A stretch of 64,000 nucleotides of DNA, from IMG/VR virus record IMGVR_UViG_3300044504_000033, positions 10,103-74,102 of that record; one strand, written 5' to 3'. This DNA is from a virus (lineage: Duplodnaviria > Heunggongvirae > Uroviricota > Caudoviricetes). The translations under genes and the position numbers were made by a program. The notes under the pieces are model-generated. The model was given only the letters and a program-made list of their open reading frames with translations, was not told the origin of the DNA and made no database searches. This document shows, in pieces, positions 1 through 64,000 of the stretch (positions are counted from its first letter, which is position 1; the number at the start of each line of letters is the position of its first letter).

Positions 1-183
1 CCAAAGATTTTCCGGCATTATTTTGTGAGATAAGTATCTCAACAAACTGTCTAACGAGTATAAGTACGAAGATAATAAACAAGTAGTCAGAGGAGTTCAA
101 CTCAAGAGAACTCTCTAGTAGGTAGTAGATACGATAACCAATAACCCATAGCAAGAGAGCTGTGAGTATATTTGATAAGAATT

Positions 184-657
184 TCATTCCGGCATTTCTC
201 CTCTCAGTGTTTGCTGTAAACGAGCCTTGTGTCTGTCAGAGATTGGCTCTTTCACGTTCCAAGAGATAGCTTCGATACGCGTATTGTACCAATCTTTAGT
301 TGTTGGTGCCTCTACAAGGCATAGCGACCATGTTTCTGCGTACGCAAGAGAGCCTTTTGTTTGATACTGCTCTAAACAAATGAAATCGAACTCTTCCTTT
401 GGACGCTCCTTAAAGTGTTCAGCTAGCGCCTTAGAGGACGATGCATACTTCCTCCAATTTGATTCTTTTCCCTTATTCTTCACCCCCATCCCATAGAATT
501 GTTTCTTGCCTAAGTAGAATCTATCTAAAAAGTTGTCCCTGATTACATAGATAAAGCCTACACCATTTCCCATCTGTTCAGGGAACACCCAGTGTCCATT
601 ACTAAACTTAGGTAGTACTACTTTTTGTATAGGAGGAAGTACACCATTAAACTGCAT
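184..657 (-). CDS. GIY-YIG family endonuclease-like protein (possible homing endonuclease)
   Basis: 157 aa; GFIYVIRDNFLDRFYLGKK matches the GIY-(10 aa)-YIG core, followed by a basic region. Confidence 0.45.
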   Translation of the reverse strand: MQFNGVLPPIQKVVLPKFSNGHWVFPEQMGNGVGFIYVIRDNFLDRFYLGKKQFYGMGVKNKGKESNWRKYASSSKALAEHFKERPKEEFDFICLEQYQTKGSLAYAETWSLCLVEAPTTKDWYNTRIEAISWNVKEPISDRHKARLQQTLRGEMPE

Positions 658-922
658 ACTTTAACCTCTTTTTATCGGACAACCACTTACGTACCCAAGC
701 GGTCGCAATACTATCAGTCGATACGTGTTCACTTTTGATTCCAAGATGGTAGACTATCAGCTCTTCATCATCACGCGCGAGTCGTAATGCTTCAGTATGG
801 ACTCTTTTACCTAGTTTGAACCAGCCATGCGTCGCTACCATCCAATCTGAAAATAACTTAAGTTTATTCTTGTGTAAGAGATTTCTACTTCGACTCATCG
901 AATTTCCTCCACAATTGGCCAT
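647..922 (-). CDS. hypothetical protein (91 aa), overlaps start of GIY-YIG ORF
   Basis: ORF on the same strand as the operon; overlaps the downstream endonuclease ORF by 11 nt; could be its separate N-terminal module. Confidence 0.3.
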   Translation of the reverse strand: MANCGGNSMSRSRNLLHKNKLKLFSDWMVATHGWFKLGKRVHTEALRLARDDEELIVYHLGIKSEHVSTDSIATAWVRKWLSDKKRLKYAV

Positions 923-1719
923 TCATCAAAATTAAAGTAATCACCGGAGTGTCTTTGAAGGTGGATAAGTTTACCATTTAAGAGGAGCTGTTCGTACCAC
1001 TCCTCACCGTATGCCATTATATAACGATTAACAACCTCCTCCTGATACTCTTCAACAGAATTCAGGTGTGCCAGTATACGTGTGGCCTTCACATCACCAA
1101 TGTTAATTACACCAGGGATATTATCTGTTGGGTCTCCCTTAAGCAGCTGTTCATAGTAATGCCTATCTGCTTCCTCCTGTGTAATGTGAATCAGCTCCTT
1201 TGTCTTCATGTTGAAGAAACTGCCTGGGATACACTTCATATCCTTATCGATAGTACACACCACATATGGTATCTCATGCTTGATACATTGTTCAGCCCAG
1301 ATACGGACCCAGTCGTCTGCTTCACGACCGTGTGATGGTAGCGCATAGCCGTTACGGATCGCCAACTCACGAATCATTGGGACAAATGGATTTGTCTTAT
1401 GTGTTGGTTTCCTGCGATTGGCCTTATAGTCAGCATATAACAGATCTCTGAAGTTATCATCACCCTTTACGGCCATTAAGTATTTTGTTGTATAAAATCG
1501 CTCAAGTAATGCCGCGAGTTCCGTCTCAAAGTTTGCCCATGATTGTCTTATATAAATTGTATCTTCTTCGGGTGTATATTCAAGAACCTTTCGCTCACCC
1601 TCATCATCCAACATTGTAACCAATACACCATCTTCTCTTTGTATCTTCTTCTCCCATCTTGGCTTACATGCTAAGTGCACAGGGATGTCACCATCTATAA
1701 TGAGTAGAACTTCCGACAT
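895..1719 (-). CDS. 5'-3' exonuclease / flap endonuclease (FEN, Pol I 5'-nuclease family)
   Basis: N-terminal LLIIDGD; KGDPTDNIPGVINIGDVKATRIL helix-hairpin-helix segment; acidic clusters typical of T5 D15 / T7 gp6-type nucleases. Confidence 0.75.
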   Translation of the reverse strand: MSEVLLIIDGDIPVHLACKPRWEKKIQREDGVLVTMLDDEGERKVLEYTPEEDTIYIRQSWANFETELAALLERFYTTKYLMAVKGDDNFRDLLYADYKANRRKPTHKTNPFVPMIRELAIRNGYALPSHGREADDWVRIWAEQCIKHEIPYVVCTIDKDMKCIPGSFFNMKTKELIHITQEEADRHYYEQLLKGDPTDNIPGVINIGDVKATRILAHLNSVEEYQEEVVNRYIMAYGEEWYEQLLLNGKLIHLQRHSGDYFNFDEWPIVEEIR

Positions 1720-2240
1720 TCTGTGATCCTTTCGTCTAAACTTTGGATAATCGACAAGACGCCATTTATTTGATACAACTCGCGCTCTCTTACGTAACTT
1801 TCAGCTTTTTTGTAATGCTCAAACATTTTCATATTTCCCAGCTCAATCTGCTCTACTGCCCAGAACATAAACTCAAGGAGATCTGCTGCCTTTAAGATAG
1901 CTTTACCAAAATCCGAAATCTTCCCTCTGAACTGCGCAGGAATGTTGTCCTCACTCCACCTTAATTCCATACTATCTAATTCCTCTTTGAGAGAGGCTGA
2001 TGCATGCTTAGCGTGTGTGGGGTTATCACCCGTAAAGTACTCAGGGATATCATGGACAAGCATCACTTTCAGCATAAGTAATGCATCTTTAGTATCGTAT
2101 GGTGCCATGAGTTCTATTAAAATTGTCATTGCGTGGGCTGTATGGTGGCCCACTGTGCACTCACCAATGATCTGATGGGTATGACAGCGTTTCACATTAA
2201 AACCATGCCTTGCCGTTTTAAGCCATTTCGTGTCTACCAT
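1695..2240 (-). CDS. HD-domain phosphohydrolase (5'-deoxynucleotidase-like)
   Basis: 181 aa; H...H...VMLVHDIPEYFTGD...D pattern of HD metal-dependent hydrolases. Confidence 0.5.
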   Translation of the reverse strand: MVDTKWLKTARHGFNVKRCHTHQIIGECTVGHHTAHAMTILIELMAPYDTKDALLMLKVMLVHDIPEYFTGDNPTHAKHASASLKEELDSMELRWSEDNIPAQFRGKISDFGKAILKAADLLEFMFWAVEQIELGNMKMFEHYKKAESYVRERELYQINGVLSIIQSLDERITECRKFYSL

Positions 2241-2470
2241 CCTTCTCTCCTTTTGATAAGGGACTAACCAGAGATTTATTGGGCAATCTAAGGTTAGACC
2301 AGTTTAGTGTCATTTATCGTATACAGTTACATGAACGATACACTCGACCACGGTGTAGTCAGCACCCTCGTCGAATACCTCTGAAGAGAGTATCTCCATA
2401 TCAGATTCCGTGTCCACAGTATCTAGTGCTATTGTGATTAACTGTGTAGCAATTTCACATACGTCTGTCA

Positions 2471-4414
2471 TCAGTGGATCTCCAACCAATTATTTCCAAT
2501 TAAGCCTGAGCCATCCATAATCTCAATGCCGTAAAGTTTTGGGCCATCTCTGAATGCTTCCTTACCTATCTGTGCAGCACGCTCGGCGAACTCTTCGGGG
2601 ACGAAGAAGTCAATCTCATCATGGTAAAATATACACGGTTGGTAAGGAATTCCCTCCTTCTCTAAATTTTCCATGGTAAGCATAAGTGCAGTTGAGCAAG
2701 TGATCTTTTCAAGGGCTTGAAGGAGATACACAAGTAGCTTATGGAACGAGTCCACATAGATAGGCGTCCCTACAATAGAAGGTATGTACCCATCTCCAAA
2801 CTTAGATGTGCTACCATAGATATTCTCAAGTTTATCAATTAAACCTTTAAACCCAGGTACAGCTTTAAGAAACCCATTTCTGAATTTATTTCCACGTTTA
2901 GGGTCTTGAATACCCATGATATAACTCCACAATTTAGCACCCGCGGCCCCAAAGAGAAATGCGTAGAGTACACGTTTGGCAACACCACGAGGTACGGTAT
3001 GATCAAAGCCCATAGACTTCAGCACTTCAGTCATCTTATCCGCGTTGTATTGGTGGATATCCCCATTCAAGAGTATCTCAATAAAGTCTGCATCCCCAAG
3101 GTAATGTGCCAACCCTCTTGCTTGGTTTCCTGAAGAGTCGCAGCCTATAAGTTTAGTCCCTGGAGGGCATCCAAATAAAGCTCTCATCTCAGAACCCCAT
3201 GTACTATCCACAGAGGGAACATTCACGATAATCTGATGAGTTGCACGCATCGAAGGTGTGCCGATGAGTATACAATCGCCATGCAGTCGTCCATTTTCAT
3301 CTGTGTTTGCGATCCATGTCCTAAGATTATTGAAACGAGACTGGGTAGTTAGATAGTCTTTATACACCTTACCATCACCCCCGAGGAACTCTAAGCTATC
3401 TTCGGTGATTTTCGGTGAAGCACGCTCTTTCTTAAAAGTCTTCTCATTAAACTTATAGTTCCATTCGGTCGGCTCCCACCCATTACGAAACAAAAAGACC
3501 TTAACATCAGTCACAGATGATAACTTCAGAGGTTCGAAAGTCACACGACAATACTCACCTAGTATCATCCTATGATTCTTATCATCTCGCGCAAGTTCAT
3601 CATCATCAAGACCATTGTATGGTGCTATGTCAAACCAATTACAGGTATGCACATCGTAGGTACCATTTCTTAGCCATTTAGGTTTCTTAACAGCTACTAC
3701 ACCCTTTATTTTATCAGTTGGTACGACTTTGATGCCAAGCTTTCCATCAAGAAGCTCATGGGCAGCCGCAATTTCGACGGCCATCCTACCTGATAACTCT
3801 GTGGCGGCATCAACGTTAAAAGGCCAGCCATAGAGTCTACTCTCGGTTGCCCAACGAGCCGCGAAGTGTTCGGCTCTAAGGTAGTATTTGAGTTCTGGAT
3901 TCTTCTCAAGGCGTTTTAAGTATTCTTGAAGTAGGAATAAGTATTGTTTTTTAGTTATATCTTTGTCTCTACGACAGTAGTCAATCATCTCAGGATGGTA
4001 CTGCTTGAACTCAGCTCCTTTAGGTGATAGCGTAGTTATCAACCCAAGCTCAATAGCGCGTGCTCTCCAATCTATCTTTTCAAATCCGAAGAATTCACCC
4101 CAGACTTTAAGACTGTGTCCTTTATTTCCGAAACGTTTATAGTTTAGAACTTGAGACATCAACATCGTATCGTGACTACCACAAGTTTTTGGAAATTTGT
4201 AATTGAACATTTTAAGAAGAGCATAGTTATCGTAGCCCAGGATATTCTGGCCTATGACTAGCGAAGCCTCGTCAAATAATTTCATCCAAGAGAGGTCACC
4301 TTCGAGGAATACAGACTCAACCCCTGTGTCAATATTCTCGACAACCATCACCCACATACGCGTACAATTTAATAAAAGATCATCTCCTTCAATGTCGTAT
4401 ACATATCTACTCAA
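2471..4414 (-). CDS. DNA polymerase family A with N-terminal 3'-5' exonuclease domain
   Basis: Exo I YDIEGD, Exo II GQNILGYDNYAL, Exo III SHDTMLMSQVL. Pol motif A IGCDSSGNQARGLAHY, motif B RGVAKRVLYAFLFGAAGAKL, motif C IFYHDEIDFFV. Confidence 0.85.
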   Translation of the reverse strand: MSRYVYDIEGDDLLLNCTRMWVMVVENIDTGVESVFLEGDLSWMKLFDEASLVIGQNILGYDNYALLKMFNYKFPKTCGSHDTMLMSQVLNYKRFGNKGHSLKVWGEFFGFEKIDWRARAIELGLITTLSPKGAEFKQYHPEMIDYCRRDKDITKKQYLFLLQEYLKRLEKNPELKYYLRAEHFAARWATESRLYGWPFNVDAATELSGRMAVEIAAAHELLDGKLGIKVVPTDKIKGVVAVKKPKWLRNGTYDVHTCNWFDIAPYNGLDDDELARDDKNHRMILGEYCRVTFEPLKLSSVTDVKVFLFRNGWEPTEWNYKFNEKTFKKERASPKITEDSLEFLGGDGKVYKDYLTTQSRFNNLRTWIANTDENGRLHGDCILIGTPSMRATHQIIVNVPSVDSTWGSEMRALFGCPPGTKLIGCDSSGNQARGLAHYLGDADFIEILLNGDIHQYNADKMTEVLKSMGFDHTVPRGVAKRVLYAFLFGAAGAKLWSYIMGIQDPKRGNKFRNGFLKAVPGFKGLIDKLENIYGSTSKFGDGYIPSIVGTPIYVDSFHKLLVYLLQALEKITCSTALMLTMENLEKEGIPYQPCIFYHDEIDFFVPEEFAERAAQIGKEAFRDGPKLYGIEIMDGSGLIGNNWLEIH

Positions 4415-4418
4415 TGGC

Positions 4419-4958
4419 TCAACCCCTTAAGATAACCTCAATGTCTTTAACACGAATTGGTTTGTAGCCGTTCTTCATAAATGCAGTTTTGAAACGCATA
4501 TACCAAAGAGCTTTGAGAGACTCTTGCACTACAGCATCCTTCTTTCCTTCACGATCCATGTATTTACGAATTTGTAGATCAACCGCAGCCACGAAACACT
4601 CACCCGAGTAGCGATACTGCATTGCTTCTAACCATTCCAACTCAGGTAAATATTCTTTGTAATGAGATGGATTTACAGCTTCTGCTATCTTTTGTTTTGC
4701 AGAGACATCACTCGCCGGTTCGGAAACAGTCACAGGCTTATCCCTCCAGACACGTCTTTCAAGCATTGTTGTGAAGTCATCGAGGTCTTCAGCAGTATGT
4801 AATGTACGCATTGATGACTCATTTATATTATCCCAGATCTCGATGTAATTAGGTGATGTTGCATCTGCTGCTGTCAATTCTTCAATCCGTGTTGTTGTTC
4901 CGGTCTTTACACCTGATCCTGTAGGTGACTTTTTATATGTTGTATATAAGAATTGCAT
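4419..4958 (-). CDS. DUF3310-like phage protein
   Basis: C-terminal NPSHYKEY...LEWLEAMQY...IRKYMDREGKKD...SLKALWYM resembles the DUF3310 signature common in phage replication modules. Confidence 0.4.
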   Translation of the reverse strand: MQFLYTTYKKSPTGSGVKTGTTTRIEELTAADATSPNYIEIWDNINESSMRTLHTAEDLDDFTTMLERRVWRDKPVTVSEPASDVSAKQKIAEAVNPSHYKEYLPELEWLEAMQYRYSGECFVAAVDLQIRKYMDREGKKDAVVQESLKALWYMRFKTAFMKNGYKPIRVKDIEVILRG

Positions 4959-5011
4959 ATGTATCCTTAAAATAGAAGGGCTACTCAGAGAGAGTAACCC
5001 TATGGACCAAT

Positions 5012-5665
5012 TTAAAAATTATCGTTTGGATTGAGACCTACAGGCACTACTGCAGGTACTACAGGTGCTGCTACAGGTGCTGCTACAGGTGCTGCTACAG
5101 GTGCTGCTACAGGTGCTGCTACTACAGGAATCTCTCCCATTGTCTGCTCGCCAGCAGGAGTATACGCGCCATCAGCTACTCCACTCTCTTCTGTCGGTTG
5201 AACCACGGTAGTCGTAGTCTCACCGAAGTCACTCTCGCGGGGTTTTGGTACATACAGAAGATGTGTGGTGACCTGGATGCCCATTGGAATTGTACTAATA
5301 CCCTTTGTGCCGTCTGGCTTTGTGTGCTCATACTGCCAGATACGTACATTGGCGATTGAGCCATGGCCGATCGTGTTTGGATCGATGGGATTCATACTAC
5401 CGTCAATGACCTCAACAAACGATGCAGGTGTGCCATCTGCTTTGGTAATATGTCGCTGAAGATTACACCGCCAGTAGGGTTTAGAGCCGTCATCAGGGAG
5501 TACTGCGCTGACCCTCATATTAAGCGCTTCCCATTCTTTCTTCTTTGCTGGGTCGGTAGTTCTGATCTGAACTTCCCATGTTGGATTCTTCTTATTAAAC
5601 TTGGCGTTGGGGTGCAATGGATCACACTTGACGTACCAAACTTCGCAGGCGTTTAAGATAGGCAT
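5012..5665 (-). CDS. single-stranded DNA-binding protein-like (phage gp2.5 / DUF2815-type) with (PVAA)n linker and C-terminal Phe
   Basis: 217 aa; N-terminal OB-fold-like region. A low-complexity AAPVAAPVAAPV linker is followed by acidic/aromatic terminus ...NPNDNF, as in T7 gp2.5-type SSBs. Sits in the replication module. Confidence 0.4.
   Translation of the reverse strand: MPILNACEVWYVKCDPLHPNAKFNKKNPTWEVQIRTTDPAKKKEWEALNMRVSAVLPDDGSKPYWRCNLQRHITKADGTPASFVEVIDGSMNPIDPNTIGHGSIANVRIWQYEHTKPDGTKGISTIPMGIQVTTHLLYVPKPRESDFGETTTTVVQPTEESGVADGAYTPAGEQTMGEIPVVAAPVAAPVAAPVAAPVAAPVVPAVVPVGLNPNDNF
5049..5122. repeat. 12-bp tandem repeat (caggtgctgcta)x~6 inside SSB-like gene, encodes (PVAA)n
   Basis: Direct reading of sequence 5041-5125. 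Confidence 0.85.
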
Positions 5666-5707
5666 TTTGGGTTTCCTAGATATGTTTTAAAAGTGGCCCT
5701 CTTTGAA

Positions 5708-5726
5708 GGGTTAATTTAACGGGGTC
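5708..5726. promoter_or_regulatory. class I conserved motif site 1 (GGGTTAATTTAACGGGGTC), 45 nt upstream of SSB-like gene
   Basis: One of five copies of the TTAATTTAACGGGGTC core at operon boundaries. Confidence 0.5.
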
Positions 5727-5738
5727 GCTTGAACAAGC

Positions 5739-6512
5739 TTAACCGATACGTTCGGTGATATTTTGTAATTGTGCTGCCAGCTCTTCTTTACGCTTAATTG
5801 CATGGTCCTTTGCTTCTGTAGCTTTCTCTCTATCGAGGAGGGTTTCCAACTGGTCTCCATTGATAATATGGATTCCAATTGTTCCTTCTATCTGTTCCAC
5901 ACGCGTGATTCCGTGCGAACCAACATCGAGCTGCATGCGTCCGGTAAAGGCTGTGCTGAGGAGCAGCAGGGTTGCTTCACTATATGCAAACACGATTACA
6001 TTGGTATTATGTTGATTGACGACGATATATCTCATTTTAGTGTGTTCCTCTATGGTTTCTGGATAGCTAAATGCGTGAATCTCGTGTGTCTGCATCATAT
6101 GTTTAACATTGCCACTAATACAGCTGTCTCTATACTTAGGTAGTATATCTAGTAGTGGCATGATAAACTTCATATATTCATTCTTCACTGTTTCAGGGGG
6201 ACAGTCATATGATTGTATGTACTTAATCCTTTTAAGGAATTGTGTGATGGCAGACGGTGTAGGGTTTGACACATGATACTTAAACCGAGTAAGATTGGCG
6301 ACATACCGGGGGAAAATCTCTTTGTTGGTGTAAGAACGCGTTGTAAGTAATTCGTGTAGATAACTAATAGCGGTAGGTGTCAACCAAGTGTTATCATGCA
6401 TCAGAACGTTCCTCGAAGTTTGCAGTCCATTCTTCTTCTGTAATTCCTGTAATGAGAAACTCACGCTCAGAGCTCGAAAGGTCTGGAAAAGCATCTTGAG
6501 CAAGCATTCCAT
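5739..6512 (-). CDS. hypothetical protein (start probably at internal Met near 6401)
   Basis: Long minus-strand ORF; its 5' end overlaps ORF 6394-6600, suggesting a later start. Confidence 0.4.
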   Translation of the reverse strand: MECLLKMLFQTFRALSVSFSLQELQKKNGLQTSRNVLMHDNTWLTPTAISYLHELLTTRSYTNKEIFPRYVANLTRFKYHVSNPTPSAITQFLKRIKYIQSYDCPPETVKNEYMKFIMPLLDILPKYRDSCISGNVKHMMQTHEIHAFSYPETIEEHTKMRYIVVNQHNTNVIVFAYSEATLLLLSTAFTGRMQLDVGSHGITRVEQIEGTIGIHIINGDQLETLLDREKATEAKDHAIKRKEELAAQLQNITERIG

Positions 6513-6600
6513 TTCTCCAGGCGAGTAGTTGCGCCTCTGTTACAGCGAGCTCTTGTTGATGCGTGATACCGGTTAGTGCTGATCTTCTTTCAATTAACAT
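6394..6600 (-). CDS. hypothetical small protein (68 aa)
   Basis: ORF in the operon orientation, acidic C-terminus. Confidence 0.3.
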   Translation of the reverse strand: MLIERRSALTGITHQQELAVTEAQLLAWRNGMLAQDAFPDLSSSEREFLITGITEEEWTANFEERSDA

Positions 6601-7030
6601 CTGAACCTCCGAGAATTAACTTATGGGTCAACCATGGCGGAGGCTCTTTTGATGCTTCAGCTTCCAATGCGGCATATATAGAACTCCAACCATCGGAGGC
6701 GTTGCAATCTGGTATGAAGTACGTGATTCCAAAATCATCATTCACAAGATGTAGCACCGAATAGAGATCCTCTATTTTATCTACATTTTCCCATTGGTTA
6801 AACACATCCTCCCAAAAATCAAAGTGGTGCAGCGTACCTCTGTAAAATTGCACTGAAGCGTACGGAAAGTCCCAAGGCTCTATATACACTGCGTAGCCAA
6901 TGTCATCTATAGGTTCATTTGCGTACTCTTGGATCGGTTCGAGTACATTACACAGAAAGGCACTAACTACACTACGGTGAGCTTCATTTTTAATTCTTTC
7001 AAGATCTTTGTGATTCTTTACAATTATCAT
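6590..7030 (-). CDS. hypothetical protein (146 aa)
   Basis: ORF immediately downstream of the RNAP gene with 10-nt spacing. Confidence 0.4.
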   Translation of the reverse strand: MIIVKNHKDLERIKNEAHRSVVSAFLCNVLEPIQEYANEPIDDIGYAVYIEPWDFPYASVQFYRGTLHHFDFWEDVFNQWENVDKIEDLYSVLHLVNDDFGITYFIPDCNASDGWSSIYAALEAEASKEPPPWLTHKLILGGSDVN

Positions 7031-7039
7031 AATAACCTC

Positions 7040-9304
7040 TTATACAAAACAGAATTCAGATTCAAGGATTAAGCTTAAGTCAAGTGTGCCGATAGTTATT
7101 TCACTGATGTCTCCTTTTATATCTTTCATAATTGATGTTAATGGATCTGCCTCATACAATTCTACGAATGTTTCTCGTATAAGTTTGAACAAATCAGGCA
7201 TATCAGCTAACAGACAGCCGAATGAGTCATGTACAGTCGTAATAGCATAGTCGGCCTTATCAACAGTTATTGTCAAGTGAGCGGCGTCTAGACTATGTAT
7301 CACATTTGGTGAGGCTCCTTGTGCTTGTTTACGTTTTGATGGAACTACATCCTCGATGAAGCATACAAAGAGTTGTAGCGTGTTTGTATAATAACCTGTA
7401 CTTAAACGTGGTCCTGCCGGAGGCCCGTATTGCGTCCATATCTTCTTCGTCTTTCCTTGGACATAGTTCTGTACGACAGGGAAGTTTGTTATAGGTACAG
7501 TCCATGATAAGAATTCGCCAGCCATTTCAGCTTGTCGGCCAGCTTCCTCAAAAACCGCCAATAGCTGCATAGGTCGTTTGAGAGAACGTTTGCAAACATT
7601 ATACACCTCACGACCTAGATAAGCGCCCCAACGATGCTCCATAAATGATAGCTGGTCTACGCCATGTTTCTTTGCATCAAGTATCTGCTGCTCGCCCATT
7701 CCATATGCTGTCGAACCATACGAGATTGTCATAACATTTCGTTTCACAATCTTTCTACGGTACTTTGCATCTGTTATTCGTAACCAGAATAGGGGAGCCG
7801 CCTTTACCATAAGGTCTTCATGTGCTTGCTTAAACTTTCTTATCTCCTCCACTAAGGCTTTTCTGGTGTCACTACGTGGCTCTGACTCATTGATGTCCTT
7901 CTTGAACTCAATTAAGTTATCAATTACAGCTTCACAATCTTGTATCTCCTTTTTTGTGTATGCTGAGGCCACTTCTGATAGATAATCCCAGACATGGTCT
8001 GCCACATACTTGTAGAGGTCGCCAGGTAAATCCAGGGGTACGAGATTGACATAAGGAGCTGTTATTTCATCACGTGTTAACGCGGTGAGGTGCTGACTAC
8101 CATTGGTACTACCATCAATATACACTTCAAGGTGTGACTCGAACCCGTATTCATCATACTCAGGATTCTCTTCGGGTTTGAATAGGCGCATCATTTGTTG
8201 CCAGTTTCTGAACTTTCTCAGCTCTAGACAAGCAGCAAGGAATTGCCAGGGTTTGTCGGCTTTCATCCAACCTTGGTTGACCTTCGGTGACTCCGCGTAA
8301 GAAATAAAAATTTCCTCATTGTCCAGAACCCACTCATGTCTATCAAGTAAGGGTATCTTATCCGTCTTAGCATTATCTTCGCGTCCGGCATCACCGGCCC
8401 AGTTCGAGGCTATCGAGATAGTCAACCAAAAGAAACCTGCGCTGCCGATACGCTTCTTATCATTGCGTAATAATAAGCCCTTGGCTAAGTCAGAGCCTTG
8501 CTCATGGAGATAGGCTGAAGCACAATATTTACGTCCTCTGAAGTCATAATAGTAGAGATGATAAAAGGTTTTTCCTTTAAATCTTCCTGCGATGTCACTG
8601 ATGGCATGCGCTTCACGTAGTTTTGTTGCTCTCGCTTCAGAGTTTTGATTCTCCCATATTTCTGCAAATGCATCAGTTTTGTTACGCAAGGCCCATAATT
8701 GGATATCGTACAGGAGACTATTAATTTGCCATCCAACATGTTGTGCTTTATTTAAACAGCTGAACAGCATAGGATGCGAAGTTAAATTGACACTCTCGAT
8801 GACATCTTTGTTACCGGTCTTTATGATAGGGGTCCCGGTAATGTGTCTCGCAGTTGTCCAGTCGGCGTAAGGTGTTTCTGACGGAAGTTTCTCGATTTTA
8901 TCAGTGTTTATCTTAGCCCACAATTTGCAGATGGCATCATCATTGGTTACCTGGATGATATACGCACCATGTCCATTCGAACTCTTACCTAAAGTTACCT
9001 GAACCATACCTAACTCCTCAAATGTATAGAGGATAAAGGCACCTGTCTTTGCGGCTAATGATGAGTCTCTCTTAAGTTTAAATTTATTGCGAAGGTTGTG
9101 CCCTATTGCAGAAATAACTTCTGTTAGGTAAATTGTGTTCTTATTTGCACCGCGCTTAGCACGAGTGTAGAGATAGATGACCGCTATTGCATTATCGATG
9201 TAATCATCTACGTCTAAGTTTTTTAAGTAGCGCAAGGGACTTTGAGGTGCGAGTTCAGCCTGGCATCTGCTAGTTAATGATTTGATTAATAAGTGTTTCA
9301 TCAC
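7040..9304 (-). CDS. T7-like single-subunit DNA-dependent RNA polymerase (754 aa)
   Basis: YDFRGRKY...GLLLRNDKKRIGSAGFFWL (T7 DWRGRVY...GLLTLAKGKPIGKEGYYWL). Motif A YIDGSTNGSQHLTALTRD, motif B RKIVKRNVMTISYGSTAYG, motif C HDSFGCLLADMPDLF. Confidence 0.9.
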   Translation of the reverse strand: MMKHLLIKSLTSRCQAELAPQSPLRYLKNLDVDDYIDNAIAVIYLYTRAKRGANKNTIYLTEVISAIGHNLRNKFKLKRDSSLAAKTGAFILYTFEELGMVQVTLGKSSNGHGAYIIQVTNDDAICKLWAKINTDKIEKLPSETPYADWTTARHITGTPIIKTGNKDVIESVNLTSHPMLFSCLNKAQHVGWQINSLLYDIQLWALRNKTDAFAEIWENQNSEARATKLREAHAISDIAGRFKGKTFYHLYYYDFRGRKYCASAYLHEQGSDLAKGLLLRNDKKRIGSAGFFWLTISIASNWAGDAGREDNAKTDKIPLLDRHEWVLDNEEIFISYAESPKVNQGWMKADKPWQFLAACLELRKFRNWQQMMRLFKPEENPEYDEYGFESHLEVYIDGSTNGSQHLTALTRDEITAPYVNLVPLDLPGDLYKYVADHVWDYLSEVASAYTKKEIQDCEAVIDNLIEFKKDINESEPRSDTRKALVEEIRKFKQAHEDLMVKAAPLFWLRITDAKYRRKIVKRNVMTISYGSTAYGMGEQQILDAKKHGVDQLSFMEHRWGAYLGREVYNVCKRSLKRPMQLLAVFEEAGRQAEMAGEFLSWTVPITNFPVVQNYVQGKTKKIWTQYGPPAGPRLSTGYYTNTLQLFVCFIEDVVPSKRKQAQGASPNVIHSLDAAHLTITVDKADYAITTVHDSFGCLLADMPDLFKLIRETFVELYEADPLTSIMKDIKGDISEITIGTLDLSLILESEFCFV

Positions 9305-9476
9305 ATTTCCTAATTTAAAAGCCTAGTGTACTTAGTGTCGAGATATATAAAAGGGTACTTGCGAATAGTGTGTACCCCAACACACATGTGATTAATAGTA
9401 GAAATAGTTTTAAAGAAATCCGAAGGATACTTAAACATTTCACCGTTATTAATAACACATATGCTTCCTTAGCTCG

Positions 9477-9525
9477 AAAAAAAAAAAAAATGGGACGGAG
9501 AAAGAAACCACTCCCGAAGGAGTGG
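9477..9525 (-). terminator. putative intrinsic terminator (minus strand): hairpin CCACTCC-TTCG-GGAGTGG, U/C-rich tract, then U14
   Basis: 7-bp stem at 9508-9525; A14 at 9477-9490 on plus strand. Lies between the regulatory/lysis block and the RNAP gene. Confidence 0.45.
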
Positions 9526-9538
9526 GGGTTGAGTTGTG

Positions 9539-9823
9539 CTACATAAACTTGGATAGTTTACGAAGCGATTCAAATGAAAATCGATGGACGTTCTTCATTT
9601 TAAACAAGTCTTGTCGAAATTTCAAGTGTACTTTGTTACAGCGTTCTATTTGTGATATTGTGATTTCTAGATCATTTGTATCTTCTTCAAGTTTTGCGAG
9701 AAGGTCGAATGCATCCGCAGATCGTGAAATCTCTCGCGAAAACTCTGCGATAGCACCTAAGAAATGCTGAAGAAAGCCACCATCAGCAGAACTTTTCTTT
9801 TGACCACCGGTGGCTTTTCCCAT
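9539..9823 (-). CDS. hypothetical protein (94 aa)
   Basis: ORF with 2-nt spacing to the upstream gene. Confidence 0.4.
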   Translation of the reverse strand: MGKATGGQKKSSADGGFLQHFLGAIAEFSREISRSADAFDLLAKLEEDTNDLEITISQIERCNKVHLKFRQDLFKMKNVHRFSFESLRKLSKFM

Positions 9824-9824
9824 A

Positions 9825-10271
9825 TCAATCTCCTTTGAAGTAGTTTAAAGTGCCATCAATGAAGTTGGATGTCGCATCTCTAGCTCGTTTGACTACAGGT
9901 GCGTCTACGATATCTCCCGCTGATTTTTTAATTGAATCAACGAAAGATGGTTCGACCTCGAGCGCCTTCTGGAGTTTTTCGGAACACTGAGCAAGTTGGT
10001 CTCGAGTCGCGGCACGTTCTGCTTTAACCTCAGCCATCTTGAGCAAAAGCGCATTATGCTGGTCAAGAACACTCTCAAACTGCTGGGTCAGAACATCAGC
10101 CGCAAGATACAACCCTTCGCGCTCTTCCGATAGGCTGATCCTAACTCTGTTCTGAAACACATTTATCATCACACTCAGCGTTAAGAGCGCTAAGATGAAT
10201 ATGATAAAAGGTCTGTTCGTGGTGGTTTTACAGGTTACCGCATGTAGTTCGTTTGATGTAGAATTGTTCAT
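9825..10271 (-). CDS. membrane-anchored coiled-coil protein (possible i-spanin-like or regulator)
   Basis: N-terminal TM FIIFILALLTLSVMINVF followed by a predicted coiled coil (AEVKAERAATRDQLAQCSEKLQKALE). Confidence 0.35.
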   Translation of the reverse strand: MNNSTSNELHAVTCKTTTNRPFIIFILALLTLSVMINVFQNRVRISLSEEREGLYLAADVLTQQFESVLDQHNALLLKMAEVKAERAATRDQLAQCSEKLQKALEVEPSFVDSIKKSAGDIVDAPVVKRARDATSNFIDGTLNYFKGD

Positions 10272-10356
10272 TGTAGTTCACCTCTTGGTAGTAGTTGTTT
10301 AAAATGTTTGAAGGGAGATTCCCTATATTACGAAGAACCCCCCTTCGTAATTGTTA

Positions 10357-10530
10357 CCCAATCTCAACAAATTGCTTTGAGAATTGTCTTATAACAGTTG
10401 CAGCAGCAGGCCCATCCGGAGGCATTTTATCAGGATCCTTCTGAAGATACTCACACAAACCGAGCATTTGTTTCAGTGTAGCACCATCAATCGCATAGTT
10501 ACTTTTTGGACTTATGTCTGCGGATGTCAT
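10357..10530 (-). CDS. unlisted small ORF (57 aa, MTSADISPKSNYAIDGATLKQ...)
   Basis: Found by manual translation of the minus strand; below the 60-aa cutoff; coordinates approximate. Confidence 0.2.
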
Positions 10531-10557
10531 GTAAATCTATCCCCCTTTGACTTGTTG

Positions 10558-10818
10558 TTAACGTACAGCTTTCAGGTGTGTTACCTTGGCTTTTACAAGA
10601 GTAATCCTGTATCCAAGTACTTTCCCGACTTTCATCAGGGTATCCAGACGTGGCTTTTTCGTGGTGCCATTCAGCCACAGATAGATGGTTTGTGGACTCA
10701 CCTCGGCGAGTTCCCCAAGGAGTGTGATGGAGCGATCCCCGATAAGATCAATAATCTCATCAAAGACATCGACTTCTTTTTCCTTGAGTACGGCTTTCTT
10801 CTTTTGTAGGGCTTTCAC
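10558..10818 (-). CDS. helix-turn-helix transcriptional regulator (Cro/CI/XRE-like)
   Basis: SITLLGELAEVSPQTIYLWLNGTTKKPRLDTLMKVGKVLG is an HTH pattern; 86 aa. Confidence 0.55.
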   Translation of the reverse strand: MKALQKKKAVLKEKEVDVFDEIIDLIGDRSITLLGELAEVSPQTIYLWLNGTTKKPRLDTLMKVGKVLGYRITLVKAKVTHLKAVR

Positions 10819-10833
10819 GTTGTGTCTCCTTGT

Positions 10834-11121
10834 TTAGTATTGTTTAAAGTATGTAGCGAGTACTTCTTGGTGGTTCATCTGCGGCTTGAACTCTACGATC
10901 GTTTTATCTTTCACGCCGTAGTTAACCTTGTAGCAGGGTAGTCTTTTGCAATCAACAATCACCTTCGGGGCAGTTGCAATGAAGAGCTGCCGACGGTTGT
11001 CATACCAGCGACTAAGATACTCATTAGCGATGGCTTTCAGAAATGGATTGTGTATCGTTTTAAGATACACTTTCATTCTGTTTATCCTCAGTGTACAGCT
11101 TTCAATCGTGTGTTTCATCAC
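10834..11121 (-). CDS. hypothetical protein (95 aa)
   Basis: ORF directly downstream of palindromic operator copy 1. Confidence 0.4.
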   Translation of the reverse strand: MMKHTIESCTLRINRMKVYLKTIHNPFLKAIANEYLSRWYDNRRQLFIATAPKVIVDCKRLPCYKVNYGVKDKTIVEFKPQMNHQEVLATYFKQY

Positions 11122-11166
11122 TCATTCACCTCTTGGTAGATAGACTTGATAATAACATTTATTTGT

Positions 11167-11200
11167 TGTTATCATATAAGATACCGTATTTCCCGCAGTT
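11167..11200. promoter_or_regulatory. operator-like element copy 1: GTTATCATATAAGATACCGTATTTCCCGCAGTTT containing near-perfect 14-bp palindrome TATCATATAAGATA
   Basis: Direct repeat of this 34-mer found again at 11644-11677; palindrome at 11170-11183. Confidence 0.45.
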
Positions 11201-11643
11201 TAGTAGTAGCTACCTGCGATACTCATAGTGCCTACGGTCAGTTCCGTTATGAGGAATACACCAGATACTGTTACGGTGAGGTTCTCTTTCGGCTTTGTAA
11301 TCGTGTCTACGAATACGGTAACGTTCTTGTTGACTTGTGTAACGCTTCGTTGCTCCTGCACTATAAGGTTCTTCACCGCAATCATTGCTGTGTGTCGGTT
11401 AGTAAAATACAGGTCATAGAGAAGACGGTTGTAGGTGCTTGTTGTACCGCTACCCGTCTTAGTGTGTGTCGTAGTGGTTCTGGTGATCACAAAAATACTC
11501 ATTGGATACCCCTTGTTTTAGTAGAACGGGAGAACAGACTTCGGTCCATACGTGTGTTGTTTAGAGGCTATAGTAACCGTTTGCTTTACAATACTTACAG
11601 TCACTACAATACTTGATTTATCTGGCATTGAGTTATCCTCTAG

Positions 11644-11677
11644 TGTTATCATATAAGATACCGTAGTTTCCGCAATT
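11644..11677. promoter_or_regulatory. operator-like element copy 2 (GTTATCATATAAGATACCGTAGTTTCCGCAATTT)
   Basis: 30/34 identity to copy 1; palindrome at 11647-11660. Confidence 0.45.
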
Positions 11678-11710
11678 TTAAACCCCCACATTTTACTGTG
11701 AGGGTCTTGG

Positions 11711-12037
11711 TTAACACGTTCTTTGGAAATGAGGAGAGTCTTTAAATCCCTCCCAAAACATTCCTGCTTGATTGAGTGGGTTGAGTGATTCCCAAAACTT
11801 ACCAAGCTTTTCAGGATAGCACAACTCACCGGATAATGTGAAATTGACATCTGCGGCACACTTCTTGATATGCATGCTATTCATAGTCTTAGAGCGACCC
11901 ATCCTAACATACATCTGTTGCATCTCGATAGGTCGCTGAACCTCTCCGAGACGTAACTGGTAACCTTCCTGGAGTGCATAAATGAGCAATGCCGTATAGT
12001 CTCTTGCAAAGGCTTCTTGGTGTTCGCCGAGTCGCAC
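11711..12037 (-). CDS. endolysin, L-alanyl-D-glutamate peptidase (peptidase M15 family)
   Basis: 108 aa; SMHIKKCAADV (SxHxxxxAxD) and distal DSPH zinc-ligand pattern as in T5-type M15 endolysins; preceded by a membrane protein. Confidence 0.6.
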   Translation of the reverse strand: MRLGEHQEAFARDYTALLIYALQEGYQLRLGEVQRPIEMQQMYVRMGRSKTMNSMHIKKCAADVNFTLSGELCYPEKLGKFWESLNPLNQAGMFWEGFKDSPHFQRTC

Positions 12038-12573
12038 TACACACCTCCCTTTTCTTTCATGGCATGTAGCAGTTTATCCTTATGTTGGGACGATCTACTG
12101 GAACCAAAGAAGAACTGGATGATTTGAGCCACAATGGTGCCAAGCAGAAACCCGAGAATGGTATCCGCGAAACGTACATTTGAGGCAGGGATGTCCAGGA
12201 ATGTTATACACCCAATATAAATAGTCGCCATAACAGACCAGAAGATCGCAAGATAGTAGATAAATCTTTTTGAGAATATATCGTCCTGTTCGAGAGCTGA
12301 GGTTTGCATAACCCGTGCTGATTGAGTATCTTTTAAATACATCTCATCCATCGCCGCTTGAAGCTTGTTATCTTCGAGTTGAAGTTTGAGAAGCTCCTCC
12401 TCATGATCCATTTCGTATTTCTTCAGTGTCACCAAATCCTCATTGCTGAGTTCCGGTTTATTGAGATCGACACCTGTCTTATCCTTCACCCAGTCTGTAC
12501 CTTTTGCTAAGGCGGCATTTCCTAACAAGGATATACCTTTGGACAAGAGTGTAGTGATTATTAATGGTAACAT
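12037..12573 (-). CDS. holin-like membrane protein
   Basis: 178 aa; two C-terminal TM helices (YYLAIFWSVMATIYIGCITFL, ILGFLLGTIVAQIIQFFFG); stop overlaps endolysin start. Confidence 0.35.
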   Translation of the reverse strand: MLPLIITTLLSKGISLLGNAALAKGTDWVKDKTGVDLNKPELSNEDLVTLKKYEMDHEEELLKLQLEDNKLQAAMDEMYLKDTQSARVMQTSALEQDDIFSKRFIYYLAIFWSVMATIYIGCITFLDIPASNVRFADTILGFLLGTIVAQIIQFFFGSSRSSQHKDKLLHAMKEKGGV

Positions 12574-12685
12574 GCTGTTTTCCCTTATTGATTATATATT
12601 TAAATTATATACATTATAACTTATGCCCTGATAGACCCTCTTAGATACTCCTCTTAGTACCATTTTAGTACCTCTATATATTAAA

Positions 12686-12720
12686 GGGAGGGACGGTCAG
12701 TAGATTAATTTAACGGGGTC
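12686..12720. promoter_or_regulatory. class I motif site 2 with upstream GGGAGGGACGGTC box (AGGGAGGGACGGTCAGTAGATTAATTTAACGGGGTC)
   Basis: Same composite element as at 48016-48052; upstream of the holin/endolysin operon. Confidence 0.5.
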
Positions 12721-12903
12721 GGCTAATGCTATCGTGCACAAACATTCATAAAAAGACACTGACTAAATAGTTGCATCCCTGCGTGCGCCCACCGTGGGTG
12801 TTTTTGGGCATGGCGAAGGTATGGCTACCCCTCCAAACGTCCGGGAGACATCGGGAGAGGCGGCCAGTTTCTCCAACCCGCGTCGGAAACCGCCTTGCAG
12901 CGG

Positions 12904-13830
12904 TCAGGCCACTGTAGTGTACTCATCAAGATCATGCATCAACCTTCTTGCCTCAAGAGTTGAATGGTAACTACTTGTAACTTCATCACCACCATTTATT
13001 CTCTTCAGTGCATACATATTGATAGTTCCATCTGGCTCAATCCGAATTTCCGAATTTGGGCGCCTGCTGTGGTTCACGTACCTGCCAAAGATTGTGCGAG
13101 TTCCATGCTGACGCGCAGGACCAAGATACTGACCCACTCCATAATCAATCTTGGAGAACACCCCAAGACCTTCGATTGGTGACGATTTCAGCTCAAATCT
13201 GTTCTTCAAATGAGAGGGTAATTCTCGTAATTTATTTGAAGAATTCATATGTTGAAGAGCTTGTGACTCATCAAGATTTATGCTGTCAAGAAATGTATTG
13301 TAGTCATTTCTATCATCTTCGACTGTGTACTCGATTTCAACCATGTGTGCGTCCTTGAACTTAAGGTATTCTTCGTAGGATACTGAAGTGAGGTAATCAC
13401 GAACATTACTCTCATCGACACCCTTACCTATAGCGTGGGCATTGATCCAGAGGGTATCCTTTACGATGTAAGCGGCACGCTTAATACCGGCTTTAGCGAT
13501 GACTGGATTATAACCTGCGAGATAAATGAGACCATCAAACTCGGTCCACATATATATCTCACCCGAAATCATGATACTTACATGATCAAAGTTGTGAAGC
13601 TCGCCTATTGCAAAGGTGCCTCCAGGAATTAATGTTTCGCGAACGTAGACATCTTCTCCGAAGTAATGTTTAACGGGGGCATCCACAGGAGGAAGCATGA
13701 GAATGTGTTTTTCAAGTTCAGTGATACGTTCAATCATTGATAGAGATTTGTCAGCTAAAATTTGGTTTATCTTTGGTATCGTAATCAAGGTGTTATTTTT
13801 AAGGGCTGAAAGACGTTTACTTGACATCAA
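12904..13830 (-). CDS. SET-domain protein (putative protein lysine methyltransferase) with N-terminal beta-barrel (cupin-like) region
   Basis: C-terminal GLGVFS...RYVNHSRRPN...GDEVTSSY reproduces the SET GxG / NHSCxPN / ELxxDY motif series. Confidence 0.6.
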   Translation of the reverse strand: MMSSKRLSALKNNTLITIPKINQILADKSLSMIERITELEKHILMLPPVDAPVKHYFGEDVYVRETLIPGGTFAIGELHNFDHVSIMISGEIYMWTEFDGLIYLAGYNPVIAKAGIKRAAYIVKDTLWINAHAIGKGVDESNVRDYLTSVSYEEYLKFKDAHMVEIEYTVEDDRNDYNTFLDSINLDESQALQHMNSSNKLRELPSHLKNRFELKSSPIEGLGVFSKIDYGVGQYLGPARQHGTRTIFGRYVNHSRRPNSEIRIEPDGTINMYALKRINGGDEVTSSYHSTLEARRLMHDLDEYTTVA

Positions 13831-13957
13831 AGTACCTCGCAGATTAATAGACTTTGTGAAGGGCCATCCACTCCAGAACCAAATACGCAGCCTAGCGAAA
13901 GGAGAGTATATTGCCGGTTTGGATATACCGGATAATACCTCAGTAGCAGGCTCGCAA

Positions 13958-14665
13958 TCATGACCTTACATCACAAACAAGAGTAGCTCCTGGATACGAC
14001 ATGTTCAAGCTACTCTTTAGGTAGTTACAAAGAAATTGCGTGCCCCAAGTTATTGAATTTGGGTATACATAAGAACATTTAAAAGAGCTAGCATCAAGCG
14101 GTTCTATACCGGCTTGGACATACCCAAACTGCTGAGAGAAGTTAAAGAATCCAACCGAGTAGAAAGCATTAACATTAGATGGATGGTAGTAAGTAGTATT
14201 GACAGTTGTATCTTGAATAGCTTCTAGTATATTCATATAATCAAAGCCACTATCAAAAACAATATCGCCATTTCCATTCTTAATACGCATTCCGTGTGTT
14301 TCACTATTAAGGTCCAATTCAGAAGTAGGGCAGTACACTGCGTATCCTATTAAATCTGTGGTGTTTGAAATGAAAGTACATCCAGTACACCCTGAGACCA
14401 CATCATAGATCATCCCTAAATAAGCGACCTTGGCTCCATATGCAGGCTTTATTACAACAATAGGAGCTTGTTGCAATGCTTTTGAGAACGTAAGAGTTAC
14501 CATGTAGAATGAGATATTCCAGGTACAAGTGCTGGAAGGTATTGAAGTATCGTATACAGGTGTTATGTTGCCTTTCTCAAGTAATGCATAGTTTGAATAA
14601 ATACTATCAATTTGTACCTTTCCTGAATCATTTAATATCTTTAGACCGAAATCAGCCATAAGCAA
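13958..14665 (-). CDS. tail fibre-associated / side fibre protein (hypothetical)
   Basis: 235 aa; Ser/Thr/Asn/Tyr-rich; directly downstream of the J-like fibre gene. Confidence 0.35.
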   Translation of the reverse strand: MLMADFGLKILNDSGKVQIDSIYSNYALLEKGNITPVYDTSIPSSTCTWNISFYMVTLTFSKALQQAPIVVIKPAYGAKVAYLGMIYDVVSGCTGCTFISNTTDLIGYAVYCPTSELDLNSETHGMRIKNGNGDIVFDSGFDYMNILEAIQDTTVNTTYYHPSNVNAFYSVGFFNFSQQFGYVQAGIEPLDASSFKCSYVYPNSITWGTQFLCNYLKSSLNMSYPGATLVCDVRS

Positions 14666-14966
14666 TCACCTGTACTAATGTTGGGCCTGCTGCTAAGGCA
14701 GTATTGCCAGTGTCACTTATAGGGAACACCCATGACAAAATACCTGCACTATACGAGATCTCATGTGGCATCCCAAATATAGTTCCTAAACCACCTGTAG
14801 CAAAAGTGCTCGTGATAACATAATCAGTTATCCCACTAAGATCGAGGGGAATACTACCAATAGAATCCAAAGGTATAATGAATTCATGGACAACTCTGGT
14901 AATAGCATCAGTGGCTTCCAGGGTAGTGATACCTGCTGCATTTTTTATGCGAATACCTTGAGACAT
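14652..14966 (-). CDS. hypothetical tail protein (104 aa)
   Basis: Gly-rich ORF between the J-like fibre and the next fibre gene. Confidence 0.3.
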   Translation of the reverse strand: MSQGIRIKNAAGITTLEATDAITRVVHEFIIPLDSIGSIPLDLSGITDYVITSTFATGGLGTIFGMPHEISYSAGILSWVFPISDTGNTALAAGPTLVQVIAYG

Positions 14967-17900
14967 TATGACAATGCTCCTAACTCTACTCTAAGCTTAT
15001 TTAATGAATCATACACCCGGATAAAAGAATCTGTTATCTCAAGTCTCGCACCAACACCTCCAGGGCCCACATTCAATATACCGCTAAAGATTACATCGCC
15101 ACCGATTTTCAAACCAGTTTCATCAAATGTGATATACTGTGAGGTATCTCCAATAGATATTTTATAATTGGCTACGTCATACCCGATGAAGAAGCCTGCA
15201 GCAGTATCCGCATAGCTAGACTTACCACCCTTAATGTGACCAGTAACCCCGACCGTTAACTCACCATCAACCGTCAACGTACCTGTGTTTACCACAATGG
15301 CGGATAGCTGACCCACCTTCAATGATGACCAGTAAGGTAACGTCCACGTAGTCTGGTTGGTTGTTGGGCTATAGATGCCGTTAGTCTGCCACAGAATATC
15401 ATTATTAGATAACGCAGGAGGTATAAGCGTCCATGTCACTGATTGACCCCACGAAGGTGTAGGTGGTAAATTGTCACCTGAAACTACTTCCGTGGTACCC
15501 ACAAACGTTTGCCCTGAGACCATTTTACAGAAGGCAGTACGACCTGATGAACCATCGAGACCATTTGAACCATCGAGACCATTTGAACCATCGAGACCAT
15601 CTGAGCCATTTATACCCGCATAACCTGCAATCTGGATAAGACCTGTTTGCCAATTTATAACAGTTACCGTGGCAGCTTCAGTATCCAACAGTTCAACTTC
15701 ACATGTATAGAGTGTAAACCCTTCAGAAGCCACGGGCTGTGTCACCGACCATCCACTTGGAGGCGCATCAACGGTATCCGTAGCCCATGTGTAATTGCTG
15801 GTCCCTGAGATAGTCGGCACCGTCAACCCCCATTGGTACACAATGAAAAGCTTCTTCTTGCTACCGAGAATGTCGGAACCGTTACTCTTAAGATAAGTAG
15901 TACCTACAGACCATTCAATAGACGAAGAGAGTACTCCAGCGTCTTCAGCAATTTGCTTTCTGGCTATCCATAAATACGCTCCGACAATACCGGGGTTAAC
16001 GGGAAAGTCAAGACTCCAACCTACTAGCCCAGCCAGATTGTCATGAACTGTAGATTGCCAATTGTAATCACTTGTACCTGACGTTATCGTGGGTATAGTC
16101 GTTGCCCACTTATACATTGTCAAGATTGCTGTCTGCATACCCGTCGCGCTTATAATTACAGGTGCTGACCAAGTGAGTTCATTGGTGTTAGTTCCAAAGT
16201 TTCCTTCGCGAAGAGCCGTTGCCCGAGTCTCATAGAGCGCGCCTGTCGAGCCGTCACCTGAGGGGGCTGGTAGAGTACCAGACCACGCAACGTTTCCGGT
16301 AGGTGGCACGAGCGGACCGGAGGGGTAGGTATACGCGCCAGTTCCGAGGGTCGGGGTTGTAGGAGTGGTTCCACCTATCTGCTTACGGTGATAGGCCACA
16401 AGTTCTTTAATGTTTATGTTCGAAGCGTAGAGAGTAGGTACGGACCAAGGAATCAACACAACGAGGACAGAGGGTGGGTCAACAAAGATATTTGCCTGAG
16501 TGTGGTATAGATCACCTGTACCATTGGCATGTGCATCTGAGATTGTCGTGTACCAACCTGAAGGTGTGTTTGTCAAAGCCTGTGTTGAAAAGTTGTATTC
16601 ACCTACAGGTGTTATCGCACCAATTGGAGTTGGACTATATTGGTATAAAGTCAGCGTAGCAAGAGCCCGTACTACACTTGCCTGGGATATCACAAAGGCA
16701 ACTGTAGGCCATTTCTCGCCTGACATCATATCCATTTTAGGAGCCACTTCACCTGAAGCTGTAACCGACACAATAGCAATCGAGTATGAGTCTGGACTCA
16801 AGAGCGGTAAATCAAATGAATTTGAAGTGACCATACCAAGCTCAGTCCATGTGGTGTCTGCCGTGATGTACGAGTCAGAACCATGTGCTAAGAGTATCTT
16901 GTAAGCAACAACTCGATTATCAGGTGCTGGTGTCCAACTAATTACCCCGGATGAGATTGAAGATTTAGCAAATTCGGACTGTAATGAGAATGTGACATTC
17001 AGTGCTTGTGGCACTTCGAGCAGATAGATATTACGTTGAATGACCACTTCAGCATCTTTAGCGTTCCATGAGAGGTTTCTCACATCATACTTTACAGCGA
17101 TGATCCCAAGATTTCCATCTGCATCAACCTTGGCTTCTGATATTTTAAGAAGCTCACCATAGATTTTAAAAACCTCACTATCGACCTTTATCACATCTCC
17201 AGGTTCCAGATCGATAAATTTACGTGTGATGTTCAACTTGTAGATAATACTGGCACGTGAGAGTCTCACAGTACTCTCAGCGAGAGCTAGCGCATGATAT
17301 CCAGTAGTACGACCATCAGCCGAGATAGATGTCTCAAGCAATACATCGTTATCTTCAGAGAGATATGTTGCATATACCGTATCGGTGAGTGGGTCTGTTG
17401 GGTATTTCTCAGGCCAACTTACTGAATCTTCCTCAAAGTTCTCAGACTCATTCAGGAATCTAACTGTACAGTGGTTATACTTACTGTTTGCGGAAGGCCA
17501 TGATTGTGAGATCTCAGTGTCCAACGTAATATCATCATCTGTAATATACGCAGTTACGAGATGTTGCTGAGGCCCCTTCTCCCAGTAATTGAGGTTAACC
17601 GGGAGATACGTGTTTGCGGGTATCAAGGAGCGGTAAAGATCAACTGAAGCATCATAACCTGGTGGATACTGTACAATGTCACCTTCGGCATATGTCACTA
17701 AAGCATCATACTCGGTAGGGTAACTTATAGCTATTTTGTAGACACCGTCCGACCATATCATGTCAGCATCACCCATTGTAGCGAGGATACCTACAATATT
17801 ATCTCGAATCTTCTGCGATGTATCTACAACATAGTTACACTCATACATCTTAGCGGTACGTAAAGTACCGTCCGATCTGAACTTTTCTTTCCAAATAGTA

Positions 17901-19201
17901 CCTTCGATAGGCAGCTCGTAGCTAGCGTTGACAAGCACGGGGATGTCACATATCTTCGCAGCATTATAGAATGATTCAAGGTCCAATTCATTCAGTGACA
18001 AACCCTTGCCGTAGTCTGCATTAAGGACATAGTCCAGAAGACAATACACTGGATTATTGGAATACACCTTAGCGACACTGAGCGTATATACACTTCCAGT
18101 CTTTACGATGTACTTGACTTCCATACCTTCAATATAGAAAGATACCTCTGGAATGCCTTGAAACTGAGGGTCATCACGATTCAGCTTAAAGACCATCGAA
18201 GCATGTGCAGTCTCAGGAAACGTCGCTGTACTTTGCTCAGGAAAGTTCGAGAGCATCATAGGATCAACAACACCACCGGTATTGTATGTGTGGATGCGAC
18301 CGGTACTTTTAAAATCGGGATGCCGGTAATCTTTACCGCCTATCTCAATCCCATAGATTTTATGAATGCCCTCGTAACATAACACTTGATTTACGAACAG
18401 GTACTCGCGTTTCTTGCCAGTTTTGTTGGCATTTAAAGAAGCAGTTCCCGCATTCGCAATGGTCGTATCGTTAGGTCGCTTGAGGACAAGAACACCAGTC
18501 ACATTATTGTAGCCGACTACCACGTATGTATAGAACTTAGCGACAACATCCACGAGAGGAACTTCAGCCCAGAACTCAGAGTAATTAAATGGCTTATGCT
18601 TAAGCTTGATCGAGGAGCCGGCCTCAATGTAAGCACTCATTCCAGGTACATACTGGATGGTGTAATCTGATTCAAGATTCGTTCTGGTCATCATTGTACT
18701 GACGGGTAACGCATCAATAGGCGATGAGATCTCACTATACGTATACTGAATCTCGGAATAGGCCGGTACAGGCGGACGAACATTGACAGTTGTGTTTACA
18801 GCATAATATTCGGAGCCGTAGTCATAGTAGAGTAATTGCCATTGACTTGCGGATATGTCCGTCACTTCAATCTCAAGGAGATCAGGTACGACGTTTCTTG
18901 AGTCACCTGCTGTAAGAAACATCTCACCAGCTACATCAGGTGCCGCATACAAATAGCTTGATTTAAGCTTATGGAGTACCCGCGCACCGCCTATCTTAGC
19001 TCGCCCATACACGACAGGAACATTAATGATCTCACCTTCAACGGGTATTTGAAAACCCTTTTGGGCATCGGCAGCTTTATCTGCTGCATTCTTGAGTTTG
19101 CGCGCACGTTCCCTCTGGTCATAAACTGAGTAGGCGAGGACTGCCACGGCGTACCAGTTTATCGCATTGGCGATAGTACCCGCAACTAGAAGAAAGCTCA
19201 T
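14966..19201 (-). CDS. central tail fibre / tip attachment protein (lambda gpJ-like, 1411 aa) with collagen-like G-x-x repeats
   Basis: N-terminal region resembles the conserved gpJ phage-tail domain (…CLLDYVLNADYGKGLSLNELDLESFYNAAKICDIP…); size and position after distal tail genes; GSDGLDGSNGLDGSNGLDGSSG. Confidence 0.65.
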   Translation of the reverse strand: MSFLLVAGTIANAINWYAVAVLAYSVYDQRERARKLKNAADKAADAQKGFQIPVEGEIINVPVVYGRAKIGGARVLHKLKSSYLYAAPDVAGEMFLTAGDSRNVVPDLLEIEVTDISASQWQLLYYDYGSEYYAVNTTVNVRPPVPAYSEIQYTYSEISSPIDALPVSTMMTRTNLESDYTIQYVPGMSAYIEAGSSIKLKHKPFNYSEFWAEVPLVDVVAKFYTYVVVGYNNVTGVLVLKRPNDTTIANAGTASLNANKTGKKREYLFVNQVLCYEGIHKIYGIEIGGKDYRHPDFKSTGRIHTYNTGGVVDPMMLSNFPEQSTATFPETAHASMVFKLNRDDPQFQGIPEVSFYIEGMEVKYIVKTGSVYTLSVAKVYSNNPVYCLLDYVLNADYGKGLSLNELDLESFYNAAKICDIPVLVNASYELPIEGTIWKEKFRSDGTLRTAKMYECNYVVDTSQKIRDNIVGILATMGDADMIWSDGVYKIAISYPTEYDALVTYAEGDIVQYPPGYDASVDLYRSLIPANTYLPVNLNYWEKGPQQHLVTAYITDDDITLDTEISQSWPSANSKYNHCTVRFLNESENFEEDSVSWPEKYPTDPLTDTVYATYLSEDNDVLLETSISADGRTTGYHALALAESTVRLSRASIIYKLNITRKFIDLEPGDVIKVDSEVFKIYGELLKISEAKVDADGNLGIIAVKYDVRNLSWNAKDAEVVIQRNIYLLEVPQALNVTFSLQSEFAKSSISSGVISWTPAPDNRVVAYKILLAHGSDSYITADTTWTELGMVTSNSFDLPLLSPDSYSIAIVSVTASGEVAPKMDMMSGEKWPTVAFVISQASVVRALATLTLYQYSPTPIGAITPVGEYNFSTQALTNTPSGWYTTISDAHANGTGDLYHTQANIFVDPPSVLVVLIPWSVPTLYASNINIKELVAYHRKQIGGTTPTTPTLGTGAYTYPSGPLVPPTGNVAWSGTLPAPSGDGSTGALYETRATALREGNFGTNTNELTWSAPVIISATGMQTAILTMYKWATTIPTITSGTSDYNWQSTVHDNLAGLVGWSLDFPVNPGIVGAYLWIARKQIAEDAGVLSSSIEWSVGTTYLKSNGSDILGSKKKLFIVYQWGLTVPTISGTSNYTWATDTVDAPPSGWSVTQPVASEGFTLYTCEVELLDTEAATVTVINWQTGLIQIAGYAGINGSDGLDGSNGLDGSNGLDGSSGRTAFCKMVSGQTFVGTTEVVSGDNLPPTPSWGQSVTWTLIPPALSNNDILWQTNGIYSPTTNQTTWTLPYWSSLKVGQLSAIVVNTGTLTVDGELTVGVTGHIKGGKSSYADTAAGFFIGYDVANYKISIGDTSQYITFDETGLKIGGDVIFSGILNVGPGGVGARLEITDSFIRVYDSLNKLRVELGALS
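15551..15604. repeat. 18-bp tandem repeat x3 (accatcgagaccatttga) encoding collagen-like GLDGSN units
   Basis: Direct reading. Confidence 0.85.
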
Positions 19202-19809
19202 AGGTTCTTACCCCATAATAGTGTGATAGCTTCAGAACCTTCATAGACTTCATCATACGAAGTGTTCCCCGGATATTTTCTCTGTAGGTAGTCGCGTGAG
19301 GTCAACAGAGTACGTGTCAAGTCAAGAACTGACATTGGTGAACCATTCTCGATACTCAACACAATATCCTCATCTGGTGTTATCGTATACGTAAATGTGT
19401 CAATCTGGCCTCGATACGCAATGATGACATCCAGCATTGGCTGGTCCACCGCGATACCATCCAGAACTCCGCCTGAGTTGTTTATTAGCCCTATATAGAC
19501 AACCATTGGAGCACCTTGAAAGCTCGCACCTAATGTACTCCCTTCAAATAGACCTCTCAAGATTAAATTAGGATCTGACAAGCCAATCTTGAAACTTTCC
19601 TTGTCCAGTGTGTCTGAAATACGTGCCGAGTCTAATCCTACGATTGGGTGATCAGCAAGATAGATATCGCCATTATGTGTGTAATCGTAGGGTAATGTCG
19701 TATACGTAAGTTGATTCGATGCGGTGTCAGGACCAATCTTGATAAGTAAGAAAGGAACCATTACATCTTGATTCATTAATGTCTTTAATGCTGCTGAAAG
19801 TCTCTTCAT
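19198..19809 (-). CDS. distal tail / baseplate hub-associated protein (hypothetical, 203 aa)
   Basis: Lies between tape measure and J-like fibre; start overlaps the upstream stop. Confidence 0.4.
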   Translation of the reverse strand: MKRLSAALKTLMNQDVMVPFLLIKIGPDTASNQLTYTTLPYDYTHNGDIYLADHPIVGLDSARISDTLDKESFKIGLSDPNLILRGLFEGSTLGASFQGAPMVVYIGLINNSGGVLDGIAVDQPMLDVIIAYRGQIDTFTYTITPDEDIVLSIENGSPMSVLDLTRTLLTSRDYLQRKYPGNTSYDEVYEGSEAITLLWGKNL

Positions 19810-20519
19810 AATGCTTCAATAAGCCTCACTGTTCCAGGGTCTGATAAGATTCCGTCTACATATCTCATACCGATAACAGACTCAGTATCATAGACGGCAT
19901 TCATTGTGGCAAGCTCTCCGAGAGACACGACTTCGTCTACGGCAACACTACTGAGAAGATTTGGAAATACCTTTAAAGCCACAGTATGGAGGAGTTCATT
20001 GATCACTCCAATTTCCTTCACGAGGTACACTTTACTATGTCCATTGAATCTCACAAAGTCTCCAACGAACAGACGTGCTTCGGGTTGAAGAGTGAAGGTG
20101 ATAGTGTCACTGTTTGGGATAGCTGACGTCGAAGTGGCAGTACCTGTTGAGAATGCCAAATCACCACTCAGTACGCGTTTGGGGTTACTCTTTGGAAATA
20201 CCTCAAAGATATCTCGTATAAATGTAACACCAATGGACTTTGAGTAAGTCTTTATGGGCTGCGGCATCCTCACCTTGATGACTTCACTTAAGTCATTTAC
20301 AATGGCATTTACAAAAAACTCTACCGAATTGTCAGTGGATATTAAATTCGTTTCGATTTCCCATCGTTGTGATTTACCTGATGAAGAAAGTCGTTTGAGA
20401 GACAACGTGTCCGAAGACATTCGAATTCTCTTTGATGATATACTGATTGGGGCAACAAAGGTGGAGATTAACTCACTATTTGCACCGGTATTCGTACTAT
20501 TTCTTAATATTCCGTACAT
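19806..20519 (-). CDS. distal tail protein (Dit-like, hypothetical, 237 aa)
   Basis: First gene after the tape measure gene. Confidence 0.4.
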   Translation of the reverse strand: MYGILRNSTNTGANSELISTFVAPISISSKRIRMSSDTLSLKRLSSSGKSQRWEIETNLISTDNSVEFFVNAIVNDLSEVIKVRMPQPIKTYSKSIGVTFIRDIFEVFPKSNPKRVLSGDLAFSTGTATSTSAIPNSDTITFTLQPEARLFVGDFVRFNGHSKVYLVKEIGVINELLHTVALKVFPNLLSSVAVDEVVSLGELATMNAVYDTESVIGMRYVDGILSDPGTVRLIEAL

Positions 20520-20566
20520 GGTTAACTCCGATTAAAGTGAGGGTACACGAATGTACCCTCGATGAA

Positions 20567-23500
20567 TCACCGACGTAATGCCTCATGATTATGAGAATTA
20601 ACACCGGAGGCTATTTGAGGGATCATAGACATGATATGTGAGCGCGTCTGTCTAGATACATCCCCTGTAATGTTGATGTTGAACACTTGCTCTGAAGATG
20701 CTTTGTCACCATTGTAAGGTGATTTAATTTGGGCAAGTGTAGGAGCCCTTGTTGAAGATGATGTCACACTACCACCAGCTGCAAATGCTCTTAAGCGTTT
20801 CCCTGAGTTCACCGCAGAAAGCAACGCGAAATGTTCCTTAGTGGCCTTCGCGTTAATAACGAACTCACCATTAGATAACATGGCTGGAATCGAGTCGGAA
20901 GTACCGGTACCGCCACCTCTCACATGGCCACCATCGGCCATAAACATAGATGAGATGGCAGACACCCACGAACCACTCTGTCCGCTGGAGCCAGCTTTAG
21001 GAGAGCCTTCGCCAAGATCAAATACACTTGAACCTATGGATTTGAAGAGTTGACCAAGTGGACCTTCAGGGCTTGTCAATGGACCTGTAAGACCGTCGAC
21101 GAATGTCGTTATAATCCCATTTGTAAGGGAATCCATGGCATTATCTAAGAAGTCTGTATCGCCGGTACCTTTAAGGGAATCCACAAGAGACGTTCTAATG
21201 TCACTATGTATACCATCCGCAAAAGAGATACCGGCTGCACTGGCGCGAGACCCTGCTGTGTCCGTTACATTAGACAAAGATTTATCAATACCTTCGCGAG
21301 CATTTCTCATAATTTCTTTAGCAGCTAAGACTTGCTCGGGAGTAGGCTCTCCAGCCAGAATTGCAACTTGGTCCTTAATGGCTTGAGCATAGCTATTCAC
21401 GTTTGCTCTCTCACGACTTGTCATTTGAGTATACAATTCTTTTGAGAAAGTTACACCAACATCACCAAGATTTGCCAGCATACCAGCCAAGCCCATACGA
21501 ATACGATCAACACTCAGTTGAAATACCGGTGTGGTGGATTCAATCGCAGCATGTAAAGCATCGTAAGTGACATCGACACCAGCCAGTTCGGGAGACCCAG
21601 GTGCAAGTCCTTTAAGATCCGACATAGCAGCTTTTATGTTGCCTGCCGAAACTGCAAAGATATTGCGAGCAGTTTCACCTACACCTAAGAACTCTTTGAA
21701 GGAGATGCTAAGGTCAGGAAATGATGTTGTAAGCTCATTAAATTGCTCCATTAATGTACGCGTATCCATCTCTTTCGAGGGACCTGCATCACCGCCAGAC
21801 AGACTACCACTACTGGCTATTTCATTAATGGAATTAACTTGTCCTCGCATTGATTCCTTAAGGTTGATTACTTTCCAGTTATTAGCAGGAACACCATTTG
21901 CTGCGTACTTTCTCAGGTCTGCGACGCCCTCTTTCAGGCTCGTGATGGCTTTTCCAATATCCGCACCCTGATCTTTCGTGAGGTTTTTCATATCACGATC
22001 AGATACAGAATTTAGACCAGTTACGCCGAGCGCTTTCAGCTCGCCAAAGCCCTTCTTGATGAGATCTATAGAAGTGTTTTGATCAGCTGCATTATTGACC
22101 TTATACGCATAACTGTTCTCATTAGGTGAAAAAGCACCTGTTATAGCACTCACCAAGTCAGAAATTTGTGAACCAAACTCAGACCCCAGGATATTGTCGA
22201 AGGTACTTGAAAGCAGCCCTAAGAAGTCAGTGGAACCACCTACGATATTTACATCAAGAACGTCGGCCGCAATAGCTGAAGTGGGACCAGTCTTGCCACC
22301 TGCAAAGTACCCGACTTTCTTTCCGGAATTGATAGCATGCAGGATATTCGCATTATCTTTCGAGGCTTTGGCATTTATGACAAACTCCCCATTCGAAAGC
22401 ATTGCAGGGATATCATCGGAGGTGCCACTACCTGGTCCAGAAACAAAACCACCTGTAGCAAATTGTGGCAGATAGGCAGCCAACCTTGCCCGCTCCGTCT
22501 CCGGCCAACCAAACTCAGCATTCGCCTTCAGAGGTTTAAAACTACTAGCATCTCCATTGAATGATTTGTTAAGCTTAGCATCATCAGCGAAATCCATTGC
22601 GTAGTCGTATAGCCCTTCAGTCGTAAATTGTGATTTAAAATCACTCTGATTGCTCATGTAAGTTCTATATCCCAACGCCACTTGCGCTAACGCGTCAGGT
22701 TCTAACCACTTAGCGTGATCGAGCGCCCATTTAGTTGCTTGTGCTTCTCTCTCAAGGGTTGGTGTCTCCCTAAATACCTTAAGTTCAGCAATCTCAGGAT
22801 TACTCTCTACTAATTTTGCTATATCACTTAACATTGAAGATTCCACAAAATCACTTACCGTGTCTCTAAAGTCCATCTGCTTATCAAAGAATGCATAGTG
22901 CTTTTCAAGGTATTCATCAGACTCATCTTGTCTGTATGGAAATATACTTCTAATCGGAGTGTTTATAGAGTCATCCGGAATAGCCATTTCCAGTTGGGTG
23001 AGCATCGCCATTACCGTGGCTCTACTTTCACTGTCAGGGTAAGACTGAAGGTAACTACGGTATTCAGGTGCGGTTTGACGCCCATACAGACCCGAGTATC
23101 TCTCCGCCACAACATCAGATGCAAGCTTTTTAGAAGGATCTTTAGTCAGATTCGAAACTAAAGTTGGAGCTATAGCCTTCAAATGAAACAAGTGGCCTAT
23201 CTCATGCATACCAGTAAGATATCCCTGATCGACAAGCCCCTTCTTCAGCTTGGGTATAGTAATCTGAAATCCTGTTGGACCGCCTATCTTCGCCTTACTG
23301 TCGGAAGGGTCCTCTGCACGAATTACAGTAACATTACCTCTAGATATATATTTGAGCATGTCGCTATTTGCAAGATCCCTTGCTACTGGAAATGACATGT
23401 CATTTAGATACTCTCCAGAGACCAGACCACCGTCCTTAAACGCGGGTAATCCATTGTTGATACGCTCCAGCAACCCACGATTTTGTTTTGTGGATTCTGC

Positions 23501-26500
23501 ATTTATGACAAACTCACCATTAGAGAGCATCGCAGGTATCGAATCAGATGTTCCAGTCCCTGCACCTGTGATATGTCCGCCTAAAGCACGTTTTTCTGTG
23601 CCCGATGATCCGGCTCCACCTGAAAGTCTCTCCAAGAGCAGTTGCGTGTTAGTAGTAGAGTTCTCAATAATACCTTTATCGTCTATCTGTACCTTACCAC
23701 CGGTAAACCACTCAGGCTCTTTACCAAATATACTATCTTTATACCAAGTACCTAGTGTGGTTCCAATACGACCCGCAAAGTCCGACACGGCATTATCGGC
23801 TAGAGGAGCTACACCCGTTATCGCTGGGCGTTGCTCAATCGGGAGCTGTAATGCAACCTCCAGTCGCTTTTCAACCGGTGCGGTCTTTCCGGCAGCTAGA
23901 CTACGGAGGTCGTACGCTTTTTCGTACTTATCGAGATTCGCTTGTAATGAGCTAGTGAGCGCTTCTCTAAGGCGTATCTCGTCACGTATCAGCGCAGAAT
24001 TACCATTTGGATCTTCAAGTAGACTGTTGAGTCGTGCATTAGACGCCGCGAGCTTGGCAGTGAGAGTGTCTATGCTAGTTTCAGGTGCCTTGAGGTTGTT
24101 TAAAGATTCCTCAATACCCTTCCTAATGTATAATCCTGCAGTTATCAGAACACCGGCAAAGACTAGCGCGATCTTGACCCACTTACTGGAGTTCCAAAGA
24201 CTGGTGGCGAGGTATGGTATCAATTTCTTAAAGATACCATCAAACGTGTAGCTCAACGCCTCCGTAATACCGTCAACAGCTTTCACTACACCCTCGAGTA
24301 TTAAACGTGCGGCAGTTGCCCCCAATACGGAGCCGACACCCGTCCCTATAACACCACTACTCAATGACACCGCAACCTTAGCCCACTCAGGGCTGTTAGT
24401 CATCCCCCCTGCAATCTTGTGGCCCATGTCATAGGCATATGAAGCACCGATAGCTCCGCCGAGAGCACCACCGACTTGTGACACAGAATCTTTCACAGCT
24501 TCCCTACGAGCCTGCGCCTGTGTCTTAAGGTACTTTACCTGGTCCTCATTCAGCTTTCTTGTGTCAGTGAGCTCTTTAGTTTGTCTCTCAGATTCCTGAA
24601 CTAGTCTTTCTGTCATCTTATTCGCAGAAATCATATCAGCAACATATGGCGCATTACGCTTACCGAAGTGATTAGGGTTCTGCGAGCCTGAATCTTTGAA
24701 TCTCTGTAAATCCGCAGGTGTGATTGGCTTACCTCTATACATTCTTTGGCTAAGGCGATCACCTGCTGTTTGAGAAGCATGCTCGGCGGCACCATTCGCT
24801 TGTTTCGAGCGAATAGCTAAAGCAGCTAGTTGGACATCTATCTTAGTGATAGCCTTTGTTGTTGTCGATAACTCGTAAGCTTGACCAGCAACCTTTCCGA
24901 GTGACATCGGCGCAGTGACGATTTGCTTGGCTATCGTCATCATCATCTCTCGACCTGATTTGAATAGAAAGAGAATCTTACCCACAATCGATGCTAACAT
25001 GAGTGGATTGTTAACTGCGAGATCTTTGATACCGGTCGCCAGCGTGTCAATAAAACGTCGTGCCAACGAGCTTAATGCGTTACCTACAGTTGTATTCGTA
25101 AGTCCCGCTGCAAAAGCTACGCCAAAGCCAAGTGCAAGGGCACGTCCTATTGCTACCCTAAATCCCGAAGATACAATGGCAAGCAGTAGCCCAACATTAA
25201 CTGCCAGATATATAGCCTTCTTGATAACCTCACGCGCGCCTTCAGGAAATGCAAAGTATGTGTCATGCCCTAAAGGACGCTCACTATCCTTTCGATGCGT
25301 ACCACGACCAACTTCAGAAGTGTTATCAATTTGCTCACCAGAGAGAAAGCCCTTGTAAGTATCCTTAATCCCATATACTTGTTTGAACGTTCTGACAAAT
25401 GCTGTTTGATTCAAAGTAATAAATATCTTCTCAATATAGCCTTTGATATCTTCAAATACAGACTTGATAGAAGCGCCAATTGCTACAAATGATTTTCTGA
25501 CATTCTCAGGCATACTATCGAATGCAGTCTGAGTGATTTTTGAGATAGTCTCTCTAAGCTCGCTAAATTTGTTCTTAATCTTATCAAGAAGCTTTACATT
25601 CGAGGCAATCGCTGAGGGTTTGACAACTTCATTAAAACTCTTACTGAGTGCCTTTGCAGAGCTGTCCAATCCCTTTGAGTTAATGGATTTGGTTGCAGAA
25701 CCGACATCTACTTTCGAAGATACACTACTTAATGTATTCACTAAAGTAATAAGTCCTATAATCCCTAGCTGAATCGCACCAAAGATGGTTCCAAATCTGA
25801 GAACAATACCGGCAACTCTTAAGAAAGCACTTCCAAACATCTTTGTAAAGTAAAGTAATGGAGGAAACACTAGGAGTAGCTTGCCGAAACCAGAAGAAGC
25901 AGATTTGACAAAAGTACTGATGTAAGAGAGAGGCTTCCCGAGAAGTTTAGCTAACCATGACACCGTCTCTTTAACAGTATCAGGTATCCACGAGTGGCCA
26001 ATTACTTGGTCGTATAACCAAAAGAACCAACGCTCAGCCTTGACTGCAAAGTCTTTAACGAATCCTAGAGCCTTGTCCAAATCTGGAAAGAACTTCGAAA
26101 CCTCAATACTAGGGAGTGCGCTAAATGCGTCCTTGAAATTATTGAGAACGATCTCTTTCAGGCCTCTGAATACTACGGCTATCTTGTCAATCAGAAAGTA
26201 GGTAGCACCAACTACACCGATGAAGACGGTGTCTATTACTGTCTTAAAGAAGCTTACGATTGAATTCTTTGTCCTCTCCAATGTCTTCAAGGTATCATCA
26301 AAACCGCTAAGGAATGTCTTCGCTTGTACAGATATGCTTTTAAATACTTCCCTCAGACTGGTGGCGATGCGTACAGCCTTTTCAAACGGGGTTGCGGCGA
26401 TTCTTTTGAGATGAATAAATCCAAAATAGATATCGGCAATAAGCAGGTTGATGCTTAGCTTAGCGCCATTTACATATGCTTTCAAATTTTCTGCAATATC

Positions 26501-27322
26501 AAATATACTCATCGCTACATCATTAATTTTACTCGCAAGTCCCGCACCTTCACCGAATACACTGTCTGAGAAGTTCTTGAACACCAGACTAAGCGCTGTG
26601 CCCATGTTAGTAAATGCACCGGCATATGTGATATTTAGCTTCTTGAAGTCTTCAGAGATGCGTTTCTGTTGCTTCTGTATTGCGTTAAACACTGTAGAGA
26701 ATGTTAGCTCCCCCTCTTCTGCCATCTTTCGTAGATTACCGAAAGGAACATTAAGACCTTTCGCTAAGTTCAGAGCGAAAACAGGTGCAGATTCAAACAC
26801 CGCTCTAAGTTCTTCACCGGCTAAACGGTTGGATGCGAGACCTTGACCCAACTGGAGAATCGCTGATGTGGATTCGGCAGCAGTGGCACCCGAGATTGCC
26901 AGAGTCTGTCCTATAGACTTTGTAAAATTTGCGAGTGCTGCTTGAGTTACGTTGTAACGCTTACCTGCCAGAGCTACTTTCGAGTAAAGAGTTGCAGTAG
27001 CCGTCAAGTCGGTACGTGTGTCCATTGCAATACGTTTAACATTACTCAATGATTTAGCAAACTCATTTGAGCCATCTGTCACCGTTCTCAGTTTGTTTTC
27101 GAGATTGGTGAACTGGTCTAATTTAGAGATTCCAAGACTGAATGATAACATTGCTGTGGCGGCTGCAACAATACCCTTAGTCATCGAAGCGAAGCCCTGA
27201 GTAGCCTTCTCAGTATTCTGCCGTATTCCTTCGACGGATGCTCTTAGCTTTGCAATATCAGCTCGTGCGTCTCTTGAGTCTGAAATCGTTTCAATTTTTA
27301 TTGCCATTTTAGGTTTCCTCAA
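20567..27322 (-). CDS. tail tape measure protein (2251 aa) with HExxH zinc-metallopeptidase motif and three ~45-aa repeats
   Basis: Coiled-coil/TM-rich N-terminal half; GMHEIGHLFHLK; three copies of GxxxGxGTSDSIPAMLSNGEFVINA(K/E)xxK; located after tail chaperones and major tail protein. Confidence 0.8.
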   Translation of the reverse strand: MRKPKMAIKIETISDSRDARADIAKLRASVEGIRQNTEKATQGFASMTKGIVAAATAMLSFSLGISKLDQFTNLENKLRTVTDGSNEFAKSLSNVKRIAMDTRTDLTATATLYSKVALAGKRYNVTQAALANFTKSIGQTLAISGATAAESTSAILQLGQGLASNRLAGEELRAVFESAPVFALNLAKGLNVPFGNLRKMAEEGELTFSTVFNAIQKQQKRISEDFKKLNITYAGAFTNMGTALSLVFKNFSDSVFGEGAGLASKINDVAMSIFDIAENLKAYVNGAKLSINLLIADIYFGFIHLKRIAATPFEKAVRIATSLREVFKSISVQAKTFLSGFDDTLKTLERTKNSIVSFFKTVIDTVFIGVVGATYFLIDKIAVVFRGLKEIVLNNFKDAFSALPSIEVSKFFPDLDKALGFVKDFAVKAERWFFWLYDQVIGHSWIPDTVKETVSWLAKLLGKPLSYISTFVKSASSGFGKLLLVFPPLLYFTKMFGSAFLRVAGIVLRFGTIFGAIQLGIIGLITLVNTLSSVSSKVDVGSATKSINSKGLDSSAKALSKSFNEVVKPSAIASNVKLLDKIKNKFSELRETISKITQTAFDSMPENVRKSFVAIGASIKSVFEDIKGYIEKIFITLNQTAFVRTFKQVYGIKDTYKGFLSGEQIDNTSEVGRGTHRKDSERPLGHDTYFAFPEGAREVIKKAIYLAVNVGLLLAIVSSGFRVAIGRALALGFGVAFAAGLTNTTVGNALSSLARRFIDTLATGIKDLAVNNPLMLASIVGKILFLFKSGREMMMTIAKQIVTAPMSLGKVAGQAYELSTTTKAITKIDVQLAALAIRSKQANGAAEHASQTAGDRLSQRMYRGKPITPADLQRFKDSGSQNPNHFGKRNAPYVADMISANKMTERLVQESERQTKELTDTRKLNEDQVKYLKTQAQARREAVKDSVSQVGGALGGAIGASYAYDMGHKIAGGMTNSPEWAKVAVSLSSGVIGTGVGSVLGATAARLILEGVVKAVDGITEALSYTFDGIFKKLIPYLATSLWNSSKWVKIALVFAGVLITAGLYIRKGIEESLNNLKAPETSIDTLTAKLAASNARLNSLLEDPNGNSALIRDEIRLREALTSSLQANLDKYEKAYDLRSLAAGKTAPVEKRLEVALQLPIEQRPAITGVAPLADNAVSDFAGRIGTTLGTWYKDSIFGKEPEWFTGGKVQIDDKGIIENSTTNTQLLLERLSGGAGSSGTEKRALGGHITGAGTGTSDSIPAMLSNGEFVINAESTKQNRGLLERINNGLPAFKDGGLVSGEYLNDMSFPVARDLANSDMLKYISRGNVTVIRAEDPSDSKAKIGGPTGFQITIPKLKKGLVDQGYLTGMHEIGHLFHLKAIAPTLVSNLTKDPSKKLASDVVAERYSGLYGRQTAPEYRSYLQSYPDSESRATVMAMLTQLEMAIPDDSINTPIRSIFPYRQDESDEYLEKHYAFFDKQMDFRDTVSDFVESSMLSDIAKLVESNPEIAELKVFRETPTLEREAQATKWALDHAKWLEPDALAQVALGYRTYMSNQSDFKSQFTTEGLYDYAMDFADDAKLNKSFNGDASSFKPLKANAEFGWPETERARLAAYLPQFATGGFVSGPGSGTSDDIPAMLSNGEFVINAKASKDNANILHAINSGKKVGYFAGGKTGPTSAIAADVLDVNIVGGSTDFLGLLSSTFDNILGSEFGSQISDLVSAITGAFSPNENSYAYKVNNAADQNTSIDLIKKGFGELKALGVTGLNSVSDRDMKNLTKDQGADIGKAITSLKEGVADLRKYAANGVPANNWKVINLKESMRGQVNSINEIASSGSLSGGDAGPSKEMDTRTLMEQFNELTTSFPDLSISFKEFLGVGETARNIFAVSAGNIKAAMSDLKGLAPGSPELAGVDVTYDALHAAIESTTPVFQLSVDRIRMGLAGMLANLGDVGVTFSKELYTQMTSRERANVNSYAQAIKDQVAILAGEPTPEQVLAAKEIMRNAREGIDKSLSNVTDTAGSRASAAGISFADGIHSDIRTSLVDSLKGTGDTDFLDNAMDSLTNGIITTFVDGLTGPLTSPEGPLGQLFKSIGSSVFDLGEGSPKAGSSGQSGSWVSAISSMFMADGGHVRGGGTGTSDSIPAMLSNGEFVINAKATKEHFALLSAVNSGKRLRAFAAGGSVTSSSTRAPTLAQIKSPYNGDKASSEQVFNINITGDVSRQTRSHIMSMIPQIASGVNSHNHEALRR

Positions 27323-27367
27323 AATAAAACCCAGAATCCTTATAAGGGAAACTGGGTATACAAGACG

Positions 27368-27691
27368 TTAATCTTGTTGATGCACTACGATATTTCCTAA
27401 GGGCTTTCCATACTTCAATGCTATTCTTTCAATAAAGTGGGAAGGAGCTTGCTTAGATGAGCCTCTGTTCAAGTCATCGATATACTCTGTCGAGTTAAGT
27501 ATATCAATACCTAACGGTGTTTGTACAAGTACCCATGCCTCGCGAGCTTCTCCTGTATCAAGAGGAGTCGCCGCACGAAGCTCAGATCTCAACGAAAGAG
27601 CACTAACGAGATGTTGCTGTTTAATGCTTTTCTGCTGTTCTCTTGAGACTCTTTCAAATTCTCTCTGTACACCTTTAAGTGTTATTTTCAT
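27368..27691 (-). CDS. hypothetical tail assembly-region protein (107 aa)
   Basis: Sits immediately upstream of the tape measure gene. Confidence 0.35.
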   Translation of the reverse strand: MKITLKGVQREFERVSREQQKSIKQQHLVSALSLRSELRAATPLDTGEAREAWVLVQTPLGIDILNSTEYIDDLNRGSSKQAPSHFIERIALKYGKPLGNIVVHQQD

Positions 27692-27695
27692 GACT

Positions 27696-27962
27696 CTAAT
27701 CCACCCTCAATACGTCGCCACCTTTAGCAGCAATCAGTTTAGTGAATAAGAAGGAGCCTTGCAAGGTATCTGCGGCCATCCTGGTCGCTTTAGCTTGTTC
27801 AGACTCTTCCATGAGTGGTTTAAGGCTCGGAAATATACTATGAGGCTTTTCTTTTGTGCCTGAGAAACTCTGTATCTGATAGAAGGCACGTAAATCTTCA
27901 CGCCAGCCAATAGGACGTCTGTCAAAATATTTACTCCATTTGACGTATTCTTCATAAGGCAT
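27696..27962 (-). CDS. hypothetical tail assembly-region protein (88 aa)
   Basis: Follows the chaperone-like ORFs. Confidence 0.35.
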   Translation of the reverse strand: MPYEEYVKWSKYFDRRPIGWREDLRAFYQIQSFSGTKEKPHSIFPSLKPLMEESEQAKATRMAADTLQGSFLFTKLIAAKGGDVLRVD

Positions 27963-28039
27963 CTCGCTTTCTAATATATATACAGGTAACCTTAAGTGGG
28001 AAGCTAATTCATATCGGAACAGTTCATCGTCCGAAAGCG

Positions 28040-28387
28040 TTAGCTTCCCTTCTTGTTTCCCATACCAGAGAATTCCATAATGTCGTTTGACAGCGTGGTG
28101 ACTTCATCCAATGGGAGTTGTGCAAAATCCTCATCAGTAAGGTCAGCGCCGTCTTCGGCGGAGATACGGATAACCGTCTTCAGCAGCTCAAACCCAAGCG
28201 CATCATTGTCGCCTGCCGTCTTAGCTTGCTCTTGAATTCGCTCAACCTCGTTAAGTGTAAGTTTGTTGATGAGAACAGTCTCACCCATGAACTTAGACTT
28301 CTTGGTGATCTTTTTACCGACTAGACTCTTAATGCCTGACATTTTAGTTACCTTTGAAATCGATGGAATGTGAAGATTGGAAGTCAT
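28040..28387 (-). CDS. tail assembly chaperone-like protein (likely starts at internal Met ~28342)
   Basis: Acidic small protein between major tail protein and tape measure; overlaps the previous ORF by 44 nt in another frame. Confidence 0.35.
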   Translation of the reverse strand: MTSNLHIPSISKVTKMSGIKSLVGKKITKKSKFMGETVLINKLTLNEVERIQEQAKTAGDNDALGFELLKTVIRISAEDGADLTDEDFAQLPLDEVTTLSNDIMEFSGMGNKKGS

Positions 28388-28589
28388 CTAATTGCTTCCT
28401 CATGCTGTGTAGATGTGAAAGAGTTCTGAATATCTCTGAGGACTTTTCACGGTCATCAGCAAATTCTTCAATTCTCAAGAATGTTTTCCGGATACTGATA
28501 TCAATATCCTTGCGCATATGCTTTGTGGTCGTACGTAGGACATATCCGCTACTGAATGGTCTTGCTTCAGTTGTCATAATGGTTTCCAA
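28344..28589 (-). CDS. tail assembly chaperone-like protein (81 aa)
   Basis: Sits immediately after the major tail protein gene. Confidence 0.35.
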   Translation of the reverse strand: METIMTTEARPFSSGYVLRTTTKHMRKDIDISIRKTFLRIEEFADDREKSSEIFRTLSHLHSMRKQLDDFQSSHSIDFKGN

Positions 28590-28672
28590 TATCTCTGAAT
28601 TAGTGAGGGACGTCTTAGATTTAATCGTTTAAGAATACGCTATGCACTAGCAACTCTCCCTCATACGGTTAT

Positions 28673-29236
28673 TTAGATGGTGAAAGCACCATTGAAATCT
28701 GACTGTACGGTCAGAGTTACAGTGGCGGTGTTTGCATCGGTGAGCTGTGGATTGACCATGATAGCTTCAATCTTACCTACCCAGAAGAACTGGCTGTTTT
28801 GAACGGTACCAAGACCGGCTGCATCAGAAGCATAGTTATTGAGATCTGCAGGGTCAGTGCCGGTAGGCTCACTGTTCATCAGGGTGAAGCGGAAGATATG
28901 TTGGATACCGTCACCCACTAAATTACCCAAAGTGGTGCCTGAGGCCCAGTCTGCGGCGATATAGTTGATCTGAAGTTCCTGTGAAGGAGCATCAGCTTGT
29001 CCCTGGATCTGTTGTGAGGTTTTGGAACCATAAACAGGAACATTAACTACGTTAGGTGGGGTGCCCATCGCAGGAAATTCACGAACGTTTTTGATACGTG
29101 CGTATTCGTCAGCAGACAAGTTGTCGAAGAGTGCAAACCAATCGGCAGAACCGAAGGCAGACGTGTCAACAGCTGCTGCAAGATGGACAGACAAGTCGGA
29201 GAACAGGCCTGCGCCGATGGAGTTGATATGTGCCAT
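28673..29236 (-). CDS. major tail (tube) protein
   Basis: 187 aa, Thr/Ser/Asn/Gly-rich; canonical position upstream of the chaperone pair and tape measure. Confidence 0.45.
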   Translation of the reverse strand: MAHINSIGAGLFSDLSVHLAAAVDTSAFGSADWFALFDNLSADEYARIKNVREFPAMGTPPNVVNVPVYGSKTSQQIQGQADAPSQELQINYIAADWASGTTLGNLVGDGIQHIFRFTLMNSEPTGTDPADLNNYASDAAGLGTVQNSQFFWVGKIEAIMVNPQLTDANTATVTLTVQSDFNGAFTI

Positions 29237-29640
29237 TAATGTGATGCTCCAAAGTAATTGAACGGAATTGAGTAGGTTGTTCTAAACAGGGAAGGATTAT
29301 CAGAATCTTTTGAACCCTTTCCAAGGAAACTACTGAGAAACTGTGTAACAGCTCCTGAAACAAGCGTTACTGAGCGTCCTAATAGATGAGTATCTAATGC
29401 ATCCGCGATGCTGGAAGTATCGGTAACACTACCAACAGACACAAATATATCTACCATAAGTACTCCGGAAAGCGAATTGATGTTAACCCCTGAGTTTCCA
29501 GGAATAACACAAATTCTTACGTACTTACCTCCCGTAGCAGCTACAAAATTATCTGGATACGTAGGGATATTCTCACTGAGCCACCCTGCCGATCCAAATA
29601 CCGAAAAGATATCATTGTCAAGTGCCGTGTATCTACCCAT
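29236..29640 (-). CDS. tail completion / tail terminator-like protein (hypothetical)
   Basis: Position between head-tail joining genes and the major tail protein. Confidence 0.35.
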   Translation of the reverse strand: MGRYTALDNDIFSVFGSAGWLSENIPTYPDNFVAATGGKYVRICVIPGNSGVNINSLSGVLMVDIFVSVGSVTDTSSIADALDTHLLGRSVTLVSGAVTQFLSSFLGKGSKDSDNPSLFRTTYSIPFNYFGASH

Positions 29641-30014
29641 TATGAATTCTCACTGAATAGTTCAACCATTGTAACATAACCTGCGCTAACTACACCACCC
29701 ATCTTCCACACCTCACCGGCTATTGTCACGTCAGCGTAAGCGCTATAAGTAGGCAAGTCCTCTTGTTTGAAGAGCATGAAACGCTTCTTAGCCTGACGCA
29801 GCTCGGTCACAGCCTTAGCTCCACGTTTCCCAATTTCGTCTTTCAGAATAACAGCCCTAATAATAATTGGAGTGGCTGTTACTACGTTAGATGATTGGGT
29901 TGCAAAATCAAAAGAGGTTGCTGTCTTATTTGTGAAAGTAACATCTACGGCGAGGTCTTTCAGTTTGGTGAATGCCATCCTTATTGACTTCTTTACAAGG
30001 GCTTCGTATGACAT
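29640..30014 (-). CDS. head closure / head-tail joining protein (hypothetical)
   Basis: 124 aa, translationally coupled to neighbours. Confidence 0.35.
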   Translation of the reverse strand: MSYEALVKKSIRMAFTKLKDLAVDVTFTNKTATSFDFATQSSNVVTATPIIIRAVILKDEIGKRGAKAVTELRQAKKRFMLFKQEDLPTYSAYADVTIAGEVWKMGGVVSAGYVTMVELFSENS

Positions 30015-30493
30015 TAGTTACTCCTGTGCCAATTTCGGGTACCCTGGTTAACAAGTAGCGGTTTGATTATGTTACGTACGATTGCAGGTATCTTTGATGG
30101 ACTAAAGATAAAGTCCATCGCGATAGGCCCGACCTTGAGGCTCTGTAGACTTCCAGTATCATCAAGCAGACCATCATTCTCAAGGAGGTGATGCGCAAGC
30201 TCAAAAGAGCCAGCGATGATACGTGAAGACACAACAGAGCCATCTTGGTTGACCTTAAACCCTTTGCGAGGATCAAAATAAGTGCCTATACGGGGATGCG
30301 CCAGATCTTGAGATTCACTTGCGATAACACCACTCCAAGGTAACTCTTCGAATACTGAAGTGGCAGTTACAAGTGCTTTACCTTTATCGGTTTCACTTGC
30401 AACATCCCAAGCAGCAACATCCAAACGATCTGCGAAGTGGGCGTCAGCCTCAATCACAGTGCCGTAAGAGTTAACCCCTTTGGTAAGTGCCAT
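30014..30493 (-). CDS. head-tail connector/adaptor-like protein
   Basis: 159 aa immediately after the capsid gene; MALTKGVNSYGTV...ADAHF resembles gp6/gp15-type connector N-termini. Confidence 0.4.
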   Translation of the reverse strand: MALTKGVNSYGTVIEADAHFADRLDVAAWDVASETDKGKALVTATSVFEELPWSGVIASESQDLAHPRIGTYFDPRKGFKVNQDGSVVSSRIIAGSFELAHHLLENDGLLDDTGSLQSLKVGPIAMDFIFSPSKIPAIVRNIIKPLLVNQGTRNWHRSN

Positions 30494-30509
30494 AAGTGAT
30501 CTCCTCTAT

Positions 30510-31694
30510 TTAGGCATGGAATACGGGCAGAATACCCAAGCTCAGAGCCGAGGAAGCCTTACGTACCCACGTACCGGTCGTTGCGGCAAGAATGTCGGTA
30601 GCACCGGTAAGAACAGTCGGAGTTGCACTCTCAACAACGTAACCATACTCTGCATCACTCGGGAAAGCAATCTGAGAGCCAGCCCAGCTGTAACCTGCGG
30701 GAGCAAGCACATAACCCCAACGGTACCAGATGGAAGTCGTACCACCACCCTTGTAGGCAGCAGCTTGACGCTGAATCTCAACAGACTCAGGAACGGCCAG
30801 CGACTCCATAGCCAGAGCACCGGGAAGCGCAATAAAGGACGTCTTGGTACCGACAATGTCGACACCAGCACCAGTATTGATCTTGGTACGTTCAGCGGTG
30901 GAAAAGCCTTGGTTGGCACGAGTTTGGATGAGACGAAACTTACCCTGGAAGATGGTATTGAAAGTGATATTACCATCAGTTACACGATCGTCATCAACCA
31001 GATTGGCTGAACGAAGAGACGCAACAACTTCAGGTGAAGTGATCAGGTAGAAGTACTCAGGCTCGTAATCTTTGTAAGCCATACCGACAGCATTCAAGAA
31101 ACCTGCGGCACGTTGTGCACCCAGATTAGCGGCAGCGGCAGCAGTCACGAGAGCATTGGAACCGAGGTCGACATAGAAGCCATACTTGGAATCGGCAGGG
31201 TCATTGTCAAAGGTTTGGCCACCGAGACCGGTCGCACCGGAGCCTACAGCTGCACCATTGAGCATTTCGGAGAGAGCAACACCACGCAGCACGGCAAGAA
31301 TTGCATTATGCTCATCTTGTGCCTTGGTTTCGCCGAAGTCACGGCCAATCTTTGCCAGACCGTCTTCTTGGGTAACGACAGTCTGCATGTTCACCTTGGT
31401 GGCACCATGTGTACGGACGGTCTTGATGTAGTTCAGGAACTCGGAACTGTAGGTAGAGCCGGTGCCATCGGTGGAGTCGGTCAGTGACGCAACGTTGATG
31501 GTAGGGTTCATCGGCTTCTTCCAACGGAGTTGACCTACGAAGGTCTCAGTGTTGGTGTCGATGTCGGAGTTTCCACCGATGATGCCTGTGCCAGATAGTT
31601 TCTTGGCATTGGTGTAGGCTTCATCAGAGTAGGCACCGAGGGCTTCCTGCAAGACGTAGTTGGAAGCACCTGCGAGGTTTGTAATAGCGGGCAT
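30510..31694 (-). CDS. major capsid protein (HK97-fold, no protease, scaffold-dependent)
   Basis: 394 aa following a coiled-coil scaffold gene; composition typical of SPP1-type MCPs. Confidence 0.6.
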   Translation of the reverse strand: MPAITNLAGASNYVLQEALGAYSDEAYTNAKKLSGTGIIGGNSDIDTNTETFVGQLRWKKPMNPTINVASLTDSTDGTGSTYSSEFLNYIKTVRTHGATKVNMQTVVTQEDGLAKIGRDFGETKAQDEHNAILAVLRGVALSEMLNGAAVGSGATGLGGQTFDNDPADSKYGFYVDLGSNALVTAAAAANLGAQRAAGFLNAVGMAYKDYEPEYFYLITSPEVVASLRSANLVDDDRVTDGNITFNTIFQGKFRLIQTRANQGFSTAERTKINTGAGVDIVGTKTSFIALPGALAMESLAVPESVEIQRQAAAYKGGGTTSIWYRWGYVLAPAGYSWAGSQIAFPSDAEYGYVVESATPTVLTGATDILAATTGTWVRKASSALSLGILPVFHA

Positions 31695-31715
31695 TTGTTT
31701 GTTTCCTTGTAACTA

Positions 31716-32414
31716 TTATTTAGTGCGTAAGGTACCCGCTTCTGCTCGACGCAGCACTTCTGCTTGTGTCAATGCGAATACGGATTTACCAGCGTTAAGG
31801 TCGGCAGGTCCGTTTATCCTCGGATTACCTGGGCCTTGATTGATATTCGGTTTAAACATGAACTCATTTTCAGGATCTGCGGCGAATGCTACGATGTAGT
31901 CCTTGATACTGGTACCGGAGTTGTGGACCCATTGTCCATCTTCCTTTTGCACCAATTCACTGGTTATGTCGCGAAACGCACCATCTTGAGCTTTCTTATT
32001 ACGAAACTCGAGGGCAGACATTTCTTGGCGTACATCAATATCACGCGTAAGCTCAATATTGCGTTTAGCCAATACCTCATTACGTGCTTTCTCTTCTGCA
32101 AGCTGCAAATCATGTGCTTCTTTATCCTTTCCTTCTGCTTGCAAACGAGCGATTGTGGCATCTTTCTCTTTCTGCTCAAATTCAGCAATACGACGAAGTG
32201 CCTCGTCACGCCCTGCATAAGCCTTATCAAGCGAGTCTTTAATCGGAATCAGTGAAGCATCCACCTGAGCTTTTAAGGCTTCTTCAGGTGTCATGTCAGC
32301 GAGTTTCTGCTTAAGCTCTTCTTGAGCAGCTTCCAGAGCGGCTTTTTGTGTGATAAGTTCTTGTTGTTGGGCTTCAAGAGCTTCTTGAGCAGCTTTCAAT
32401 TCTTCTTCAGTCAT
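31716..32414 (-). CDS. scaffolding protein
   Basis: 232 aa, strongly alpha-helical A/E/K/Q-rich coiled coil (EELKAAQEALEAQQQELITQKAALEAAQEELKQ); positioned between the MuF-type protein and MCP. Confidence 0.55.
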   Translation of the reverse strand: MTEEELKAAQEALEAQQQELITQKAALEAAQEELKQKLADMTPEEALKAQVDASLIPIKDSLDKAYAGRDEALRRIAEFEQKEKDATIARLQAEGKDKEAHDLQLAEEKARNEVLAKRNIELTRDIDVRQEMSALEFRNKKAQDGAFRDITSELVQKEDGQWVHNSGTSIKDYIVAFAADPENEFMFKPNINQGPGNPRINGPADLNAGKSVFALTQAEVLRRAEAGTLRTK

Positions 32415-32507
32415 TACAATCTATCCTTCTTGAGCACAGCTCATTATGTTTGAGATACAATCTCGTGTAAAACAGGTGAGGCGTGTAATCAGGAGAAAAC
32501 ACACCTT

Positions 32508-32526
32508 GGGTTAATTTAACGGGGTC
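32508..32526. promoter_or_regulatory. class I motif site 3 (GGGTTAATTTAACGGGGTC) between MuF-RNAP gene and scaffold gene
   Basis: ~95 nt upstream of the scaffold start codon. Confidence 0.5.
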
Positions 32527-32529
32527 TGA

Positions 32530-35500
32530 CTAACCCACTCCGTACCATCCAAAATCATGTTTGAAACCTGTGGGAATTTCCTTAAGGATATCATCTCTCA
32601 TGAGAATGTCTGTATCTGTGAGTAGTTTTCCGTCAATACGTGAGCGGCCCACAACAGGAATCAGCCCTGTCTCAATCGCTTCATTTAAGTATCTGTCATA
32701 GATTTCACGAGGAAGACCTCTGGCAAGCATCTCATCAAGAGTCATCTTAATCACATTCTTCTCAAGGGCATTTGCATAAGACTGTCTCAAGGCTTGTCTT
32801 GCTTGCAGCATATCGGCAGCATTTGCGAAGAATGCATCATGGATAGTTGACGTGGGTATACCATTCTTAGAACCCCATAAGTGAAATTTCTTAACAAGGA
32901 CAGCATCATTAGAGTGGTTACCATTTACGGCAAATGCTGTACGTGCTTTAGTGGCATCCGCGATATCATTTATCTTCCCACTCTTATTAATAATAGCCTC
33001 CCAAGGAGATATTTCAGTCTTTTGAGGAACTTGGAGAATATTAGTTATCCATTTACCATCTCTATCTTTATAGACAAGTCTCGCTTCAAAGGTCTGTGTG
33101 AAGTTTTGCTCAATAATCTTTCCATCAAAGTTGACCCAGGGGACATTTGTCCAACTCTTAGGTAGCTTATTGGCAATCATGAACTCGATCTCGTTAAGGG
33201 TCTTCAACTGAGCAATCTCGACTTTGAGATATGTAGCACCTGTCCTTCTTGCCTCTGGGGATTTAACACCAAAGAGGATTTCAGATAGAGTGCTTTTCTT
33301 ATCCCACGCCGCAAACCGTCTGAGTATCTTCTCAGAGACAGGTTCACCGGCCTTAATACCTAGAATCTCACTGAGCGTATCAGAGAGTACATAACCCTTT
33401 CGTGAACCACCGAGTAGCTTAATCTTCGCAATAGATTTCCAATCAAATGCACTATTTGACGGTTTTGCGTTGATGAGAAACTCTTCCGCAAGTCGTCCGA
33501 AGAATTTTGTAAAGTGCTTAAGGATAGGCACTTGCTCAGCCAGGTGTTCACTCATAAGCTTAGCAATAGCTTTAAAGTCCTCTGGAGTGACCACCTTGTC
33601 GTAGTTTGCAGACATCTTTGTTACGAGGTCTTTAGTCTTTGAATCAAGGAAATAAAGTTGTTCCAAGATATCATCACCTGGATCTAGACCTTTATTGAAG
33701 ATATCCTTAACATTTTCTCTAAGGGCTCTCAGCTCAAGTGTAGTGTCAGGGTCAAACCTCTCATATCTTGCGATACGTGCAGATATCTCATTCAACACAG
33801 TATCTCTATCTGAAGCTCTAACAACAAGAGTGGCTGTGTCTTTATCAAGAATCTTCGCAAGTTTGCCCTCCACATTAAGGATACCTGTACGTTCACCCGC
33901 GCCATAGAAAGTCACCATATTCTGTGCTTTAGCGGCCTTTCTTAAGTCTTTTTCAGTGAGTCCCAGCTTCTCATTAAGCTTCTTGAAACGAGGGTCATTG
34001 TAGGTTGCAGCAGCAATCTCGTCGTACAGACGTTTCTTTTGTGTGGTGGGAATTACATTACTAAGTTCTGCGAGTTGCTTATTACGTGTTGTCAGAGCAA
34101 TAATTTGGGCACCTGACGACGACGCATCCTGTTCAAGCGCGAGTGCCGTCTTATACTTATTCATCAATGTTAAGTTTGTGTAATCCCCTCTCAGATGAGC
34201 GTCAATCTTGGCAGATTCGAGAGCGAACCTGTAGAACTTACCAAGCTCCTCCCCCTCAATCATCGATGCTACAGGACTGTCGAGAATAGCTCGGATATCC
34301 CCAGGCTTACCTCTCAACATATGATTACCAATCTTCACCATCTCAGAGCGCCACTTGTCAGCTATTTTTTGTCGACCCGTGAAACTGAGAGAATTGTATG
34401 GCCCTTCGAAGGTATCATTCAGACCACCAAGGAAAGCACCTATCTGATCTTGAAGATTAAGGTAACCAGTCTCACCCAGTACCTTGCTGGCTTCCGTACT
34501 GAGAAATGGTCTGAATGTTTCACCTGATTGAGGGCTTATTAGACCCCTGTCATAGATACGTGCACGGTGATCGATAAATGGGTGATTACTGAACGTACTA
34601 TTCTTTGTACGTAACCATTCCATAGCCTTAAAGCGCTCATAAGAATCCCCACGAGATGTTATGTAATGACGGTACTCGTTTAGATTATTATAGTACTTAG
34701 CCTTTCCTTTATCATCCTGGAAGTCCAATAATTTCATCGTGAAATCGTAAAAGTCATCATCAACTCTGTATTTGGTCTTTGAAGCCCAGTTAAGTGCATT
34801 CACCATATCAGCATCAATAAAACCTTCGGGAAAATCACTGAAACTTGAAGTCGAGGTGATTGGAATACGAGTATCTTCGTAGCCAAGGAGACCACGGTCA
34901 ATGAAGTATGTCTTGTATCCTTTACGAAACACGAGACGATTCTCATCACTTACCACACTAACACGCAACCCTAATTCAACCTTACGAGTCAACTGGGAGT
35001 ATTTCTGAATCCTCGGGTCGGTTATCCTCAGGTTATATGAGAAGGTATCGTAGTAAGGGCCAAATAGAGCACCACTCATGCGACTTTTCATTCGACGCTT
35101 TTGAACACCATAGGTCTCAAGATTAAAGAACTGATTATTTGAGTTAAGAATATCAGAACCTAGAGTAAACCATTGGCGTCGTGTTCCATTCATGCTGGAC
35201 ATATTGTATAAATCACGTCCTAACATTGCAGCTAATTGGTCGAAGTCAGGAGAATCAGCGAGACTGAGTCTATGCGCAAATCGTAAGTAGAATTGTTGGA
35301 GGTCTTGGTCAGATAGCCTGAGTCTGAGCTTGACTGGGAGATGCTTGTCAAAAGTATCACGCAACTCACGCGCTATCTTCGGAGCTACACTATCTTCCCA
35401 TTTATTCTTCTCATAGATATTCTTGATGAAGTTGTCATGTAAGTCTTGTAATTGAACGGGACCAAGAACAGGGTCTATGTAGTTATCTTGTTTGAGTTTT

Positions 35501-37143
35501 TTGAGTAAGTCAGAGTCACGCCTCAGAGTCGTCTCAATGAAGTCGGAAGTGTTCATCACATCATACTTAATTTGGGCCTGTGACACTGCCTTAAAGTTAA
35601 TCCAAGGAGCTGGGTTCTCACGATATCTTGTAAAAAGTATCCGCAAATTATCTGCAACCACAGCTCTCTCGTTCACACTCATCTTACCCTCAAGACTGGT
35701 CATGAATGTCTTGATGAACTCTTTATCAGCAGTCTTAAGGACAGCACTCTCTTCAGTTAGTCTGAGGTTATTTGCAAGAGCACCTGGAGATGGTTGAAAG
35801 AGACGAGCATCATCATACTTCCCCGTCACGGGGTTGAATACCATTTGGTCTTCCCGAGGCAGTGTCTGGACAACGCGTCGTTTAGCTTGTCGCTTAGTCC
35901 CTATCAGGTTGCCCCGATAGTTAGTGAGAGATAGTGTACCGTCAAGCTCTCGCGTCTGAAGTATGTAATAGTCTTTCAGCGTCTGTCTCATCTTAGCGTC
36001 AGTAAAGAAGTCTTCAGGGGACGCAGCACCAAGTTGCATTGCATTTAGCTTATCCTTAGCTACAGCAAACTTATGAGTATTTCCTGGAGTCGTGTAAGAA
36101 GAGTCAGATAACTGGCGTAGTTCTCGAATACCTATCGAGTTACCCTCTGCATTGGTAAATTTAGAAATTGGCATCATACCACCTCTAAATAACTCAAGCT
36201 TCTGATAGTCTCCAAGATGTCTTAATTGAGTTGGCTTGTCTTGGCGCATCAGCCAATCGTTATAGGTCTCACGGAGTGGTGTCTGACCGTCATAAAATGC
36301 CTTCTGCTTATCGCTCAAACGACTCAGGTTACGACGTCTAACATGAGCAACACCTTCAAGATTTGATAAGTCATTCCATGCTTTAACGACAGGAGTAGTT
36401 GTCGAGCGGCAACCCCAGTGTGCCGGTGGCAGATGCTCGGTGTCCCCGATGGCGTAGATATGGGCGTCGCGGTGGATACAGATGTCCGTCGTGTAGGAGT
36501 CCATGATGGACACGTATTGCCAGCCGAGGAGAGCGGGTTCGTTGGCTGCGTAGACCTCATGGTCAGCTTGGGCATATATGCTTGTGATTGCAGTAGTTGT
36601 GAGCGTTCTAGCTCGGTTTCGGGTGATCCTATGGATCTTACCCTTACGAACATCCAAAGCGATTTGTTCTAAGCTGTCACCCTTAGCGACACCCTTTCTT
36701 ATTACAGTCTCTATAAGTTTCCTCTCGTTAACAGCGAGACCTGCCCAGCCTTGTGACAAAGTTCTATCCTTGTATAAGGGCTTGACGAGAACTAAATCTT
36801 CAGCTACACGTCGTGAGGGTCTCTGTGTCTTCCAGATACGCCCTATCGAATTCTCTATAGTCTGGTACGTGTATGACACTTGGTCTGCGACGAAACCTAG
36901 AAGAGAAGTCTTGCTTACATTATAAGCTTCCGTGATAGAGTTTTGTATCTCAACATCAATGGCGTCTCTCAGCAGTCTGAAGCCTTTATCAGACTTACTT
37001 GCATTGCGAATGAGGGCGTCGACACGAAGCCGATGGCCGTCAAAAACAACTTCTACCTTACCGTGTAGTCTACGTTCGTAGAGCTTTATCATCCCTGCTC
37101 TGTCGACTGCTCGGTCATAAATTTGTGTGTTACTGTTAATCAT
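32530..37143 (-). CDS. fusion protein: N-terminal MuF / SPP1 gp7-like minor head (portal-associated) domain + C-terminal T7-like single-subunit RNA polymerase domain (putative virion RNAP)
   Basis: MuF signature LLGWQYVSIMDSYTTDICIHRDAHIYAIGD...LPPAHWGCRSTTTPV near residue 200-250. RNAP motif A ALALEQDASSSGAQIIALTTRN, motif B RKAAKAQNMVTFYGAGERTG, motif C STIHDAFFANAADMLQARQALR in the last 500 aa. Gene lies between portal and scaffold as SPP1 gp7 does. Confidence 0.75.
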   Translation of the reverse strand: MINSNTQIYDRAVDRAGMIKLYERRLHGKVEVVFDGHRLRVDALIRNASKSDKGFRLLRDAIDVEIQNSITEAYNVSKTSLLGFVADQVSYTYQTIENSIGRIWKTQRPSRRVAEDLVLVKPLYKDRTLSQGWAGLAVNERKLIETVIRKGVAKGDSLEQIALDVRKGKIHRITRNRARTLTTTAITSIYAQADHEVYAANEPALLGWQYVSIMDSYTTDICIHRDAHIYAIGDTEHLPPAHWGCRSTTTPVVKAWNDLSNLEGVAHVRRRNLSRLSDKQKAFYDGQTPLRETYNDWLMRQDKPTQLRHLGDYQKLELFRGGMMPISKFTNAEGNSIGIRELRQLSDSSYTTPGNTHKFAVAKDKLNAMQLGAASPEDFFTDAKMRQTLKDYYILQTRELDGTLSLTNYRGNLIGTKRQAKRRVVQTLPREDQMVFNPVTGKYDDARLFQPSPGALANNLRLTEESAVLKTADKEFIKTFMTSLEGKMSVNERAVVADNLRILFTRYRENPAPWINFKAVSQAQIKYDVMNTSDFIETTLRRDSDLLKKLKQDNYIDPVLGPVQLQDLHDNFIKNIYEKNKWEDSVAPKIARELRDTFDKHLPVKLRLRLSDQDLQQFYLRFAHRLSLADSPDFDQLAAMLGRDLYNMSSMNGTRRQWFTLGSDILNSNNQFFNLETYGVQKRRMKSRMSGALFGPYYDTFSYNLRITDPRIQKYSQLTRKVELGLRVSVVSDENRLVFRKGYKTYFIDRGLLGYEDTRIPITSTSSFSDFPEGFIDADMVNALNWASKTKYRVDDDFYDFTMKLLDFQDDKGKAKYYNNLNEYRHYITSRGDSYERFKAMEWLRTKNSTFSNHPFIDHRARIYDRGLISPQSGETFRPFLSTEASKVLGETGYLNLQDQIGAFLGGLNDTFEGPYNSLSFTGRQKIADKWRSEMVKIGNHMLRGKPGDIRAILDSPVASMIEGEELGKFYRFALESAKIDAHLRGDYTNLTLMNKYKTALALEQDASSSGAQIIALTTRNKQLAELSNVIPTTQKKRLYDEIAAATYNDPRFKKLNEKLGLTEKDLRKAAKAQNMVTFYGAGERTGILNVEGKLAKILDKDTATLVVRASDRDTVLNEISARIARYERFDPDTTLELRALRENVKDIFNKGLDPGDDILEQLYFLDSKTKDLVTKMSANYDKVVTPEDFKAIAKLMSEHLAEQVPILKHFTKFFGRLAEEFLINAKPSNSAFDWKSIAKIKLLGGSRKGYVLSDTLSEILGIKAGEPVSEKILRRFAAWDKKSTLSEILFGVKSPEARRTGATYLKVEIAQLKTLNEIEFMIANKLPKSWTNVPWVNFDGKIIEQNFTQTFEARLVYKDRDGKWITNILQVPQKTEISPWEAIINKSGKINDIADATKARTAFAVNGNHSNDAVLVKKFHLWGSKNGIPTSTIHDAFFANAADMLQARQALRQSYANALEKNVIKMTLDEMLARGLPREIYDRYLNEAIETGLIPVVGRSRIDGKLLTDTDILMRDDILKEIPTGFKHDFGWYGVG

Positions 37144-37152
37144 ACAAACCCC

Positions 37153-37551
37153 CTAAACGACTCTCTTAATTCGGAAGAAGAACCTTTGGAAAGGATTTGT
37201 AAACTGGAATAACCAAGATTCTAAACTTCGATTGAATTCTGAACGAATCCCCGAATGATCAGACAAGTGAATTGTACGGATTGCATAATACTCAAGTTTC
37301 GTAGCTCTGTAACCTAATGTTGTCTCGTATAAAAGACCTGTAGAAACCTCACGATTGACATAGTGGAGGATTGGCATACTATCTTCGATATAGATGACTT
37401 CAACAACTTCAAACCCCTCATTTGTACGACTAAACTCAACTGCATTATCAAAACATTTATAGTTGAACAGTCCAGCCTTTGGGAGTACATCCACCATAGT
37501 GTATCTTGAACGGACATGCATAATGATGCGATTGTATATTTTCTGTTTCAT
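37153..37551 (-). CDS. hypothetical protein (132 aa) between portal and MuF-RNAP
   Basis: ORF in the head module. Confidence 0.4.
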   Translation of the reverse strand: MKQKIYNRIIMHVRSRYTMVDVLPKAGLFNYKCFDNAVEFSRTNEGFEVVEVIYIEDSMPILHYVNREVSTGLLYETTLGYRATKLEYYAIRTIHLSDHSGIRSEFNRSLESWLFQFTNPFQRFFFRIKRVV

Positions 37552-37625
37552 CGGTTATCTTGCCTTAACTAATAAGGATACAAAAGAATAATCCCGGAAG
37601 ATTCTTTTTCCGGGATGTGTGTTTG

Positions 37626-39206
37626 TTACTTAGGCTCAAGCTTGTTTGCGAAATCTGAAGTGCCCTTGTCACCCGCCTTAGGGAGCAACAAGTCATCACC
37701 ATTGATTTCTTTTGTACCCTCCTCATCATCGTAATCGGGGGCAATCATATCATTATGCTTAAGGATCTGCAGCCAAATAGAGCGAGGAATAAGACCTTCT
37801 TGATACCATTCTGTGGCTAGTCGCAACCAGTCAGCTCCCAGAGGTATTGGGTTGAAGTCTGAAGAGAGTTTAAAGTCAATGTCGGATTCAGTCAATGTGA
37901 GCTTGTAACGCCAATTAAGCATCATCACAACGACTTGTTTCATCGTATCACTGATCTTCGTATTCAGAGTTCCCAATTGTGCAGTTTGGGCAGCATTGCG
38001 TATCTCAAGTGCAACCCCAGATTGTGCAGATTCAGGACTTAGCATACGTAGGCCAAGTTTAGCCATCTCTTCAATAGAGCTTGCGATTGCTCTGTCCATG
38101 TCTTGCAGAGCATCCGTCGGTGTTTTTAGACAATCAACAGAATCACCTCTACGCAAGCGTATCCATGTTCCGAGTCCGCCTGAAACAACGTCGTCAAAGT
38201 CATCATCAGTCATGTCAGACATGATAACAGGGGTGTACGTGGCTGCACCATAGAGCAAATGGTTACGACGGCTCATCTTGTTGTATAGCGCAATCTCCTT
38301 ATCGATGATCGCGGAGAGGAGGGGTGCCGCTACATCAAAATTACCGTTAAGAGGCCACGCAGGGATATACGCAAGCCGCTTACCATTCATCATAATCTCG
38401 GTGAAAGGACTGACTGTAGTATCCTCCTCAAATCCTTCGGGGGCATCCCCTGGATTTAAATACTGGACACCGTTGACGATAGGTGCATTTGACACTACGC
38501 GCTTGCTATGATACGTACGTATTTGGTAGAATCCAGCTTCATCCAACTCATGGACCCATACAGTGTCCCTTAAGGTTGGGTGGTACTCACCCACTTCAAG
38601 AACCTCTTCGTAACCACGTAACACTACATACTTAAGGTGCTCTTTCCCATTTACGCCAGGGGCTGTGCTCCAGTTAATGACAGTATCCGCAGACCAGAGA
38701 GTCGCATATGGACAAATAGCGAGACGCTCTTCACTTGAAAGATCTTCCGGGCTAGCTACATGTGGGTAACTTACATGAAGCCACCCACGACTGGTTTGGA
38801 TCTCTTCGGTAAGAGCCTTATCGAGCCATGAAGTAATAGAAGTGCCGTCTTGCGAGAACGAATTCATAATCCAGTCGGCAGCCCCTTCTGGAACACCCTC
38901 AGGTAATGTGAGAACCGGTTGCTTTCGTAAGAGACCTCCTACAAGCATCTTTGCGAATTGTGCAGTAATGCCAGGAAGTTCAGCCTCAGCCTTGTAGAAG
39001 TTGTATTGCTCCTGTGTCATTGAAGGTGAGAACGGAATAAGTAAGTTAGTGAAGGTATTTACATCGAGTTCACCATCGAACTCTTTAACATAACGCTCAC
39101 CATTACACATAGCCCTGCTGATATCCCAGAGGCGCTTTACAGATTCATACTGGGCATTGGGGCTGGCTACCGTCTTTGTTGTTTTGGCAGCGTTAGCTAC
39201 AGACAT
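37626..39206 (-). CDS. portal protein
   Basis: 526 aa, position immediately upstream of the MuF-type gene; acidic C-terminus. Confidence 0.6.
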   Translation of the reverse strand: MSVANAAKTTKTVASPNAQYESVKRLWDISRAMCNGERYVKEFDGELDVNTFTNLLIPFSPSMTQEQYNFYKAEAELPGITAQFAKMLVGGLLRKQPVLTLPEGVPEGAADWIMNSFSQDGTSITSWLDKALTEEIQTSRGWLHVSYPHVASPEDLSSEERLAICPYATLWSADTVINWSTAPGVNGKEHLKYVVLRGYEEVLEVGEYHPTLRDTVWVHELDEAGFYQIRTYHSKRVVSNAPIVNGVQYLNPGDAPEGFEEDTTVSPFTEIMMNGKRLAYIPAWPLNGNFDVAAPLLSAIIDKEIALYNKMSRRNHLLYGAATYTPVIMSDMTDDDFDDVVSGGLGTWIRLRRGDSVDCLKTPTDALQDMDRAIASSIEEMAKLGLRMLSPESAQSGVALEIRNAAQTAQLGTLNTKISDTMKQVVVMMLNWRYKLTLTESDIDFKLSSDFNPIPLGADWLRLATEWYQEGLIPRSIWLQILKHNDMIAPDYDDEEGTKEINGDDLLLPKAGDKGTSDFANKLEPK

Positions 39207-39207
39207 A

Positions 39208-39534
39208 TTAGCCTCTCAGTTTAAGATTAAAGTCCGCGATGGAACCGACGAAGTTTACCTGTGTATGCCGATTAACGGCACGAATACCCTCACCCTCTAC
39301 ATTAATAACCCAATTCGAAGGAACACGGTCAAAAGGCGCAGTGCCAACGATTGTGTCGGGGGTTAGGTCAAGTACCGTGTCAACGATTGGCTCAACGATT
39401 ATGTCGGAGGTTAGGTCAAGTACCGTGTCAACACCCGATTCTGTGGGGCTTAAGCCCAACACACCGATGGATGCTACGTCTGATGGTGAAATTGATGCAT
39501 TGTGTGTATTGTGTGTATTTGATGACGATCCCAT
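39208..39534 (-). CDS. hypothetical protein with internal VDTVLDLT(S/P)D repeat
   Basis: 108 aa; 48-bp direct repeat at ~39361 and ~39409. Confidence 0.35.
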   Translation of the reverse strand: MGSSSNTHNTHNASISPSDVASIGVLGLSPTESGVDTVLDLTSDIIVEPIVDTVLDLTPDTIVGTAPFDRVPSNWVINVEGEGIRAVNRHTQVNFVGSIADFNLKLRG

Positions 39535-39535
39535 T

Positions 39536-39943
39536 TTATTTCTCTCTTAATTCGATTTGTTTGACGATTTCATCAACGGATACTTGATGTATTTTATTGG
39601 TGTTTTGGTTTCCCATCCATGTGATAAAGCCTGTCGTGAAGGTTACGGCAGAGATTACAAGAAAGGCGTATAGTTTAAGGTCAGTCTTCTTAACGAATGT
39701 CGTATGATACTCCCTATGATTTACACTCATCTCGGCCCTTAAGTTAGCTTCAGTCTGACGTCTCTCGTTGGAACCATTTTCAATAGCAGCCATAAGTTTG
39801 ACGTAGTTACCACGCTCACCTGCCATACGTTCAAGTATGTCTTCTCTTAAACTCATTAATGAAGTTTCGACACCTTCGAGACGTATCTTGATTGATTGCT
39901 CGGCAAGCATCCTATTTACTTCTTCTTCAGTGTAATCGGGCAT
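39536..39943 (-). CDS. membrane protein (C-terminal TM), coiled-coil N-terminus
   Basis: 135 aa; LYAFLVISAVTFTTGFITWMG. Confidence 0.35.
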   Translation of the reverse strand: MPDYTEEEVNRMLAEQSIKIRLEGVETSLMSLREDILERMAGERGNYVKLMAAIENGSNERRQTEANLRAEMSVNHREYHTTFVKKTDLKLYAFLVISAVTFTTGFITWMGNQNTNKIHQVSVDEIVKQIELREK

Positions 39944-39998
39944 GATCTTTCCAGGGTTATTATTGATGTTGTCCTAAGATCGTTTAGGGTTGATTTCC

Positions 39999-40559
39999 TT
40001 ATATGGAAATGGTCAGTAAGACAGCCACAGTTGTTGCCCCTTCTACGAGATCCTTCTTGGTCCTTGCGGTGAAGATAGCAGTTTGCTGTTGAATGGCAGC
40101 AGCCTTACCGAGGCCGATGATGTCATTACCAGTGAGGTGTATAGTTGTATTGTCCTTGAGAATCCAATCGGTCTCAAAATCTCCACCAGCACTTCTCGCT
40201 GCTAGAACAAGAGTAACCGCACCTGAAATACGATTGATTGAGAGAGCATCACTATCAAAGATGAATCCGTTGAAGGTGATACCAGAGAGACATTCTGCCT
40301 CATACGCCTCATTAATTTTTCTGAGAACCTGACTCCTGACGATCTCAATATCAAGAGGCTTCTGCAACCAAGTCTGCGTATTACCCGTAGGGGTGCCCTC
40401 AATGACCCGAAAACCAGCGTCTGCAGGAGGCATTAAGGCCTCTATTAAAGGTGCATATCCAAGATCAGACAAATCAGCTCCTTCACGAATCGACATACCC
40501 GGATTTTGAGCACGTACATTGGTAATTGTATGGACAATCCCATCTTTCACATATCTCAT
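39999..40559 (-). CDS. hypothetical protein, possibly fibre assembly/accessory
   Basis: 186 aa directly downstream of the 490-aa fibre-like gene. Confidence 0.3.
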   Translation of the reverse strand: MRYVKDGIVHTITNVRAQNPGMSIREGADLSDLGYAPLIEALMPPADAGFRVIEGTPTGNTQTWLQKPLDIEIVRSQVLRKINEAYEAECLSGITFNGFIFDSDALSINRISGAVTLVLAARSAGGDFETDWILKDNTTIHLTGNDIIGLGKAAAIQQQTAIFTARTKKDLVEGATTVAVLLTISI

Positions 40560-40569
40560 TATTGCATCC

Positions 40570-42042
40570 TTAGCTTATTGTATACTGATAAATTTTCGAG
40601 GTCTGGTCACCAACAAGAAATAACTTATCTTCTGCTGCGTTTAATGCCAGTCCATATGCTAATGTTTCGCCTGTTGGGATTGCCACAGGGGCACCATCGT
40701 ATGTGGCCGAACTCACTAACCAACCAGTTGATAGTGTATACTTGTGGATAGAACCACTCCCTAGACCGCACATATACAACGTCAAGCCATCTGAAGAGAT
40801 ATCAAGGCCTCTTGGAGATGGATCTTGAGAGCCGACATAGAGAGATATACCCGCATACGTGCAAGTAGACAGTGTGTATGGAGTTGTCAGTGTATACTGG
40901 TAGATAGTTCCAGAACTACCACCGACCATATATAATTTAGTGCCATCTGTGTTATATTTCAGTTCTCTTGTGACAGGATCTTGCCCCACAACGGACAGTG
41001 AAACTGCGTTATCAGTTGCGGTAGTGATATCCCAGGCCGTAGACAGCACCCACTCTTGGAGTTCATCAACAAGCGAGTTCGTAAGTAGTAGACGAGTGCC
41101 GTCAGAACTAAACGTAAAACCATATATACCGTTGCTAGTTGCGCTAAAGTCTTTTGCTGCAACCCAACTCACACTCGTTATGTCCCATGCAGGTGACATT
41201 GAACACTCATCTATCATCTTGTTATCACGGATTATATATAACTTCAGCCCATCTGATTTTATATAAAGCCCGTTATATGCACCTGAGGATGGTACCAATG
41301 ACCAGTATATGCCGGAATATACAAGAGGGGGCGGTGGGGGTGGTGGGGGTGCAGAATTAGTCCCTGATAGCACAGCAGTGAATACCCCATCATCTGTATT
41401 GGAAGATGCCATTGTAGCGGTTATGGTGTATGCATTTCTTGTATCAGCAGTTGGTACCACTCTCGCACCAGATACATTTAAATATGTTTCAGATACTACA
41501 TCAAAGTCCTCAACAGTGTTTCCATATACAACAGTATCCGTTAATGAACCGAAGCTAATTGCAGAGTCCCATGGTCCTATATTAACGGTAGTAGGAAACG
41601 TTGTGGCAGTAAGCGCTGTGTAGTTATCATCAGAGTTGCTGAGAGTAACGTCACCTCCAATAACTCGGTACACGCCTATACCACCTCTCGCGGGGTTTGT
41701 ATTATTATATGTCACAACAATGGTTGCGGATGTGGCCGCCACTCCTGAAATCTTAAACAATCCAGCTGCCATTCTGCCTGTGGCTGCTCTGGTAAATAAC
41801 TCAGTCATTGAAACGCCGTCGAGGGTGATTCCTGTAATTCCTGCAGTGGTTCCAGTTACAGTTTGACCAACAGCGGCAATTATAATGGTGTCTATCGTTG
41901 CTGTACCACCAGTAGATACTCCTGTATATGTGTGAACCGCTCCATTGCCAGTATTGATAGCGTTTGTGATATATTCTAGGTATATATCCCCATTACCAAC
42001 CGGCGCAACTGGCGCTTTTCCAAGCATATTAGAAAGAAACAT
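40570..42042 (-). CDS. fibre / receptor-binding-like protein with polyproline linker and C-terminal beta-propeller-like YxYT repeats
   Basis: 490 aa; PPPPPPPPP (41326-41351); repeated ...KLYxx...G.IYQYTL / SIHKYTLS / KIYQYTIS blades. Confidence 0.4.
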   Translation of the reverse strand: MFLSNMLGKAPVAPVGNGDIYLEYITNAINTGNGAVHTYTGVSTGGTATIDTIIIAAVGQTVTGTTAGITGITLDGVSMTELFTRAATGRMAAGLFKISGVAATSATIVVTYNNTNPARGGIGVYRVIGGDVTLSNSDDNYTALTATTFPTTVNIGPWDSAISFGSLTDTVVYGNTVEDFDVVSETYLNVSGARVVPTADTRNAYTITATMASSNTDDGVFTAVLSGTNSAPPPPPPPPLVYSGIYWSLVPSSGAYNGLYIKSDGLKLYIIRDNKMIDECSMSPAWDITSVSWVAAKDFSATSNGIYGFTFSSDGTRLLLTNSLVDELQEWVLSTAWDITTATDNAVSLSVVGQDPVTRELKYNTDGTKLYMVGGSSGTIYQYTLTTPYTLSTCTYAGISLYVGSQDPSPRGLDISSDGLTLYMCGLGSGSIHKYTLSTGWLVSSATYDGAPVAIPTGETLAYGLALNAAEDKLFLVGDQTSKIYQYTIS

Positions 42043-42461
42043 TATGCATTTCCTCTATCTTGTCCATATAGTGTTGCCCCTGTTTTCCATATAGTAACCA
42101 CTTTCCATCCTGTCGTCGGTAGTACAGGTGCAACTCCCCCAATCCAAGTTATCGTTGGCCAAGTGATTGTATAAGCCGTTCCATCATCAATAGATAATGT
42201 TAGAGATTGTCCTGTAGTAAGTGATTCAGTGAACGTTGTATTAGCTGATAATATTTTCCATTGAATGGTGCCGTTAGCAGGATCGATTACGGTTCCGGTA
42301 AGATTATATACAGTCTCTACAGTCTCCTTAAAAGTCTGCTCACCGGTAAATGTTTGAGCGCCTGCGAGCTTGGCAGTGAGAGTGTCAAGGTCACTAAAAT
42401 TAGTGTCCACCTCAGCAGCCGTGAGAGGTGACCCTTTAACTGCCTGGTAGACTATTGTCAT
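42042..42461 (-). CDS. Ig-like / fibre-associated small structural protein (hypothetical)
   Basis: 139 aa, Thr/Gly-rich beta-strand pattern. Confidence 0.3.
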   Translation of the reverse strand: MTIVYQAVKGSPLTAAEVDTNFSDLDTLTAKLAGAQTFTGEQTFKETVETVYNLTGTVIDPANGTIQWKILSANTTFTESLTTGQSLTLSIDDGTAYTITWPTITWIGGVAPVLPTTGWKVVTIWKTGATLYGQDRGNA

Positions 42462-42473
42462 ATCGGGCTCCTA

Positions 42474-42926
42474 TTATTGTAGTTTGATTTTCCAGGTAAT
42501 ACCAAGAGTATCATTCGCGCCCTTGTTGATGACTGCAAATACGGTACGTGCAAGAAGAGTACCTGCTGAAACTGCATTGAAAATACCCGCTTCAGTGATT
42601 GCGCCTGTGGCCACGCCTGCACCGAAGGTTGCGACATACTGAACGGTATCGTTAGCCACCGTTGTGGTTACACGCGTTGCAGAGGTAAGTGCGACACGTC
42701 CTGCCTCAGTCCCCAGAGTGGTATTTGCACCTGCGGCGGCAACAGCACCAGTACCGAGAGCCACATGCGACATTACGGCGGTAGTTGCATCGATAAGACG
42801 ACTGGTGATAGCTGCGAGACCTACATTTACGACGAGGTTGTGCTCTTTAGTCTCTTTAACGTTGCCATGCTCATCCTTGAGGACAAACGATACGGTACCG
42901 GTTGCACTTACATTATCTTTAATCAT
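42474..42926 (-). CDS. hypothetical structural protein (150 aa, Ala/Thr/Gly-rich)
   Basis: ORF in the fibre module. Confidence 0.3.
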   Translation of the reverse strand: MIKDNVSATGTVSFVLKDEHGNVKETKEHNLVVNVGLAAITSRLIDATTAVMSHVALGTGAVAAAGANTTLGTEAGRVALTSATRVTTTVANDTVQYVATFGAGVATGAITEAGIFNAVSAGTLLARTVFAVINKGANDTLGITWKIKLQ

Positions 42927-42935
42927 TGGATTATC

Positions 42936-44633
42936 CTAAAAGGTTGTGTATACACCGGCGTAACCGGGTTCTACATAAGAGTCAGAACAGTAAGTATTCA
43001 TATGAACAATACCGGCTTCTGATAAGATTACATTTTCCGATGAAATCACCGTAGGCTTGATTGAAATATTCTCAGTCGAAGCTATGGTCTCATTGAATAT
43101 CGTGTTAAACAGCATCGAGAGTACTTCTGATAAGATTACATTTTCCGATGAAATCACTGTAGGCTTGATTGAGATATTCTCAGTCGAAGCTATGGTCTCA
43201 TTGAATATCGTATTAAACAGCATTGAGAGTACTTCTGATAAGATTACATTTTCTGATGAAATCACCGTAGGCTTGATTGAAATATTCTCAGTCGAAGCTA
43301 TGGTCTCATTGAATATCGTGTTAAACAGCATCGAGAGTACTTCTGATAAGGTTGTGGTATCAGCTCTCCCTGTGGTCACATCTAGCGCAATAGTCTCCAG
43401 TGTTACGGCAAGTTCTGAAAGACTTTTTCCTACGTGCGCGTATTGTTGATCATCAATACCTCCAAGGAAGTCATCAAGGACATCCAATTGGTCAAGGATA
43501 TCTTGAGCGGTCACCACGCCTGTGAACACTTCTTCTGATGTTGTGATCACATCTGATGGACTTATATTGATGGTCAGACCGAGCAGCTCACTCACGATTG
43601 CGATATCAGTGGTATACTTTCCATTGACCTTCAAAAGGGCTTCTGTAAGAGTGCTTGCATCAATGACACCCTTATCATTACTGAAAGTCATAGTGTCACT
43701 GTGGCTACAACTTTCGATAAACTGCTTGGTGGTCGTCAAAGCAACTACATCGCTATTATTGAAGACATCCTCGAGATATGTGCTGCAAATAAACTCAAGA
43801 GTCTCCACAACACTACCTGTATCAAGGAGCATCTTACCAATCTGCGCATACTGTTGGTCATCAATACCTCCGAGGAAGTCATCAAGGGCATTAATCTGCT
43901 CATTGAAGTTCTTCATCAGGGATAATGTAGCGGTATCTGAAGCACTCAAGGACTCCTCTTGAACACCACGAAGAAATTCCAGACTTAAACTCTCAGTGAC
44001 TTGTGCGTTATCCTCTAGGTACTTTCCGGATACCATGATAAGAGCTTCCACCAAAGTGCCTGTGTCAAGCACTCCGGCTATGTTATCAAAGACCACAGTC
44101 TCGCTTGAAGAGGTTAGTTCAAGGAAGCTCTTTGTGGTGCTGAGAGCTACAAGATCACTATTGCTGAACGCGTCTTCAAGGTACTTATCACAGACCATTT
44201 CAAGAAGTTCCTGAGATGTGGTAGTGTCCAGCACCATCTTACCAATATGTGCGTATTGTTGGTCATCAATACCTCCTAGGAAGTCATCAAGGGCATCAAT
44301 CTGCTCAAGGAAAGCAAGCTGCACATCGAAAGACAGCTCATCAGAAACAGTATGTGCGTCTTGGGCTTGTTTTGAGAAGGTAAATAATAGTGTGTCAAGA
44401 ACGATTGGGTATTCAGCAAGCGCTTTAAAGAATGCTGGGTATGCGGTGGATAAGAAAGAGTTGCCATTCACATTGACATTTGCGATCTTACCCGCCTCAT
44501 TTCCGCTTAAGGTTGCATTTGAGGTATTAGTCACAAGTGTAGATACAGGACCTACTTTACTGCTCAGCGTAGGTGTATTTATTCTTGCGGTCAACTTTTC
44601 AATCGTGGTTAAAATCTCTTTCTTATCAGCCAT
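42936..44633 (-). CDS. repeat-rich fibre-like protein (565 aa) with three 36-aa tandem repeats and three ~135-aa repeats
   Basis: SEVLSMLFNTIFNETIASTENISIKPTVISSENVIL x3; LDDFLGGIDDQQYA(H/Q)IGK x3. Confidence 0.4.
   Translation of the reverse strand: MADKKEILTTIEKLTARINTPTLSSKVGPVSTLVTNTSNATLSGNEAGKIANVNVNGNSFLSTAYPAFFKALAEYPIVLDTLLFTFSKQAQDAHTVSDELSFDVQLAFLEQIDALDDFLGGIDDQQYAHIGKMVLDTTTSQELLEMVCDKYLEDAFSNSDLVALSTTKSFLELTSSSETVVFDNIAGVLDTGTLVEALIMVSGKYLEDNAQVTESLSLEFLRGVQEESLSASDTATLSLMKNFNEQINALDDFLGGIDDQQYAQIGKMLLDTGSVVETLEFICSTYLEDVFNNSDVVALTTTKQFIESCSHSDTMTFSNDKGVIDASTLTEALLKVNGKYTTDIAIVSELLGLTINISPSDVITTSEEVFTGVVTAQDILDQLDVLDDFLGGIDDQQYAHVGKSLSELAVTLETIALDVTTGRADTTTLSEVLSMLFNTIFNETIASTENISIKPTVISSENVILSEVLSMLFNTIFNETIASTENISIKPTVISSENVILSEVLSMLFNTIFNETIASTENISIKPTVISSENVILSEAGIVHMNTYCSDSYVEPGYAGVYTTF
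43018..43341. repeat. 108-bp tandem repeat x3 (near-identical copies) within the 565-aa gene
   Basis: Units start at 43018, 43126, 43234; 2-4 mismatches per unit. Confidence 0.9.
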
Positions 44634-44634
44634 G

Positions 44635-45222
44635 TCATGGTACCAATGCAGTCGGGCTATAGAGGATCTCGATAAAACCCCTCACAGGCTTCCAGGTACG
44701 TCGAAAGATTGGATTGGCAGGCTCTGTAACTCGCACCTCAAAGAAGCCATACACAGGATAGTTAGCGGTGGGTTGTACCGTCCAGGCAGGTGTCATAGAG
44801 ATGGTTTCAGGGAATTGCACATAGATAGTCCTTGGGTCATGCGCAACCCACAAAGGGTCTACGTCAGGTGTGGTCGCATCAACTCTAACAACGCCCGAGC
44901 TTAGCTTGTAATACAATGCATTGTAGAGGACAACATCCTCTTGATTATACGCTGTAGGAGCATCCCAATTGCCTGTATAGTTGGTGAAACGCACCACAAG
45001 AGATATGGTGTTACCGCCAACTTTAGCTGTCTCAGGTACAGCGCCGTCACCGAGGTTGTAGCCCTCAATAATGACAGCTTCAACATCGTATGTAGGTAAC
45101 GCCATGTCAATAAAGTTAAGCACAACAGGTAACTCAAGTTGCTCACCCTGTACCGTTGACCAGAGGACACTACCTGAATCACTTGTGAGTTCAGTGGAGA
45201 TATCCGAGATACGTGATCGCAT
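44635..45222 (-). CDS. hypothetical protein (195 aa)
   Basis: ORF between terminase and the fibre module. Confidence 0.35.
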   Translation of the reverse strand: MRSRISDISTELTSDSGSVLWSTVQGEQLELPVVLNFIDMALPTYDVEAVIIEGYNLGDGAVPETAKVGGNTISLVVRFTNYTGNWDAPTAYNQEDVVLYNALYYKLSSGVVRVDATTPDVDPLWVAHDPRTIYVQFPETISMTPAWTVQPTANYPVYGFFEVRVTEPANPIFRRTWKPVRGFIEILYSPTALVP

Positions 45223-45419
45223 TACGCCTCTCCACCCTTATCGAGGATTTCAATCTCGACATTCGTACTAAACTTCGCAGCATTGTCACTACCGCCGTGT
45301 TCGCGGAGAACCATTAGAGCATGGCCCTTAAGCGCCTCCAGTATCTTACCTTCTTGTTCGATTGAAGTGATTGCCAACCCATACATTGAGATGCCTACTT
45401 CGAGTGTAGTTATGTTCAA
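45222..45419 (-). CDS. hypothetical small protein (65 aa)
   Basis: Start overlaps the terminase stop (ATGA). Confidence 0.3.
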   Translation of the reverse strand: MNITTLEVGISMYGLAITSIEQEGKILEALKGHALMVLREHGGSDNAAKFSTNVEIEILDKGGEA

Positions 45420-46831
45420 AAGTTAAATCCTCGTTTGGTTCGTTTAATGCCTGCCAGAACAGGAAATAGATACTCAGTACCATAACGAATACCGTCAGAG
45501 AAATGCTCCACGCCAGCTGATTTGTCTATAGTGGCAATATCTGGGTTTCTGTCGGTCCATACAGTACGTTCTACTGAGGTTATCGCGCCTGCACATCTTG
45601 GATGGAAATACATGTCGATGTCACCGGCGGCAGTCATCAGTTTACGGTTGACGGCATTGGCACTATCTACAATGCCTGGAGAGGCTACATGTGCTCTTAC
45701 GTCCAAACCATGGCTACGTAGGATACTAAAATCAGTAGCCCCAACAGCCGCAGAGGTTTTTCGAGCGTTACCAGTAGGATCAGGGTATACATAAATCTTA
45801 TGTCCTTTATACTTCTCGACGATATACTTAGCAAGAGTTTCTGTGTCGGGATGTCCTTTCACTTCATCAAGGAAATGCATTTGATTGCCACGTAGAGCAA
45901 ACATCGTTGACGCTTGGATGCCCACGTTGAAGTCGATACATACATGAACATCTTCGCCCTTCACGCCAGCTTCAGGCTTTCTAAAGTCAGGTAAGTCTGT
46001 ACGTACGTGAATCTTTCTGTCGAAACAGTAGAAGACGCTATTGCCTGATTCCTCGAATGATGCGAGATACTCAGAAGCGAACCTTATTGGGTCCATCTTA
46101 TGGCGTAACTTCTCAATCTCTTCAGGTTCGAGTAAAGGAGACGCAAGGTAGTCATAATGATATGAACCCCAAGATGGATCTGTCTCTCGAAAGTTGAACA
46201 TATCATAAAAGTAATTGTAGCCTTTCGGAGTTCCTATCGTGAGTGAACGTCCCGGTGATGGTGCATTATACAACCGTGCACGTTTGGGTGACCATCTCGT
46301 GGCTATACAAGGCTCAATGATTGATTCCCATGCATCCTGCAGACCGACACCCTTGGTCCATGAGCAGGGTTCGTCATTGACAACAAAGTAAGCACCCTTT
46401 CCACGCATCCTCTCAATAGCTTCATAAGAAAGGAGTCTTAATTCGACGTTATCACCGAACCAGAAACGGCCCTTATCACGTGACGATTTAATAGCATACT
46501 CGCCAAGACCTAATTCATCATTAAGGAGGGGGTAGTAGATGTCTGTTACTTGTTCGTAAGTCGGCGCAATGATATACACATTCTTATTGGGCACTTTAGG
46601 TCGGAGTGTGATGAGTTCGCCGATGGCGGTGGCACCTGCAACTGCAGCAAGATGTGACTTACCCCACCCCCGAGAACAGTTGACAACGCCATGTCTAACT
46701 GTCTTCTTGACGAACATATCTTCGAACACCTCACTTTGACCTGCGTGAAGGTTAATGTCCATTAGACATTTTGTGCTTAAAGAAATCCTGTAGCGTAGCC
46801 AAATTGTGGAACGACTTACCACCATTAACAT
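45416..46831 (-). CDS. terminase large subunit
   Basis: 471 aa; Walker A-like NCSRGWGKSHLAA; C-terminal nuclease-like acidic motifs; upstream of structural genes. Confidence 0.85.
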   Translation of the reverse strand: MLMVVSRSTIWLRYRISLSTKCLMDINLHAGQSEVFEDMFVKKTVRHGVVNCSRGWGKSHLAAVAGATAIGELITLRPKVPNKNVYIIAPTYEQVTDIYYPLLNDELGLGEYAIKSSRDKGRFWFGDNVELRLLSYEAIERMRGKGAYFVVNDEPCSWTKGVGLQDAWESIIEPCIATRWSPKRARLYNAPSPGRSLTIGTPKGYNYFYDMFNFRETDPSWGSYHYDYLASPLLEPEEIEKLRHKMDPIRFASEYLASFEESGNSVFYCFDRKIHVRTDLPDFRKPEAGVKGEDVHVCIDFNVGIQASTMFALRGNQMHFLDEVKGHPDTETLAKYIVEKYKGHKIYVYPDPTGNARKTSAAVGATDFSILRSHGLDVRAHVASPGIVDSANAVNRKLMTAAGDIDMYFHPRCAGAITSVERTVWTDRNPDIATIDKSAGVEHFSDGIRYGTEYLFPVLAGIKRTKRGFNF

Positions 46832-47189
46832 GCACCATATAAGCTACCCGTTCCAATGAGGCTTTCTGCGCTTTAGAGAATGTCATTCCCTCATCTTCAT
46901 TGAGTAACACAAATATTGTCTTATCAGGGCGTCGGTGGCTGTCATCGATAGCCTCGGCTATGGCGTATACACCGAGTAACTTTGGAGTAATCACATAGAG
47001 GCAATAGTCAGAGATAGTCCGCTCCAGCACTTCACGTTCTTGTGCTTCCGAGTTCCAATTGTCAACAACCGGATTGAAAAAGGAGACACCTTCAATATTG
47101 GAATTGGTGAGTTCATCACGCCATTTGCTACCGTTACATGTACCACCCATGAATACTTTAATCATCTTCGTATACCTCTTCGATATCAT
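46752..47189 (-). CDS. nucleoside 2-deoxyribosyltransferase-like protein (hypothetical)
   Basis: 145 aa; N-terminal IKVFMGGTCNGSKWRDEL resembles the KIYLAGP...W pocket of that fold. Could alternatively be the small terminase. Confidence 0.3.
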   Translation of the reverse strand: MISKRYTKMIKVFMGGTCNGSKWRDELTNSNIEGVSFFNPVVDNWNSEAQEREVLERTISDYCLYVITPKLLGVYAIAEAIDDSHRRPDKTIFVLLNEDEGMTFSKAQKASLERVAYMVHVNGGKSFHNLATLQDFFKHKMSNGH

Positions 47190-47610
47190 CCTCGTGGCTA
47201 CTGAGGAGAAATGTTGAATTATCCTTATGAAGGTTTATTACCATGGGCATTCGCTTTTTCTCTTCGACGAGAATAGTGTTTGGCACTTTAGCATAACCGT
47301 ATGAAAGGAGATTTGCTGACACCTTCTCGATTTGTGAGAGGACACCTATGTGAGACATTGAGCTGTACCTGATAGTTTTTGACTCAATTGGTTCACCTAG
47401 GTCATCAAGGTAAACTGTGACGCTACCACTATCTCTCAACTCACACCAAAAAGTATCTTCGGCACATAAACGATTATAGAGCAACACCAATCTTTCGATA
47501 GGGTCAAACCCTAAATCACGCAATCTTTCGGCACTCTTACTAAACCCTGCTCGTCGCACTGAAGGGGCTAATGCGTAAGGCATCATTTTACTTATATCTG
47601 TATCTGCCAT
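47158..47610 (-). CDS. putative terminase small subunit (by position)
   Basis: 150 aa acidic C-terminus, first gene after a long structured leader, upstream of the large terminase. Confidence 0.3.
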   Translation of the reverse strand: MADTDISKMMPYALAPSVRRAGFSKSAERLRDLGFDPIERLVLLYNRLCAEDTFWCELRDSGSVTVYLDDLGEPIESKTIRYSSMSHIGVLSQIEKVSANLLSYGYAKVPNTILVEEKKRMPMVINLHKDNSTFLLSSHEDDIEEVYEDD

Positions 47611-48015
47611 ATATGGAACCTCGGCTGGTCTGTATGTTGTGCTAAATGCAAATAAGAAAAATCAGAAACTAAATTTCCCTCCGGGTACCTTGAAGTACTC
47701 GCGTAGTCCACGAAGTATTAAAAGTGTCTTCCCACTTAGCTCGAATGCCCCTCCGAGTTAACTTTCCACGGTTCAGCTTCATGGTGAATGTTTCATGATT
47801 TCTCGGCATGATGATCTTGAGAGGGCTTATTGGTTAATCTAGGTTATAATGATTATAATTATTGACTGATTAACCTCTTGAGAGACCCTCTGGGTACCTC
47901 TGAGGTACCCTCTATAGGTTTATCTCTTATACTTAATCACTATAACTGATACCATCTCAGTACCATCTTAGTACCCTTAAAGGTACCCCCTTAGGTTACC
48001 CCTTAGGTTATATTT
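47611..48015. promoter_or_regulatory. repeat-rich noncoding region (~400 bp): inverted repeat GGTTAATC/GATTAACC flanking AT-rich core, CTTGAGAG direct repeats, GGGTACC-N5-GGTACCC palindrome, TAGTACC/TAGGTTA repeats
   Basis: No ORF; repeats read directly; candidate packaging (pac/cos) or origin region adjacent to the terminase genes. Confidence 0.4.
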
Positions 48016-48052
48016 AAGGGAGGGACGGTCTCTAGGTTAATTTAACGGGGTC
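48016..48052. promoter_or_regulatory. class I motif site 4 with upstream GGGAGGGACGGTC box
   Basis: AAGGGAGGGACGGTCTCTAGGTTAATTTAACGGGGTC; upstream of the terminase region. Confidence 0.5.
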
Positions 48053-48089
48053 TCTGAATCGAATATGCGACATCCGTGTTAGTAATTTT

Positions 48090-48554
48090 TCAAACGGCTT
48101 CCAGCTGGTACAGCAACGTGGATTTCAACCACCCGCGGTGTGCCTCTTGTTCGGTGTCGTACTGTCCCACGTATGCCGTTTTATTACCGTGCTTTTTTAT
48201 TTGCGCGATCCACTTCCCCCTTCGTTTGCACCAGTAAATGCCTTTGTATCTTGAGCTTGAATTGTACTCAGCTTCATAGAGAGTGATCCTCTCGTCTAAG
48301 TCGATTTCTTTAAGATTTGCGAGGCTTATATTGCGGGGGTTGCCATCGATAAAGGTCACATCTAGAAAGCCATCAGGTTCATTATGGAGCAGCCATACGA
48401 TACGATGTAATTGCCTCAAACGACCCTCCCAGTAGACCACAGGCAGTCCCTCTTCGCCCAACAGGACACGGACCTCTGAGTTATACATAAGTAGCTTATC
48501 ACCCTCCATCCTGAATACTTCACGAATTTCTTTTACTAACAGTATGTCCTGCAT
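48090..48554 (-). CDS. HNH homing endonuclease with AP2 DNA-binding domain
   Basis: FIDGNPRNISLANL (HNH_3-type) plus YKGIYWCKRRGKWIAQIKKHGNKTAYVGQYDTEQEAHRGW (AP2-like). Confidence 0.65.
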   Translation of the reverse strand: MQDILLVKEIREVFRMEGDKLLMYNSEVRVLLGEEGLPVVYWEGRLRQLHRIVWLLHNEPDGFLDVTFIDGNPRNISLANLKEIDLDERITLYEAEYNSSSRYKGIYWCKRRGKWIAQIKKHGNKTAYVGQYDTEQEAHRGWLKSTLLYQLEAV

Positions 48555-48558
48555 GTTA

Positions 48559-48735
48559 TTACCTCATAATGAGTAGATAGATTATCCAAATGATAAGTAC
48601 GATGCCTGACGCTATCCCATTCATAACCATTGAAGCGACTCCGAATTTATCAGGTTCCACCACAAGATTCGCTATAAGAAATACCAGACCGGACAGTATG
48701 ATGATTGACAGTTTCCACAATGATATTGAAAGCAT
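48559..48735 (-). CDS. unlisted small membrane protein (58 aa, two TM) translationally coupled to HNH gene
   Basis: Manual translation MLSISLWKLSIIILSGLVFLIANLVVEPDKFGVASMVMNGIASGIVLIIWIIYLLIMR; RBS GGAGAA 5 nt upstream. Confidence 0.35.
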   Translation of the reverse strand: MLSISLWKLSIIILSGLVFLIANLVVEPDKFGVASMVMNGIASGIVLIIWIIYLLIMR

Positions 48736-48746
48736 GTGATTCTCCG

Positions 48747-48811
48747 AAAAAAAAAAAAAATAAGGGACACACTTCCAACACCACCCCGAAGGATGACGTT
48801 GGAAGTGTGTC
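48747..48811 (-). terminator. strong intrinsic terminator (minus strand): 14-bp perfect stem GACACACTTCCAAC/GTTGGAAGTGTGTC, 18-nt loop containing CCCCGAAGG, then CCTTA + U14
   Basis: Stem 48766-48779 / 48798-48811; A14 at 48747-48760 on plus strand. Confidence 0.6.
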
Positions 48812-48918
48812 GAAGATTGTTGTTGAGACTGAACGGCTTAGCTATGATACTACCAGGCCGTAATTTGAGTACATGCCACATAATGATTAGCTATACCTAC
48901 CTCGATATAATATCCAGG

Positions 48919-49152
48919 TTATGTATCAAAATCAGTTTCAACTAGCACCGGCTTTGTTAATGCCTCTTTCATTCTGGATAATATGTCATGCCCTGCGTTT
49001 TCCTCTGCAACATCCCACACCACTACAGCAGGGTCGCCACTATACAAAACAGGCTTACCGTTTTCGTTGTAATGAACTTCATGTATCTGCCTGAAAGTGT
49101 TATCGTTTGCCTCAACAAATTCAATTACCCTGTAGTTCCAAGTTCCACTCAT
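48919..49152 (-). CDS. hypothetical protein (77 aa)
   Basis: ORF in the small-gene array. Confidence 0.35.
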   Translation of the reverse strand: MSGTWNYRVIEFVEANDNTFRQIHEVHYNENGKPVLYSGDPAVVVWDVAEENAGHDILSRMKEALTKPVLVETDFDT

Positions 49153-49240
49153 AGTCAGCCCTTTAATTAGCCAGAAGTCCCGCTTTACTTCGCATTCAGT
49201 CAGCGCTATATCGTGATGTTGCTCAGACCTTAGCTGGCCT

Positions 49241-49507
49241 TCAACGTAACATCAGTGTGCGCCCTGCGTCAGTCAGCGCGTATCTGTGCCACGGGTACGG
49301 TTCATCCTTGGCAACGATCAATCCGCGCTGCTCAAGGTCTGCAATCGCGGTACGCAACCACGAAAGCTCACTCATGTCCCATGTGCTGACTCTTGGGCTA
49401 TTTGCCAAAACAGAAAGCACATCATCCGCGCCACGATGACCGCGTTTTAATTCTGATGCCGCCCCGCTAAAATAATCAATGTGCATAGTGTTGTTGCTCC
49501 ATAGCAA
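49241..49507 (-). CDS. hypothetical protein (true start probably ATG ~49486, MHIDYFSG...)
   Basis: GC-richer ORF; the track start codon is TTG; an ATG with RBS GGAGCAACAACACT lies 21 nt downstream. Confidence 0.35.
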   Translation of the reverse strand: MLWSNNTMHIDYFSGAASELKRGHRGADDVLSVLANSPRVSTWDMSELSWLRTAIADLEQRGLIVAKDEPYPWHRYALTDAGRTLMLR

Positions 49508-49629
49508 AAAGACGGCTAACCGTCAATCAACGCGTTCAGCCGCGTGGCTTTGTTTAGTTTCATTAGGTCTTTCATGTTGTTCTCCCTGGTTAATTTAGTG
49601 TTGCGGCTGCCTGCTGTTTATCGCAGCGG

Positions 49630-49830
49630 TTATACACCAAGTTCAATTTCGTATTTCTTTTGTTCAATTTGCTTTCTATAGGTATCAATCTGCCTCTGCT
49701 TTCTAGGCTTTTTTACAACCTGTAGCGCAAGTTTTTCAATTTCTTTTTCCAGCCATGCAATTTCATACGTATACTGGCTTCTTTGGTGGTCACTCATTGC
49801 CATGATGTATTCACTACAGGCAGGCCGCAC
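49630..49830 (-). CDS. hypothetical coiled-coil small protein (66 aa)
   Basis: ORF in the small-gene array. Confidence 0.3.
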   Translation of the reverse strand: MRPACSEYIMAMSDHQRSQYTYEIAWLEKEIEKLALQVVKKPRKQRQIDTYRKQIEQKKYEIELGV

Positions 49831-49942
49831 AGGTGATGATATGAACTATTTCTATGGCGTATCCGCAGAGCATTATCATTTGTTTCTCCTGTATAGAAAG
49901 AATCTGTCTATTTCTGTTTGCATAGAGTCTACCTAACTCTTG

Positions 49943-50194
49943 TTATACAGCCTCAAGCATATCCTGTGTCATGTAGCTGATTTGCGGCAGTTTGAAATTA
50001 CTTTGGTATCTAATACCGACATTAAACCATTCAACTTCAAATTCATAAAAGCCATCAGCGTAAAATAAAAACTCAACTCTTACGTCAATATCATCATCTA
50101 TGTTAAATTGTGTTCTTACCATGTTTTCAACTGTTTTATGCTTCATACTCAATCCTCCAAAAATGTATAACAAATAAATCAACCAGACCGTCAT
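49943..50194 (-). CDS. hypothetical protein (likely starts at MKHKTV, RBS GGAGGATTGAGT)
   Basis: ORF with strong SD 7 nt before the internal Met. Confidence 0.4.
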   Translation of the reverse strand: MTVWLIYLLYIFGGLSMKHKTVENMVRTQFNIDDDIDVRVEFLFYADGFYEFEVEWFNVGIRYQSNFKLPQISYMTQDMLEAV

Positions 50195-50237
50195 ACAGTC
50201 CGGCTCGTTCCTACCAGCTCATGCGGCTGCTTATTGG

Positions 50238-50251
50238 TAGGTTATGTGCGG
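50238..50251. promoter_or_regulatory. class II motif copy (TAGGTTATGTGCGG)
   Basis: Member of the CC(G/T)GTTAG(C/A)TCTA(G/C)GTTAT(G/A)YG family at gene junctions. Confidence 0.35.
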
Positions 50252-50472
50252 GTCAGCACCTTCTCATCTCTAAACCATAGATAGCCTAGCGCCTCTAGCA
50301 TCAAATAGGCTTCCTCTTGTTCTGCCGTTGTCCAGTTTGGAACACATGGGAAATGTGTTTTATTAAGCAGCTCAATTAATCTTTCTTTATTCGGTGGTTC
50401 CGGTAATTTCTGTCGCATACCTAAGCCCTCGCACCTAACACGGCGTTCAATTTGACCGCGATACTGCGGCAT
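50242..50472 (-). CDS. hypothetical protein, paralog pair A1 (RVRCE N-terminus)
   Basis: Shares upstream TTATTAAAAGGGCCGCTG leader and QIERRVRCE / FELRVRCE N-terminal segment with ORF 50512-50760. Confidence 0.4.
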   Translation of the reverse strand: MPQYRGQIERRVRCEGLGMRQKLPEPPNKERLIELLNKTHFPCVPNWTTAEQEEAYLMLEALGYLWFRDEKVLTRT

Positions 50473-50511
50473 TTTAACTAAGGCTGTACAGCGGCCCTTT
50501 TAATAAGGTCG

Positions 50512-50760
50512 TTAGATGCTGTCATCTATATCCGGCATATTGCAGTTAAACACCACGGGCACATCTTGGTGGCCACAATTTCCGCAAGATTCACCATCTG
50601 CTTTTGGTAAAATATGGCGTATAGCAAATGCCTCCGCGACCGTTTCTGGGCTTATGACAATGATTCCATCTTTTGTGAGTTCAGCTTTCATTCTATCAAC
50701 CTCGCATCTAACACGTAATTCAAAAGGAGCCGTGAGACTCCGCGTTTTTATTAAGGCCAT
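50512..50760 (-). CDS. hypothetical Cys-rich protein, paralog pair A2
   Basis: C-terminal CGNCGHQ...VVFNCNMP cysteine cluster; N-terminal segment homologous to 50242-50472. Confidence 0.4.
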   Translation of the reverse strand: MALIKTRSLTAPFELRVRCEVDRMKAELTKDGIIVISPETVAEAFAIRHILPKADGESCGNCGHQDVPVVFNCNMPDIDDSI

Positions 50761-50783
50761 CAGCGGCCCTTTTAATAAATAAG

Positions 50784-51050
50784 TTAGGTTGCTACCAGAG
50801 AGGCAACAACCTTCTTTAAGTCTTCAAATGCCTCTTCTTTGGTTGCTCCATACCCAGTTGCTTCAAGTGAGCCATAACCATTGAGTAGCGTTGCATCTGC
50901 TGCCTTACTTATTTTCGCTTCGTGGCTTTGCCATCTTTCTTTTTTGTCGTCGTAAAAATCAACTTCGCAGCCTAACAAATCGCTAAACGAATCGGACGCT
51001 TCGCCTTGACGTTCTGCGGCTTCTGGTTGTTTCTGTGTATCAGTAGTCAT
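50784..51050 (-). CDS. hypothetical acidic protein, paralog pair B1 (GEASDSFSDLL motif)
   Basis: Shares a ~35-bp near-identical segment with 51090-51443. Confidence 0.4.
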   Translation of the reverse strand: MTTDTQKQPEAAERQGEASDSFSDLLGCEVDFYDDKKERWQSHEAKISKAADATLLNGYGSLEATGYGATKEEAFEDLKKVVASLVAT

Positions 51051-51074
51051 CTGTTAATTCCCCATGGCTCATCG

Positions 51075-51102
51075 CCGGTTAGATCTAGGTTATGTGGCAC
51101 GG
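51075..51102. promoter_or_regulatory. class II motif copy (CCGGTTAGATCTAGGTTATGTGGCACGG)
   Basis: Between the stop of 51090-51443 and the start of 50784-51050. Confidence 0.4.
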
Positions 51103-51443
51103 TGCCATTGTTGAATTGCTAGCACTATCTCACGCTTACTAGCGCCGTTCATTTCTGCCGCAGCTATAATCCGCTCCCGCACTTTCAAGGCATGTTTGTT
51201 TATCGCCACAAATTCATACCTGCTTAACGGCATGGGAACACCATCACGCTCACCACTGCATACACTTTTGTCATACTCATCACATTCATTATGGTACTGT
51301 TCTGCAAGCTGATGTAGCGCAATATCCTTTTCTGAAAGGTAGAAGGTGCCACATAACAAATCGCTAAACGAATCTGGCGCTTCGCCGCGCCATCCTTCGG
51401 CCTCGTCTGGTTCTGGAACTTCTCTATCGTCAAACATTATCAA
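51090..51443 (-). CDS. hypothetical protein, paralog pair B2 (GEAPDSFSDLL motif); start likely ATG at 51437
   Basis: Track start is TTG; ATG two codons downstream. Confidence 0.4.
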   Translation of the reverse strand: MIMFDDREVPEPDEAEGWRGEAPDSFSDLLCGTFYLSEKDIALHQLAEQYHNECDEYDKSVCSGERDGVPMPLSRYEFVAINKHALKVRERIIAAAEMNGASKREIVLAIQQWHRAT

Positions 51444-51446
51444 TTT

Positions 51447-51468
51447 CCTGTTAGCTCTAGGTTATACG
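51447..51468. promoter_or_regulatory. class II motif copy (CCTGTTAGCTCTAGGTTATACG)
   Basis: Abuts the stop codon of 51470-51706, ~20 nt before the next start. Confidence 0.4.
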
Positions 51469-51469
51469 T

Positions 51470-51706
51470 CTAATTTATCGCAGACCTATATCCAGACTCA
51501 TAGTTAACTGCATCAACTTCGTTGGCGCTGTACCTGTCAGGCACAACAACACTCCCTGGCTGTGTTGAAGTTACATATCCTGGGTCTTTACTGCCGTCGT
51601 GGTAACCCTCAACAAAAGCGGTGGCAGTTACGTCGGGTCGCATAACAGTGCGCTCGTTCTGACCTGCTAGGTCGGAGGGCGCTTTAATTTCAGCGGTTCC
51701 GGTCAT
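51470..51706 (-). CDS. hypothetical protein, pair C1 (shared 5' leader)
   Basis: Leader GCTGTGCCGACTGCGGCCCGAAAC(A/C)ACTGGAGACAATTAAGATG is identical to that of 52329-52550. Confidence 0.4.
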   Translation of the reverse strand: MTGTAEIKAPSDLAGQNERTVMRPDVTATAFVEGYHDGSKDPGYVTSTQPGSVVVPDRYSANEVDAVNYESGYRSAIN

Positions 51707-52048
51707 CTTAATTGTCTCCAGTTGTTTCGGGCCGCAGTCGGCACAGCTTTGTAGTTATATTACCGCGTACACTCTCGTTCATGCTCATATTCATCGTCAG
51801 CAATTTCCGCAAAATAAGCCTCCCGCTTTTCTTCGTCCGTCATTTCATCGTCATCATCAATTAACCCATACAGAATATCTTTATCCATTTCCAATCACTC
51901 ACAAGTGAAATAGTATAACAATAAAATCAATCCGACCGCGAACCATCGGTACATTAACCACCCCGTGGGCGGCGGCTTATTTAGGTGGTTTCGTTCATTA
52001 CGATCTCCTTGCGGTGTGATATGAAGCCTGCGGGCTTTCTAATACCTG

Positions 52049-52255
52049 TTATATTGCTTTAGTGAGTCCGTAGCACCACAGGTTATCTCTCACGCATCTT
52101 TGCATGGTCGTCGTGTCGCCTGGCTGTATGGTTATAAATGTGTACAGCCAAAACCAGCGGGCCTCTGAGTCATGACGCCACAGCCATACGAAGGCGGCCC
52201 AGTTCGATATTGTGTTCAATGTTTTCATAATCACCCCCGTAATATAACCAGTCAA
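52049..52255 (-). CDS. hypothetical membrane protein (68 aa)
   Basis: Hydrophobic WAAFVWLW segment. Confidence 0.3.
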   Translation of the reverse strand: MTGYITGVIMKTLNTISNWAAFVWLWRHDSEARWFWLYTFITIQPGDTTTMQRCVRDNLWCYGLTKAI

Positions 52256-52313
52256 TAGTGTGGAACTAGCTGCCGCGTCATTTCATGTTCTCCTGTTCTG
52301 TCTAACCGGCTTA

Positions 52314-52338
52314 CCGGTTAGCTCTACGTTATGCGCAG
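52314..52338. promoter_or_regulatory. class II motif copy (CCGGTTAGCTCTACGTTATGCGCAG)
   Basis: Overlaps the stop codon of 52329-52550. Confidence 0.4.
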
Positions 52339-52550
52339 TATTCAAATTCGATATTCACTGGGCATGAGTACTCAACGAAATCGAATGAGTCCGTCGCTTC
52401 TGGGTCTGCGTCATGCTCAAGCCTAAGAACCTCTACGTCCCCATACTTTACCCACCGATACCCCCACTCTTCCGCATCGTAGTCACGCCGCAGGATTTCC
52501 TTATCGCGTATTTGTGTCACCTTTAGTATCCCGCTTTTTCCGATTGCCAT
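52329..52550 (-). CDS. hypothetical protein, pair C2 (shared 5' leader)
   Basis: See 51470-51706. Confidence 0.4.
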   Translation of the reverse strand: MAIGKSGILKVTQIRDKEILRRDYDAEEWGYRWVKYGDVEVLRLEHDADPEATDSFDFVEYSCPVNIEFEYCA

Positions 52551-52633
52551 CTTAATTGTCTCCAGTGGTTTCGGGCCGCAGTCGGCACAGCTCGACGTTA
52601 TCTGTTAATCAAGGCGGACGGTTGCGCCCTTCA

Positions 52634-52867
52634 TTACCCCCGAACAAACAGCCCCAGTAACGCGCTGCCCACTTGGGCCGGTCGCCTCAAAGCCAGTGCT
52701 CCAGCTATCCCTCTCATCGCATAAGAAAAGCGATAGCCGGTCATCGTTATGTTGTTGTAGCCTGCACCGGAAAGCGCCCTCTCAGCCTCAGGTTCCGAGG
52801 TACATCCAGATAACAAGGCACTGCAAACGACAGCCAAAAGCAACGCGATTTTATTTAAATATTTCAT
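52634..52867 (-). CDS. lipoprotein (signal peptide + lipobox LLSGC)
   Basis: MKYLNKIALLLAVVCSALLSGCTSE. Confidence 0.55.
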   Translation of the reverse strand: MKYLNKIALLLAVVCSALLSGCTSEPEAERALSGAGYNNITMTGYRFSYAMRGIAGALALRRPAQVGSALLGLFVRG

Positions 52868-52955
52868 GGTTATTTACCTCTTTCAGTTTAGTTAAGTGCA
52901 GCTTTTGGCTGCCGGTTTCTATTAATCGTTTTACAGCCGCAAATTAGCTTTGCTG

Positions 52956-53372
52956 TTAGGCATCAACAATGGCGCGTATCGTATTCGCCAAAGCCTTTAA
53001 GCCGTCAGCGTCATCAACGTGGTAATGCCCACATGCTAGACCCTTGTACCGATCCCTCGGGCTAGGGCACCCACAGTCACCATCAACACGCACAGTCTTC
53101 CCGTGGGTTCTGTGCAGCTCTTCTGCGGCTTTCACCTCAATGCCAGGTCCGCTACATACCCAGTAGTACCATGCCCGTTTAAACTCCCAGCCGTGTAACG
53201 CGCCAATTACGGAAGTTTTAACTTCACCGGAATTTCGGCGTAATAAGTCTGCCAAGTATTCTTGAGGCTCACCGGAGTCCTCTTGAATAGTTGGTATTCC
53301 TGCCGCTTTCAATTCCTCACGGAGAATATCGTCAGTGTCTGCGTGGTCACCTGCTTTATTTGGAAATCTCAT
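52956..53372 (-). CDS. hypothetical protein with Cys/His cluster (DGDCGCPSP...CGHYH)
   Basis: 138 aa. Confidence 0.4.
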   Translation of the reverse strand: MRFPNKAGDHADTDDILREELKAAGIPTIQEDSGEPQEYLADLLRRNSGEVKTSVIGALHGWEFKRAWYYWVCSGPGIEVKAAEELHRTHGKTVRVDGDCGCPSPRDRYKGLACGHYHVDDADGLKALANTIRAIVDA

Positions 53373-53475
53373 AATCTTCTACTCCGTAGGCACAATGCCT
53401 AACACTAAAATTAACACGGACTATCTGCCGCGCTACTTCTTCTAACCAGCGTACAGCAGCCGGTTATTGATGACA

Positions 53476-53754
53476 TTATGCCTCTACAGGCTCGTATGTC
53501 TTATCGAAAATATCAGGCTTGCATGGGTAAAATTCACCATTAACGCCCTCGATAATCCAATCACCAACGCTGGCGGCATGACCCCCCTCTAGGGTTGGTA
53601 TGGTTAGCACTCCATTTTGCCACGTTGCAAATGGCACGTCTTTACCGCGCTTATACTGCCCTTCGTTTATCCAGTGCAGTACGTCATATGATGAGGAATC
53701 ATTAAGGTACTGACGCGCTTCAACCATAATAGGTTTCTTTTTAAAATTAGGCAT
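53476..53754 (-). CDS. hypothetical protein (92 aa)
   Basis: ORF in the small-gene array. Confidence 0.4.
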   Translation of the reverse strand: MPNFKKKPIMVEARQYLNDSSSYDVLHWINEGQYKRGKDVPFATWQNGVLTIPTLEGGHAASVGDWIIEGVNGEFYPCKPDIFDKTYEPVEA

Positions 53755-53825
53755 AACAATTAGCTCCAGTGGACAGCCAAACGCCGTCCGGTTTTGTGGT
53801 TAAATTCTGGCTCGGTGCGGCGTTA

Positions 53826-54002
53826 TGCCCATCCATGAACAGGGCAATCTTTCACATGTGCTTCCGTATGCTCTTGCTCTCCAAAATCACCCCTGCACGG
53901 CGGAAGCCAATGACAGGTACATTCAGCTTTTTCATTTGTATCTACGTTTAAAAAAGTTCTTCCAGTTTGTGAAACTGTGGTTATTTCTATATATTCAGCC
54001 AT
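53826..54002 (-). CDS. unlisted tiny Cys/His-rich protein (58 aa: MAEYIEITTVSQTGRTFLNVDTNEKAECTCHWLPPCRGDFGEQEHTEAHVKDCPVHGWA)
   Basis: Manual translation; RBS GAGGAA 6 nt upstream; 9-bp hairpin in leader; preceded by repeat R_b. Confidence 0.35.
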
Positions 54003-54058
54003 ACAACGTTCCTCGTACTGAGGTCTTCACTCCGCCTTTAGACCTCAGTATCAGAGTG

Positions 54059-54091
54059 TATACCCGCCTGATTCGAAAACCTACTCATGTG
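54059..54091. repeat. direct repeat R_b copy 1 (TATACCCGCCTGATTCGAAAACCTACTCATGTG)
   Basis: Second copy at 54356-54388 (31/33 identical over 33 bp, similarity continues ~15 bp further). Confidence 0.8.
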
Positions 54092-54138
54092 AAGAGTCCT
54101 GCCGACCTCGTGCCTCGGCTGCTTATTGATGGGTTAGG

Positions 54139-54279
54139 TTGCTTTAAGTTTTAGTCTGGAGCGCCATGGCCCCCATTGTCCGCAATCACCACAGCCCCAA
54201 GACCACTGCCCGAAAAGGTGCGTCTTGTTAATGCGCTGGCTCCCACATTCTGGGCAGCACCACTCTATCTTTCCGCCTT
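54139..54279 (-). CDS. unlisted tiny zinc-ribbon protein (46 aa: MLSKGGKIEWCCPECGSQRINKTHLFGQWSWGCGDCGQWGPWRSRL)
   Basis: Manual translation; CPECG...CGDCG; preceded by repeat R_b copy 2. Confidence 0.3.
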
Positions 54280-54355
54280 TACTTAACATTTCTGCTTCCG
54301 TTCAACTCGCAACCTAACACTAAAATAAACTCGGACTGGCATACTGCGGCATTTT

Positions 54356-54388
54356 TATACCCGCCTGATTCGAAAACCTACTCATGTG
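54356..54388. repeat. direct repeat R_b copy 2
   Basis: See copy 1. Confidence 0.8.
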
Positions 54389-54564
54389 CAGAGCCCTGTC
54401 GCCGCTCCTGTCATAGTCCCTCCCGCGCAAAAAACGAATGTACCCAGTCCCGTAGTGAAAATCCAGTCAGGCACATTTATGATGCCCTTGTAATCAAGTA
54501 CTATGAGTATACTCATAACCAAAAATGAAACAATACCGATTAATCCAAAATATGAAAGAATCAT
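54382..54564 (-). CDS. small membrane protein (60 aa, two TM)
   Basis: LIGIVSFLVMSILIVL and GLGTFVFCAGGTMTGAATG. Confidence 0.4.
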   Translation of the reverse strand: MILSYFGLIGIVSFLVMSILIVLDYKGIINVPDWIFTTGLGTFVFCAGGTMTGAATGLCT

Positions 54565-54823
54565 AACTACCTCTTAATATAAATCGTTGAAATCCACGAG
54601 TTAGGTTTAATTCGTGAACGTTATTTTGGAGCCCTTATGTCTTTGCAGAGATTATAAGGAGACCACCATTGAGTGCCATAATTATTACAAGTAAAGGTAA
54701 TACCACGGCATGTAATCGGTACCCGACGCTAACCGCAATGGCCATGAGGATGACGCTGAGAATAACTCCTATGAGCCATATAATAGTGGCATATGAGAAT
54801 ACTTTAGACATAATGTCTCCTCA

Positions 54824-55042
54824 TTATGTTTCAACAGTCGTTAGATATTCATATATTATACGCCCCTCTTGAGTTGGCTGCCACACCCGATTTGACTCGT
54901 AGGATCTCTTGCCGTATCTTTTAAAGTAGCACTTAGCGACAAAATTCCATTGTGACGACCAATGGTATCTATCTAAGAGCCAATGTAGTATCTTTTTATC
55001 ATCCTCATCGGCGAACTCCTCAATATCCTCTCTTACACTCAC
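54824..55042 (-). CDS. hypothetical protein (72 aa)
   Basis: ORF in the small-gene array. Confidence 0.35.
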   Translation of the reverse strand: MSVREDIEEFADEDDKKILHWLLDRYHWSSQWNFVAKCYFKRYGKRSYESNRVWQPTQEGRIIYEYLTTVET

Positions 55043-55045
55043 TCC

Positions 55046-55330
55046 TCAATATCCTTTCTTACACTCGCTCCACTCCACGACGCCCGCATTCCAATGACCC
55101 AAGTATGTCGCACCATCTGAGGGCTTCTCATTCCAACAGAATATTACATCCCAGCTAAAGTTTTCATTATTCCTACCTCGGCTGATAAGTTTGATATTTC
55201 GCCAATCACATGCCTTAAATAGCCCTGTTGTGAGGCTTGGCACCCCAGTGCTGAGTACCAATAGAAAATCCAGGGTAATAATGCCTCGCTCACCGGCCTC
55301 TTCAAATAGTTTTGTTATGTTAGTCATCAA
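55046..55330 (-). CDS. hypothetical protein (94 aa)
   Basis: ORF in the small-gene array. Confidence 0.35.
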   Translation of the reverse strand: MMTNITKLFEEAGERGIITLDFLLVLSTGVPSLTTGLFKACDWRNIKLISRGRNNENFSWDVIFCWNEKPSDGATYLGHWNAGVVEWSECKKGY

Positions 55331-55710
55331 TCGATTCCTTCTTCAAAAAGTTTCCAATATGACCACCCATGCGTGCGTTTCTCTGGGACTGACCAGCTGG
55401 TGCCTCCATCTACGAATGTATGCAGCACTCCGTCAGCGAAATGGCTGAAGTATTGACGATAGGTGATACTATCTGCGGAAATTCCGACAATGACTCGTGT
55501 GTCTACAGCCAAGTCGAACGTAGCTTCTACAAGGTCGAGGTCAGGCGATACTGGTGATTTGCCATCCGTAGACCAGAATAGCGGCATCACAGCGAGGCTG
55601 GACAGCGTGATATACCCTACAATCATATTTTGTATAGGGGATGGCGCTGCAGCGAGCGTGACAACGAATCTCTTCGCGCGAGTAACATATTTCTTATTCA
55701 GATCTAACAT
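55327..55710 (-). CDS. hypothetical protein (127 aa)
   Basis: Start overlaps the upstream gene stop. Confidence 0.35.
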   Translation of the reverse strand: MLDLNKKYVTRAKRFVVTLAAAPSPIQNMIVGYITLSSLAVMPLFWSTDGKSPVSPDLDLVEATFDLAVDTRVIVGISADSITYRQYFSHFADGVLHTFVDGGTSWSVPEKRTHGWSYWKLFEEGID

Positions 55711-56818
55711 CTTTATCCTCTCTTTTAATATTTATACCACAGTGGATCGTCAATGCCAATAAAAACTCATCGACCCTTGGCGACTTTATGATCTCGTTGA
55801 AGCGTCCATAATGCTGCTGGACCTTCCATTTATTGGCTTGTACATGCAGACCTACGGTGCTTCGTACATCCTCGTATAATACCGAGAAGACCAAGTATAT
55901 TCCCCTTGAAACCGCCCCTGCATAACCGGCTACACAGTGACCCATTTCTACACCCTCATTTTGAATATCGTACATACTCCTCAGTAGTGTTGCATGGTAC
56001 CCCTCGCTGAAGAACTCAGACTCAACATTTGACAGCCAAGGGAAGATTTCAGATGAGTACTTTCGCTTATTAACCAGCTTGGAATACTTGCTGTGCATTT
56101 CGTCCATACGCCTCAACGACCAGTTAAGATTAAATGGTGCACCAAGTCCAGACGCAAGAAGACGTGTGTCGTATATACGTCTGGCTTGATGGTTGTCAAA
56201 CTCCAAGCCTTTTTGAAGGAAGTACACGCCGATGTCATCGAATGGCAACGGAGTGTTTCTGCCTCTTCGCAAGTACTTGGAAGGAAATTTGCGTAATACT
56301 TCAAAACGCTCCTTCAAAATCTGCGTATGACTGCCATACGCAACTTTGCACAGTAACAAATTTCGGGTTTTCGAGTTAGCGCAGAGTGCCTTCCATAGTG
56401 ACTTTCCAAATAGCGTCTTCAGCGCCTGTGGCGATAATCCGGAGTACATAGCGAAAGGCATTAGATGCTCCAACCCATCATTTAGGTATGACTCCATCAT
56501 ATCGAAATTCAATGTCACCAGTCTTAGCAAGTTAGGGTCAATCTTCCCGGAGTAACTATAGGTGTAGTTCTTATATTTACAAACTGGATTCACCCATAAC
56601 GACAACATCTTAGCATTCCACAACATAAGTGCTACACTGGGTGTTATCCCAAATCTAGTAGTGAACTCTTTGTACACAGCCTTTCCGAAACCAAGACCTA
56701 GTGAGGTAGTTAACGCGTACACCGAAGGGTACGTGATAAATGAACTCCTTTCTAGAAGTACTGTATCACCGTGCACCATCTTCACAGTTTCAGCCGCCAC
56801 CTCTATGACCATTCTCAT
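55694..56818 (-). CDS. PcfJ-like domain protein (tentative)
   Basis: 374 aa; C-terminal ...EMGHCVAGYAGAVSRGIYLVFSV...WKVQQHYGRFN resembles the conserved HCV..Y core of PcfJ-like proteins. Confidence 0.3.
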   Translation of the reverse strand: MRMVIEVAAETVKMVHGDTVLLERSSFITYPSVYALTTSLGLGFGKAVYKEFTTRFGITPSVALMLWNAKMLSLWVNPVCKYKNYTYSYSGKIDPNLLRLVTLNFDMMESYLNDGLEHLMPFAMYSGLSPQALKTLFGKSLWKALCANSKTRNLLLCKVAYGSHTQILKERFEVLRKFPSKYLRRGRNTPLPFDDIGVYFLQKGLEFDNHQARRIYDTRLLASGLGAPFNLNWSLRRMDEMHSKYSKLVNKRKYSSEIFPWLSNVESEFFSEGYHATLLRSMYDIQNEGVEMGHCVAGYAGAVSRGIYLVFSVLYEDVRSTVGLHVQANKWKVQQHYGRFNEIIKSPRVDEFLLALTIHCGINIKREDKDVRSE

Positions 56819-57198
56819 TGTACGAGGCTTAACGTGGGTTTTTTATGAGGTGGAGGTGTTGGTGGTATTTCGTCCATCTGTGTTGGTACAAAGACCAAAC
56901 CACTGAGAGGCTTGTCTCGATCATGCATCGAAATAAAGTTGAAATGCGGCACGCCAACTGTATACGAAGCACCATTGAATCTAGTAGTGAATGCGATACC
57001 AAGTGTATTATACGTAAACTCGGTTATCGCAGTATCGGCCAAGTTAAATACAATGGTCTCACTTAGCAATAGATTCGCCGGTAAATTGAGATTGCGTGTC
57101 AGACATTGTAAGTAGGGGACACCTCCTGTGGCAAGCAGAAATTCTCTGAAGGCCATTATTAAGTATGCTTCGAACTCTTTCATCAGTCTGGACTCCAT
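56815..57198 (-). CDS. hypothetical protein (127 aa)
   Basis: ORF in the small-gene array. Confidence 0.35.
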   Translation of the reverse strand: MESRLMKEFEAYLIMAFREFLLATGGVPYLQCLTRNLNLPANLLLSETIVFNLADTAITEFTYNTLGIAFTTRFNGASYTVGVPHFNFISMHDRDKPLSGLVFVPTQMDEIPPTPPPHKKPTLSLVQ

Positions 57199-57461
57199 CC
57201 ACTACAATTAGCTGCATCAACACGCTTATTATAGCCGTGGTCCTTATTGAAATCTTCCGATAACCAAATATCCCCTAACCGTGAGGCCCCAGTTACACGA
57301 TACTTCTTACCCTCATACATACAAAATAGCTTATGCTCTTTCATAAACTTCTCAAAGTCATTTTTTAATGCTGCAGGGAGCCTGAAATGATTTAGAACCC
57401 AGCGTGCATAAGGCTCTTTGGTAAAATGCGTATCGATAAAATCATCAACGTGCAATTTCAT
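57183..57461 (-). CDS. hypothetical protein (92 aa)
   Basis: ORF in the small-gene array. Confidence 0.35.
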   Translation of the reverse strand: MKLHVDDFIDTHFTKEPYARWVLNHFRLPAALKNDFEKFMKEHKLFCMYEGKKYRVTGASRLGDIWLSEDFNKDHGYNKRVDAANCSGWSPD

Positions 57462-57686
57462 ACTTAAGTCTCCTATAGTAATACTTCAAATACATGAAAG
57501 ACAAGTCCGCGATCATCTTGAAAGGTTCCAATGTAAGGCGAACCATCTGGTAGTTTTGAAAGTGAGTCCCCAGTCCCGTATATCTTGAATGAACGAGATA
57601 TCTCAGGCAGGCTATTATTAGCTCTAGCCCATATAGTGAATCATCCATGACGCGATTATTCCATTTACCGTATAGTAAAGTGATTA

Positions 57687-57878
57687 TCAGTTATTGAACT
57701 TGTATCCGTAAACTGCTCCACTGAATAGCTGATCGAGTTCATACACAGTGTGGTCAGGGTATGTCATGAAGAGGTTAAAATAGATCTCAGCTGGTGTCAA
57801 ATGTTTGTTTTCATTAATAAAACTTTGGACTTCTTCCAGTACAGTTAGTGCTTTATTTACTTTAGTTAAACGTGCCAT
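57687..57878 (-). CDS. hypothetical protein (63 aa)
   Basis: ORF in the small-gene array. Confidence 0.3.
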   Translation of the reverse strand: MARLTKVNKALTVLEEVQSFINENKHLTPAEIYFNLFMTYPDHTVYELDQLFSGAVYGYKFNN

Positions 57879-57880
57879 CT

Positions 57881-58090
57881 CTATTGCCCTTTTAAGATTG
57901 AATTTTCACGAAATTGTGAACGTCTTGTTTTGAGATTTTCATGTGCTACACGAATGCCTCCTAAGGTTCTTGCGCCCCAGAGCATCCTGAGAGCATCCAA
58001 CGTATAGTAGAATTCGTCTCTTAGATAGTTTCTGTAATCCTTTTCCGTCGCAAATTCGACAGTCTCTCCTCTTAATAGAATACTGAACAT
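57881..58090 (-). CDS. hypothetical protein (69 aa)
   Basis: ORF; an alternative overlapping frame (57939-58127) is less likely. Confidence 0.3.
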   Translation of the reverse strand: MFSILLRGETVEFATEKDYRNYLRDEFYYTLDALRMLWGARTLGGIRVAHENLKTRRSQFRENSILKGQ

Positions 58091-58275
58091 AATAGCTTCC
58101 TTTATACATCAATCCTGATTTTTGCAAAAGTGCCTGGTAGCGAGAACTTATATCTCAGCTCCCGATAGTTTCTTTGTGAGCTTTAAAGCATATGGCAGTG
58201 TCTTAAAGACTATCACAACATGCATACCCTAGTGATCTCGACCGAGTACTCTGTGTCCCAAATCCGAAGACATAG

Positions 58276-58707
58276 TCAGCTCCTCGGCGGATTGAAGGAC
58301 GTATCAACAGGCGATTCTTCCAGCAATCTCATCGACTTCACAACAAAGGTATTGATATCGTAAAGGTTATAATGTACTGTGTGGAGATCCAAGAATCCAC
58401 CAGAAGCCATACCGAGCGTCACACGATAGATACCCGCAGCCTCGAGGAGGTTCAATGCTGAAACTATGGTGGTGGTTAAGCTATCTGCCAATCTTACATA
58501 ATTACCTTTGGGGAGTTTGAACCACAAATCCGGATACACCTTCACAGTCTCTCGCTTGATTATAGTCAGGTAGCCTGTATCCACATTAGTCACAACCATG
58601 GAAGTTGGGTCTTGCAAGACCCGTTTGAAGATGCTACTCTGCAACAGTCTTTGAGATGGATGCGCTTCAATCAGATTGAAATCACAATATTTAAGTAGTT
58701 TTCTCAT
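58276..58707 (-). CDS. hypothetical protein (143 aa)
   Basis: ORF in the small-gene array. Confidence 0.35.
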   Translation of the reverse strand: MRKLLKYCDFNLIEAHPSQRLLQSSIFKRVLQDPTSMVVTNVDTGYLTIIKRETVKVYPDLWFKLPKGNYVRLADSLTTTIVSALNLLEAAGIYRVTLGMASGGFLDLHTVHYNLYDINTFVVKSMRLLEESPVDTSFNPPRS

Positions 58708-59011
58708 TTTCTAACCTCCATTCTATATAGAGCGCTCTAAGAAAGCCCAATTCGGCGATAATAGCCTTGTGCCTGACGCTAACGTCGACTCCAGCAGCGA
58801 TGCTGTCCCAGTAGGGTGTCTCACGACATTTAGTTTCCCCAGTCTTCTCTTTAATGGGACAGCCTTTACAGACGTACATGACTTCGTATGCAAAACTTCT
58901 ACAGAATGCACAATCTCGAGCACCAAGAAAAGTCCTGTGTGGGTTAGCTACAGCCTCTGTCCAGTGCGCTAGAACATCTAGCCACATTTCTTCGGTTACT
59001 TCAGTTACCAT
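58691..59011 (-). CDS. Cys-rich zinc-finger-like protein (106 aa)
   Basis: CAFCRS...CKGCPIKEK...C pattern. Confidence 0.35.
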   Translation of the reverse strand: MVTEVTEEMWLDVLAHWTEAVANPHRTFLGARDCAFCRSFAYEVMYVCKGCPIKEKTGETKCRETPYWDSIAAGVDVSVRHKAIIAELGFLRALYIEWRLENEKTT

Positions 59012-59165
59012 TTAGTTCTCCTTTCAAAGTGTCGATAGTATGGTTTGGGGTTGTTCACAGCTTCTCGGTTGGTAATCGTAATCTCTTTAAGATTATCGAG
59101 AACGAACTTACGGGCTGCTGTACCGAGGGTAACCCTAGAGGAAATCCGGATGATTGGGTTTTTAT

Positions 59166-59663
59166 TCACCTAGCCTGATACTTCATTGTTTCTAGATTAA
59201 GGACGGTATTCGTATCGTTAAAGTGATTGTAGAAGCTTGTAGCTTTCTTGAAAGAACTCCAGGTCTTTATGAACTTCTGGGCATCCGATTTTCGCTGAAA
59301 CCAGATAGTGAATTTTTGACCATCATGTAGTCTGTACTCGTCACTTCCAATTGCCCAACCTTGCCCTTCTTTGTTGAACTTTACATTATCCTCCAACCAC
59401 TCCACAACTTTAGGTCTTAAATTGTATATAGGTTTTCGTGAGTGAGCCATGAGAGTTGTCTCGTCTAGACCGAGATTTCGCTCCAGGGAAACTTTACGAT
59501 ATATATCTAAGTACGCGCCATCAATCATCATTGACTGAACAAGAATGCTCGGAATACTCACCCTATCTATGTATTGCTGAATCTCCACCATGTTGGCTGC
59601 GTGGTAGAAGCTACCATTATGTAGACTGTGTGAACAAAAACAATAATTTCTGTGTAAATGCAT
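59166..59663 (-). CDS. hypothetical protein (165 aa)
   Basis: ORF in the small-gene array. Confidence 0.35.
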   Translation of the reverse strand: MHLHRNYCFCSHSLHNGSFYHAANMVEIQQYIDRVSIPSILVQSMMIDGAYLDIYRKVSLERNLGLDETTLMAHSRKPIYNLRPKVVEWLEDNVKFNKEGQGWAIGSDEYRLHDGQKFTIWFQRKSDAQKFIKTWSSFKKATSFYNHFNDTNTVLNLETMKYQAR

Positions 59664-59708
59664 AATTGATTCCTTTATTAGATTGGGGAGTCGGACCCCA
59701 ACCTTTAG

Positions 59709-60968
59709 TTACTTACCCGTCATGCTCATATTGAGCGCGAGATCTTTAGCCATCTTGACATTGAGCATATTGATCATATCGGTGGCTGGTGAGCTGTTAC
59801 CATCACCGACATTCCCCATAACAATCTCAGGAACCCACTTCTGCTTTTCGATAGCTTGTGCAAAGCGATTCATAACACGCTCGTACGTAAGAAGTTTCTG
59901 GGCCAGAGCACCATCAGCCTTCATCACAAGCTCCTTATAGGCACCGTCACCTTCACCGCGAAGAATTTGTTCTTGCTTATACTCTTTTGCGGCGAACTTC
60001 TTCTGCTCGGCTTCCAGCTTCTGTTGAGTCGCAACATCCACCAACTGGGTAGCTGCGATTGTGGCTACTTCTTTTTCACGCTCGGCATCAACAATAGCTT
60101 GTTCCTTCAGAACTTCTTTCAGGTACTTAGCCGTCATTACGTTGGCTTTACCTTGTTCCTCTGAAGTGATCGCATCTTGCTTGGCACGTTCAGCATTGGC
60201 TATTGCGGTGATAATTGCCATAGTTGCTTCACGTTTTGTGGCAATTTGTTGGAGAGTCTTGGGTTCAAAATCCCAATCGGTGATTTGGAAACCATTTACG
60301 ACAATACCATAATCGGCCAAATCACTATTCAGATGTACAGGAATACCATCTTCACCATAACTGATTACAGGTACATTCTTCGTCACAGTCTTCGAGGTAC
60401 TTTCATCGAGCGTAGTAACTTTCTCAAGTTTGGTTTGAAACTTCCCTTTCGAGATTTGTTGGTTAGCCCATTGTGTATAAATGCTGCGCTTCTCTGCGTA
60501 AGCTTCCTCTGAACTCATCAGACCTGCCGTCAAGTTCATACCTTCTTCAGTCACCGGCTTAATCAACTTCTGAGCCACACCATTATTTGATCGAAAGGCT
60601 TTATGAAGATGGAGCATCGTTTCCTCATCAGATGGTAATGCAAAACGTGACTTACCGAATACAGTACCGGTGCCACCATCCTGGTAACGAACAGCAATCC
60701 CAACTTGGTCTAACGAAGACTCTGTGCCGGTGACCACCTTATCATAGTCAAAAGTAATCACATCATTGTATACGTCAGCCGAACCAAACCACTTAAGGTA
60801 GAATCCGGGGGTGAACTTGACTAACAGTGCACCGGATGGGTATTGAATAACAGTTCGGTGACCGGCATTATTGATGCCGGATGTCATTAAGGCTACGAGA
60901 AGACAAATAGCCAGTACCGCGATTGCTACTATCATCTTTACATCAAATTTCTTACTCATTGTTATCAC
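59709..60968 (-). CDS. SPFH / band-7 (prohibitin/HflK-like) membrane protein
   Basis: N-terminal TM (MIVAIAVLAICLLVALMTSG), central SPFH-like region, long C-terminal coiled coil rich in A/E/K/Q. Confidence 0.55.
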   Translation of the reverse strand: MITMSKKFDVKMIVAIAVLAICLLVALMTSGINNAGHRTVIQYPSGALLVKFTPGFYLKWFGSADVYNDVITFDYDKVVTGTESSLDQVGIAVRYQDGGTGTVFGKSRFALPSDEETMLHLHKAFRSNNGVAQKLIKPVTEEGMNLTAGLMSSEEAYAEKRSIYTQWANQQISKGKFQTKLEKVTTLDESTSKTVTKNVPVISYGEDGIPVHLNSDLADYGIVVNGFQITDWDFEPKTLQQIATKREATMAIITAIANAERAKQDAITSEEQGKANVMTAKYLKEVLKEQAIVDAEREKEVATIAATQLVDVATQQKLEAEQKKFAAKEYKQEQILRGEGDGAYKELVMKADGALAQKLLTYERVMNRFAQAIEKQKWVPEIVMGNVGDGNSSPATDMINMLNVKMAKDLALNMSMTGK

Positions 60969-61185
60969 CTTCTCTCGTTTTTAAGTTGTTACGTTTAGTA
61001 TCATTGAGCTTACGCTTCTTTTGAATCTGATCTTCCAAATTTAACACATCTGTTTCAATATTCACTTCATCCAACTCTCCTTCCTTACTTTTAATTTTTG
61101 TGCGGCGTTTAGTCATCTTAATGAGTTCACAGACGAGCGTATACAGCGCACCTAGAAATATCGTACCAAGTATTAGACGTAGCAT
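60952..61185 (-). CDS. small membrane protein (N-terminal TM, charged tail), coupled to SPFH gene
   Basis: 77 aa; stop/start overlap with the SPFH gene. Confidence 0.35.
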   Translation of the reverse strand: MLRLILGTIFLGALYTLVCELIKMTKRRTKIKSKEGELDEVNIETDVLNLEDQIQKKRKLNDTKRNNLKTREGDNNE

Positions 61186-61199
61186 TTATTATTTTCCTA

Positions 61200-61601
61200 T
61201 TAGAGTTTCTCGAGCGCCCAACTGTCCCACGTATTCAAGTACGCTCTGCCTGTAGTGGTTACAACTAATTGACTGTAATTTACAAAGCGACGATAACCGT
61301 AATCATCTACTACTACAACAGGATTACTTATAATGAAATGGTAATGCGAATTTTGATTCGGTAAATACTCTTTATCTCTTAGTGCAAGCTCCTCTCGCGT
61401 CAGTACACCATTACCAAAATTAGGAATACCATGAAACTCAATGGACTTGCACTGAGGGCAAGCAAATACGTCTGTTGGGTACACCCGTTCATTATCCGTG
61501 TTTAATACTTGCGCACCTGTGTCAATAGGCTTTAACTCGCTGGAACACTGGCAGCAGTCATGGGAATTACTCATTTTAACTTTTCTCCTAATGGAATACA
61601 T
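61200..61601 (-). CDS. zinc-ribbon protein (CCQCSS...CPQC)
   Basis: 133 aa with two CxxC pairs. Confidence 0.35.
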   Translation of the reverse strand: MYSIRRKVKMSNSHDCCQCSSELKPIDTGAQVLNTDNERVYPTDVFACPQCKSIEFHGIPNFGNGVLTREELALRDKEYLPNQNSHYHFIISNPVVVVDDYGYRRFVNYSQLVVTTTGRAYLNTWDSWALEKL

Positions 61602-61609
61602 ACTTGTAT

Positions 61610-61867
61610 TTAATCTTGTCCGATTTCGTCTAAATCTTGTGTGTACTTACGTGCCTCCTTGAAGAAATCATGCTCTTCATTACAGAAGGCTATGTTAGCT
61701 CCATGCCGATTTATATTATCGAAGAACGCCGCTACCAGATCTTCGAATTCAGGTTCGTTCCCATAATCCTTTAAATAGTGGTCACCCATTGTAGCTGTCT
61801 CTGGTATACAGATGACCTCTTTGATAGATGATGTCTGGCTTTTCCCAAGAGACGTGATAAGTCTCAT
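61610..61867 (-). CDS. hypothetical protein (85 aa)
   Basis: ORF in the small-gene array. Confidence 0.3.
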   Translation of the reverse strand: MRLITSLGKSQTSSIKEVICIPETATMGDHYLKDYGNEPEFEDLVAAFFDNINRHGANIAFCNEEHDFFKEARKYTQDLDEIGQD

Positions 61868-62150
61868 TAGCAGGATCCGTGGCGTAACTCGGTCTTACTT
61901 TGTAACCAAGCTCTCGGAGATCGTTAACCCAGGTTGTGTCTAACTTTCTAGGCGAAAAAGCTGCTTCTAATTTTATGAGTCTGAACTGAGTTTGAAAGTG
62001 TCCACGTAACCGTGCTTTATGAATGTGTACAAAGATCCAATCCATCACACGCTTGCGTTCAGTTTCCTGATATAGCTTCTCAATCATACCCTGTTGTATT
62101 TCTTCTAAACGCATTTTTGTTATTTTACGCATTACGTATGCTGGTACCAT
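61782..62150 (-). CDS. hypothetical basic protein (122 aa)
   Basis: Overlaps the next ORF by 86 nt; one of the two probably uses a later start. Confidence 0.3.
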   Translation of the reverse strand: MVPAYVMRKITKMRLEEIQQGMIEKLYQETERKRVMDWIFVHIHKARLRGHFQTQFRLIKLEAAFSPRKLDTTWVNDLRELGYKVRPSYATDPANETYHVSWEKPDIIYQRGHLYTRDSYNG

Positions 62151-62226
62151 TTGATACTCCTGTTGAAGATTGATGCCCTTAACTAAACTCGAGATAGTGA
62201 CCTACAGTCTAAGGGCTATAAAGGCG

Positions 62227-62248
62227 AAAAAAATCCCTCGAAGGGGAT
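62227..62248 (-). terminator. putative intrinsic terminator (minus strand): ATCCC-CUUCGA-GGGAU hairpin followed by U7
   Basis: Hairpin 62233-62248, A7 62227-62233 on plus strand. Confidence 0.45.
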
Positions 62249-62509
62249 CGAGGGAGAAAACTTAAAGCACAAACCTAAAAGGAGGATAAAAAGTCAATGC
62301 TTCAGTTTTTATATCGGTCTCGAGTTCACCGACCAGACTTGCTAATGGTACACTTTCTGTAGAGAAGACCACAGTGGCGATACCAGACCGAAATTGAGCA
62401 TGGCATTTAGATGATATCAGAGAGACAGAGACTCTGGGAATTATCTATAGGCCGCCATGCTAGCCTTTTGTAGCAAATAGGCTACCTCCCTTTCAGGAGG
62501 ATACCTATC

Positions 62510-63226
62510 TTATGCAACGTTTTCAGCGGCAACTTTTGCGGCATCTTTTGCAGCTTTAGCAGCAACCTTGGCAGCTTCTTTCTCAGCCTTGGCAGCTTCT
62601 TTTGCAGCTGCAAACTTAGCCTTGAGTTCCGCTACAGCTTCCGGGCTTACCAACTCAGCTTCTTTCAGCTGGGCAGTCTGCTCGGCTTTCATCAGACGAT
62701 ACGCTTCCAGACCCTCAGCGGCTTGAGGGGTGACCTCACGCTTGACGATACCGGCTTTGTAGGCCATCAGGATCGCGTCTTTGGTGGCGATAATCCAATC
62801 GGACAACTCTTCGTTACCACCACTTGCTGCGATCAGAGAGTTACGTGCGGCGAGTGCCTTCTCGGTAGCATCCATACGTTTGACAGCAGGCCAGCGAAAG
62901 GACTCTTTAATAGCATCGGGAGCTTTGGCGAGGAACGCCAAGTCGATATTACCGAGACCGTCGTTGTAGGCTACAACAACTGCATCAACACAAGCATCCA
63001 GTGCCCTCTTCTCAGCTTTTGTCACACGTTTGATGGTACCGGTGTCGAAGGCATTCAGTACAACATCTTCGTTTGACACGAGCCAGTTAGCCAGGTCAGC
63101 ATTACCACCACATACGACCTTCATTGCCTCGATGATCTTCGGGGCACGCAGGTGCTCTTTAGCTTCGGCTTCAGTGTTGAACTGGCGGCCATCAGGGGTA
63201 ATAATTACTTTTTTGAAATCAGACAT
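62510..63226 (-). CDS. hypothetical protein with internal ~40-aa duplication and Lys/Ala-rich (histone H1-like AKxA) C-terminal tail
   Basis: GGNADLANWLVSNEDVVLNAFDTGTIKR / GGNEELSDWIIATKDAILMAYKAGIVKR; C-terminus KAEKEAAKVAAKAAKDAAKVAA. Confidence 0.4.
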   Translation of the reverse strand: MSDFKKVIITPDGRQFNTEAEAKEHLRAPKIIEAMKVVCGGNADLANWLVSNEDVVLNAFDTGTIKRVTKAEKRALDACVDAVVVAYNDGLGNIDLAFLAKAPDAIKESFRWPAVKRMDATEKALAARNSLIAASGGNEELSDWIIATKDAILMAYKAGIVKREVTPQAAEGLEAYRLMKAEQTAQLKEAELVSPEAVAELKAKFAAAKEAAKAEKEAAKVAAKAAKDAAKVAAENVA

Positions 63227-63328
63227 TTTTCATTTCCTTTATATATACAGAATATACAACAACATTATTGCTATCATATGGATATCAGTTAGACGTAACT
63301 GACGAACGTACCGCTACAAAAATCAAAG

Positions 63329-63348
63329 TAGGTTAATTCAACGGGGTT
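63329..63348. promoter_or_regulatory. class I motif site 5 (variant AGGTTAATTCAACGGGGTT)
   Basis: ~105 nt upstream of gene 62510-63226. Confidence 0.45.
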
Positions 63349-63683
63349 GTCGGGGTGTTTTCGCCGGACTGTCGCGAACTTTCCGCCGTGGGGCTGCGAG
63401 TTCTATACTTACAGCTCCGTGGCGGCTTTTCATGGCAGTGGGGAGGACATCGTAAAGGCTCCGCTTTTTCAGGGTTTCTGTGAACACTCAGAAGTCTCTT
63501 CAGTTTATCCAACGAAATTATTTCAACTTTGGACACTCTGTAACAACTTCCACAAATCCATTTCTGTCGTAATGGGTTATCGGGTATTTCTAAGTATAAT
63601 CCTATTGGGCACGCTATATCCCCGCACACATCACATTTCTTTGTTTCGCTATGTGCGCGAGATAGATACCACGGTGATTTCAT
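63333..63683 (-). CDS. zinc-ribbon protein (CDVCGDIACP...CGSCY); C-terminal tail overlaps class I motif and may be spurious
   Basis: 116 aa; ordered N-terminal 75 aa; P/R/S/T-rich tail over GC-rich noncoding-like sequence. Confidence 0.3.
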   Translation of the reverse strand: MKSPWYLSRAHSETKKCDVCGDIACPIGLYLEIPDNPLRQKWICGSCYRVSKVEIISLDKLKRLLSVHRNPEKAEPLRCPPHCHEKPPRSCKYRTRSPTAESSRQSGENTPTTPLN

Positions 63684-63696
63684 AAGTGTCTCCTTG

Positions 63697-63969
63697 TTAC
63701 TTACTTGACAATATTTGTGCGCGTATGGTCAACGCATCTCGTCGTTGTCGATGAAATAATGCTTTAGCTTCAGGTTCTTGAGCTTTACGAATCTCTTCAA
63801 GTAACCTTGGGATATGCTCAGGCAATACAATTATACTCTGAGACATATCTTTAGGCATATACTCTCGTAGAGTGTATTCACCTGTAGCGCATGGTACCAA
63901 AGTGCCTATACTAGCTGTCTCAAATGGCACTCTACTTGTGAATACGGTCCTGAAGATATCACCAGTCAC
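63697..63969 (-). CDS. hypothetical protein (90 aa)
   Basis: ORF near the window edge. Confidence 0.3.
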   Translation of the reverse strand: MTGDIFRTVFTSRVPFETASIGTLVPCATGEYTLREYMPKDMSQSIIVLPEHIPRLLEEIRKAQEPEAKALFHRQRRDALTIRAQILSSK

Positions 63970-64000
63970 AACAGCATCACGCCCAAAGTAACAGTAACCT

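Follow-up and report, generated by a model that had tools for sequence, protein, structure and literature searches.

Pairing of a free and a MuF-fused T7-type RNA polymerase in a long-tailed phage points to an undescribed two-polymerase transcription cascade

Two T7-type single-subunit RNA polymerases (RNAPs), one encoded as a free protein and the other fused to the phage head protein MuF, were identified in a 64,000-nucleotide stretch of a Caudoviricetes genome (IMG/VR record IMGVR_UViG_3300044504_000033, positions 10,103 to 74,102; here called the window), and their pairing points to an undescribed two-polymerase transcription cascade. MuF is an ordinary protein of the capsid interior that in other settings carries toxins and effectors to be injected. 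The best overall explanation, to which a probability of roughly 50% was given, is that the free polymerase is a functional, promoter-specific, non-virion member of such a cascade. The features bearing on this reading are listed in Table 1.

Table 1. Features of the window that bear on the proposed transcription programme
Feature	Position	Strand	Evidence or context
Class I motif (2 mismatches)	63331..63348	-	Before the 63- to 48-kb small-gene block; syntenic site in EBPR siphovirus 1
Class I motif	48035..48052	-	Before the packaging, portal, and MuF-RNAP block
Fusion of MuF (a head protein resembling SPP1 gp7) with a divergent T7-like RNA polymerase	32530..37143	-	1,537 aa; Pfam PF04233 and PF00940; PHROG 241 and 414
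Class I motif	32509..32526	-	3 nt past the MuF-RNAP stop, before the scaffold and major capsid genes
Class I motif (1 mismatch), GACCCCGTTAAATTAATC	12703..12720	-	Motif scan
Terminator-like hairpin, CCCTCACA...TGTGGGGG plus TTT	11680..11704	-	Directly upstream of class II copy A; sequence
Class II promoter-like element, copy A, AAAATTGCGGAAACTACGGTATCTTATATGATA	11647..11679	-	Motif comparison with relatives
Class II promoter-like element, copy B, AAACTGCGGGAAATACGGTATCTTATATGATA	11170..11201	-	Motif comparison with relatives
GC-rich hairpin CCACTCC-TTCG-GGAGTGG (TTCG loop)	9508..9525	-	Stem of intrinsic-type terminator; terminator scan and sequence
T-rich tail, TTTCTTTCTC	9477..9507	-	Short spacer, then T14 tract at 9490-9477; sequence
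Free (non-fused) T7-like single-subunit RNA polymerase	7040..9301	-	753 aa from ATG 9301; frame open to GTG 9304
Two ORFs after the polymerase gene (6590-7030 and 5739-6512)	5739..7030	-	ORF list
Class I motif	5709..5726	-	1.3 kb past the polymerase stop, 44 nt 5' of the first replication-module gene (SSB-like)

By its sequence and predicted structure, the free polymerase ORF encodes an intact T7-like single-subunit RNA polymerase with the T7 RNAP fold. Translation from the GTG would give 754 aa; the ATG one codon later, from which the publicly called gene and the aligned family members start, is probably the start codon. Pfam RNA_pol (PF00940) matched aa 284 to 734 with 221.4 bits against a cut-off of 22, and PHROG 414 matched with an E value of 1.7e-111; PHROG 2166, "N4-like RNA polymerase," also matched (E = 6e-31). 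The four T7 RNAP motifs that a first-pass annotation of this DNA had pointed out were all present, DFRGRKY at aa 253, YIDGSTNGSQH at aa 394, VKRNVMTISYGS at aa 519, and VHDSFG at aa 690, and alignment paired them with the T7 catalytic residues D421/R425, D537, K631/Y639, and H811/D812, respectively. The corresponding residues, namely, D253 (to R257, the T/DxxGR motif), D396, K520, Y528, and H691/D692, were invariant across 26 homologues at 59 to 70% identity. That annotation had also described the product as ~130 aa shorter than T7 gp1 and the gene as lying downstream of a terminator and upstream of replication genes, and these statements were borne out: BLASTP paired aa 140 to 752 with T7 aa 270 to 882 at 27% identity, so the shortfall is confined to the N-terminal domain; the hairpin and T14 tract were seen where the terminator had been placed; and genes for a gp2.5-like SSB (5012-5665), DNA polymerase A (2471-4414), and a 5'-3' exonuclease (895-1719) lie downstream.

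The AF2 model of the free polymerase had a pLDDT of 88, and Foldseek matched it to 1cez, 1aro, and 3e2e with E values of ~1e-25 to 1e-27 and TM scores of 0.67 to 0.69; in the model, a beta-hairpin (strands 618-625 and 642-649) occupied the place of the specificity loop, T7 739-770. The gene is one uninterrupted ORF, and the product measured 714 to 799 aa in all 120 homologues listed. Promoter-specific, factor-independent transcription by this enzyme is predicted, with the conserved 18-nt class I motif described below as indirect support. The two ORFs that follow the gene are poorly conserved (6590-7030 was found at 7 and 5739-6512 at 0 of 81 related loci) and are probably cotranscribed with it, because no class I or class II motif intervenes.

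The MuF part of the fusion matched PF04233 with 49.2 bits (cut-off, 29.6) and PHROG 241 with an E value of 4.9e-52, and the fusion gene, starting at 37143, is the next gene after the portal gene (37626-39206). Its polymerase motif residues, D858, D1006, K1072, Y1080, and H1435/D1436, were invariant across 28 sequences; the T/DxxGR motif reads DHRARIY, with G replaced by A. An AF2 model of aa 360 to 1537 had a moderate pLDDT of 70.5. A PDB sequence search with the fusion gave no match, and the fold search alone succeeded, returning mitochondrial and T7 RNAPs at E values of 1e-14 to 1e-16; none of its top 50 matches was described as the N4 virion RNAP. Two distinct single-subunit polymerases had been claimed at first pass, and this distinction stood: both proteins matched PF00940, and they are barely related and are not recent paralogues, BLASTP of one against the other having given only an E value of 0.017. 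Catalytic death of either enzyme, raised in the same annotation as a possible objection, was checked by alignment, and the motif A and motif C aspartates are kept in both. The fusion is a candidate virion-delivered polymerase, whose packaging and injection would be analogous to those of SPP1 gp7. It is still annotated merely as a head morphogenesis or minor capsid protein, and in the literature searched, coverage of which was incomplete, no MuF-fused polymerase and no pair of single-subunit polymerases outside N4 was found.

The hairpin and T14 tract directly follow the stop of ORF 9539-9823 and lie ~190 nt 5' of the free polymerase gene. A hairpin plus T-run at most 450 nt upstream of the polymerase start was found in 37 of 51 relatives versus 4 of 255 control windows; its distance from the start was mostly 170 to 280 nt, and T-runs of 6 to 31 occurred at the corresponding site. 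This insulation of the free polymerase gene by a terminator is a conserved arrangement. A small hydrophobic ORF often lies between the terminator and the polymerase gene in relatives. In an alignment of 22 upstream regions made to look for a promoter, the interval from the terminator to the polymerase gene showed no conservation beyond the hairpin and T-run themselves. As this interval yielded no promoter, expression of the free polymerase would need either read-through or an unrecognised element.

Two motif classes, as the first-pass annotation had indicated, were found independently, and they constitute two conserved promoter-like classes with very different copy numbers and placements. Class I is an 18-nt promoter-like motif, A-N-CCCGTTAAATTAACCC, located at five module starts; these five sites in the 64 kb, all on the coding strand, compare with 0.03 expected from shuffles. 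The conserved block is sharply bounded, and positions beyond the search pattern are conserved too. The free polymerase operon is the sole gene block without a class I site. In relatives, class I usually occurs downstream of the free polymerase gene and never within ~2.3 kb upstream of it, and in about 70 of 80 IMG/VR relatives a site lies just downstream of the end of the MuF-RNAP gene. The segment GTTAAATTAAC inside class I is a palindrome.

Class II, in contrast to class I, has two copies only in the 64 kb, just upstream of the polymerase region, and in relatives there are one or two copies, nearly all of them 150 to 2,850 nt upstream of the polymerase gene. The family profile, built from 74 unique instances, is a near-contiguous block of ~30 nt, a pattern that looks unlike a two-hexamer host promoter. 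A sequence ending in GGGGTTTT stands immediately before the first class II copy in relatives, and in the window the hairpin in front of copy A would shield class II from transcription arriving from class I sites farther upstream. Further promoter classes could lie in the ~10 kb of the 74-kb contig beyond the window, a portion for which a Logan search returned only one 10.5-kb contig. A motif in the 50- to 54-kb small-gene region, CAATAASCRGCYG, was dropped as not significant, its three matches having been equalled in 1 of 100 shuffles.

IMG/VR contains 527 loci with the free polymerase and 430 with the fusion; the two genes occur together on at least 10 contigs (the overlap of the two best-80 lists), and 16 records are apparently common to the protein match lists of both polymerases. 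Megablast, run with 25 kb on a set of 50,697 phage records, found no match. The closest cultured relatives are DSS3_VP1 and DSS3_PM1 (MN602266 and MN602267; Naomviridae), siphoviruses of Ruegeria pomeroyi with dU-substituted DNA. DSS3_VP1 is without nucleotide-level similarity to the window, and 21 window ORFs match it at 25 to 56% aa identity, largely in the same order. It also has both enzymes, a 732-aa free polymerase (34% identity) and a 1,463-aa MuF-polymerase fusion (31%), the gene for the latter lying directly after the portal gene, as in the window. A hairpin followed by TTA and seven T residues is located about 30 nt before its polymerase start. The many-copy motif of DSS3_VP1 (13 copies) has a CGTTAAA core in common with class I and otherwise differs from it in sequence, and the class I query gave no significant result against this genome; a gap in the motif distribution from 29.4 to 45.9 kb encloses the polymerase gene at 42.4 to 44.6 kb. 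A two-copy 32-nt element (35.8 and 36.3 kb) precedes the polymerase gene, and the window class II element had a borderline score of 29 against it, reached by 1 of 60 shuffles; the class II consensus and copy B were not significant. The published descriptions of DSS3_VP1 and DSS3_PM1 discuss neither polymerase, the fusion being annotated just as "minor head protein-like," and Rihtman 2021 (PMC8323127) is without mention of an RNA polymerase.

The closest database match to the fusion, at 60% identity, was in EBPR siphovirus 1 (JF412302), a partial metagenomic genome that has structural genes in common with the window and carries three syntenic class I-like sites (CCGTTNNNTTAACCC). Unlike in the window, an HNH endonuclease gene splits the fusion gene of this phage within motif B; the record stops in the tail genes, short of the free polymerase region. 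Pelagibacter phage Kolga, which encodes a free polymerase and whose MuF protein lacks a polymerase domain, was tried as a control and was uninformative, because it contained no repeated motif and its CGTTAAA occurrences were in coding sequence.

In the proposed cascade, the MuF-fused polymerase would be built into the capsid beside the portal and would leave with the DNA, by analogy with SPP1 gp7. It would initiate at the class II elements (11.68 and 11.20 kb), from which transcripts would cover a few fast-evolving small genes, including one for an HTH protein, and would then pass the terminator, by read-through or re-initiation, into the free polymerase operon (9301 to 5739). The free polymerase would next read class I and thereby the small genes, the packaging/portal/MuF-RNAP genes, the capsid and tail genes, and the replication blocks, while the terminator and the lack of a class I site would exclude the polymerase gene from a positive-feedback loop of its own, as in T7. 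The assignment of each enzyme to a motif class was inferred purely from position. Extension of this scheme to a global group of ~70- to 80-kb long-tailed phages, including the dU-DNA roseophages, as a fully host-independent cascade running from MuF enzyme and class II to free enzyme and class I, with the hairpin and long T (or dU) tract as its gate, is put forward more tentatively than the role of the free polymerase itself.

The host RNA polymerase appears less likely than the injected MuF-polymerase to turn on the free polymerase. If the host enzyme acted first, class II would represent strong host-type early promoters or adjacent operators, from which the free polymerase and the early small genes would be expressed as in T7, and the MuF-polymerase would pull the genome in or prime replication; transcription pulls the genome into the cell in T7 and N4. 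Class II indeed contains a -10-like TATGAT with TTGCGG 16 nt upstream, the DSS3_VP1 element holds a perfect TATAAT, the gene for the HTH protein lies within the class II block, and bacterial RNAP classically stops at a hairpin with a T-run behind it. However, ~30 near-contiguous class II positions are conserved even though the polymerases of the relatives are just 56 to 70% identical, the conserved upstream part of class II is GCGGAAA and not TTG, and a sigma-70 scan called no class II site. Such an order would also leave the invariant catalytic centre of a capsid-delivered polymerase without an obvious role in transcription, and it was considered rather unlikely.

An exchange of the two pairings, with the MuF-polymerase (injected and newly made) reading class I and the free polymerase reading either just the pair of class II sites or some class not seen here, was judged improbable. 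It would confine the free enzyme to just ~2 kb of small genes that lie 5' of the gene encoding it and oblige a few-copy delivered enzyme to drive capsid-level expression, and the absence of class I from the free polymerase operon only is what is expected of a class I reader (cf. T7 gene 1). On the other side, no computed link ties either recognition loop to either motif, and the fusion gene itself lies inside a class I-driven block. There is very little to be said for a state of redundancy or decay, in which one polymerase would be an inert relic and the motifs would be sites of regulator binding or RNA processing, for example, and not promoters: the A-for-G change in DHRARIY of the fusion and the palindrome in class I, a frequent trait of regulator sites, would fit it, but in neither family do the aspartates of motifs A and C or the Lys/Tyr of motif B vary, the two genes have been retained across hundreds of contigs as well as in DSS3_VP1 (~31 to 34% identity), and all motif instances were found on the coding strand, 44 to 130 nt upstream of a gene start.

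The order favoured here, a virion polymerase followed by a second phage polymerase, is known in N4, in the phiKZ/AR9 jumbo phages, and in P23-45, with different hardware each time. In N4 (Schitoviridae), the virion RNAP gp50 is followed by RNAPII (gp15 and gp16) and then by the host RNAP. The first-pass annotation had set the strategy apart from those of both T7 and N4, which stood for the parts but not for the logic; the latter is N4-like, because N4 already uses two T7-family enzymes, the virion RNAP and then RNAPII. Common to both phages would be a virion-delivered T7-family polymerase, presumed as such in the window, and then a compact second T7-family enzyme from the early region; the N4 RNAPII subunits showed weak similarity to the free polymerase (E = 1e-4 and 6e-8). 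N4 virion RNAP promoters are DNA hairpins. Unlike these, neither motif class of the window folds, and N4-style hairpin promoters were rejected because class I and class II, as single-stranded DNA, folded no better than shuffles (z = 0.15 to 0.68 and -0.17). N4 RNAPII is split into chains of 269 and 404 aa, whereas the enzyme of the window is one 753-aa chain. Compactness, highlighted at first pass, is not a special trait of this chain, since N4 RNAPII totals 673 aa and the DSS3_VP1 RNAP has 732 aa. The candidate virion enzyme, a 1,537-aa MuF fusion, is unlike the giant N4 virion RNAP, which has ~3,500 aa and its own injection and encapsidation domains (PMC5512222).

The free polymerase and T7 gene 1 have fold and catalytic residues in common, and the N-terminal domain of the former is shorter by ~130 aa. 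T7 has one phage polymerase, the gene for which is transcribed by the host RNAP; unlike in T7, a terminator precedes the polymerase gene in the window, and a second, capsid-associated polymerase is encoded. The second polymerase domain in a MuF fusion and the presence of long-tail genes likewise differ from the T7-type (Autographiviridae) programme, with its lone phage polymerase and short-tailed virion. The layout is T7-like in that no cognate phage promoter lies upstream of the polymerase gene and the first lies just downstream (T7 phi1.1A at 5848, NC_001604; 5726 in the window). In the long-tailed Thermus phage P23-45, a tape-measure-fused virion RNAP is reported to transcribe the gene for a non-virion RNAP (PMC10770324 / bioRxiv 10.1101/2022.12.01.518664). 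P23-45 is similar in combining a virion polymerase fused to a structural protein with a second, non-virion polymerase, and it differs in that its enzymes are of the two-barrel (multisubunit) type and in that the carrier is the tape measure and not MuF.

If true, the cascade would make MuF a delivery vehicle and would have T7-type enzymes run both transcription stages from candidate promoters that are short and sharply delimited, amounting to a fourth architecture of host-independent phage transcription. It would also offer a possible explanation of gene expression from uracil-containing templates in the dU-DNA roseophages, and synthetic biology would gain two new polymerase/promoter pairs as candidates for orthogonal use. 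Metagenomes contain the group in abundance (>400 IMG/VR loci per enzyme), and with both DSS3_VP1 and its host, Ruegeria pomeroyi, available as cultures, the model can be tested directly.

Among the other contents of the window, Rfam gave no match and a tRNA scan gave no tRNA. A YfbR-like HD protein is encoded at 1695-2240 (PF12917), and its Pfam family is shared with the DSS3_VP1 dTMP phosphatase; a homologue of the dCTP deaminase was absent from the 64 kb. Siphovirus-type tail genes are present, and a 2,251-aa ORF had its best match to a tape-measure gene.

The window reads as a tailed-phage genome, and almost all of its long ORFs lie on the minus strand. The free polymerase, a non-fused T7-like single-subunit RNA polymerase, is encoded by ORF 7040-9304 (minus strand), which translates from a GTG start into 754 aa; the start one codon later, ATG 9301 (753 aa, the numbering used here), is both the public call for the identical protein P0001, from a JGI contig of 74,102 bp, and the consensus start among 26 homologues. 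The protein matched Pfam RNA_pol PF00940 (221 bits; cut-off, 22) and PHROG 414 (E 1.7e-111), and by BLASTP its residues 140-752 aligned with T7 RNAP from residue 270 to the C-terminus (27% identity, E 3e-48), so that the shortfall of ~130 residues falls wholly in the N-terminal domain. All four T7 RNAP motifs listed in the first-pass annotation were found, and the tabulated T7-equivalent residues were invariant in the 26-sequence alignment. An AlphaFold model built from that alignment (mean pLDDT 88) matched T7 and mitochondrial RNAP structures (E ~1e-27, TM up to 0.69), with a beta-hairpin, residues 618-649, at the position aligned to the T7 specificity loop. Catalytic death, which the annotation had considered, is ruled out as far as sequence and model can indicate, with the motif residues intact and invariant (n=26) and a T7 fold modelled. 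The enzyme is indeed ~130 aa shorter than that of T7, but compactness is a family trait (DSS3_VP1, 732 aa; N4 RNAPII, 673 aa), and on its own the free polymerase is a new member of an already known family.

The second enzyme, a MuF (SPP1 gp7-like) head protein fused to a divergent T7-like polymerase, is encoded by ORF 32530-37143 (minus strand; 1,537 aa), which starts 483 nt beyond the portal gene (37626-39206). The fusion carries a MuF/SPP1-gp7 domain (PF04233, 49 bits; PHROG 241, E 4.9e-52), and its C-terminal half gave RNA_pol matches. The motifs DHRARIY (858), EQDASSSGAQI (D1006), AKAQNMVTFYGAG (K1072/Y1080), and IHDAFF (H1435/D1436), identified by eye and by regular expression, were all invariant in a 28-sequence alignment. 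A model of residues 360-1537, of moderate quality (pLDDT 70.5), retrieved both T7 RNAP and mitochondrial RNAP (E 1e-14 to 1e-16), and no N4 virion RNAP entry was among its top 50 fold matches. The two polymerases were almost unalignable (best BLASTP E 0.017); they are, from sequence comparison, evidently not recent duplicates, and with motif residues invariant in each, the claim of two distinct single-subunit polymerases held. In the fusion gene of the partial metagenomic genome EBPR siphovirus 1 (locus L002, 28929-29849), an HNH endonuclease gene splits motif B exactly (...KAAKAQNMV | ... | VVKAADRD...), which looks like a homing intron at the most conserved site.

Features of the window and its relatives
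Feature	Position	Strand	Remarks
Class I sites	63348, 48052, 32526, 12720, 5726	minus	44-130 nt upstream of the module's first gene
Class II, exactly two copies in the window	11679-11647, 11201-11170	minus	a small gene begins ~40-60 nt after each copy
Hairpin CCACTCC-TTCG-GGAGTGG	9525-9508	minus	directly 3' of the stop of ORF 9539-9823
Polymerase region, 1: class I	12720	minus	
Polymerase region, 2: one or two genes		minus	
Polymerase region, 3: hairpin		minus	
Polymerase region, 4: class II		minus	two copies
Polymerase region, 5: small genes		minus	poorly conserved, HTH protein among them
Polymerase region, 6: hairpin + T14		minus	
Polymerase region, 7: free polymerase		minus	plus two poorly conserved ORFs
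Polymerase region, 8: class I	5726	minus	
Polymerase region, 9: replication genes		minus	gp2.5-like SSB, DNA polymerase, HD phosphohydrolase, exonuclease
Hairpin GAGA-TTGTA-TCTC	~32450-32462	minus	window
Hairpins GAG-TTGTA-CTC, AAAGA-TTGTA-TCTTT			relatives (L007-L054), about 80-100 nt past class I site
Hairpin GTAAG-TTGTA-CTTAC	~25690-25704		DSS3_VP1 (L001)
Free polymerase residues	D253-R257		T7 D421-R425
Free polymerase residue	D396		T7 D537
Free polymerase residues	K520 / Y528		T7 K631 / Y639
Free polymerase residues	H691 / D692		T7 H811 / D812
Free polymerase C-terminus	EFCFV		T7 DFAFA

The terminator proposed before the free polymerase gene proved real and conserved. After its hairpin come TTTCTTTCTC, a short spacer, and 14 consecutive T (9490-9477, minus strand). 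A hairpin of at most -8 kcal/mol with a T-run after it was kept in 37 of 51 sequences (the window and 50 related loci with full upstream sequence), mostly 170-280 nt upstream of the polymerase start, versus 4/255 control windows in the same scan, and the cultured roseophage DSS3_VP1 has one of the same grammar ~30 nt before the polymerase start codon. The T tract is longer by far than a terminator needs, reaching 31 nt in relatives (loci L089, L095, L097, and L122 were noted for it), and the spacer of ~15 nt is pyrimidine-rich, usually ending in TTA; the tract may belong to a promoter, act as a slippage site, or be a structural element of DNA that possibly contains dU.

Two candidate promoter classes were found. 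Counts of k-mers in the intergenic gaps of the window yielded class I, GACCCCGTTAAATTAACC, with five sites (≤2 mismatches), all on the coding strand, versus 0.03 expected. The conserved block in 117 unique instances was A-N-CCCGTTAAATTAACCC, with sharp edges; conservation extended to two positions outside the search pattern, A at -2 and the terminal C. Class I lay just 3' of the fusion gene in ~70/80 related loci, mostly within a few nucleotides of the gene end, and the fusion proteins of these loci were just 65-74% identical. EBPR siphovirus 1 has three CCGTTNNNTTAACCC sites syntenic with class I. A family-wide k-mer census gave class II, AAA-(T/C)GCGGAAAA-NN-GGTATCTTATATGA(T/A)A, with about 30 near-contiguous positions in 74 unique instances. 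Relatives had one or two class II copies, located almost always 0.15-2.85 kb ahead of the polymerase gene; in the window, copy A has a hairpin and T-stretch immediately upstream. In a folding test, neither class gave a DNA hairpin.

Of all blocks in the window, only the polymerase operon lacks a class I site in front. In relatives, class I usually lay downstream of the free polymerase gene and was never seen within ~2.3 kb on its upstream side. The same arrangement recurs independently in DSS3_VP1, where the many-copy motif ATAGG(G/T)(T/G)(G/A)CGTTAAAG... (13 copies, coding strand only) is absent from 29.4-45.9 kb, a gap that contains the polymerase gene (42.4-44.6 kb), and a 32-nt element is present in two perfect copies (35.8 and 36.3 kb). 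Since the similarity of this element to class II is borderline, it is taken as an analogy of layout, not as proven homology.

This layout parallels that of T7, whose gene 1 is preceded by no T7 promoter, the first being located just behind it; the analogy argues for the free enzyme as the reader of class I and for another agent as the source of the first polymerase mRNA. The obvious candidate for that agent is the fusion, because MuF/gp7 proteins sit inside the capsid and are thought to exit with the DNA, and effector domains attached to MuF are known to be injected (PMC5512222). The fusion would enter with the DNA and transcribe from class II, and the terminator would either be read through by it or act as an attenuator, while also blocking class I transcription from entering the polymerase gene. 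The chief alternative has host RNAP reading class II, in which TATGAT occurs, and the fusion serving genome entry or priming. Transcription of class II by the fusion would, for its part, suit the site number, as an injected low-copy enzyme fits a promoter class with just two sites per genome. The two-polymerase interpretation of the first-pass annotation is largely right, although unproven.

The contrast drawn there with N4 was somewhat overstated: the logic, a virion RNAP followed by RNAPII, is that of N4, and the free enzyme is faintly similar to both N4 RNAPII subunits, but the parts differ, since the giant virion RNAP, split RNAPII, and hairpin promoters of N4 were each tested for in this phage and found absent. 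The nearest design parallel is P23-45, whose virion RNAP, joined to a structural protein, transcribes the gene for a second RNAP (PMC10770324); both are two-barrel enzymes, unlike the T7-type ones here. No paper was found on a MuF-fused T7-type polymerase or on a programme of two single-subunit RNAPs outside N4; the description of DSS3_VP1 never mentions RNA polymerase (PMC8323127), and Iyer et al. restrict virion RNAP modules to N4-like phages (PMC5512222). With two polymerases and two motifs, the conserved architecture is a novel form of a known strategy and is directly testable in a cultured system.

No nucleotide-level relative was found among 50,697 phage records. At the protein level, the best cultured relatives for both enzymes were the Naomviridae roseophages DSS3_VP1 and DSS3_PM1 (34% identity, free; 31%, fusion), and the fusion of EBPR siphovirus 1 is 60% identical. 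DSS3_VP1 encodes a 732-aa 'RNA polymerase' and, directly 3' of the portal gene, a 1,463-aa 'minor head protein-like protein'; 21 window ORFs have counterparts there, in largely the same order. At least 120 metagenomic homologues were listed per enzyme (roughly 59-70% identity), with conserved lengths of about 740-800 aa for the free enzyme and about 1,490-1,580 aa for the fusion, some variants of which bear insertions or are truncated. IMG/VR held 527 free-enzyme and 430 fusion loci; at least 10 contigs were common to the best 80 of each, with the genes 26-33 kb apart, and 16 identical contig sizes were common to the protein match lists of both enzymes. The two enzymes are stably paired across a large, uncultured group of phages of ~70-80 kb.

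Several further features were observed, all on the minus strand. The 217-aa protein 5012-5665, the first gene 3' of class I site 5726, was kept in 73/81 related loci and DSS3_VP1; it has a PVAA repeat and a C-terminal ...NPNDNF tail and resembles T7 gp2.5-type single-strand-binding proteins. The YfbR-like HD phosphohydrolase 1695-2240 (PF12917; 31.5% identity to VP1 gp50) belongs to the family of the DSS3_VP1 dTMP phosphatase, which helps replace dT by dU; no dCTP deaminase homologue was found within the 64-kb window. The replication module ends with a SegE-type GIY-YIG homing endonuclease (184-657; PF19835, E 4.9e-18), and a 308-aa protein (12904-13830) has a SET methyltransferase domain (PF00856, E 1.9e-8), unusual in phage. 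Two class I sites have the same GACCGTCCCTCCCTT(T)AATATA box downstream, and beyond it arrays of GGTAC-N-AAG(A/G)GG-like repeats and a strongly AT-rich segment (12574-12700 and 47810-48030); these regions may act as origins of replication or as arrays bound by a regulator. Gene 62510-63226, the first past class I site 63348 and a homologue of EBPR siphovirus 1 gp9 (39% identity), has a repetitive 3' stretch (62518-62609; copies spaced 12 + 21 nt), and region 50000-54650 contains clustered small paralogues whose upstream sequences are duplicated, including repeats of 45 nt (51704/52548) and 46 nt (54059/54356). The TTGTA-loop hairpins, with an invariant loop and covarying stems, immediately precede the scaffold gene's ribosome-binding site, often in tandem; they had no Rfam match and are probably an RNA element controlling capsid-operon expression.

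Follow-up and report, generated by a model that had tools for sequence, protein, structure and literature searches.

A conserved 20–21 bp operon-boundary motif as a candidate promoter in an uncultured siphovirus encoding two single-subunit RNA polymerases

The window (the whole stretch of 64,000 nt that was analysed, IMGVR_UViG_3300044504_000033:10103-74102) originates from a siphovirus that is kin to Naomviridae and EBPR siphovirus 1. In the greedy gene map of the window, all of the 90 genes are found on the minus strand, referred to below as the gene direction, and the intergenic share amounts to 8.6%. The protein set includes DNA polymerase A, portal, large terminase subunit, major capsid protein, scaffold and a 2251-aa tape measure protein. 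A megablast search of 8 kb of the window against GenBank phages returned no match, which suggests that the phage has no close cultured relative at the DNA level. The nearest relative by protein is EBPR siphovirus 1 (60% identity on the MuF::RNAP fusion described below), and roseophages DSS3_VP1 and DSS3_PM1 (Naomviridae) show 31–34% protein identity to the window. DSS3_VP1 has its gene order in common with the window, and it also encodes both of the RNA polymerases (RNAPs) that are found here:

7040-9304, minus strand, T7-like single-subunit RNA polymerase, 754 aa (PF00940, E-value 2.7e-65; T7 RNAP, E-value 1e-38)
32530-37143, minus strand, MuF::RNAP fusion, 1537 aa (PF04233 and PF00940; phrog_241 and phrog_414)

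The genome-encoded single-subunit RNAP that a T7-family promoter requires is present in the form of the 754-aa enzyme, with a second RNAP domain in the MuF fusion. The N-terminal region of the 754-aa RNAP is about 165 aa shorter than that of T7 RNAP, and the enzyme is 34% identical to the RNAP of DSS3_VP1. In the fusion protein, an N-terminal MuF head-morphogenesis domain is followed by a very divergent single-subunit RNAP domain, the alignment of which with the 754-aa RNAP is limited to catalytic motifs A and C; a search with the fusion sequence against the PDB gave no match. The fusion is presumably packaged in the virion. According to a 2017 survey, N4-like virion RNAP modules have been reported only in N4-like phages and prophages (PMC5512222). 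Homologs of the fusion are encoded by EBPR siphovirus 1, where the gene is interrupted by an HNH gene, and by DSS3_VP1, where the product is annotated merely as 'head morphogenesis'.

The plus-strand 16-mer TTAATTTAACGGGGTC occurs without mismatches at 5711-5726, 12705-12720, 32511-32526 and 48037-48052, and a fifth copy with two mismatches (TTAATTCAACGGGGTT on the plus strand) is located at 63333-63348. None of 100 dinucleotide-preserving shuffles contained five matches (mean, 0.44). In the gene direction, the motif reads (A)GACCCCGTTAAATTAACCC(T/A) or, alternatively, (A)GACCCCGTTAAATTAACC(C/T)(T/A), a block of 20–21 bp, and its copies are as follows:

5707-5727, minus strand, copy 1, C-GACCCCGTTAAATTAACCC-T, 43 nt upstream of gene 5012-5665 (ortholog of DSS3_VP1 gp072)
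12701-12721, minus strand, copy 2, C-GACCCCGTTAAATTAATCT-A, in which T replaces the first C of the 3' CCC
32507-32527, minus strand, copy 3, 3 nt past the MuF::RNAP stop codon and 94 nt upstream of the scaffold gene
48033-48053, minus strand, copy 4, downstream of HNH gene 48090-48554 and 424 nt upstream of gene 47158-47610
63329-63349, minus strand, copy 5, variant C-AACCCCGTTGAATTAACCT-A, 104 nt upstream of gene 62510-63226

All five copies share one orientation. Copy 2 is flanked by the tail-fibre-like gene 12904-13830, which precedes it, and by gene 12037-12573, which starts 129 nt further downstream; gene 47158-47610, downstream of copy 4, heads the terminase operon. Four copies are wholly intergenic, residing in large gaps of 73, 330, 115 and 479 nt, and the fifth overlaps the final 16 nt of ORF 63333-63683. 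The five copies, their placement between genes or at gene 3' ends, and their spacing of 45–430 nt ahead of operons, all of which had been proposed in the original prediction, were thus recovered, with measured distances to the next minus-strand start codon of 43, 129, 94, 424 and 104 nt for copies 1 to 5. The motif is not equally common in coding regions: none was found inside the coding regions of the window, and few of about 174 sites of the relatives are so located. Of the operon labels given earlier, scaffold, major capsid protein and terminase were confirmed by domain/PHROG searches, as were the portal and both RNA polymerases, whereas 'SSB' and 'lysis cassette' received no Pfam or PHROG support.

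The HNH gene 48090-48554 (minus strand) is situated directly upstream of copy 4, and the HNH genes of the window and of EBPR siphovirus 1 are probably mobile insertions. Partial motif halves that lack the GACCCCG part (AAATTAACC, AATTTAACC, AATTAAACC and AAATCAACCC) were noticed in other intergenic gaps, in the gene direction, at 49588-49596, ~53790, ~54600 and ~39985 (minus strand); these could be weak promoters or chance matches.

Two of the copies are accompanied by a plus-strand box, GGGAGGGACGGTC, exact at 12686-12698 and 48018-48030. The box had been regarded as a separate upstream element, a view that had to be abandoned, since the genes all occupy the minus strand, which places the box downstream of the motif in the gene direction. 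By alignment (CCCTCCC-TTAAATATAACCTA against CCCCGTTAAAT-TAACCTA), the box is the C-rich beginning of a second, degenerate copy of the motif. At both boxed sites, a perfect and a degenerate copy stand in tandem, one of the sites being adjoined by short repeats:

12671-12698, minus strand, box with AT-rich segment, degenerate second copy, GACCGTCCCTCCC-TTTAATATATAGAGG, downstream of copy 2
48001-48030, minus strand, box with degenerate second copy, GACCGTCCCTCCC-TTAAATATAACCTAAGG, downstream of copy 4
47887-48010, minus strand, short arrays of 10–12 bp repeats (units, e.g., TAACCTAAGGGG and TACTGAGATGG; TRF periods 10, 11 and 12)

A similar, weaker repeat series at about 12615-12680 is visible by eye only, as TRF found nothing at the 12.6 kb site. 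In relatives, the boxed form is CCCCC-TTTATTTAATCCC, and many of them have the boxed copy 80–130 nt upstream of a second perfect copy. At the T7 primary replication origin, an AT-rich region succeeds tandem phage promoters. The boxed sites, where an AT-rich region containing short repeats comes after a perfect and a degenerate copy, resemble this origin in layout alone; in contrast to T7, the window has two such modules, which precede different operons.

An exact scan detected the 16-mer in at least 117 IMG/VR loci (at least 134 copies), and the match extends to ...AACC in 117 of the 134 copies among the matches listed. Further copies in the same IMG/VR loci vary only at the 5' end, (G/A)A(C/A)CCC. 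When the proteins of the window were compared by tblastn with 1.03 Mb of motif-bearing IMG/VR loci, the identity of the relatives to the window among the matches listed was 56–67% for the T7-like RNAP, 55–74% for MuF::RNAP, 61–77% for the major capsid protein, 49–58% for DNA polymerase, and 37–51% for the scaffold protein. The 16-mer is exact despite protein identities of 37–77%; thus, this non-coding sequence is more conserved than any of the proteins, and the motif is the most conserved sequence of these genomes.

The junctions at which the motif is found are conserved as well. The best-conserved position is that between MuF::RNAP and scaffold (at least 78 sites), followed by the regions upstream of the homologs of gene 5012-5665 (at least 25 sites), gene 47158-47610, ahead of the terminase (at least 11 sites), and gene 62510-63226 (at least 5 sites). 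Among the IMG/VR matches listed, the sites at junctions equivalent to those of the window are co-oriented with the genes. Crude ORF strand calls around the sites of the relatives, made in search of divergent or convergent junctions, yielded 'opposite' calls that turned out to be shadow ORFs. In 144 motif–gene pairs among the matches listed, at least 29 nt always separate the motif 3' end from the following ATG, and this spacing is 29–30 nt at 20 of the 25 sites preceding the homolog of gene 5012-5665, whereas the upstream stop codon is as close as 1–5 nt at 22 sites. Such asymmetry would be expected of a promoter, downstream of which space is needed for a leader with a ribosome-binding site. 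Stem-loops whose sequence varies among relatives follow the motif at the scaffold junction; the T7 capsid gene has a comparable leader. In some relatives, a hairpin overlaps the motif 5' end.

EBPR siphovirus 1 carries diverged gene-direction copies (CCGTTNNNTTAACC) at syntenic gaps, namely TCCGTTGAATTAACC among small genes, ACCGTTACATTAACC ahead of the terminase and ACCGTTATTTTAACC after the fusion gene; the variant of copy 5, TTGAATTAACC, also occurs there among small genes. These diverged copies define CCGTT and TTAACC as the constant parts of the motif. Searching bacterial genomes for the 19-mer produced one match, a phage fragment binned in a MAG, and a host or prophage element was rejected on this basis. 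A scan of metagenome contigs for a conserved leader, aimed at contigs that open at a transcript start, returned a single 74.8-kb DNA contig. In the MAG contig (QNFP01000100.1, referred to as L122), which belongs to a relative of the phage, the perfect motif and the box are inverted relative to the terminase operon: a perfect copy at 7400-7418 (plus strand) and a copy with degenerate flanks at 7626-7645 (minus strand), the latter in the gene direction and 226 nt upstream, face each other across about 200 nt of AT-rich repeats. It is the only convergent motif pair among 119 sequences checked, and the inverted module may reflect either a true inversion or faulty assembly.

The information profile of 65 non-redundant sites displays a sharp block of 20–21 bp, from A-4 to the T/A after CCC, and no conservation outside it. 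In the gene direction, CCC(T/A) comes after the AT-rich core TTAA; on the opposite strand, the motif reads TAGGGTTAATTTAAC|GGGGTCT, in which a G-run succeeds an AT-rich segment. A palindrome, GTTAAATTAAC (GTTAA-A-TTAAC), occupies the inner 11 bp, and the conserved flanks are asymmetric, with GACCCC on one side and CCC on the other.

Several types of signal can be set aside. As single-stranded DNA, the motif remains unfolded (MFE, −0.1 to −3.6 kcal/mol; z, −1.5 to +1.1 versus shuffles), and no stem-loop with a T-run, as in an intrinsic terminator, is present at any copy. According to the folding energies versus shuffles, a DNA hairpin of the N4 type (5–7 bp stem, 3-nt loop, centred near −11) is likewise absent at the motif, which dismisses an N4-type hairpin promoter. 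Sites resembling sigma-70 promoters, with −35 and −10 hexamers 16–18 bp apart, are at chance level in the window (37 versus 35.8 expected and 33 versus 31.6), with none at the motifs, and a pac or cos site is at odds with five dispersed copies. A terminator, pause site or RNA-processing site between operons would suit the operon-boundary position, sometimes 1–5 nt past a stop codon, as well as the hairpin over the motif 5' end in some relatives. Nevertheless, we consider such a function very improbable, as the motif is unfolded, none of the five copies was called terminator-like, classic hairpin-plus-T-run elements exist separately in the phage, the Rfam covariance-model scan of the whole window returned no match, and the fixed spacing of 29–30 nt to the ATG would be unexpected.

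The remaining evidence points to a promoter, which, taken over both polymerases and both polarities, we regard as the probable function of the motif. T7-family promoters are about 23 bp long (−17 to +6), with a binding region from −17 to −5 and an initiation region from −4 to +6 (PMC4496689), and the block of 20–21 bp has the size of such promoters (PMC4496689). Five same-strand copies in 8.6% of intergenic space correspond to the T7-family layout. Similar to T7, T3 and SP6 promoters, the motif is phage-specific, about 20 bp long, sharply bounded, of one orientation and placed before operons, including that of the capsid genes; it can extend into the 3' end of the preceding gene, occurs in tandem copies, and is accompanied by a T7-like RNAP gene. 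On the other hand, it shows no sequence similarity to these promoters beyond a chance AATTAACCCT that also occurs in the T3 promoter, it has no G start in the gene direction (TTAA|CCC), and the RNAP of the window phage has an N-terminus about 165 aa shorter. T7 and T3 promoters differ despite about 82% identity of their RNAPs. The present motif is identical across RNAPs that are 56–67% identical, so its conservation exceeds the pattern of the T7 group, which counts against the promoter model. The kind of signal is expected and its sequence is new; a full-text literature search for the motif on either strand found no paper.

The promoter of the cyanophage Syn5 RNAP, a small (~780 aa), marine, T7-like enzyme, is ATTGGGCACCCGTAA. 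It is also short, and its CCCGTAA resembles CCCCGTTAAA of the window motif, but Syn5 transcription starts directly after CCCGTAA, whereas the window motif continues with another conserved 10 bp (TTAACCC...).

For comparison, a repeated motif was identified in DSS3_VP1, with 13 gene-direction copies of ATAGGGTGCGTTAAAGAGGGGGA, some of them in tandem, and the consensus (A/G)ATAGG(G/T)(T/G)(G/A)CGTTAAAG(A/C)(G/A)GGGG:

2242, 2333, 6580, 7408, 19202, 19237, 19326, 29396, 45926, 46393, 46551, 55098 and 59196, gene direction, copies of the repeated motif in DSS3_VP1 (L119/L120)

By its sequence, this motif would plainly represent a T7/T3-like promoter family. It was found here; the Naomviridae paper (PMC8323127) contains no description of it, and no promoter analysis or transcription scheme. 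One of the copies precedes gp072, orthologous to gene 5012-5665 (34% identity, E-value 2e-25), by about 50 nt, and thus two distant members of the group mark the same gene. DSS3_VP1 resembles the window in architecture, in encoding both RNAPs, in tandem copies, in the motif before the ortholog of gene 5012-5665, and in CGTTAAA, which is present in both motifs. Unlike the window motif, that of DSS3_VP1 has a clear T7/T3-like TTAAAG-GGGG start in the gene direction, and no copy is found at its MuF::RNAP–scaffold junction. A weight matrix of the DSS3_VP1 motif run over both strands of the window gave negative scores at the motif sites, so no sequence homology between the promoters of the two phages is claimed.

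The polarity of the motif requires separate consideration. T7-family enzymes initiate with G. In the 65-site profile, the 6 nt after the gene-direction CCC(T/A) contain neither a conserved G nor a conserved purine at a fixed offset, which counts against a gene-direction promoter. An AT-rich segment followed by a purine start is absent in this direction and present only on the opposite strand (TTTAAC|GGGG). This G-run geometry and the better ungapped match of the opposite strand to the DSS3_VP1 promoter (13/22, against 9/20 in the gene direction, counted by hand) also count against the gene direction. The motif might therefore be a plus-strand T7-type promoter, TAGGGTTAATTTAAC|GGGGTCT, with a G start, that directs transcription against the genes and yields antisense RNAs or replication primers, the box being a second upstream start, TTTAA|GGGAGGG; we judge both this promoter and this role of the box to be improbable. 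Besides the order of the AT-rich segment and the G-run, the resemblance of the box to GGGAGA speaks for such a promoter, as do the hand-counted DSS3_VP1 match, the 5'-terminal hairpin GGGUCUCUA...UAGAGACCC with which the RNA of some relatives would open, the perfect copy of L122, which points this way towards the terminase operon, and the tandem promoters with AT-rich repeats that recall the T7 primary origin. Against it, plus-strand genes are absent, and only antisense RNA would be made across about 170 sites of the relatives listed; the DSS3_VP1 matrix scores are negative, and both the spacing asymmetry and the synteny with the DSS3_VP1 promoter before the ortholog of gene 5012-5665 favour the gene direction. 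Of the two orientations originally left side by side, it is accordingly the C-rich one that runs with the genes, whereas the plus-strand TTTAAC|GGGG start would give antisense RNA only. It is similarly doubtful that the T7-like RNAP starts at the non-coding G-run, or that the boxed modules work either way, to produce antisense or primer RNAs at operon boundaries. If this were true, the sites would serve as a polymerase-primed origin or for antisense control, and mRNA synthesis would proceed via other signals.

The inner 11-bp palindrome and the inversion in L122 count against the main model, too, and both would be in line with an operon-boundary binding site of another phage DNA-binding protein. 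The tandem and degenerate copies with 10–12 bp repeats, the conservation above that usual for RNAP promoters, and the presence of an HTH_3 protein in the window also agree with such a site. At 11 bp, the palindrome is short for the operator of a dimeric HTH protein. The asymmetry of the conserved flanks and the single orientation of all copies also speak against a site of this type; moreover, the variants of EBPR siphovirus 1 alter only the left half of the palindrome, breaking it while keeping CCGTT and TTAACC, and no sigma-70 promoter accompanies the motif for a regulator to act upon. A binding site of this kind is hence held to be unlikely, and the same low probability is assigned to its candidate binders, the Cro/CI-type HTH protein 10558-10818 or, at the boxed modules with their many repeats, a protein of replication or packaging. 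The 86-aa Cro/CI-type helix-turn-helix protein itself (10558-10818, minus strand; HTH_3, E-value 4e-6) is a possible transcription regulator of the phage.

As to the enzyme that might read a gene-direction promoter, phage N4 offers a point of comparison, as N4 and the window phage both combine an injected single-subunit RNAP with a second, small T7-like RNAP. Early promoters of the N4 virion RNAP are DNA hairpins with conservation from −17 to +1, clustered at the first-injected end of the genome (PMC4496689). In contrast, the motif of the window has no stable hairpin, and its copies are dispersed over the genome. It has been argued for N4 that dispersed late-gene sites suit a newly made polymerase rather than a few injected molecules (PMC4496689). 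By this logic, motif sites before late structural and replication genes throughout the genome favour the newly made T7-like enzyme over MuF::RNAP as the reader, a preference that rests on analogy only.

The gene-direction promoter could instead be read by the virion-delivered MuF::RNAP (32530-37143), alone or beside the T7-like enzyme, which we consider unlikely, if somewhat less so than the antisense and protein-site alternatives. The fusion co-occurs with the motif in the relatives listed, the best-conserved site directly follows the fusion gene, the polymerase domain is too divergent for its promoter type to be predicted, and the late region yielded no further repeated motif. However, sites before late structural and replication genes are unexpected for few first-acting injected molecules (PMC4496689). 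The T7-like RNAP gene, the expected early target, does not directly follow the motif in the window or in any of the loci of relatives listed, and has a different conserved element ahead of it. Furthermore, reading by MuF::RNAP would leave the T7-like enzyme without a recognisable promoter.

The reading that we favour, with modest confidence, is that of a gene-direction promoter for the T7-like RNAP of the phage. While the motif, its statistics, its orientation, its conservation in synteny and the lack of other kinds of signal were established directly, we infer the binding of an RNAP at the motif, the identity of this RNAP, and the start point. Of the promoter claim made in the original prediction, the two RNAPs, the sharp block, the single orientation, the operon boundaries and the conserved junctions were confirmed, so that the claim is partly supported, with a putative reader enzyme and a putative polarity of initiation. 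According to the proposed scheme, a double-stranded promoter would fire in the gene direction, i.e., along the minus strand of the window, with the 754-aa T7-like non-virion polymerase as its most likely reader by analogy. Transcription would probably start at or within about 10 nt of the block 3' end, for instance at the last A of TTAA, which would also be a purine start, or at the first purine after CCC. The predicted transcription units would comprise one right-end gene (62510-63226), the block from terminase through portal to MuF::RNAP, the genes for scaffold, capsid and tail, the block that follows the tail fibre gene, and the stretch from gene 5012-5665 through DNA polymerase.

The motif thereby provides a testable promoter candidate for a large uncultured environmental siphovirus family with two single-subunit RNAPs. 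If read by the 754-aa enzyme, the two would form a new, small polymerase–promoter pair, possibly with an unusual non-G start, that might serve orthogonal expression or in vitro transcription. Since it is the most conserved sequence in these genomes, the motif is also a sensitive marker with which such phages can be found and oriented in metagenomes, and their genomes split into transcription units. What makes it interesting is its extreme conservation and peculiar initiation region, together with its occurrence in a two-polymerase phage family that has hardly been studied.

A second class of conserved non-coding elements, in the gene direction, consists of a GC hairpin (often with a TTCG loop), a CT-rich stretch and a T-run of 7–27 nt:

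9477-9538, minus strand, hairpin-plus-T-run element
48747-48811, minus strand, hairpin-plus-T-run element
62227-62255, minus strand, hairpin-plus-T-run element
L025, L031, L041, L053, L058, L088, L096, L099, L104, and L118 at 14030-14085, hairpin-plus-T-run elements in relatives

The window and every relative listed have such an element ahead of the T7-like RNAP gene; the T-run reaches about 35 nt in EBPR siphovirus 1, and only 13–15 nt separate the element from the start codon in some relatives. It could be a terminator or a promoter of the injected polymerase. The sequence TATCTCGA, present in two regions downstream of these elements, is not significant (5 versus 2.3 expected). A lone SP6/T7-like GTAGGTCACTATCTCGAG at 62188-62205 (minus strand) is situated between the hairpin-plus-T-run element and the first small gene (start, 62150), and the SP6-like TAGGTCACTATCTCGAG has one occurrence only in the window.

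The leader of the scaffold gene contains adjacent hairpins with 5-bp stems and TGT loops, GAGATTGTATCTC and GAGCTGTGCTC, at 32452-32464 and 32431-32443 (minus strand). The corresponding hairpin in relatives is NNGATTGTATCNN or GAGTTGTACTC in many IMG/VR loci and GTAAGTTGTACTTAC in DSS3_VP1 (L119, 25683-25697), and it may act as a translational operator. The TGT-loop hairpins were rejected as a second promoter class, as they are not enriched outside the scaffold leader.

Gaps between small genes share (A/C)YCAATAAGCAGCCG-like sequences beside hairpins at 50224-50238, 51970-51984, 53457-53471 and 54116-54130 (minus strand), as well as TTATTTTAGTGTTAGG at 53398-53413 and 54313-54328 (minus strand). 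Their counts are marginally above chance (4 versus 1.8 and 3 versus 0.9 expected, respectively), and neither was found in the loci of the relatives, which do not cover this region. Two pairs of 45–46 nt repeats, 51704-51748 with 52548-52592 (98% identical) and 54059-54104 with 54356-54401 (93% identical), are located directly upstream of small genes and look like duplicated leaders or ribosome-binding regions. Finally, gene 42936-44633, coding for a 565-aa protein of unknown function, harbors three near-identical repeats 108 nt apart (97–98%; 43016-43353) and three further repeats about 405 nt apart (43411-44312).

Follow-up and report, generated by a model that had tools for sequence, protein, structure and literature searches.

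Among the described systems nearest to the locus analyzed here is the virion RNA polymerase (vRNAP, gp50) of coliphage N4 (Schitoviridae), which belongs, distantly, to the T7-like superfamily. A single-subunit enzyme encoded among late/virion genes, it is carried in the capsid and ejected as the early-gene polymerase of the three-polymerase programme of N4; we propose a similar role for our protein. N4 combines vRNAP with RNAPII (PMC4496689), and a second phage-encoded T7-like RNA polymerase (RNAP) for later genes is common to N4 and the genome described below (PMC4496689; PMC13434306). A functional analogy is found in the dU-DNA and jumbo phages AR9/PBS2 and phiKZ, in which a packaged and a non-virion polymerase give independence from the host RNAP (PMC9209446; PMC10612078), although their virion polymerases are multisubunit beta/beta'-like enzymes with a fold unrelated to ours. 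Regarding head proteins, SPP1 gp7 binds the portal, which targets a few gp7 copies to the procapsid interior, and it supports the initiation of infection (PMC6316719). C-terminal fusions to MuF domains are thought to be host-delivered cargo (PMC6316719; PMC5512222); those described carry toxins, RNases, ARTs, RelA/SpoT, and others (PMC5512222), whereas the cargo here is a transcription enzyme of 1,100 aa. The paper on MuF polymorphic toxins (PMC5576092) nowhere mentions a polymerase, and the literature searched contained no published description of a MuF-RNAP fusion or of its delivery route, in agreement with an earlier note on this DNA whose author knew of no described example.

The fusion gene occupies positions 32530..37143 of the window (the whole stretch of 64,000 nt analyzed; the 74-kb genome was covered except for about 6 kb) as a single uninterrupted ORF of 1537 aa. 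It lies on the minus strand, as do its features and neighbors given below. Its product is one protein that joins an N-terminal Phage_Mu_F/SPP1-gp7 head domain to a complete single-subunit RNAP. The earlier note had placed both domains in one protein at exactly this position and had proposed a profile search as a check; both Pfam models scored above their curated cut-offs, with 49.2 bits (cut-off 29.6) for Phage_Mu_F and 47 bits (cut-off 22) for RNA_pol (PF00940), and the ORF is conserved. A 74,102-bp JGI contig encodes an identical protein, both Pfam domains are present in more than 100 full-length homologs, and the N-terminus (MINSNTQIYD...) aligned from residue 1-2 in more than 100 homologs, so the start codon assignment is correct. 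Among 22 divergent family members, the MuF domain was detected in all, while RNA_pol was reached individually by 18.

The MuF/SPP1-gp7-type head-morphogenesis region comprises aa 50-357 (36073..36996; PHROGs head morphogenesis phrog_241, E=4.9e-52), with the Pfam core at aa 144-249 (36397-36714; PF04233, E=1e-12). In 22 sequences reaching down to 21% identity, T218, C222, P239, P240, H242, C245, R246, S247, and P251 were invariant. The protein belongs to the same N-terminal domain family as SPP1 gp7 and Mu gpF, has their signature residues and a gene position beside the portal, and shares with the MuF-toxin fusions of temperate phages the architecture of MuF plus C-terminal cargo. The AF2 model of aa 1-460 had a pLDDT of 86, and no solved MuF structure was found against which the N-terminal fold could be compared. 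The connector to the polymerase, aa 358-433 (35845..36072), is helical, with low-confidence hinges (pLDDT <50) at aa 349-355 and aa 401-427, the latter corresponding to residues 1-27 of the polymerase model. The fusion is the sole MuF homolog within the window.

The gene sits inside the late structural block. Upstream is the portal protein gene (37626..39206; phrog_145 portal, E=6.3e-56); its product, on which the MuF domain presumably docks, shares 43-44% identity with the portal proteins of DSS3_VP1 and EBPR siphovirus 1. Between this gene and the fusion lies a small conserved ORF of 132 aa (37153..37551; phrog_6596, unknown function, E=6.8e-32), a slot that is also filled by small ORFs in relatives. 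Downstream, a coiled-coil-like protein of 232 aa (31716..32414) is homologous to the product of the gene between MuF-RNAP and coat in DSS3_VP1 and EBPR siphovirus 1 and is probably the scaffold, judging by gene position; it is followed by the major capsid protein gene (30510..31694; phrog_247 major head protein, E=6.3e-17), whose product is 42% identical to the 'main coat protein' of DSS3_VP1. The order portal, MuF, scaffold, coat is found in the window, DSS3_VP1, EBPR siphovirus 1, and two metagenomic contigs, and likewise in SPP1 (PMC6316719); in every relative examined, the fusion gene stands at the canonical place of gp7/MuF genes, flanked by portal and scaffold. Unlike in the MuF-toxin fusions, no immunity-like gene follows the fusion, the next gene being the scaffold. 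The family comprises at least 481 loci with divergence down to 21% identity; its member in DSS3_VP1 is QGH74596.1.

Additionally, the phage encodes a stand-alone canonical T7-like RNAP of 754 aa (7040..9304, minus strand; PF00940, E=2.7e-65; phrog_414, E=1.7e-111), which is 34% identical to the annotated RNAP of DSS3_VP1 and resembles the fused polymerase at the motif level only. The layout of one fused and one stand-alone polymerase therefore recurs in DSS3_VP1, a cultured roseophage that, like its fellow cultured relative DSS3_PM1, has dU-DNA (PMC8323127), as do AR9/PBS2. The promoter-like motif GACCCCGTTAAATTAACC occurs five times between genes, always on the coding strand, where chance alone would give 0.08 copies. 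One copy (32509..32526, minus strand) lies 3 nt past the MuF-RNAP stop codon, upstream of the scaffold and coat genes; the others are at 5709-5726, 12703-12720, 48035-48052, and 63331-63348. This sole significant promoter-like motif precedes the replication, structural, and small-gene blocks alike, and no distinct early-promoter class was identified in the window. Sigma-70-like promoters were not enriched in the small-gene region at 46-64 kb (37 found, 35.8 expected).

We regard it as probable that the fusion protein binds the portal, is ejected, and acts as an early-transcription polymerase before handing over to the stand-alone RNAP. It would be a low-copy internal head protein; by docking on the portal while the procapsid assembles, its MuF/gp7 domain would bring the attached, catalytically competent T7/mitochondrial-type RNAP into the capsid. 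At infection, it would exit through the portal and tail channel together with the DNA and transcribe the first phage genes without the host RNAP; early products would include, or lead to, the stand-alone RNAP, which would take over middle and late transcription, probably from GACCCCGTTAAATTAAYC promoters, the copy directly after the fusion gene boosting scaffold and coat. We infer both the early-gene specificity of the fused polymerase and the promoter use of each enzyme. By the logic of the N4 vRNAP gene, a polymerase encoded in the late structural block would be useful mainly if carried into the next cell. We also favor this reading because the window and DSS3_VP1 both retain a second, canonical RNAP, mirroring N4 vRNAP and RNAPII, and because Sigma-70-like promoters are not enriched at 46-64 kb. 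It is best read as a functional parallel to N4 vRNAP of independent origin. The earlier comparison, 'like N4 but T7-like', was right about the T7-like enzyme and wrong about the contrast, N4 vRNAP being itself T7-like in the wide sense; the fused polymerase is nevertheless closer to T7 and mitochondrial RNAPs than N4 vRNAP is. If true, a head protein would be the vehicle by which the phage delivers a transcription enzyme to the next cell, a route new to the searched literature. Counted against ejection was the need for a 175-kDa protein to unfold in order to cross a siphovirus tail that holds the tape-measure protein; to our knowledge, the precedents for ejected large proteins, N4 vRNAP and T7 gp16, all come from podoviruses.

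An alternative that we consider unlikely is that the protein is packaged and ejected for a purpose other than gene expression, as a primer maker for first-round replication or as a genome-pulling motor. T7 and mitochondrial RNAPs are able to make replication primers, T7 and N4 internalize DNA through transcription, and a full canonical RNAP for gene expression is already present in the genome; furthermore, primases are the commonest injected nucleic-acid polymerases among 'polyvalent' proteins (PMC5512222). However, a Toprim-DnaB primase-helicase gene of the phage lies just outside the window, and DNA pulling is compatible with early transcription rather than exclusive of it. The fused enzyme also retains the whole T7-like N-terminal domain along with a hairpin resembling the specificity loop; both suggest promoter-specific initiation. 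This beta-hairpin region lies between motifs B and C (aa 1333-1373; 33025..33147; strands at model residues 933-973); profile alignment pairs it with about T7 residues 720-770, around the specificity loop, and by its equivalent position it may serve in promoter recognition.

It is improbable, too, that the fusion stays in the producing cell, either in a late role tethered to the portal or procapsid (e.g., coupling transcription to packaging) or because MuF is cleaved off at maturation. Its gene position implies expression with the late structural genes, and the DSS3_VP1 publications, which contain no virion proteomics and nowhere mention an RNAP, lend no proteomic support to a virion location. 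Against this, MuF/gp7 proteins have the procapsid interior as their destination (PMC6316719), a prohead protease gene was not recognized between portal and coat, and intracellular transcription is already served by the stand-alone RNAP; moreover, a covalent fusion kept down to 21% identity across at least 481 loci is hard to explain without a delivery function.

A relic that has lost catalysis and serves only as a DNA-binding or structural head protein appears a very improbable reading of the polymerase-like part. In its favor, the identity to T7 and mitochondrial RNAPs is only 12-17%, and a PDB search with the single sequence reached only E about 0.1. In support of the ejected polymerase, the fusion-family profile matched T7 RNAP with E=1.7e-22, the fusion matched the PHROGs RNAP family phrog_414 with E=1.4e-23, and the confident RNAP model matches T7 and mitochondrial RNAPs across about 540-570 aligned residues. 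The structure prediction that the earlier note had suggested gave, for the catalytic region, the fold of a full T7/mitochondrial-type RNAP; this predicted fold spans aa ~434-1537 (module at 32533..35844, with T7-like N-terminal domain, thumb, palm, and fingers), so the C-terminal placement held while the extent of 'last ~550 aa' was too short, the T/DxxGR motif itself lying at aa 858-862. Compared with T7 and mitochondrial RNAPs, the enzyme differs in its fusion to a head protein and in the location of its gene within the structural module.

The motifs quoted in the earlier note were all located: TTDIC at aa 218 and LPPAHWGCRSTT at aa 238 in the MuF domain, and DASSSGAQ at aa 1006, RKAAKAQNMVTFYGAG at aa 1068, and IHDAFF at aa 1434 in the polymerase. 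The T/DxxGR motif, D858-H-R860-A-R862 (34558..34572), aligns with T7 D421-W-R-G-R425; R862 is invariant and D858 is kept in 18/22. Motif A (EQDASSSGAQ, aa 1004-1013; 34105..34134) carries the catalytic D1006, aligned with T7 D537 and kept in 22/22. Motif B/O-helix (RKAAKAQNMVTFYGAG, aa 1068-1083; 33895..33942) is present as previously claimed, except that the family does not conserve its initial R1068, by spacing the counterpart of T7 R627, a point in favor of a relic; the invariant basic pair is K1069/K1072, in place of R/K, followed by invariant Y1080-G1081, in a K-x7-YG spacing that agrees with T7 K631/Y639/G640. The lack of a conserved R627 equivalent and of a distinct early-promoter class were likewise counted against an ejected early polymerase. 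The NGNHSND segment (aa 1407-1413; 32905..32925) aligns with T7 FVHSQD (H784), with D1413 in 22/22 and H1410 in 19/22, and motif C (IHDAFF, aa 1434-1439; 32827..32844) aligns with T7 H811-D812, with the catalytic D1436 invariant and H1435 in 18/22. Both metal-binding Asp residues, on which the earlier note had made its reading depend, are thus kept, and D1006, D1436, K1072, Y1080, G1081, and R862 show no variation even at 21% identity. The catalytic motifs are the best-conserved segments of the family, with the highest conservation of the whole protein at aa 1001-1100 (the motif A/B region), which, together with the invariant catalytic residues, argues for purifying selection on catalysis and against a relic; the invariance of Y1080 likewise points to selection for Tyr, not Phe, at the sugar-selecting position.

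Finally, an assembly or gene-calling artefact fusing two distinct genes, as might be read from EBPR siphovirus 1, in whose annotation an HNH gene stands between gp47 ('head protein') and gp49 ('hypothetical'), has practically no chance of being correct and was rejected, given that the ORF is unbroken in the window and in more than 100 independent metagenomic clusters (1,494-1,775 aa) and that the interruption in EBPR siphovirus 1 is a group I intron-like element containing an HNH ORF, whose flanking exons rejoin exactly at ...KAQNMV/TFYGAG.... In relatives, group I intron-like or HNH-type insertions interrupt the gene precisely within motif B and close to further catalytic motifs, and the exons of these split genes remain collinear, a pattern typical of essential enzymes and counted in favor of the ejected polymerase. 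A further difference from T7 and mitochondrial RNAPs is an insertion hot-spot that MuF-RNAP relatives carry directly ahead of motif A.

The gene encoding the MuF-RNAP fusion was recovered in the ORF listing as exactly one ORF at 32530–37143 (−) with a product of 1537 aa, and the five sequence strings quoted in the earlier note were all found in it, at aa 218, 238, 1006, 1068, and 1434. Profile searches supported both of the domains proposed there. PF04233 (MuF) matched aa 144–249 with 49.2 bits against a curated cut-off of 29.6 (E = 1e-12), and the head morphogenesis family phrog_241 extended over aa 50–357 (E = 4.9e-52), while the polymerase was recognized by PF00940 (47 bits against a curated cut-off of 22) and by phrog_414, "RNA polymerase" (E = 1.4e-23). 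The MuF match was present in 22 of 22 sampled divergent relatives, and the residues of the signature T..C ... PP.H..CRS..P (T218, C222, P239, P240, H242, C245, R246, S247, and P251) did not vary in any of 22 sequences with identities as low as 21%. By sequence, the fusion protein is a member of two families, MuF and T7-like RNAP. It is the sole MuF homolog in a six-frame translation of the window. The predicted structure of aa 1–460 had a pLDDT of 86; compared with the PDB by Foldseek, the MuF model gave no meaningful match (best E = 0.2), and a solved MuF structure for comparison is apparently lacking.

The polymerase, which the earlier note had confined to the last ~550 aa, turned out to be about twice that size, with the T/DxxGR motif at aa 858–862 and a structural model covering aa 401–1537. 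This AlphaFold2 model, built from 81 sequences, reached a mean pLDDT of 81.3 and a pTM of 0.78, with only its initial 27 residues and some loops disordered, and predicted a right-hand polymerase fold together with a T7-type N-terminal domain. The top Foldseek matches in the PDB were the human and yeast mitochondrial RNAPs and T7 RNAP (E = 1.7e-18 to 1e-15, over 1,000–1,300 alignment columns). Comparison of the polymerase module with individual enzymes gave scores of 18.2 for yeast mitochondrial RNAP, 17.0 for T7 RNAP, 13.7 for human mitochondrial RNAP, 11.1 for the N4 mini-vRNAP, 11.0 for N4 RNAPII, 9.7 for the isolated polymerase domain of N4 gp50, and about 7–8 for family-A DNA polymerases. 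A family profile of 22 divergent members matched T7 RNAP (E = 1.7e-22), the mitochondrial RNAPs (about 1e-18), and the two N4 RNAPII subunits (5e-7 and 5e-5), and N4 vRNAP was absent from its matches at E ≤ 1. Taken together, the model and the Foldseek and profile matches indicate a complete single-subunit RNAP of the T7/mitochondrial type, outside the N4 vRNAP branch. The polymerase is very divergent, since a single-sequence search of the PDB sequences gave only a marginal match to T7 RNAP (E~0.1).

In the divergent alignment of 22 sequences, which were 21–52% identical to the window protein, the invariant polymerase columns were R862, D1006, K1069, K1072, Y1080, G1081, D1413, and D1436. The two catalytic aspartates of motifs A and C, D1006 and D1436, were conserved in 22/22 sequences and aligned to T7 D537 and D812. 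Within the O-helix of motif B (R-x3-K-x7-Y-G), K1072-x7-Y1080-G1081 was invariant; the equivalent of T7 R627 is R1068 in the window protein and varies across the family, next to the invariant K1069. The T/DxxGR motif, D858-H-R-A-R862, aligned to T7 D421-W-R-G-R425, with R862 invariant. A tyrosine at the position of T7 Y639, here Y1080, fits an RNA rather than a DNA polymerase. Among 120 closer homologs, aa 1001–1100, containing motifs A and B, was the best conserved part of the protein, with a mean identity to the window protein of 0.87–0.92, compared with 0.43–0.75 for most other blocks.

A word-index search retrieved at least 299 clusters, the best 120 of which were 60–100% identical; nearly all of these 120 carried both Pfam domains, many lay on contigs of 65–90 kb, and source names, where given, were "SPP1 gp7 family putative phage head morphogenesis protein" or "minor capsid protein". 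When the polymerase part alone was searched exhaustively against 1.84 billion representatives, only 166 proteins were found at E ≤ 1e-3, and every full-length member among them was 1,264–2,073 aa long with the polymerase at the C-terminus. In IMG/VR, at least 481 fusion loci were confirmed. The annotated phage collection contained only three phages with the fusion, namely EBPR siphovirus 1 (60% identical to the window protein) and the roseophages DSS3_VP1 and DSS3_PM1 (both 31%, annotated as "minor head protein-like protein"). The MuF-RNAP fusion is ancient, common, and unrecognized, and its identification corrects a systematic annotation gap, as databases name these proteins solely after SPP1 gp7 head morphogenesis or as minor capsid proteins.

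In several relatives, the fusion gene is interrupted. That of EBPR siphovirus 1 is split by an 850-nt element (L001, the locus of this phage, 11190–12039) with an HNH endonuclease ORF and a group I intron core, the latter matching RF00028 at 40.5 bits (E = 1.6e-8), short of its gathering score of 50, and the exons rejoin exactly within motif B, between ...KAQNMV and TFYGAG.... The GenBank entries gp47, "head protein", and gp49, "hypothetical", are therefore one gene split in annotation. The fusion genes of the loci L026, L028, L029, L032, and L050 are also interrupted, with elements of 0.4–0.9 kb in relatives and up to four interruptions per gene among those from IMG/VR; an intron type was assigned for the EBPR siphovirus 1 case only. 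The sites fall within motif B (aa 1073/1074, 1077/1078, and 1079/1080) and at aa ~880, ~1039, and ~1408. The usual homing sites of mobile introns are the best conserved stretches of genes for essential enzymes, and interruptions in the catalytic motifs may be read as an independent sign of this gene's importance. Additionally, an in-frame insertion hot-spot was located at query aa ~987, 19 aa before motif A, where ten homologs (P0013, P0031, P0035, P0044, P0059, P0077, P0078, P0083, P0084, and P0103) carry inserts of 60–145 aa; further insertions occur in P0053 (aa ~1102) and in the loci L025 and L043. The hot-spot inserts, which comprise at least four unrelated kinds and lack Cys/Ser...His-Asn boundaries, are not inteins. 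A ParB-like identity for the "DGxHRL" inserts found no Pfam match, and for one insert the FR47/GNAT match stayed below threshold (E = 0.0013, 19.1 bits against 22.1). The hot-spot resembles the accretion of accessory effectors in "polyvalent" injected proteins.

All genes of the window are on the (−) strand. The terminase gene (45416–46831) is followed by two large ORFs without Pfam or PHROG matches, encoding 565 aa (42936–44633) and 490 aa (40570–42042), and by the portal gene (37626–39206); the first of these ORFs contains three near-identical 108-nt tandem units (43016–43353) and a ~405-nt repeat present three times (43411–44312). One small ORF separates the portal from the fusion gene, which is followed by a probable scaffold gene (31716–32414) and the coat gene (30510–31694). 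Beyond the coat gene lie head-tail genes, a 2,251-aa ORF of tape-measure size, tail genes, small ORFs, the free RNAP, a family-A DNA polymerase, and an exonuclease. The order portal, small ORFs, fusion, scaffold, and coat is common to DSS3_VP1, EBPR siphovirus 1, and the metagenomic contigs L005 and L006. Homology to DSS3_VP1 takes in the entire head module, with identities of 43% for the portal, 42% for the coat protein, and 34% each for the free RNAP and the DNA polymerase; the exonuclease is also homologous. Given this shared head module, free RNAP, DNA polymerase, and exonuclease, the window phage is a distant relative of the Naomviridae. A megablast search of 20 kb against phage genomes gave no match. 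The earlier note's attribution to a siphovirus agrees with the long tape-measure gene and with the siphovirus morphology reported for DSS3_VP1 (PMC8323127), both of which support a long-tailed phage.

The free RNAP (754 aa, 7040–9304 (−), PF00940 E = 2.7e-65) is a canonical, stand-alone T7-like enzyme whose DSS3_VP1 counterpart is annotated as an RNA polymerase, and DSS3_VP1 has the same pair of fused and free polymerases. The possibility that the fused polymerase is a recent duplicate of the free one was considered and rejected, because the similarity is at the motif level only: hhalign of the family profile aligned motif A alone (probability 1%), and BLASTP between the two polymerases returned only motif-level matches (E = 0.017). 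A single-sequence scan of IMG/VR with the free RNAP found three loci, none on the contigs listed for the fusion, and the EBPR siphovirus 1 record is partial, ending in tail and lysis genes. Extension of the genome through its edge genes gained 4.3 kb beyond the window start and none beyond the window end. On L008, a contig of the same genome reaching past window position 1, a Toprim-DnaB primase-helicase and a class II ribonucleotide reductase were encoded at 5107–8690, a stretch matching the replication and nucleotide-metabolism block of DSS3_VP1.

As regards base modification, a YfbR-like HD 5′-deoxynucleotidase is encoded at 1695–2240 (−) (PF12917, E = 1e-10) and is homologous to a DSS3_VP1 ORF (L003, 7071–7625). 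The experimentally characterized dTMP phosphatase of DSS3_VP1 (Dtm), which supports dU-DNA synthesis, is of the same YfbR-like family (PMC12697855), so the window phage may likewise drain its dTMP pool and have dU or some other substitute for thymidine in its DNA. No homolog of the dCTP/dCMP deaminase of DSS3_VP1 was found in the window.

In phage SPP1, gp7 is held tightly by the portal gp6, which directs a few copies of it into the procapsid, and virions without gp7 are only ~25% infectious (PMC6316719). Proteins of the gp7-like (MuF) type with C-terminal toxins are thought to deliver their cargo by the gp7 route (PMC6316719; PMC5512222). By analogy, the MuF part of the fusion would bring the polymerase to the portal for loading, after which the protein would leave with the DNA and start transcription; a polymerase coded in the late head operon would make most sense if meant for the next cell. 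The free RNAP could then take over, as in N4 (PMC4496689). This candidate role, an RNAP packaged in the head and injected as put forward in the earlier note, is supported to the extent that sequence, structure prediction, and comparative genomics allow, with packaging and ejection of the fusion protein inferred. N4 vRNAP (Schitoviridae gp50) is a protein of about 3,500 aa with a central RNAP, an N-terminal ejection domain, and a C-terminal encapsidation domain (PMC5512222). The fusion differs from this architecture, having 1,537 aa, an N-terminal MuF domain, and nothing after the polymerase, and no specific sequence or structural relationship to the N4 mini-vRNAP was found. The likeness to N4 vRNAP drawn from the first reading is accordingly kept for the proposed mode of working, as a functional analogy, and dropped for family membership. 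The fusion resembles MuF polymorphic toxins and polyvalent proteins in joining an N-terminal MuF domain to a variable C-terminal part, with relatives adding domains at aa ~987. Unlike MuF toxins, in which the toxin is followed by a cognate immunity gene, its cargo is a polymerase, and the next gene is the conserved scaffold.

No described MuF-RNAP was found in the searchable literature, from which subscription journals were mostly absent. A survey of polyvalent proteins (PMC5512222) states virion RNAP modules for N4-like phages only and does not list a MuF-RNAP, and a paper on MuF toxins (PMC5576092) mentions no polymerase cargo. Likewise, RNA polymerase is not mentioned in the two DSS3_VP1 papers and the Naomiviridae single-particle genomics paper, nor are MuF or a vRNAP in long-tailed phages in a 2026 N4 structure paper. 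What appears to be new is the combination of a proposed virion RNAP with MuF cargo delivery, which would surprise specialists.

Packaged RNA polymerases are rare, being found in N4-like podoviruses, phiKZ/AR9-type jumbo phages, and crAss-like phages, and each case showed a distinct escape from host transcription and gave useful enzymes. We consider the chances about even that a large, global clade of long-tailed phages, to which the dU-DNA Naomviridae belong, transcribes independently of host RNAP, beginning with a capsid-delivered, MuF-borne RNAP of the T7/mitochondrial type and continuing with the second, free T7-like RNAP. If true, packaged single-subunit RNAPs would have arisen independently a second time, and for the first time in siphoviruses; all three known dU-DNA lineages (PBS1/AR9, PhiR1-37-type jumbo phages, and Naomviridae) would come with a polymerase of their own, which would tie genome modification to polymerase packaging. 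The enzyme is compact, at about 1,100 aa, nearer to T7 RNAP than N4 vRNAP is, and borne on the simplest known capsid-targeting tag, and the lineage has a cultured, tractable model, DSS3_VP1 of Ruegeria pomeroyi, along with hundreds of environmental relatives. Several questions become testable, including how a large folded enzyme would be loaded via MuF–portal contacts and pass out along a siphovirus tail, whether MuF can serve generally as a tag for capsid cargo, whether a genome with dU or other modifications needs a polymerase dedicated to it, and which promoters are used by the new single-subunit RNAP branch, the last bearing on orthogonal transcription tools.

Regarding promoters, the 18-nt motif GACCCCGTTAAATTAAYC occurred in five copies against 0.08 expected, all intergenic and on the coding strand (5709–5726, 12703–12720, 32509–32526, 48035–48052, and 63331–63348, all (−)), and is likely a phage-RNAP promoter. 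The copies at 12.7 and 48.0 kb have an additional ~25 nt in common downstream, GACCGTCCCTCCCTT(T/A)AATATA. One copy lies 3 nt past the stop of the fusion gene and could raise the expression of the scaffold and coat genes over that of the low-copy portal and fusion genes. Neither the EBPR siphovirus 1 locus nor that of DSS3_VP1 contained the motif. A second promoter class was sought in the intergenic regions, where only ACATAACC emerged (three intergenic copies), by our own estimate not above chance. Sigma-70-like sites were not enriched in the small-gene region 46000–64000 (37 against 35.8 expected), a result that, together with GACCCCGTTAAATTAAYC, weakly favors the proposed scheme of an injected RNAP followed by the free one. 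In the same region, terminator-like hairpins were enriched, numbering 29 compared with an expectation of 12.7 ± 3.9; most lay on the coding strand, and they included a 20-bp perfect stem at 48766–48811.

Accessory genes in the small-gene regions encode an SPFH/Band 7 protein (59709–60968 (−), PF01145, E = 5e-8) and a PcfJ-like protein (55694–56818 (−), PF14284, E = 3e-9). An ORF resembling SegE-type GIY-YIG homing endonucleases is situated at 184–657 (−), based on a precomputed Pfam match on L008. Finally, about eight copies of the 12-nt tandem unit CTACAGGTGCTG, encoding a 4-residue peptide repeat, were located at 5035–5130 inside a 217-aa ORF (5012–5665 (−)) that has a homolog in DSS3_VP1 (L003, 13620–14249).
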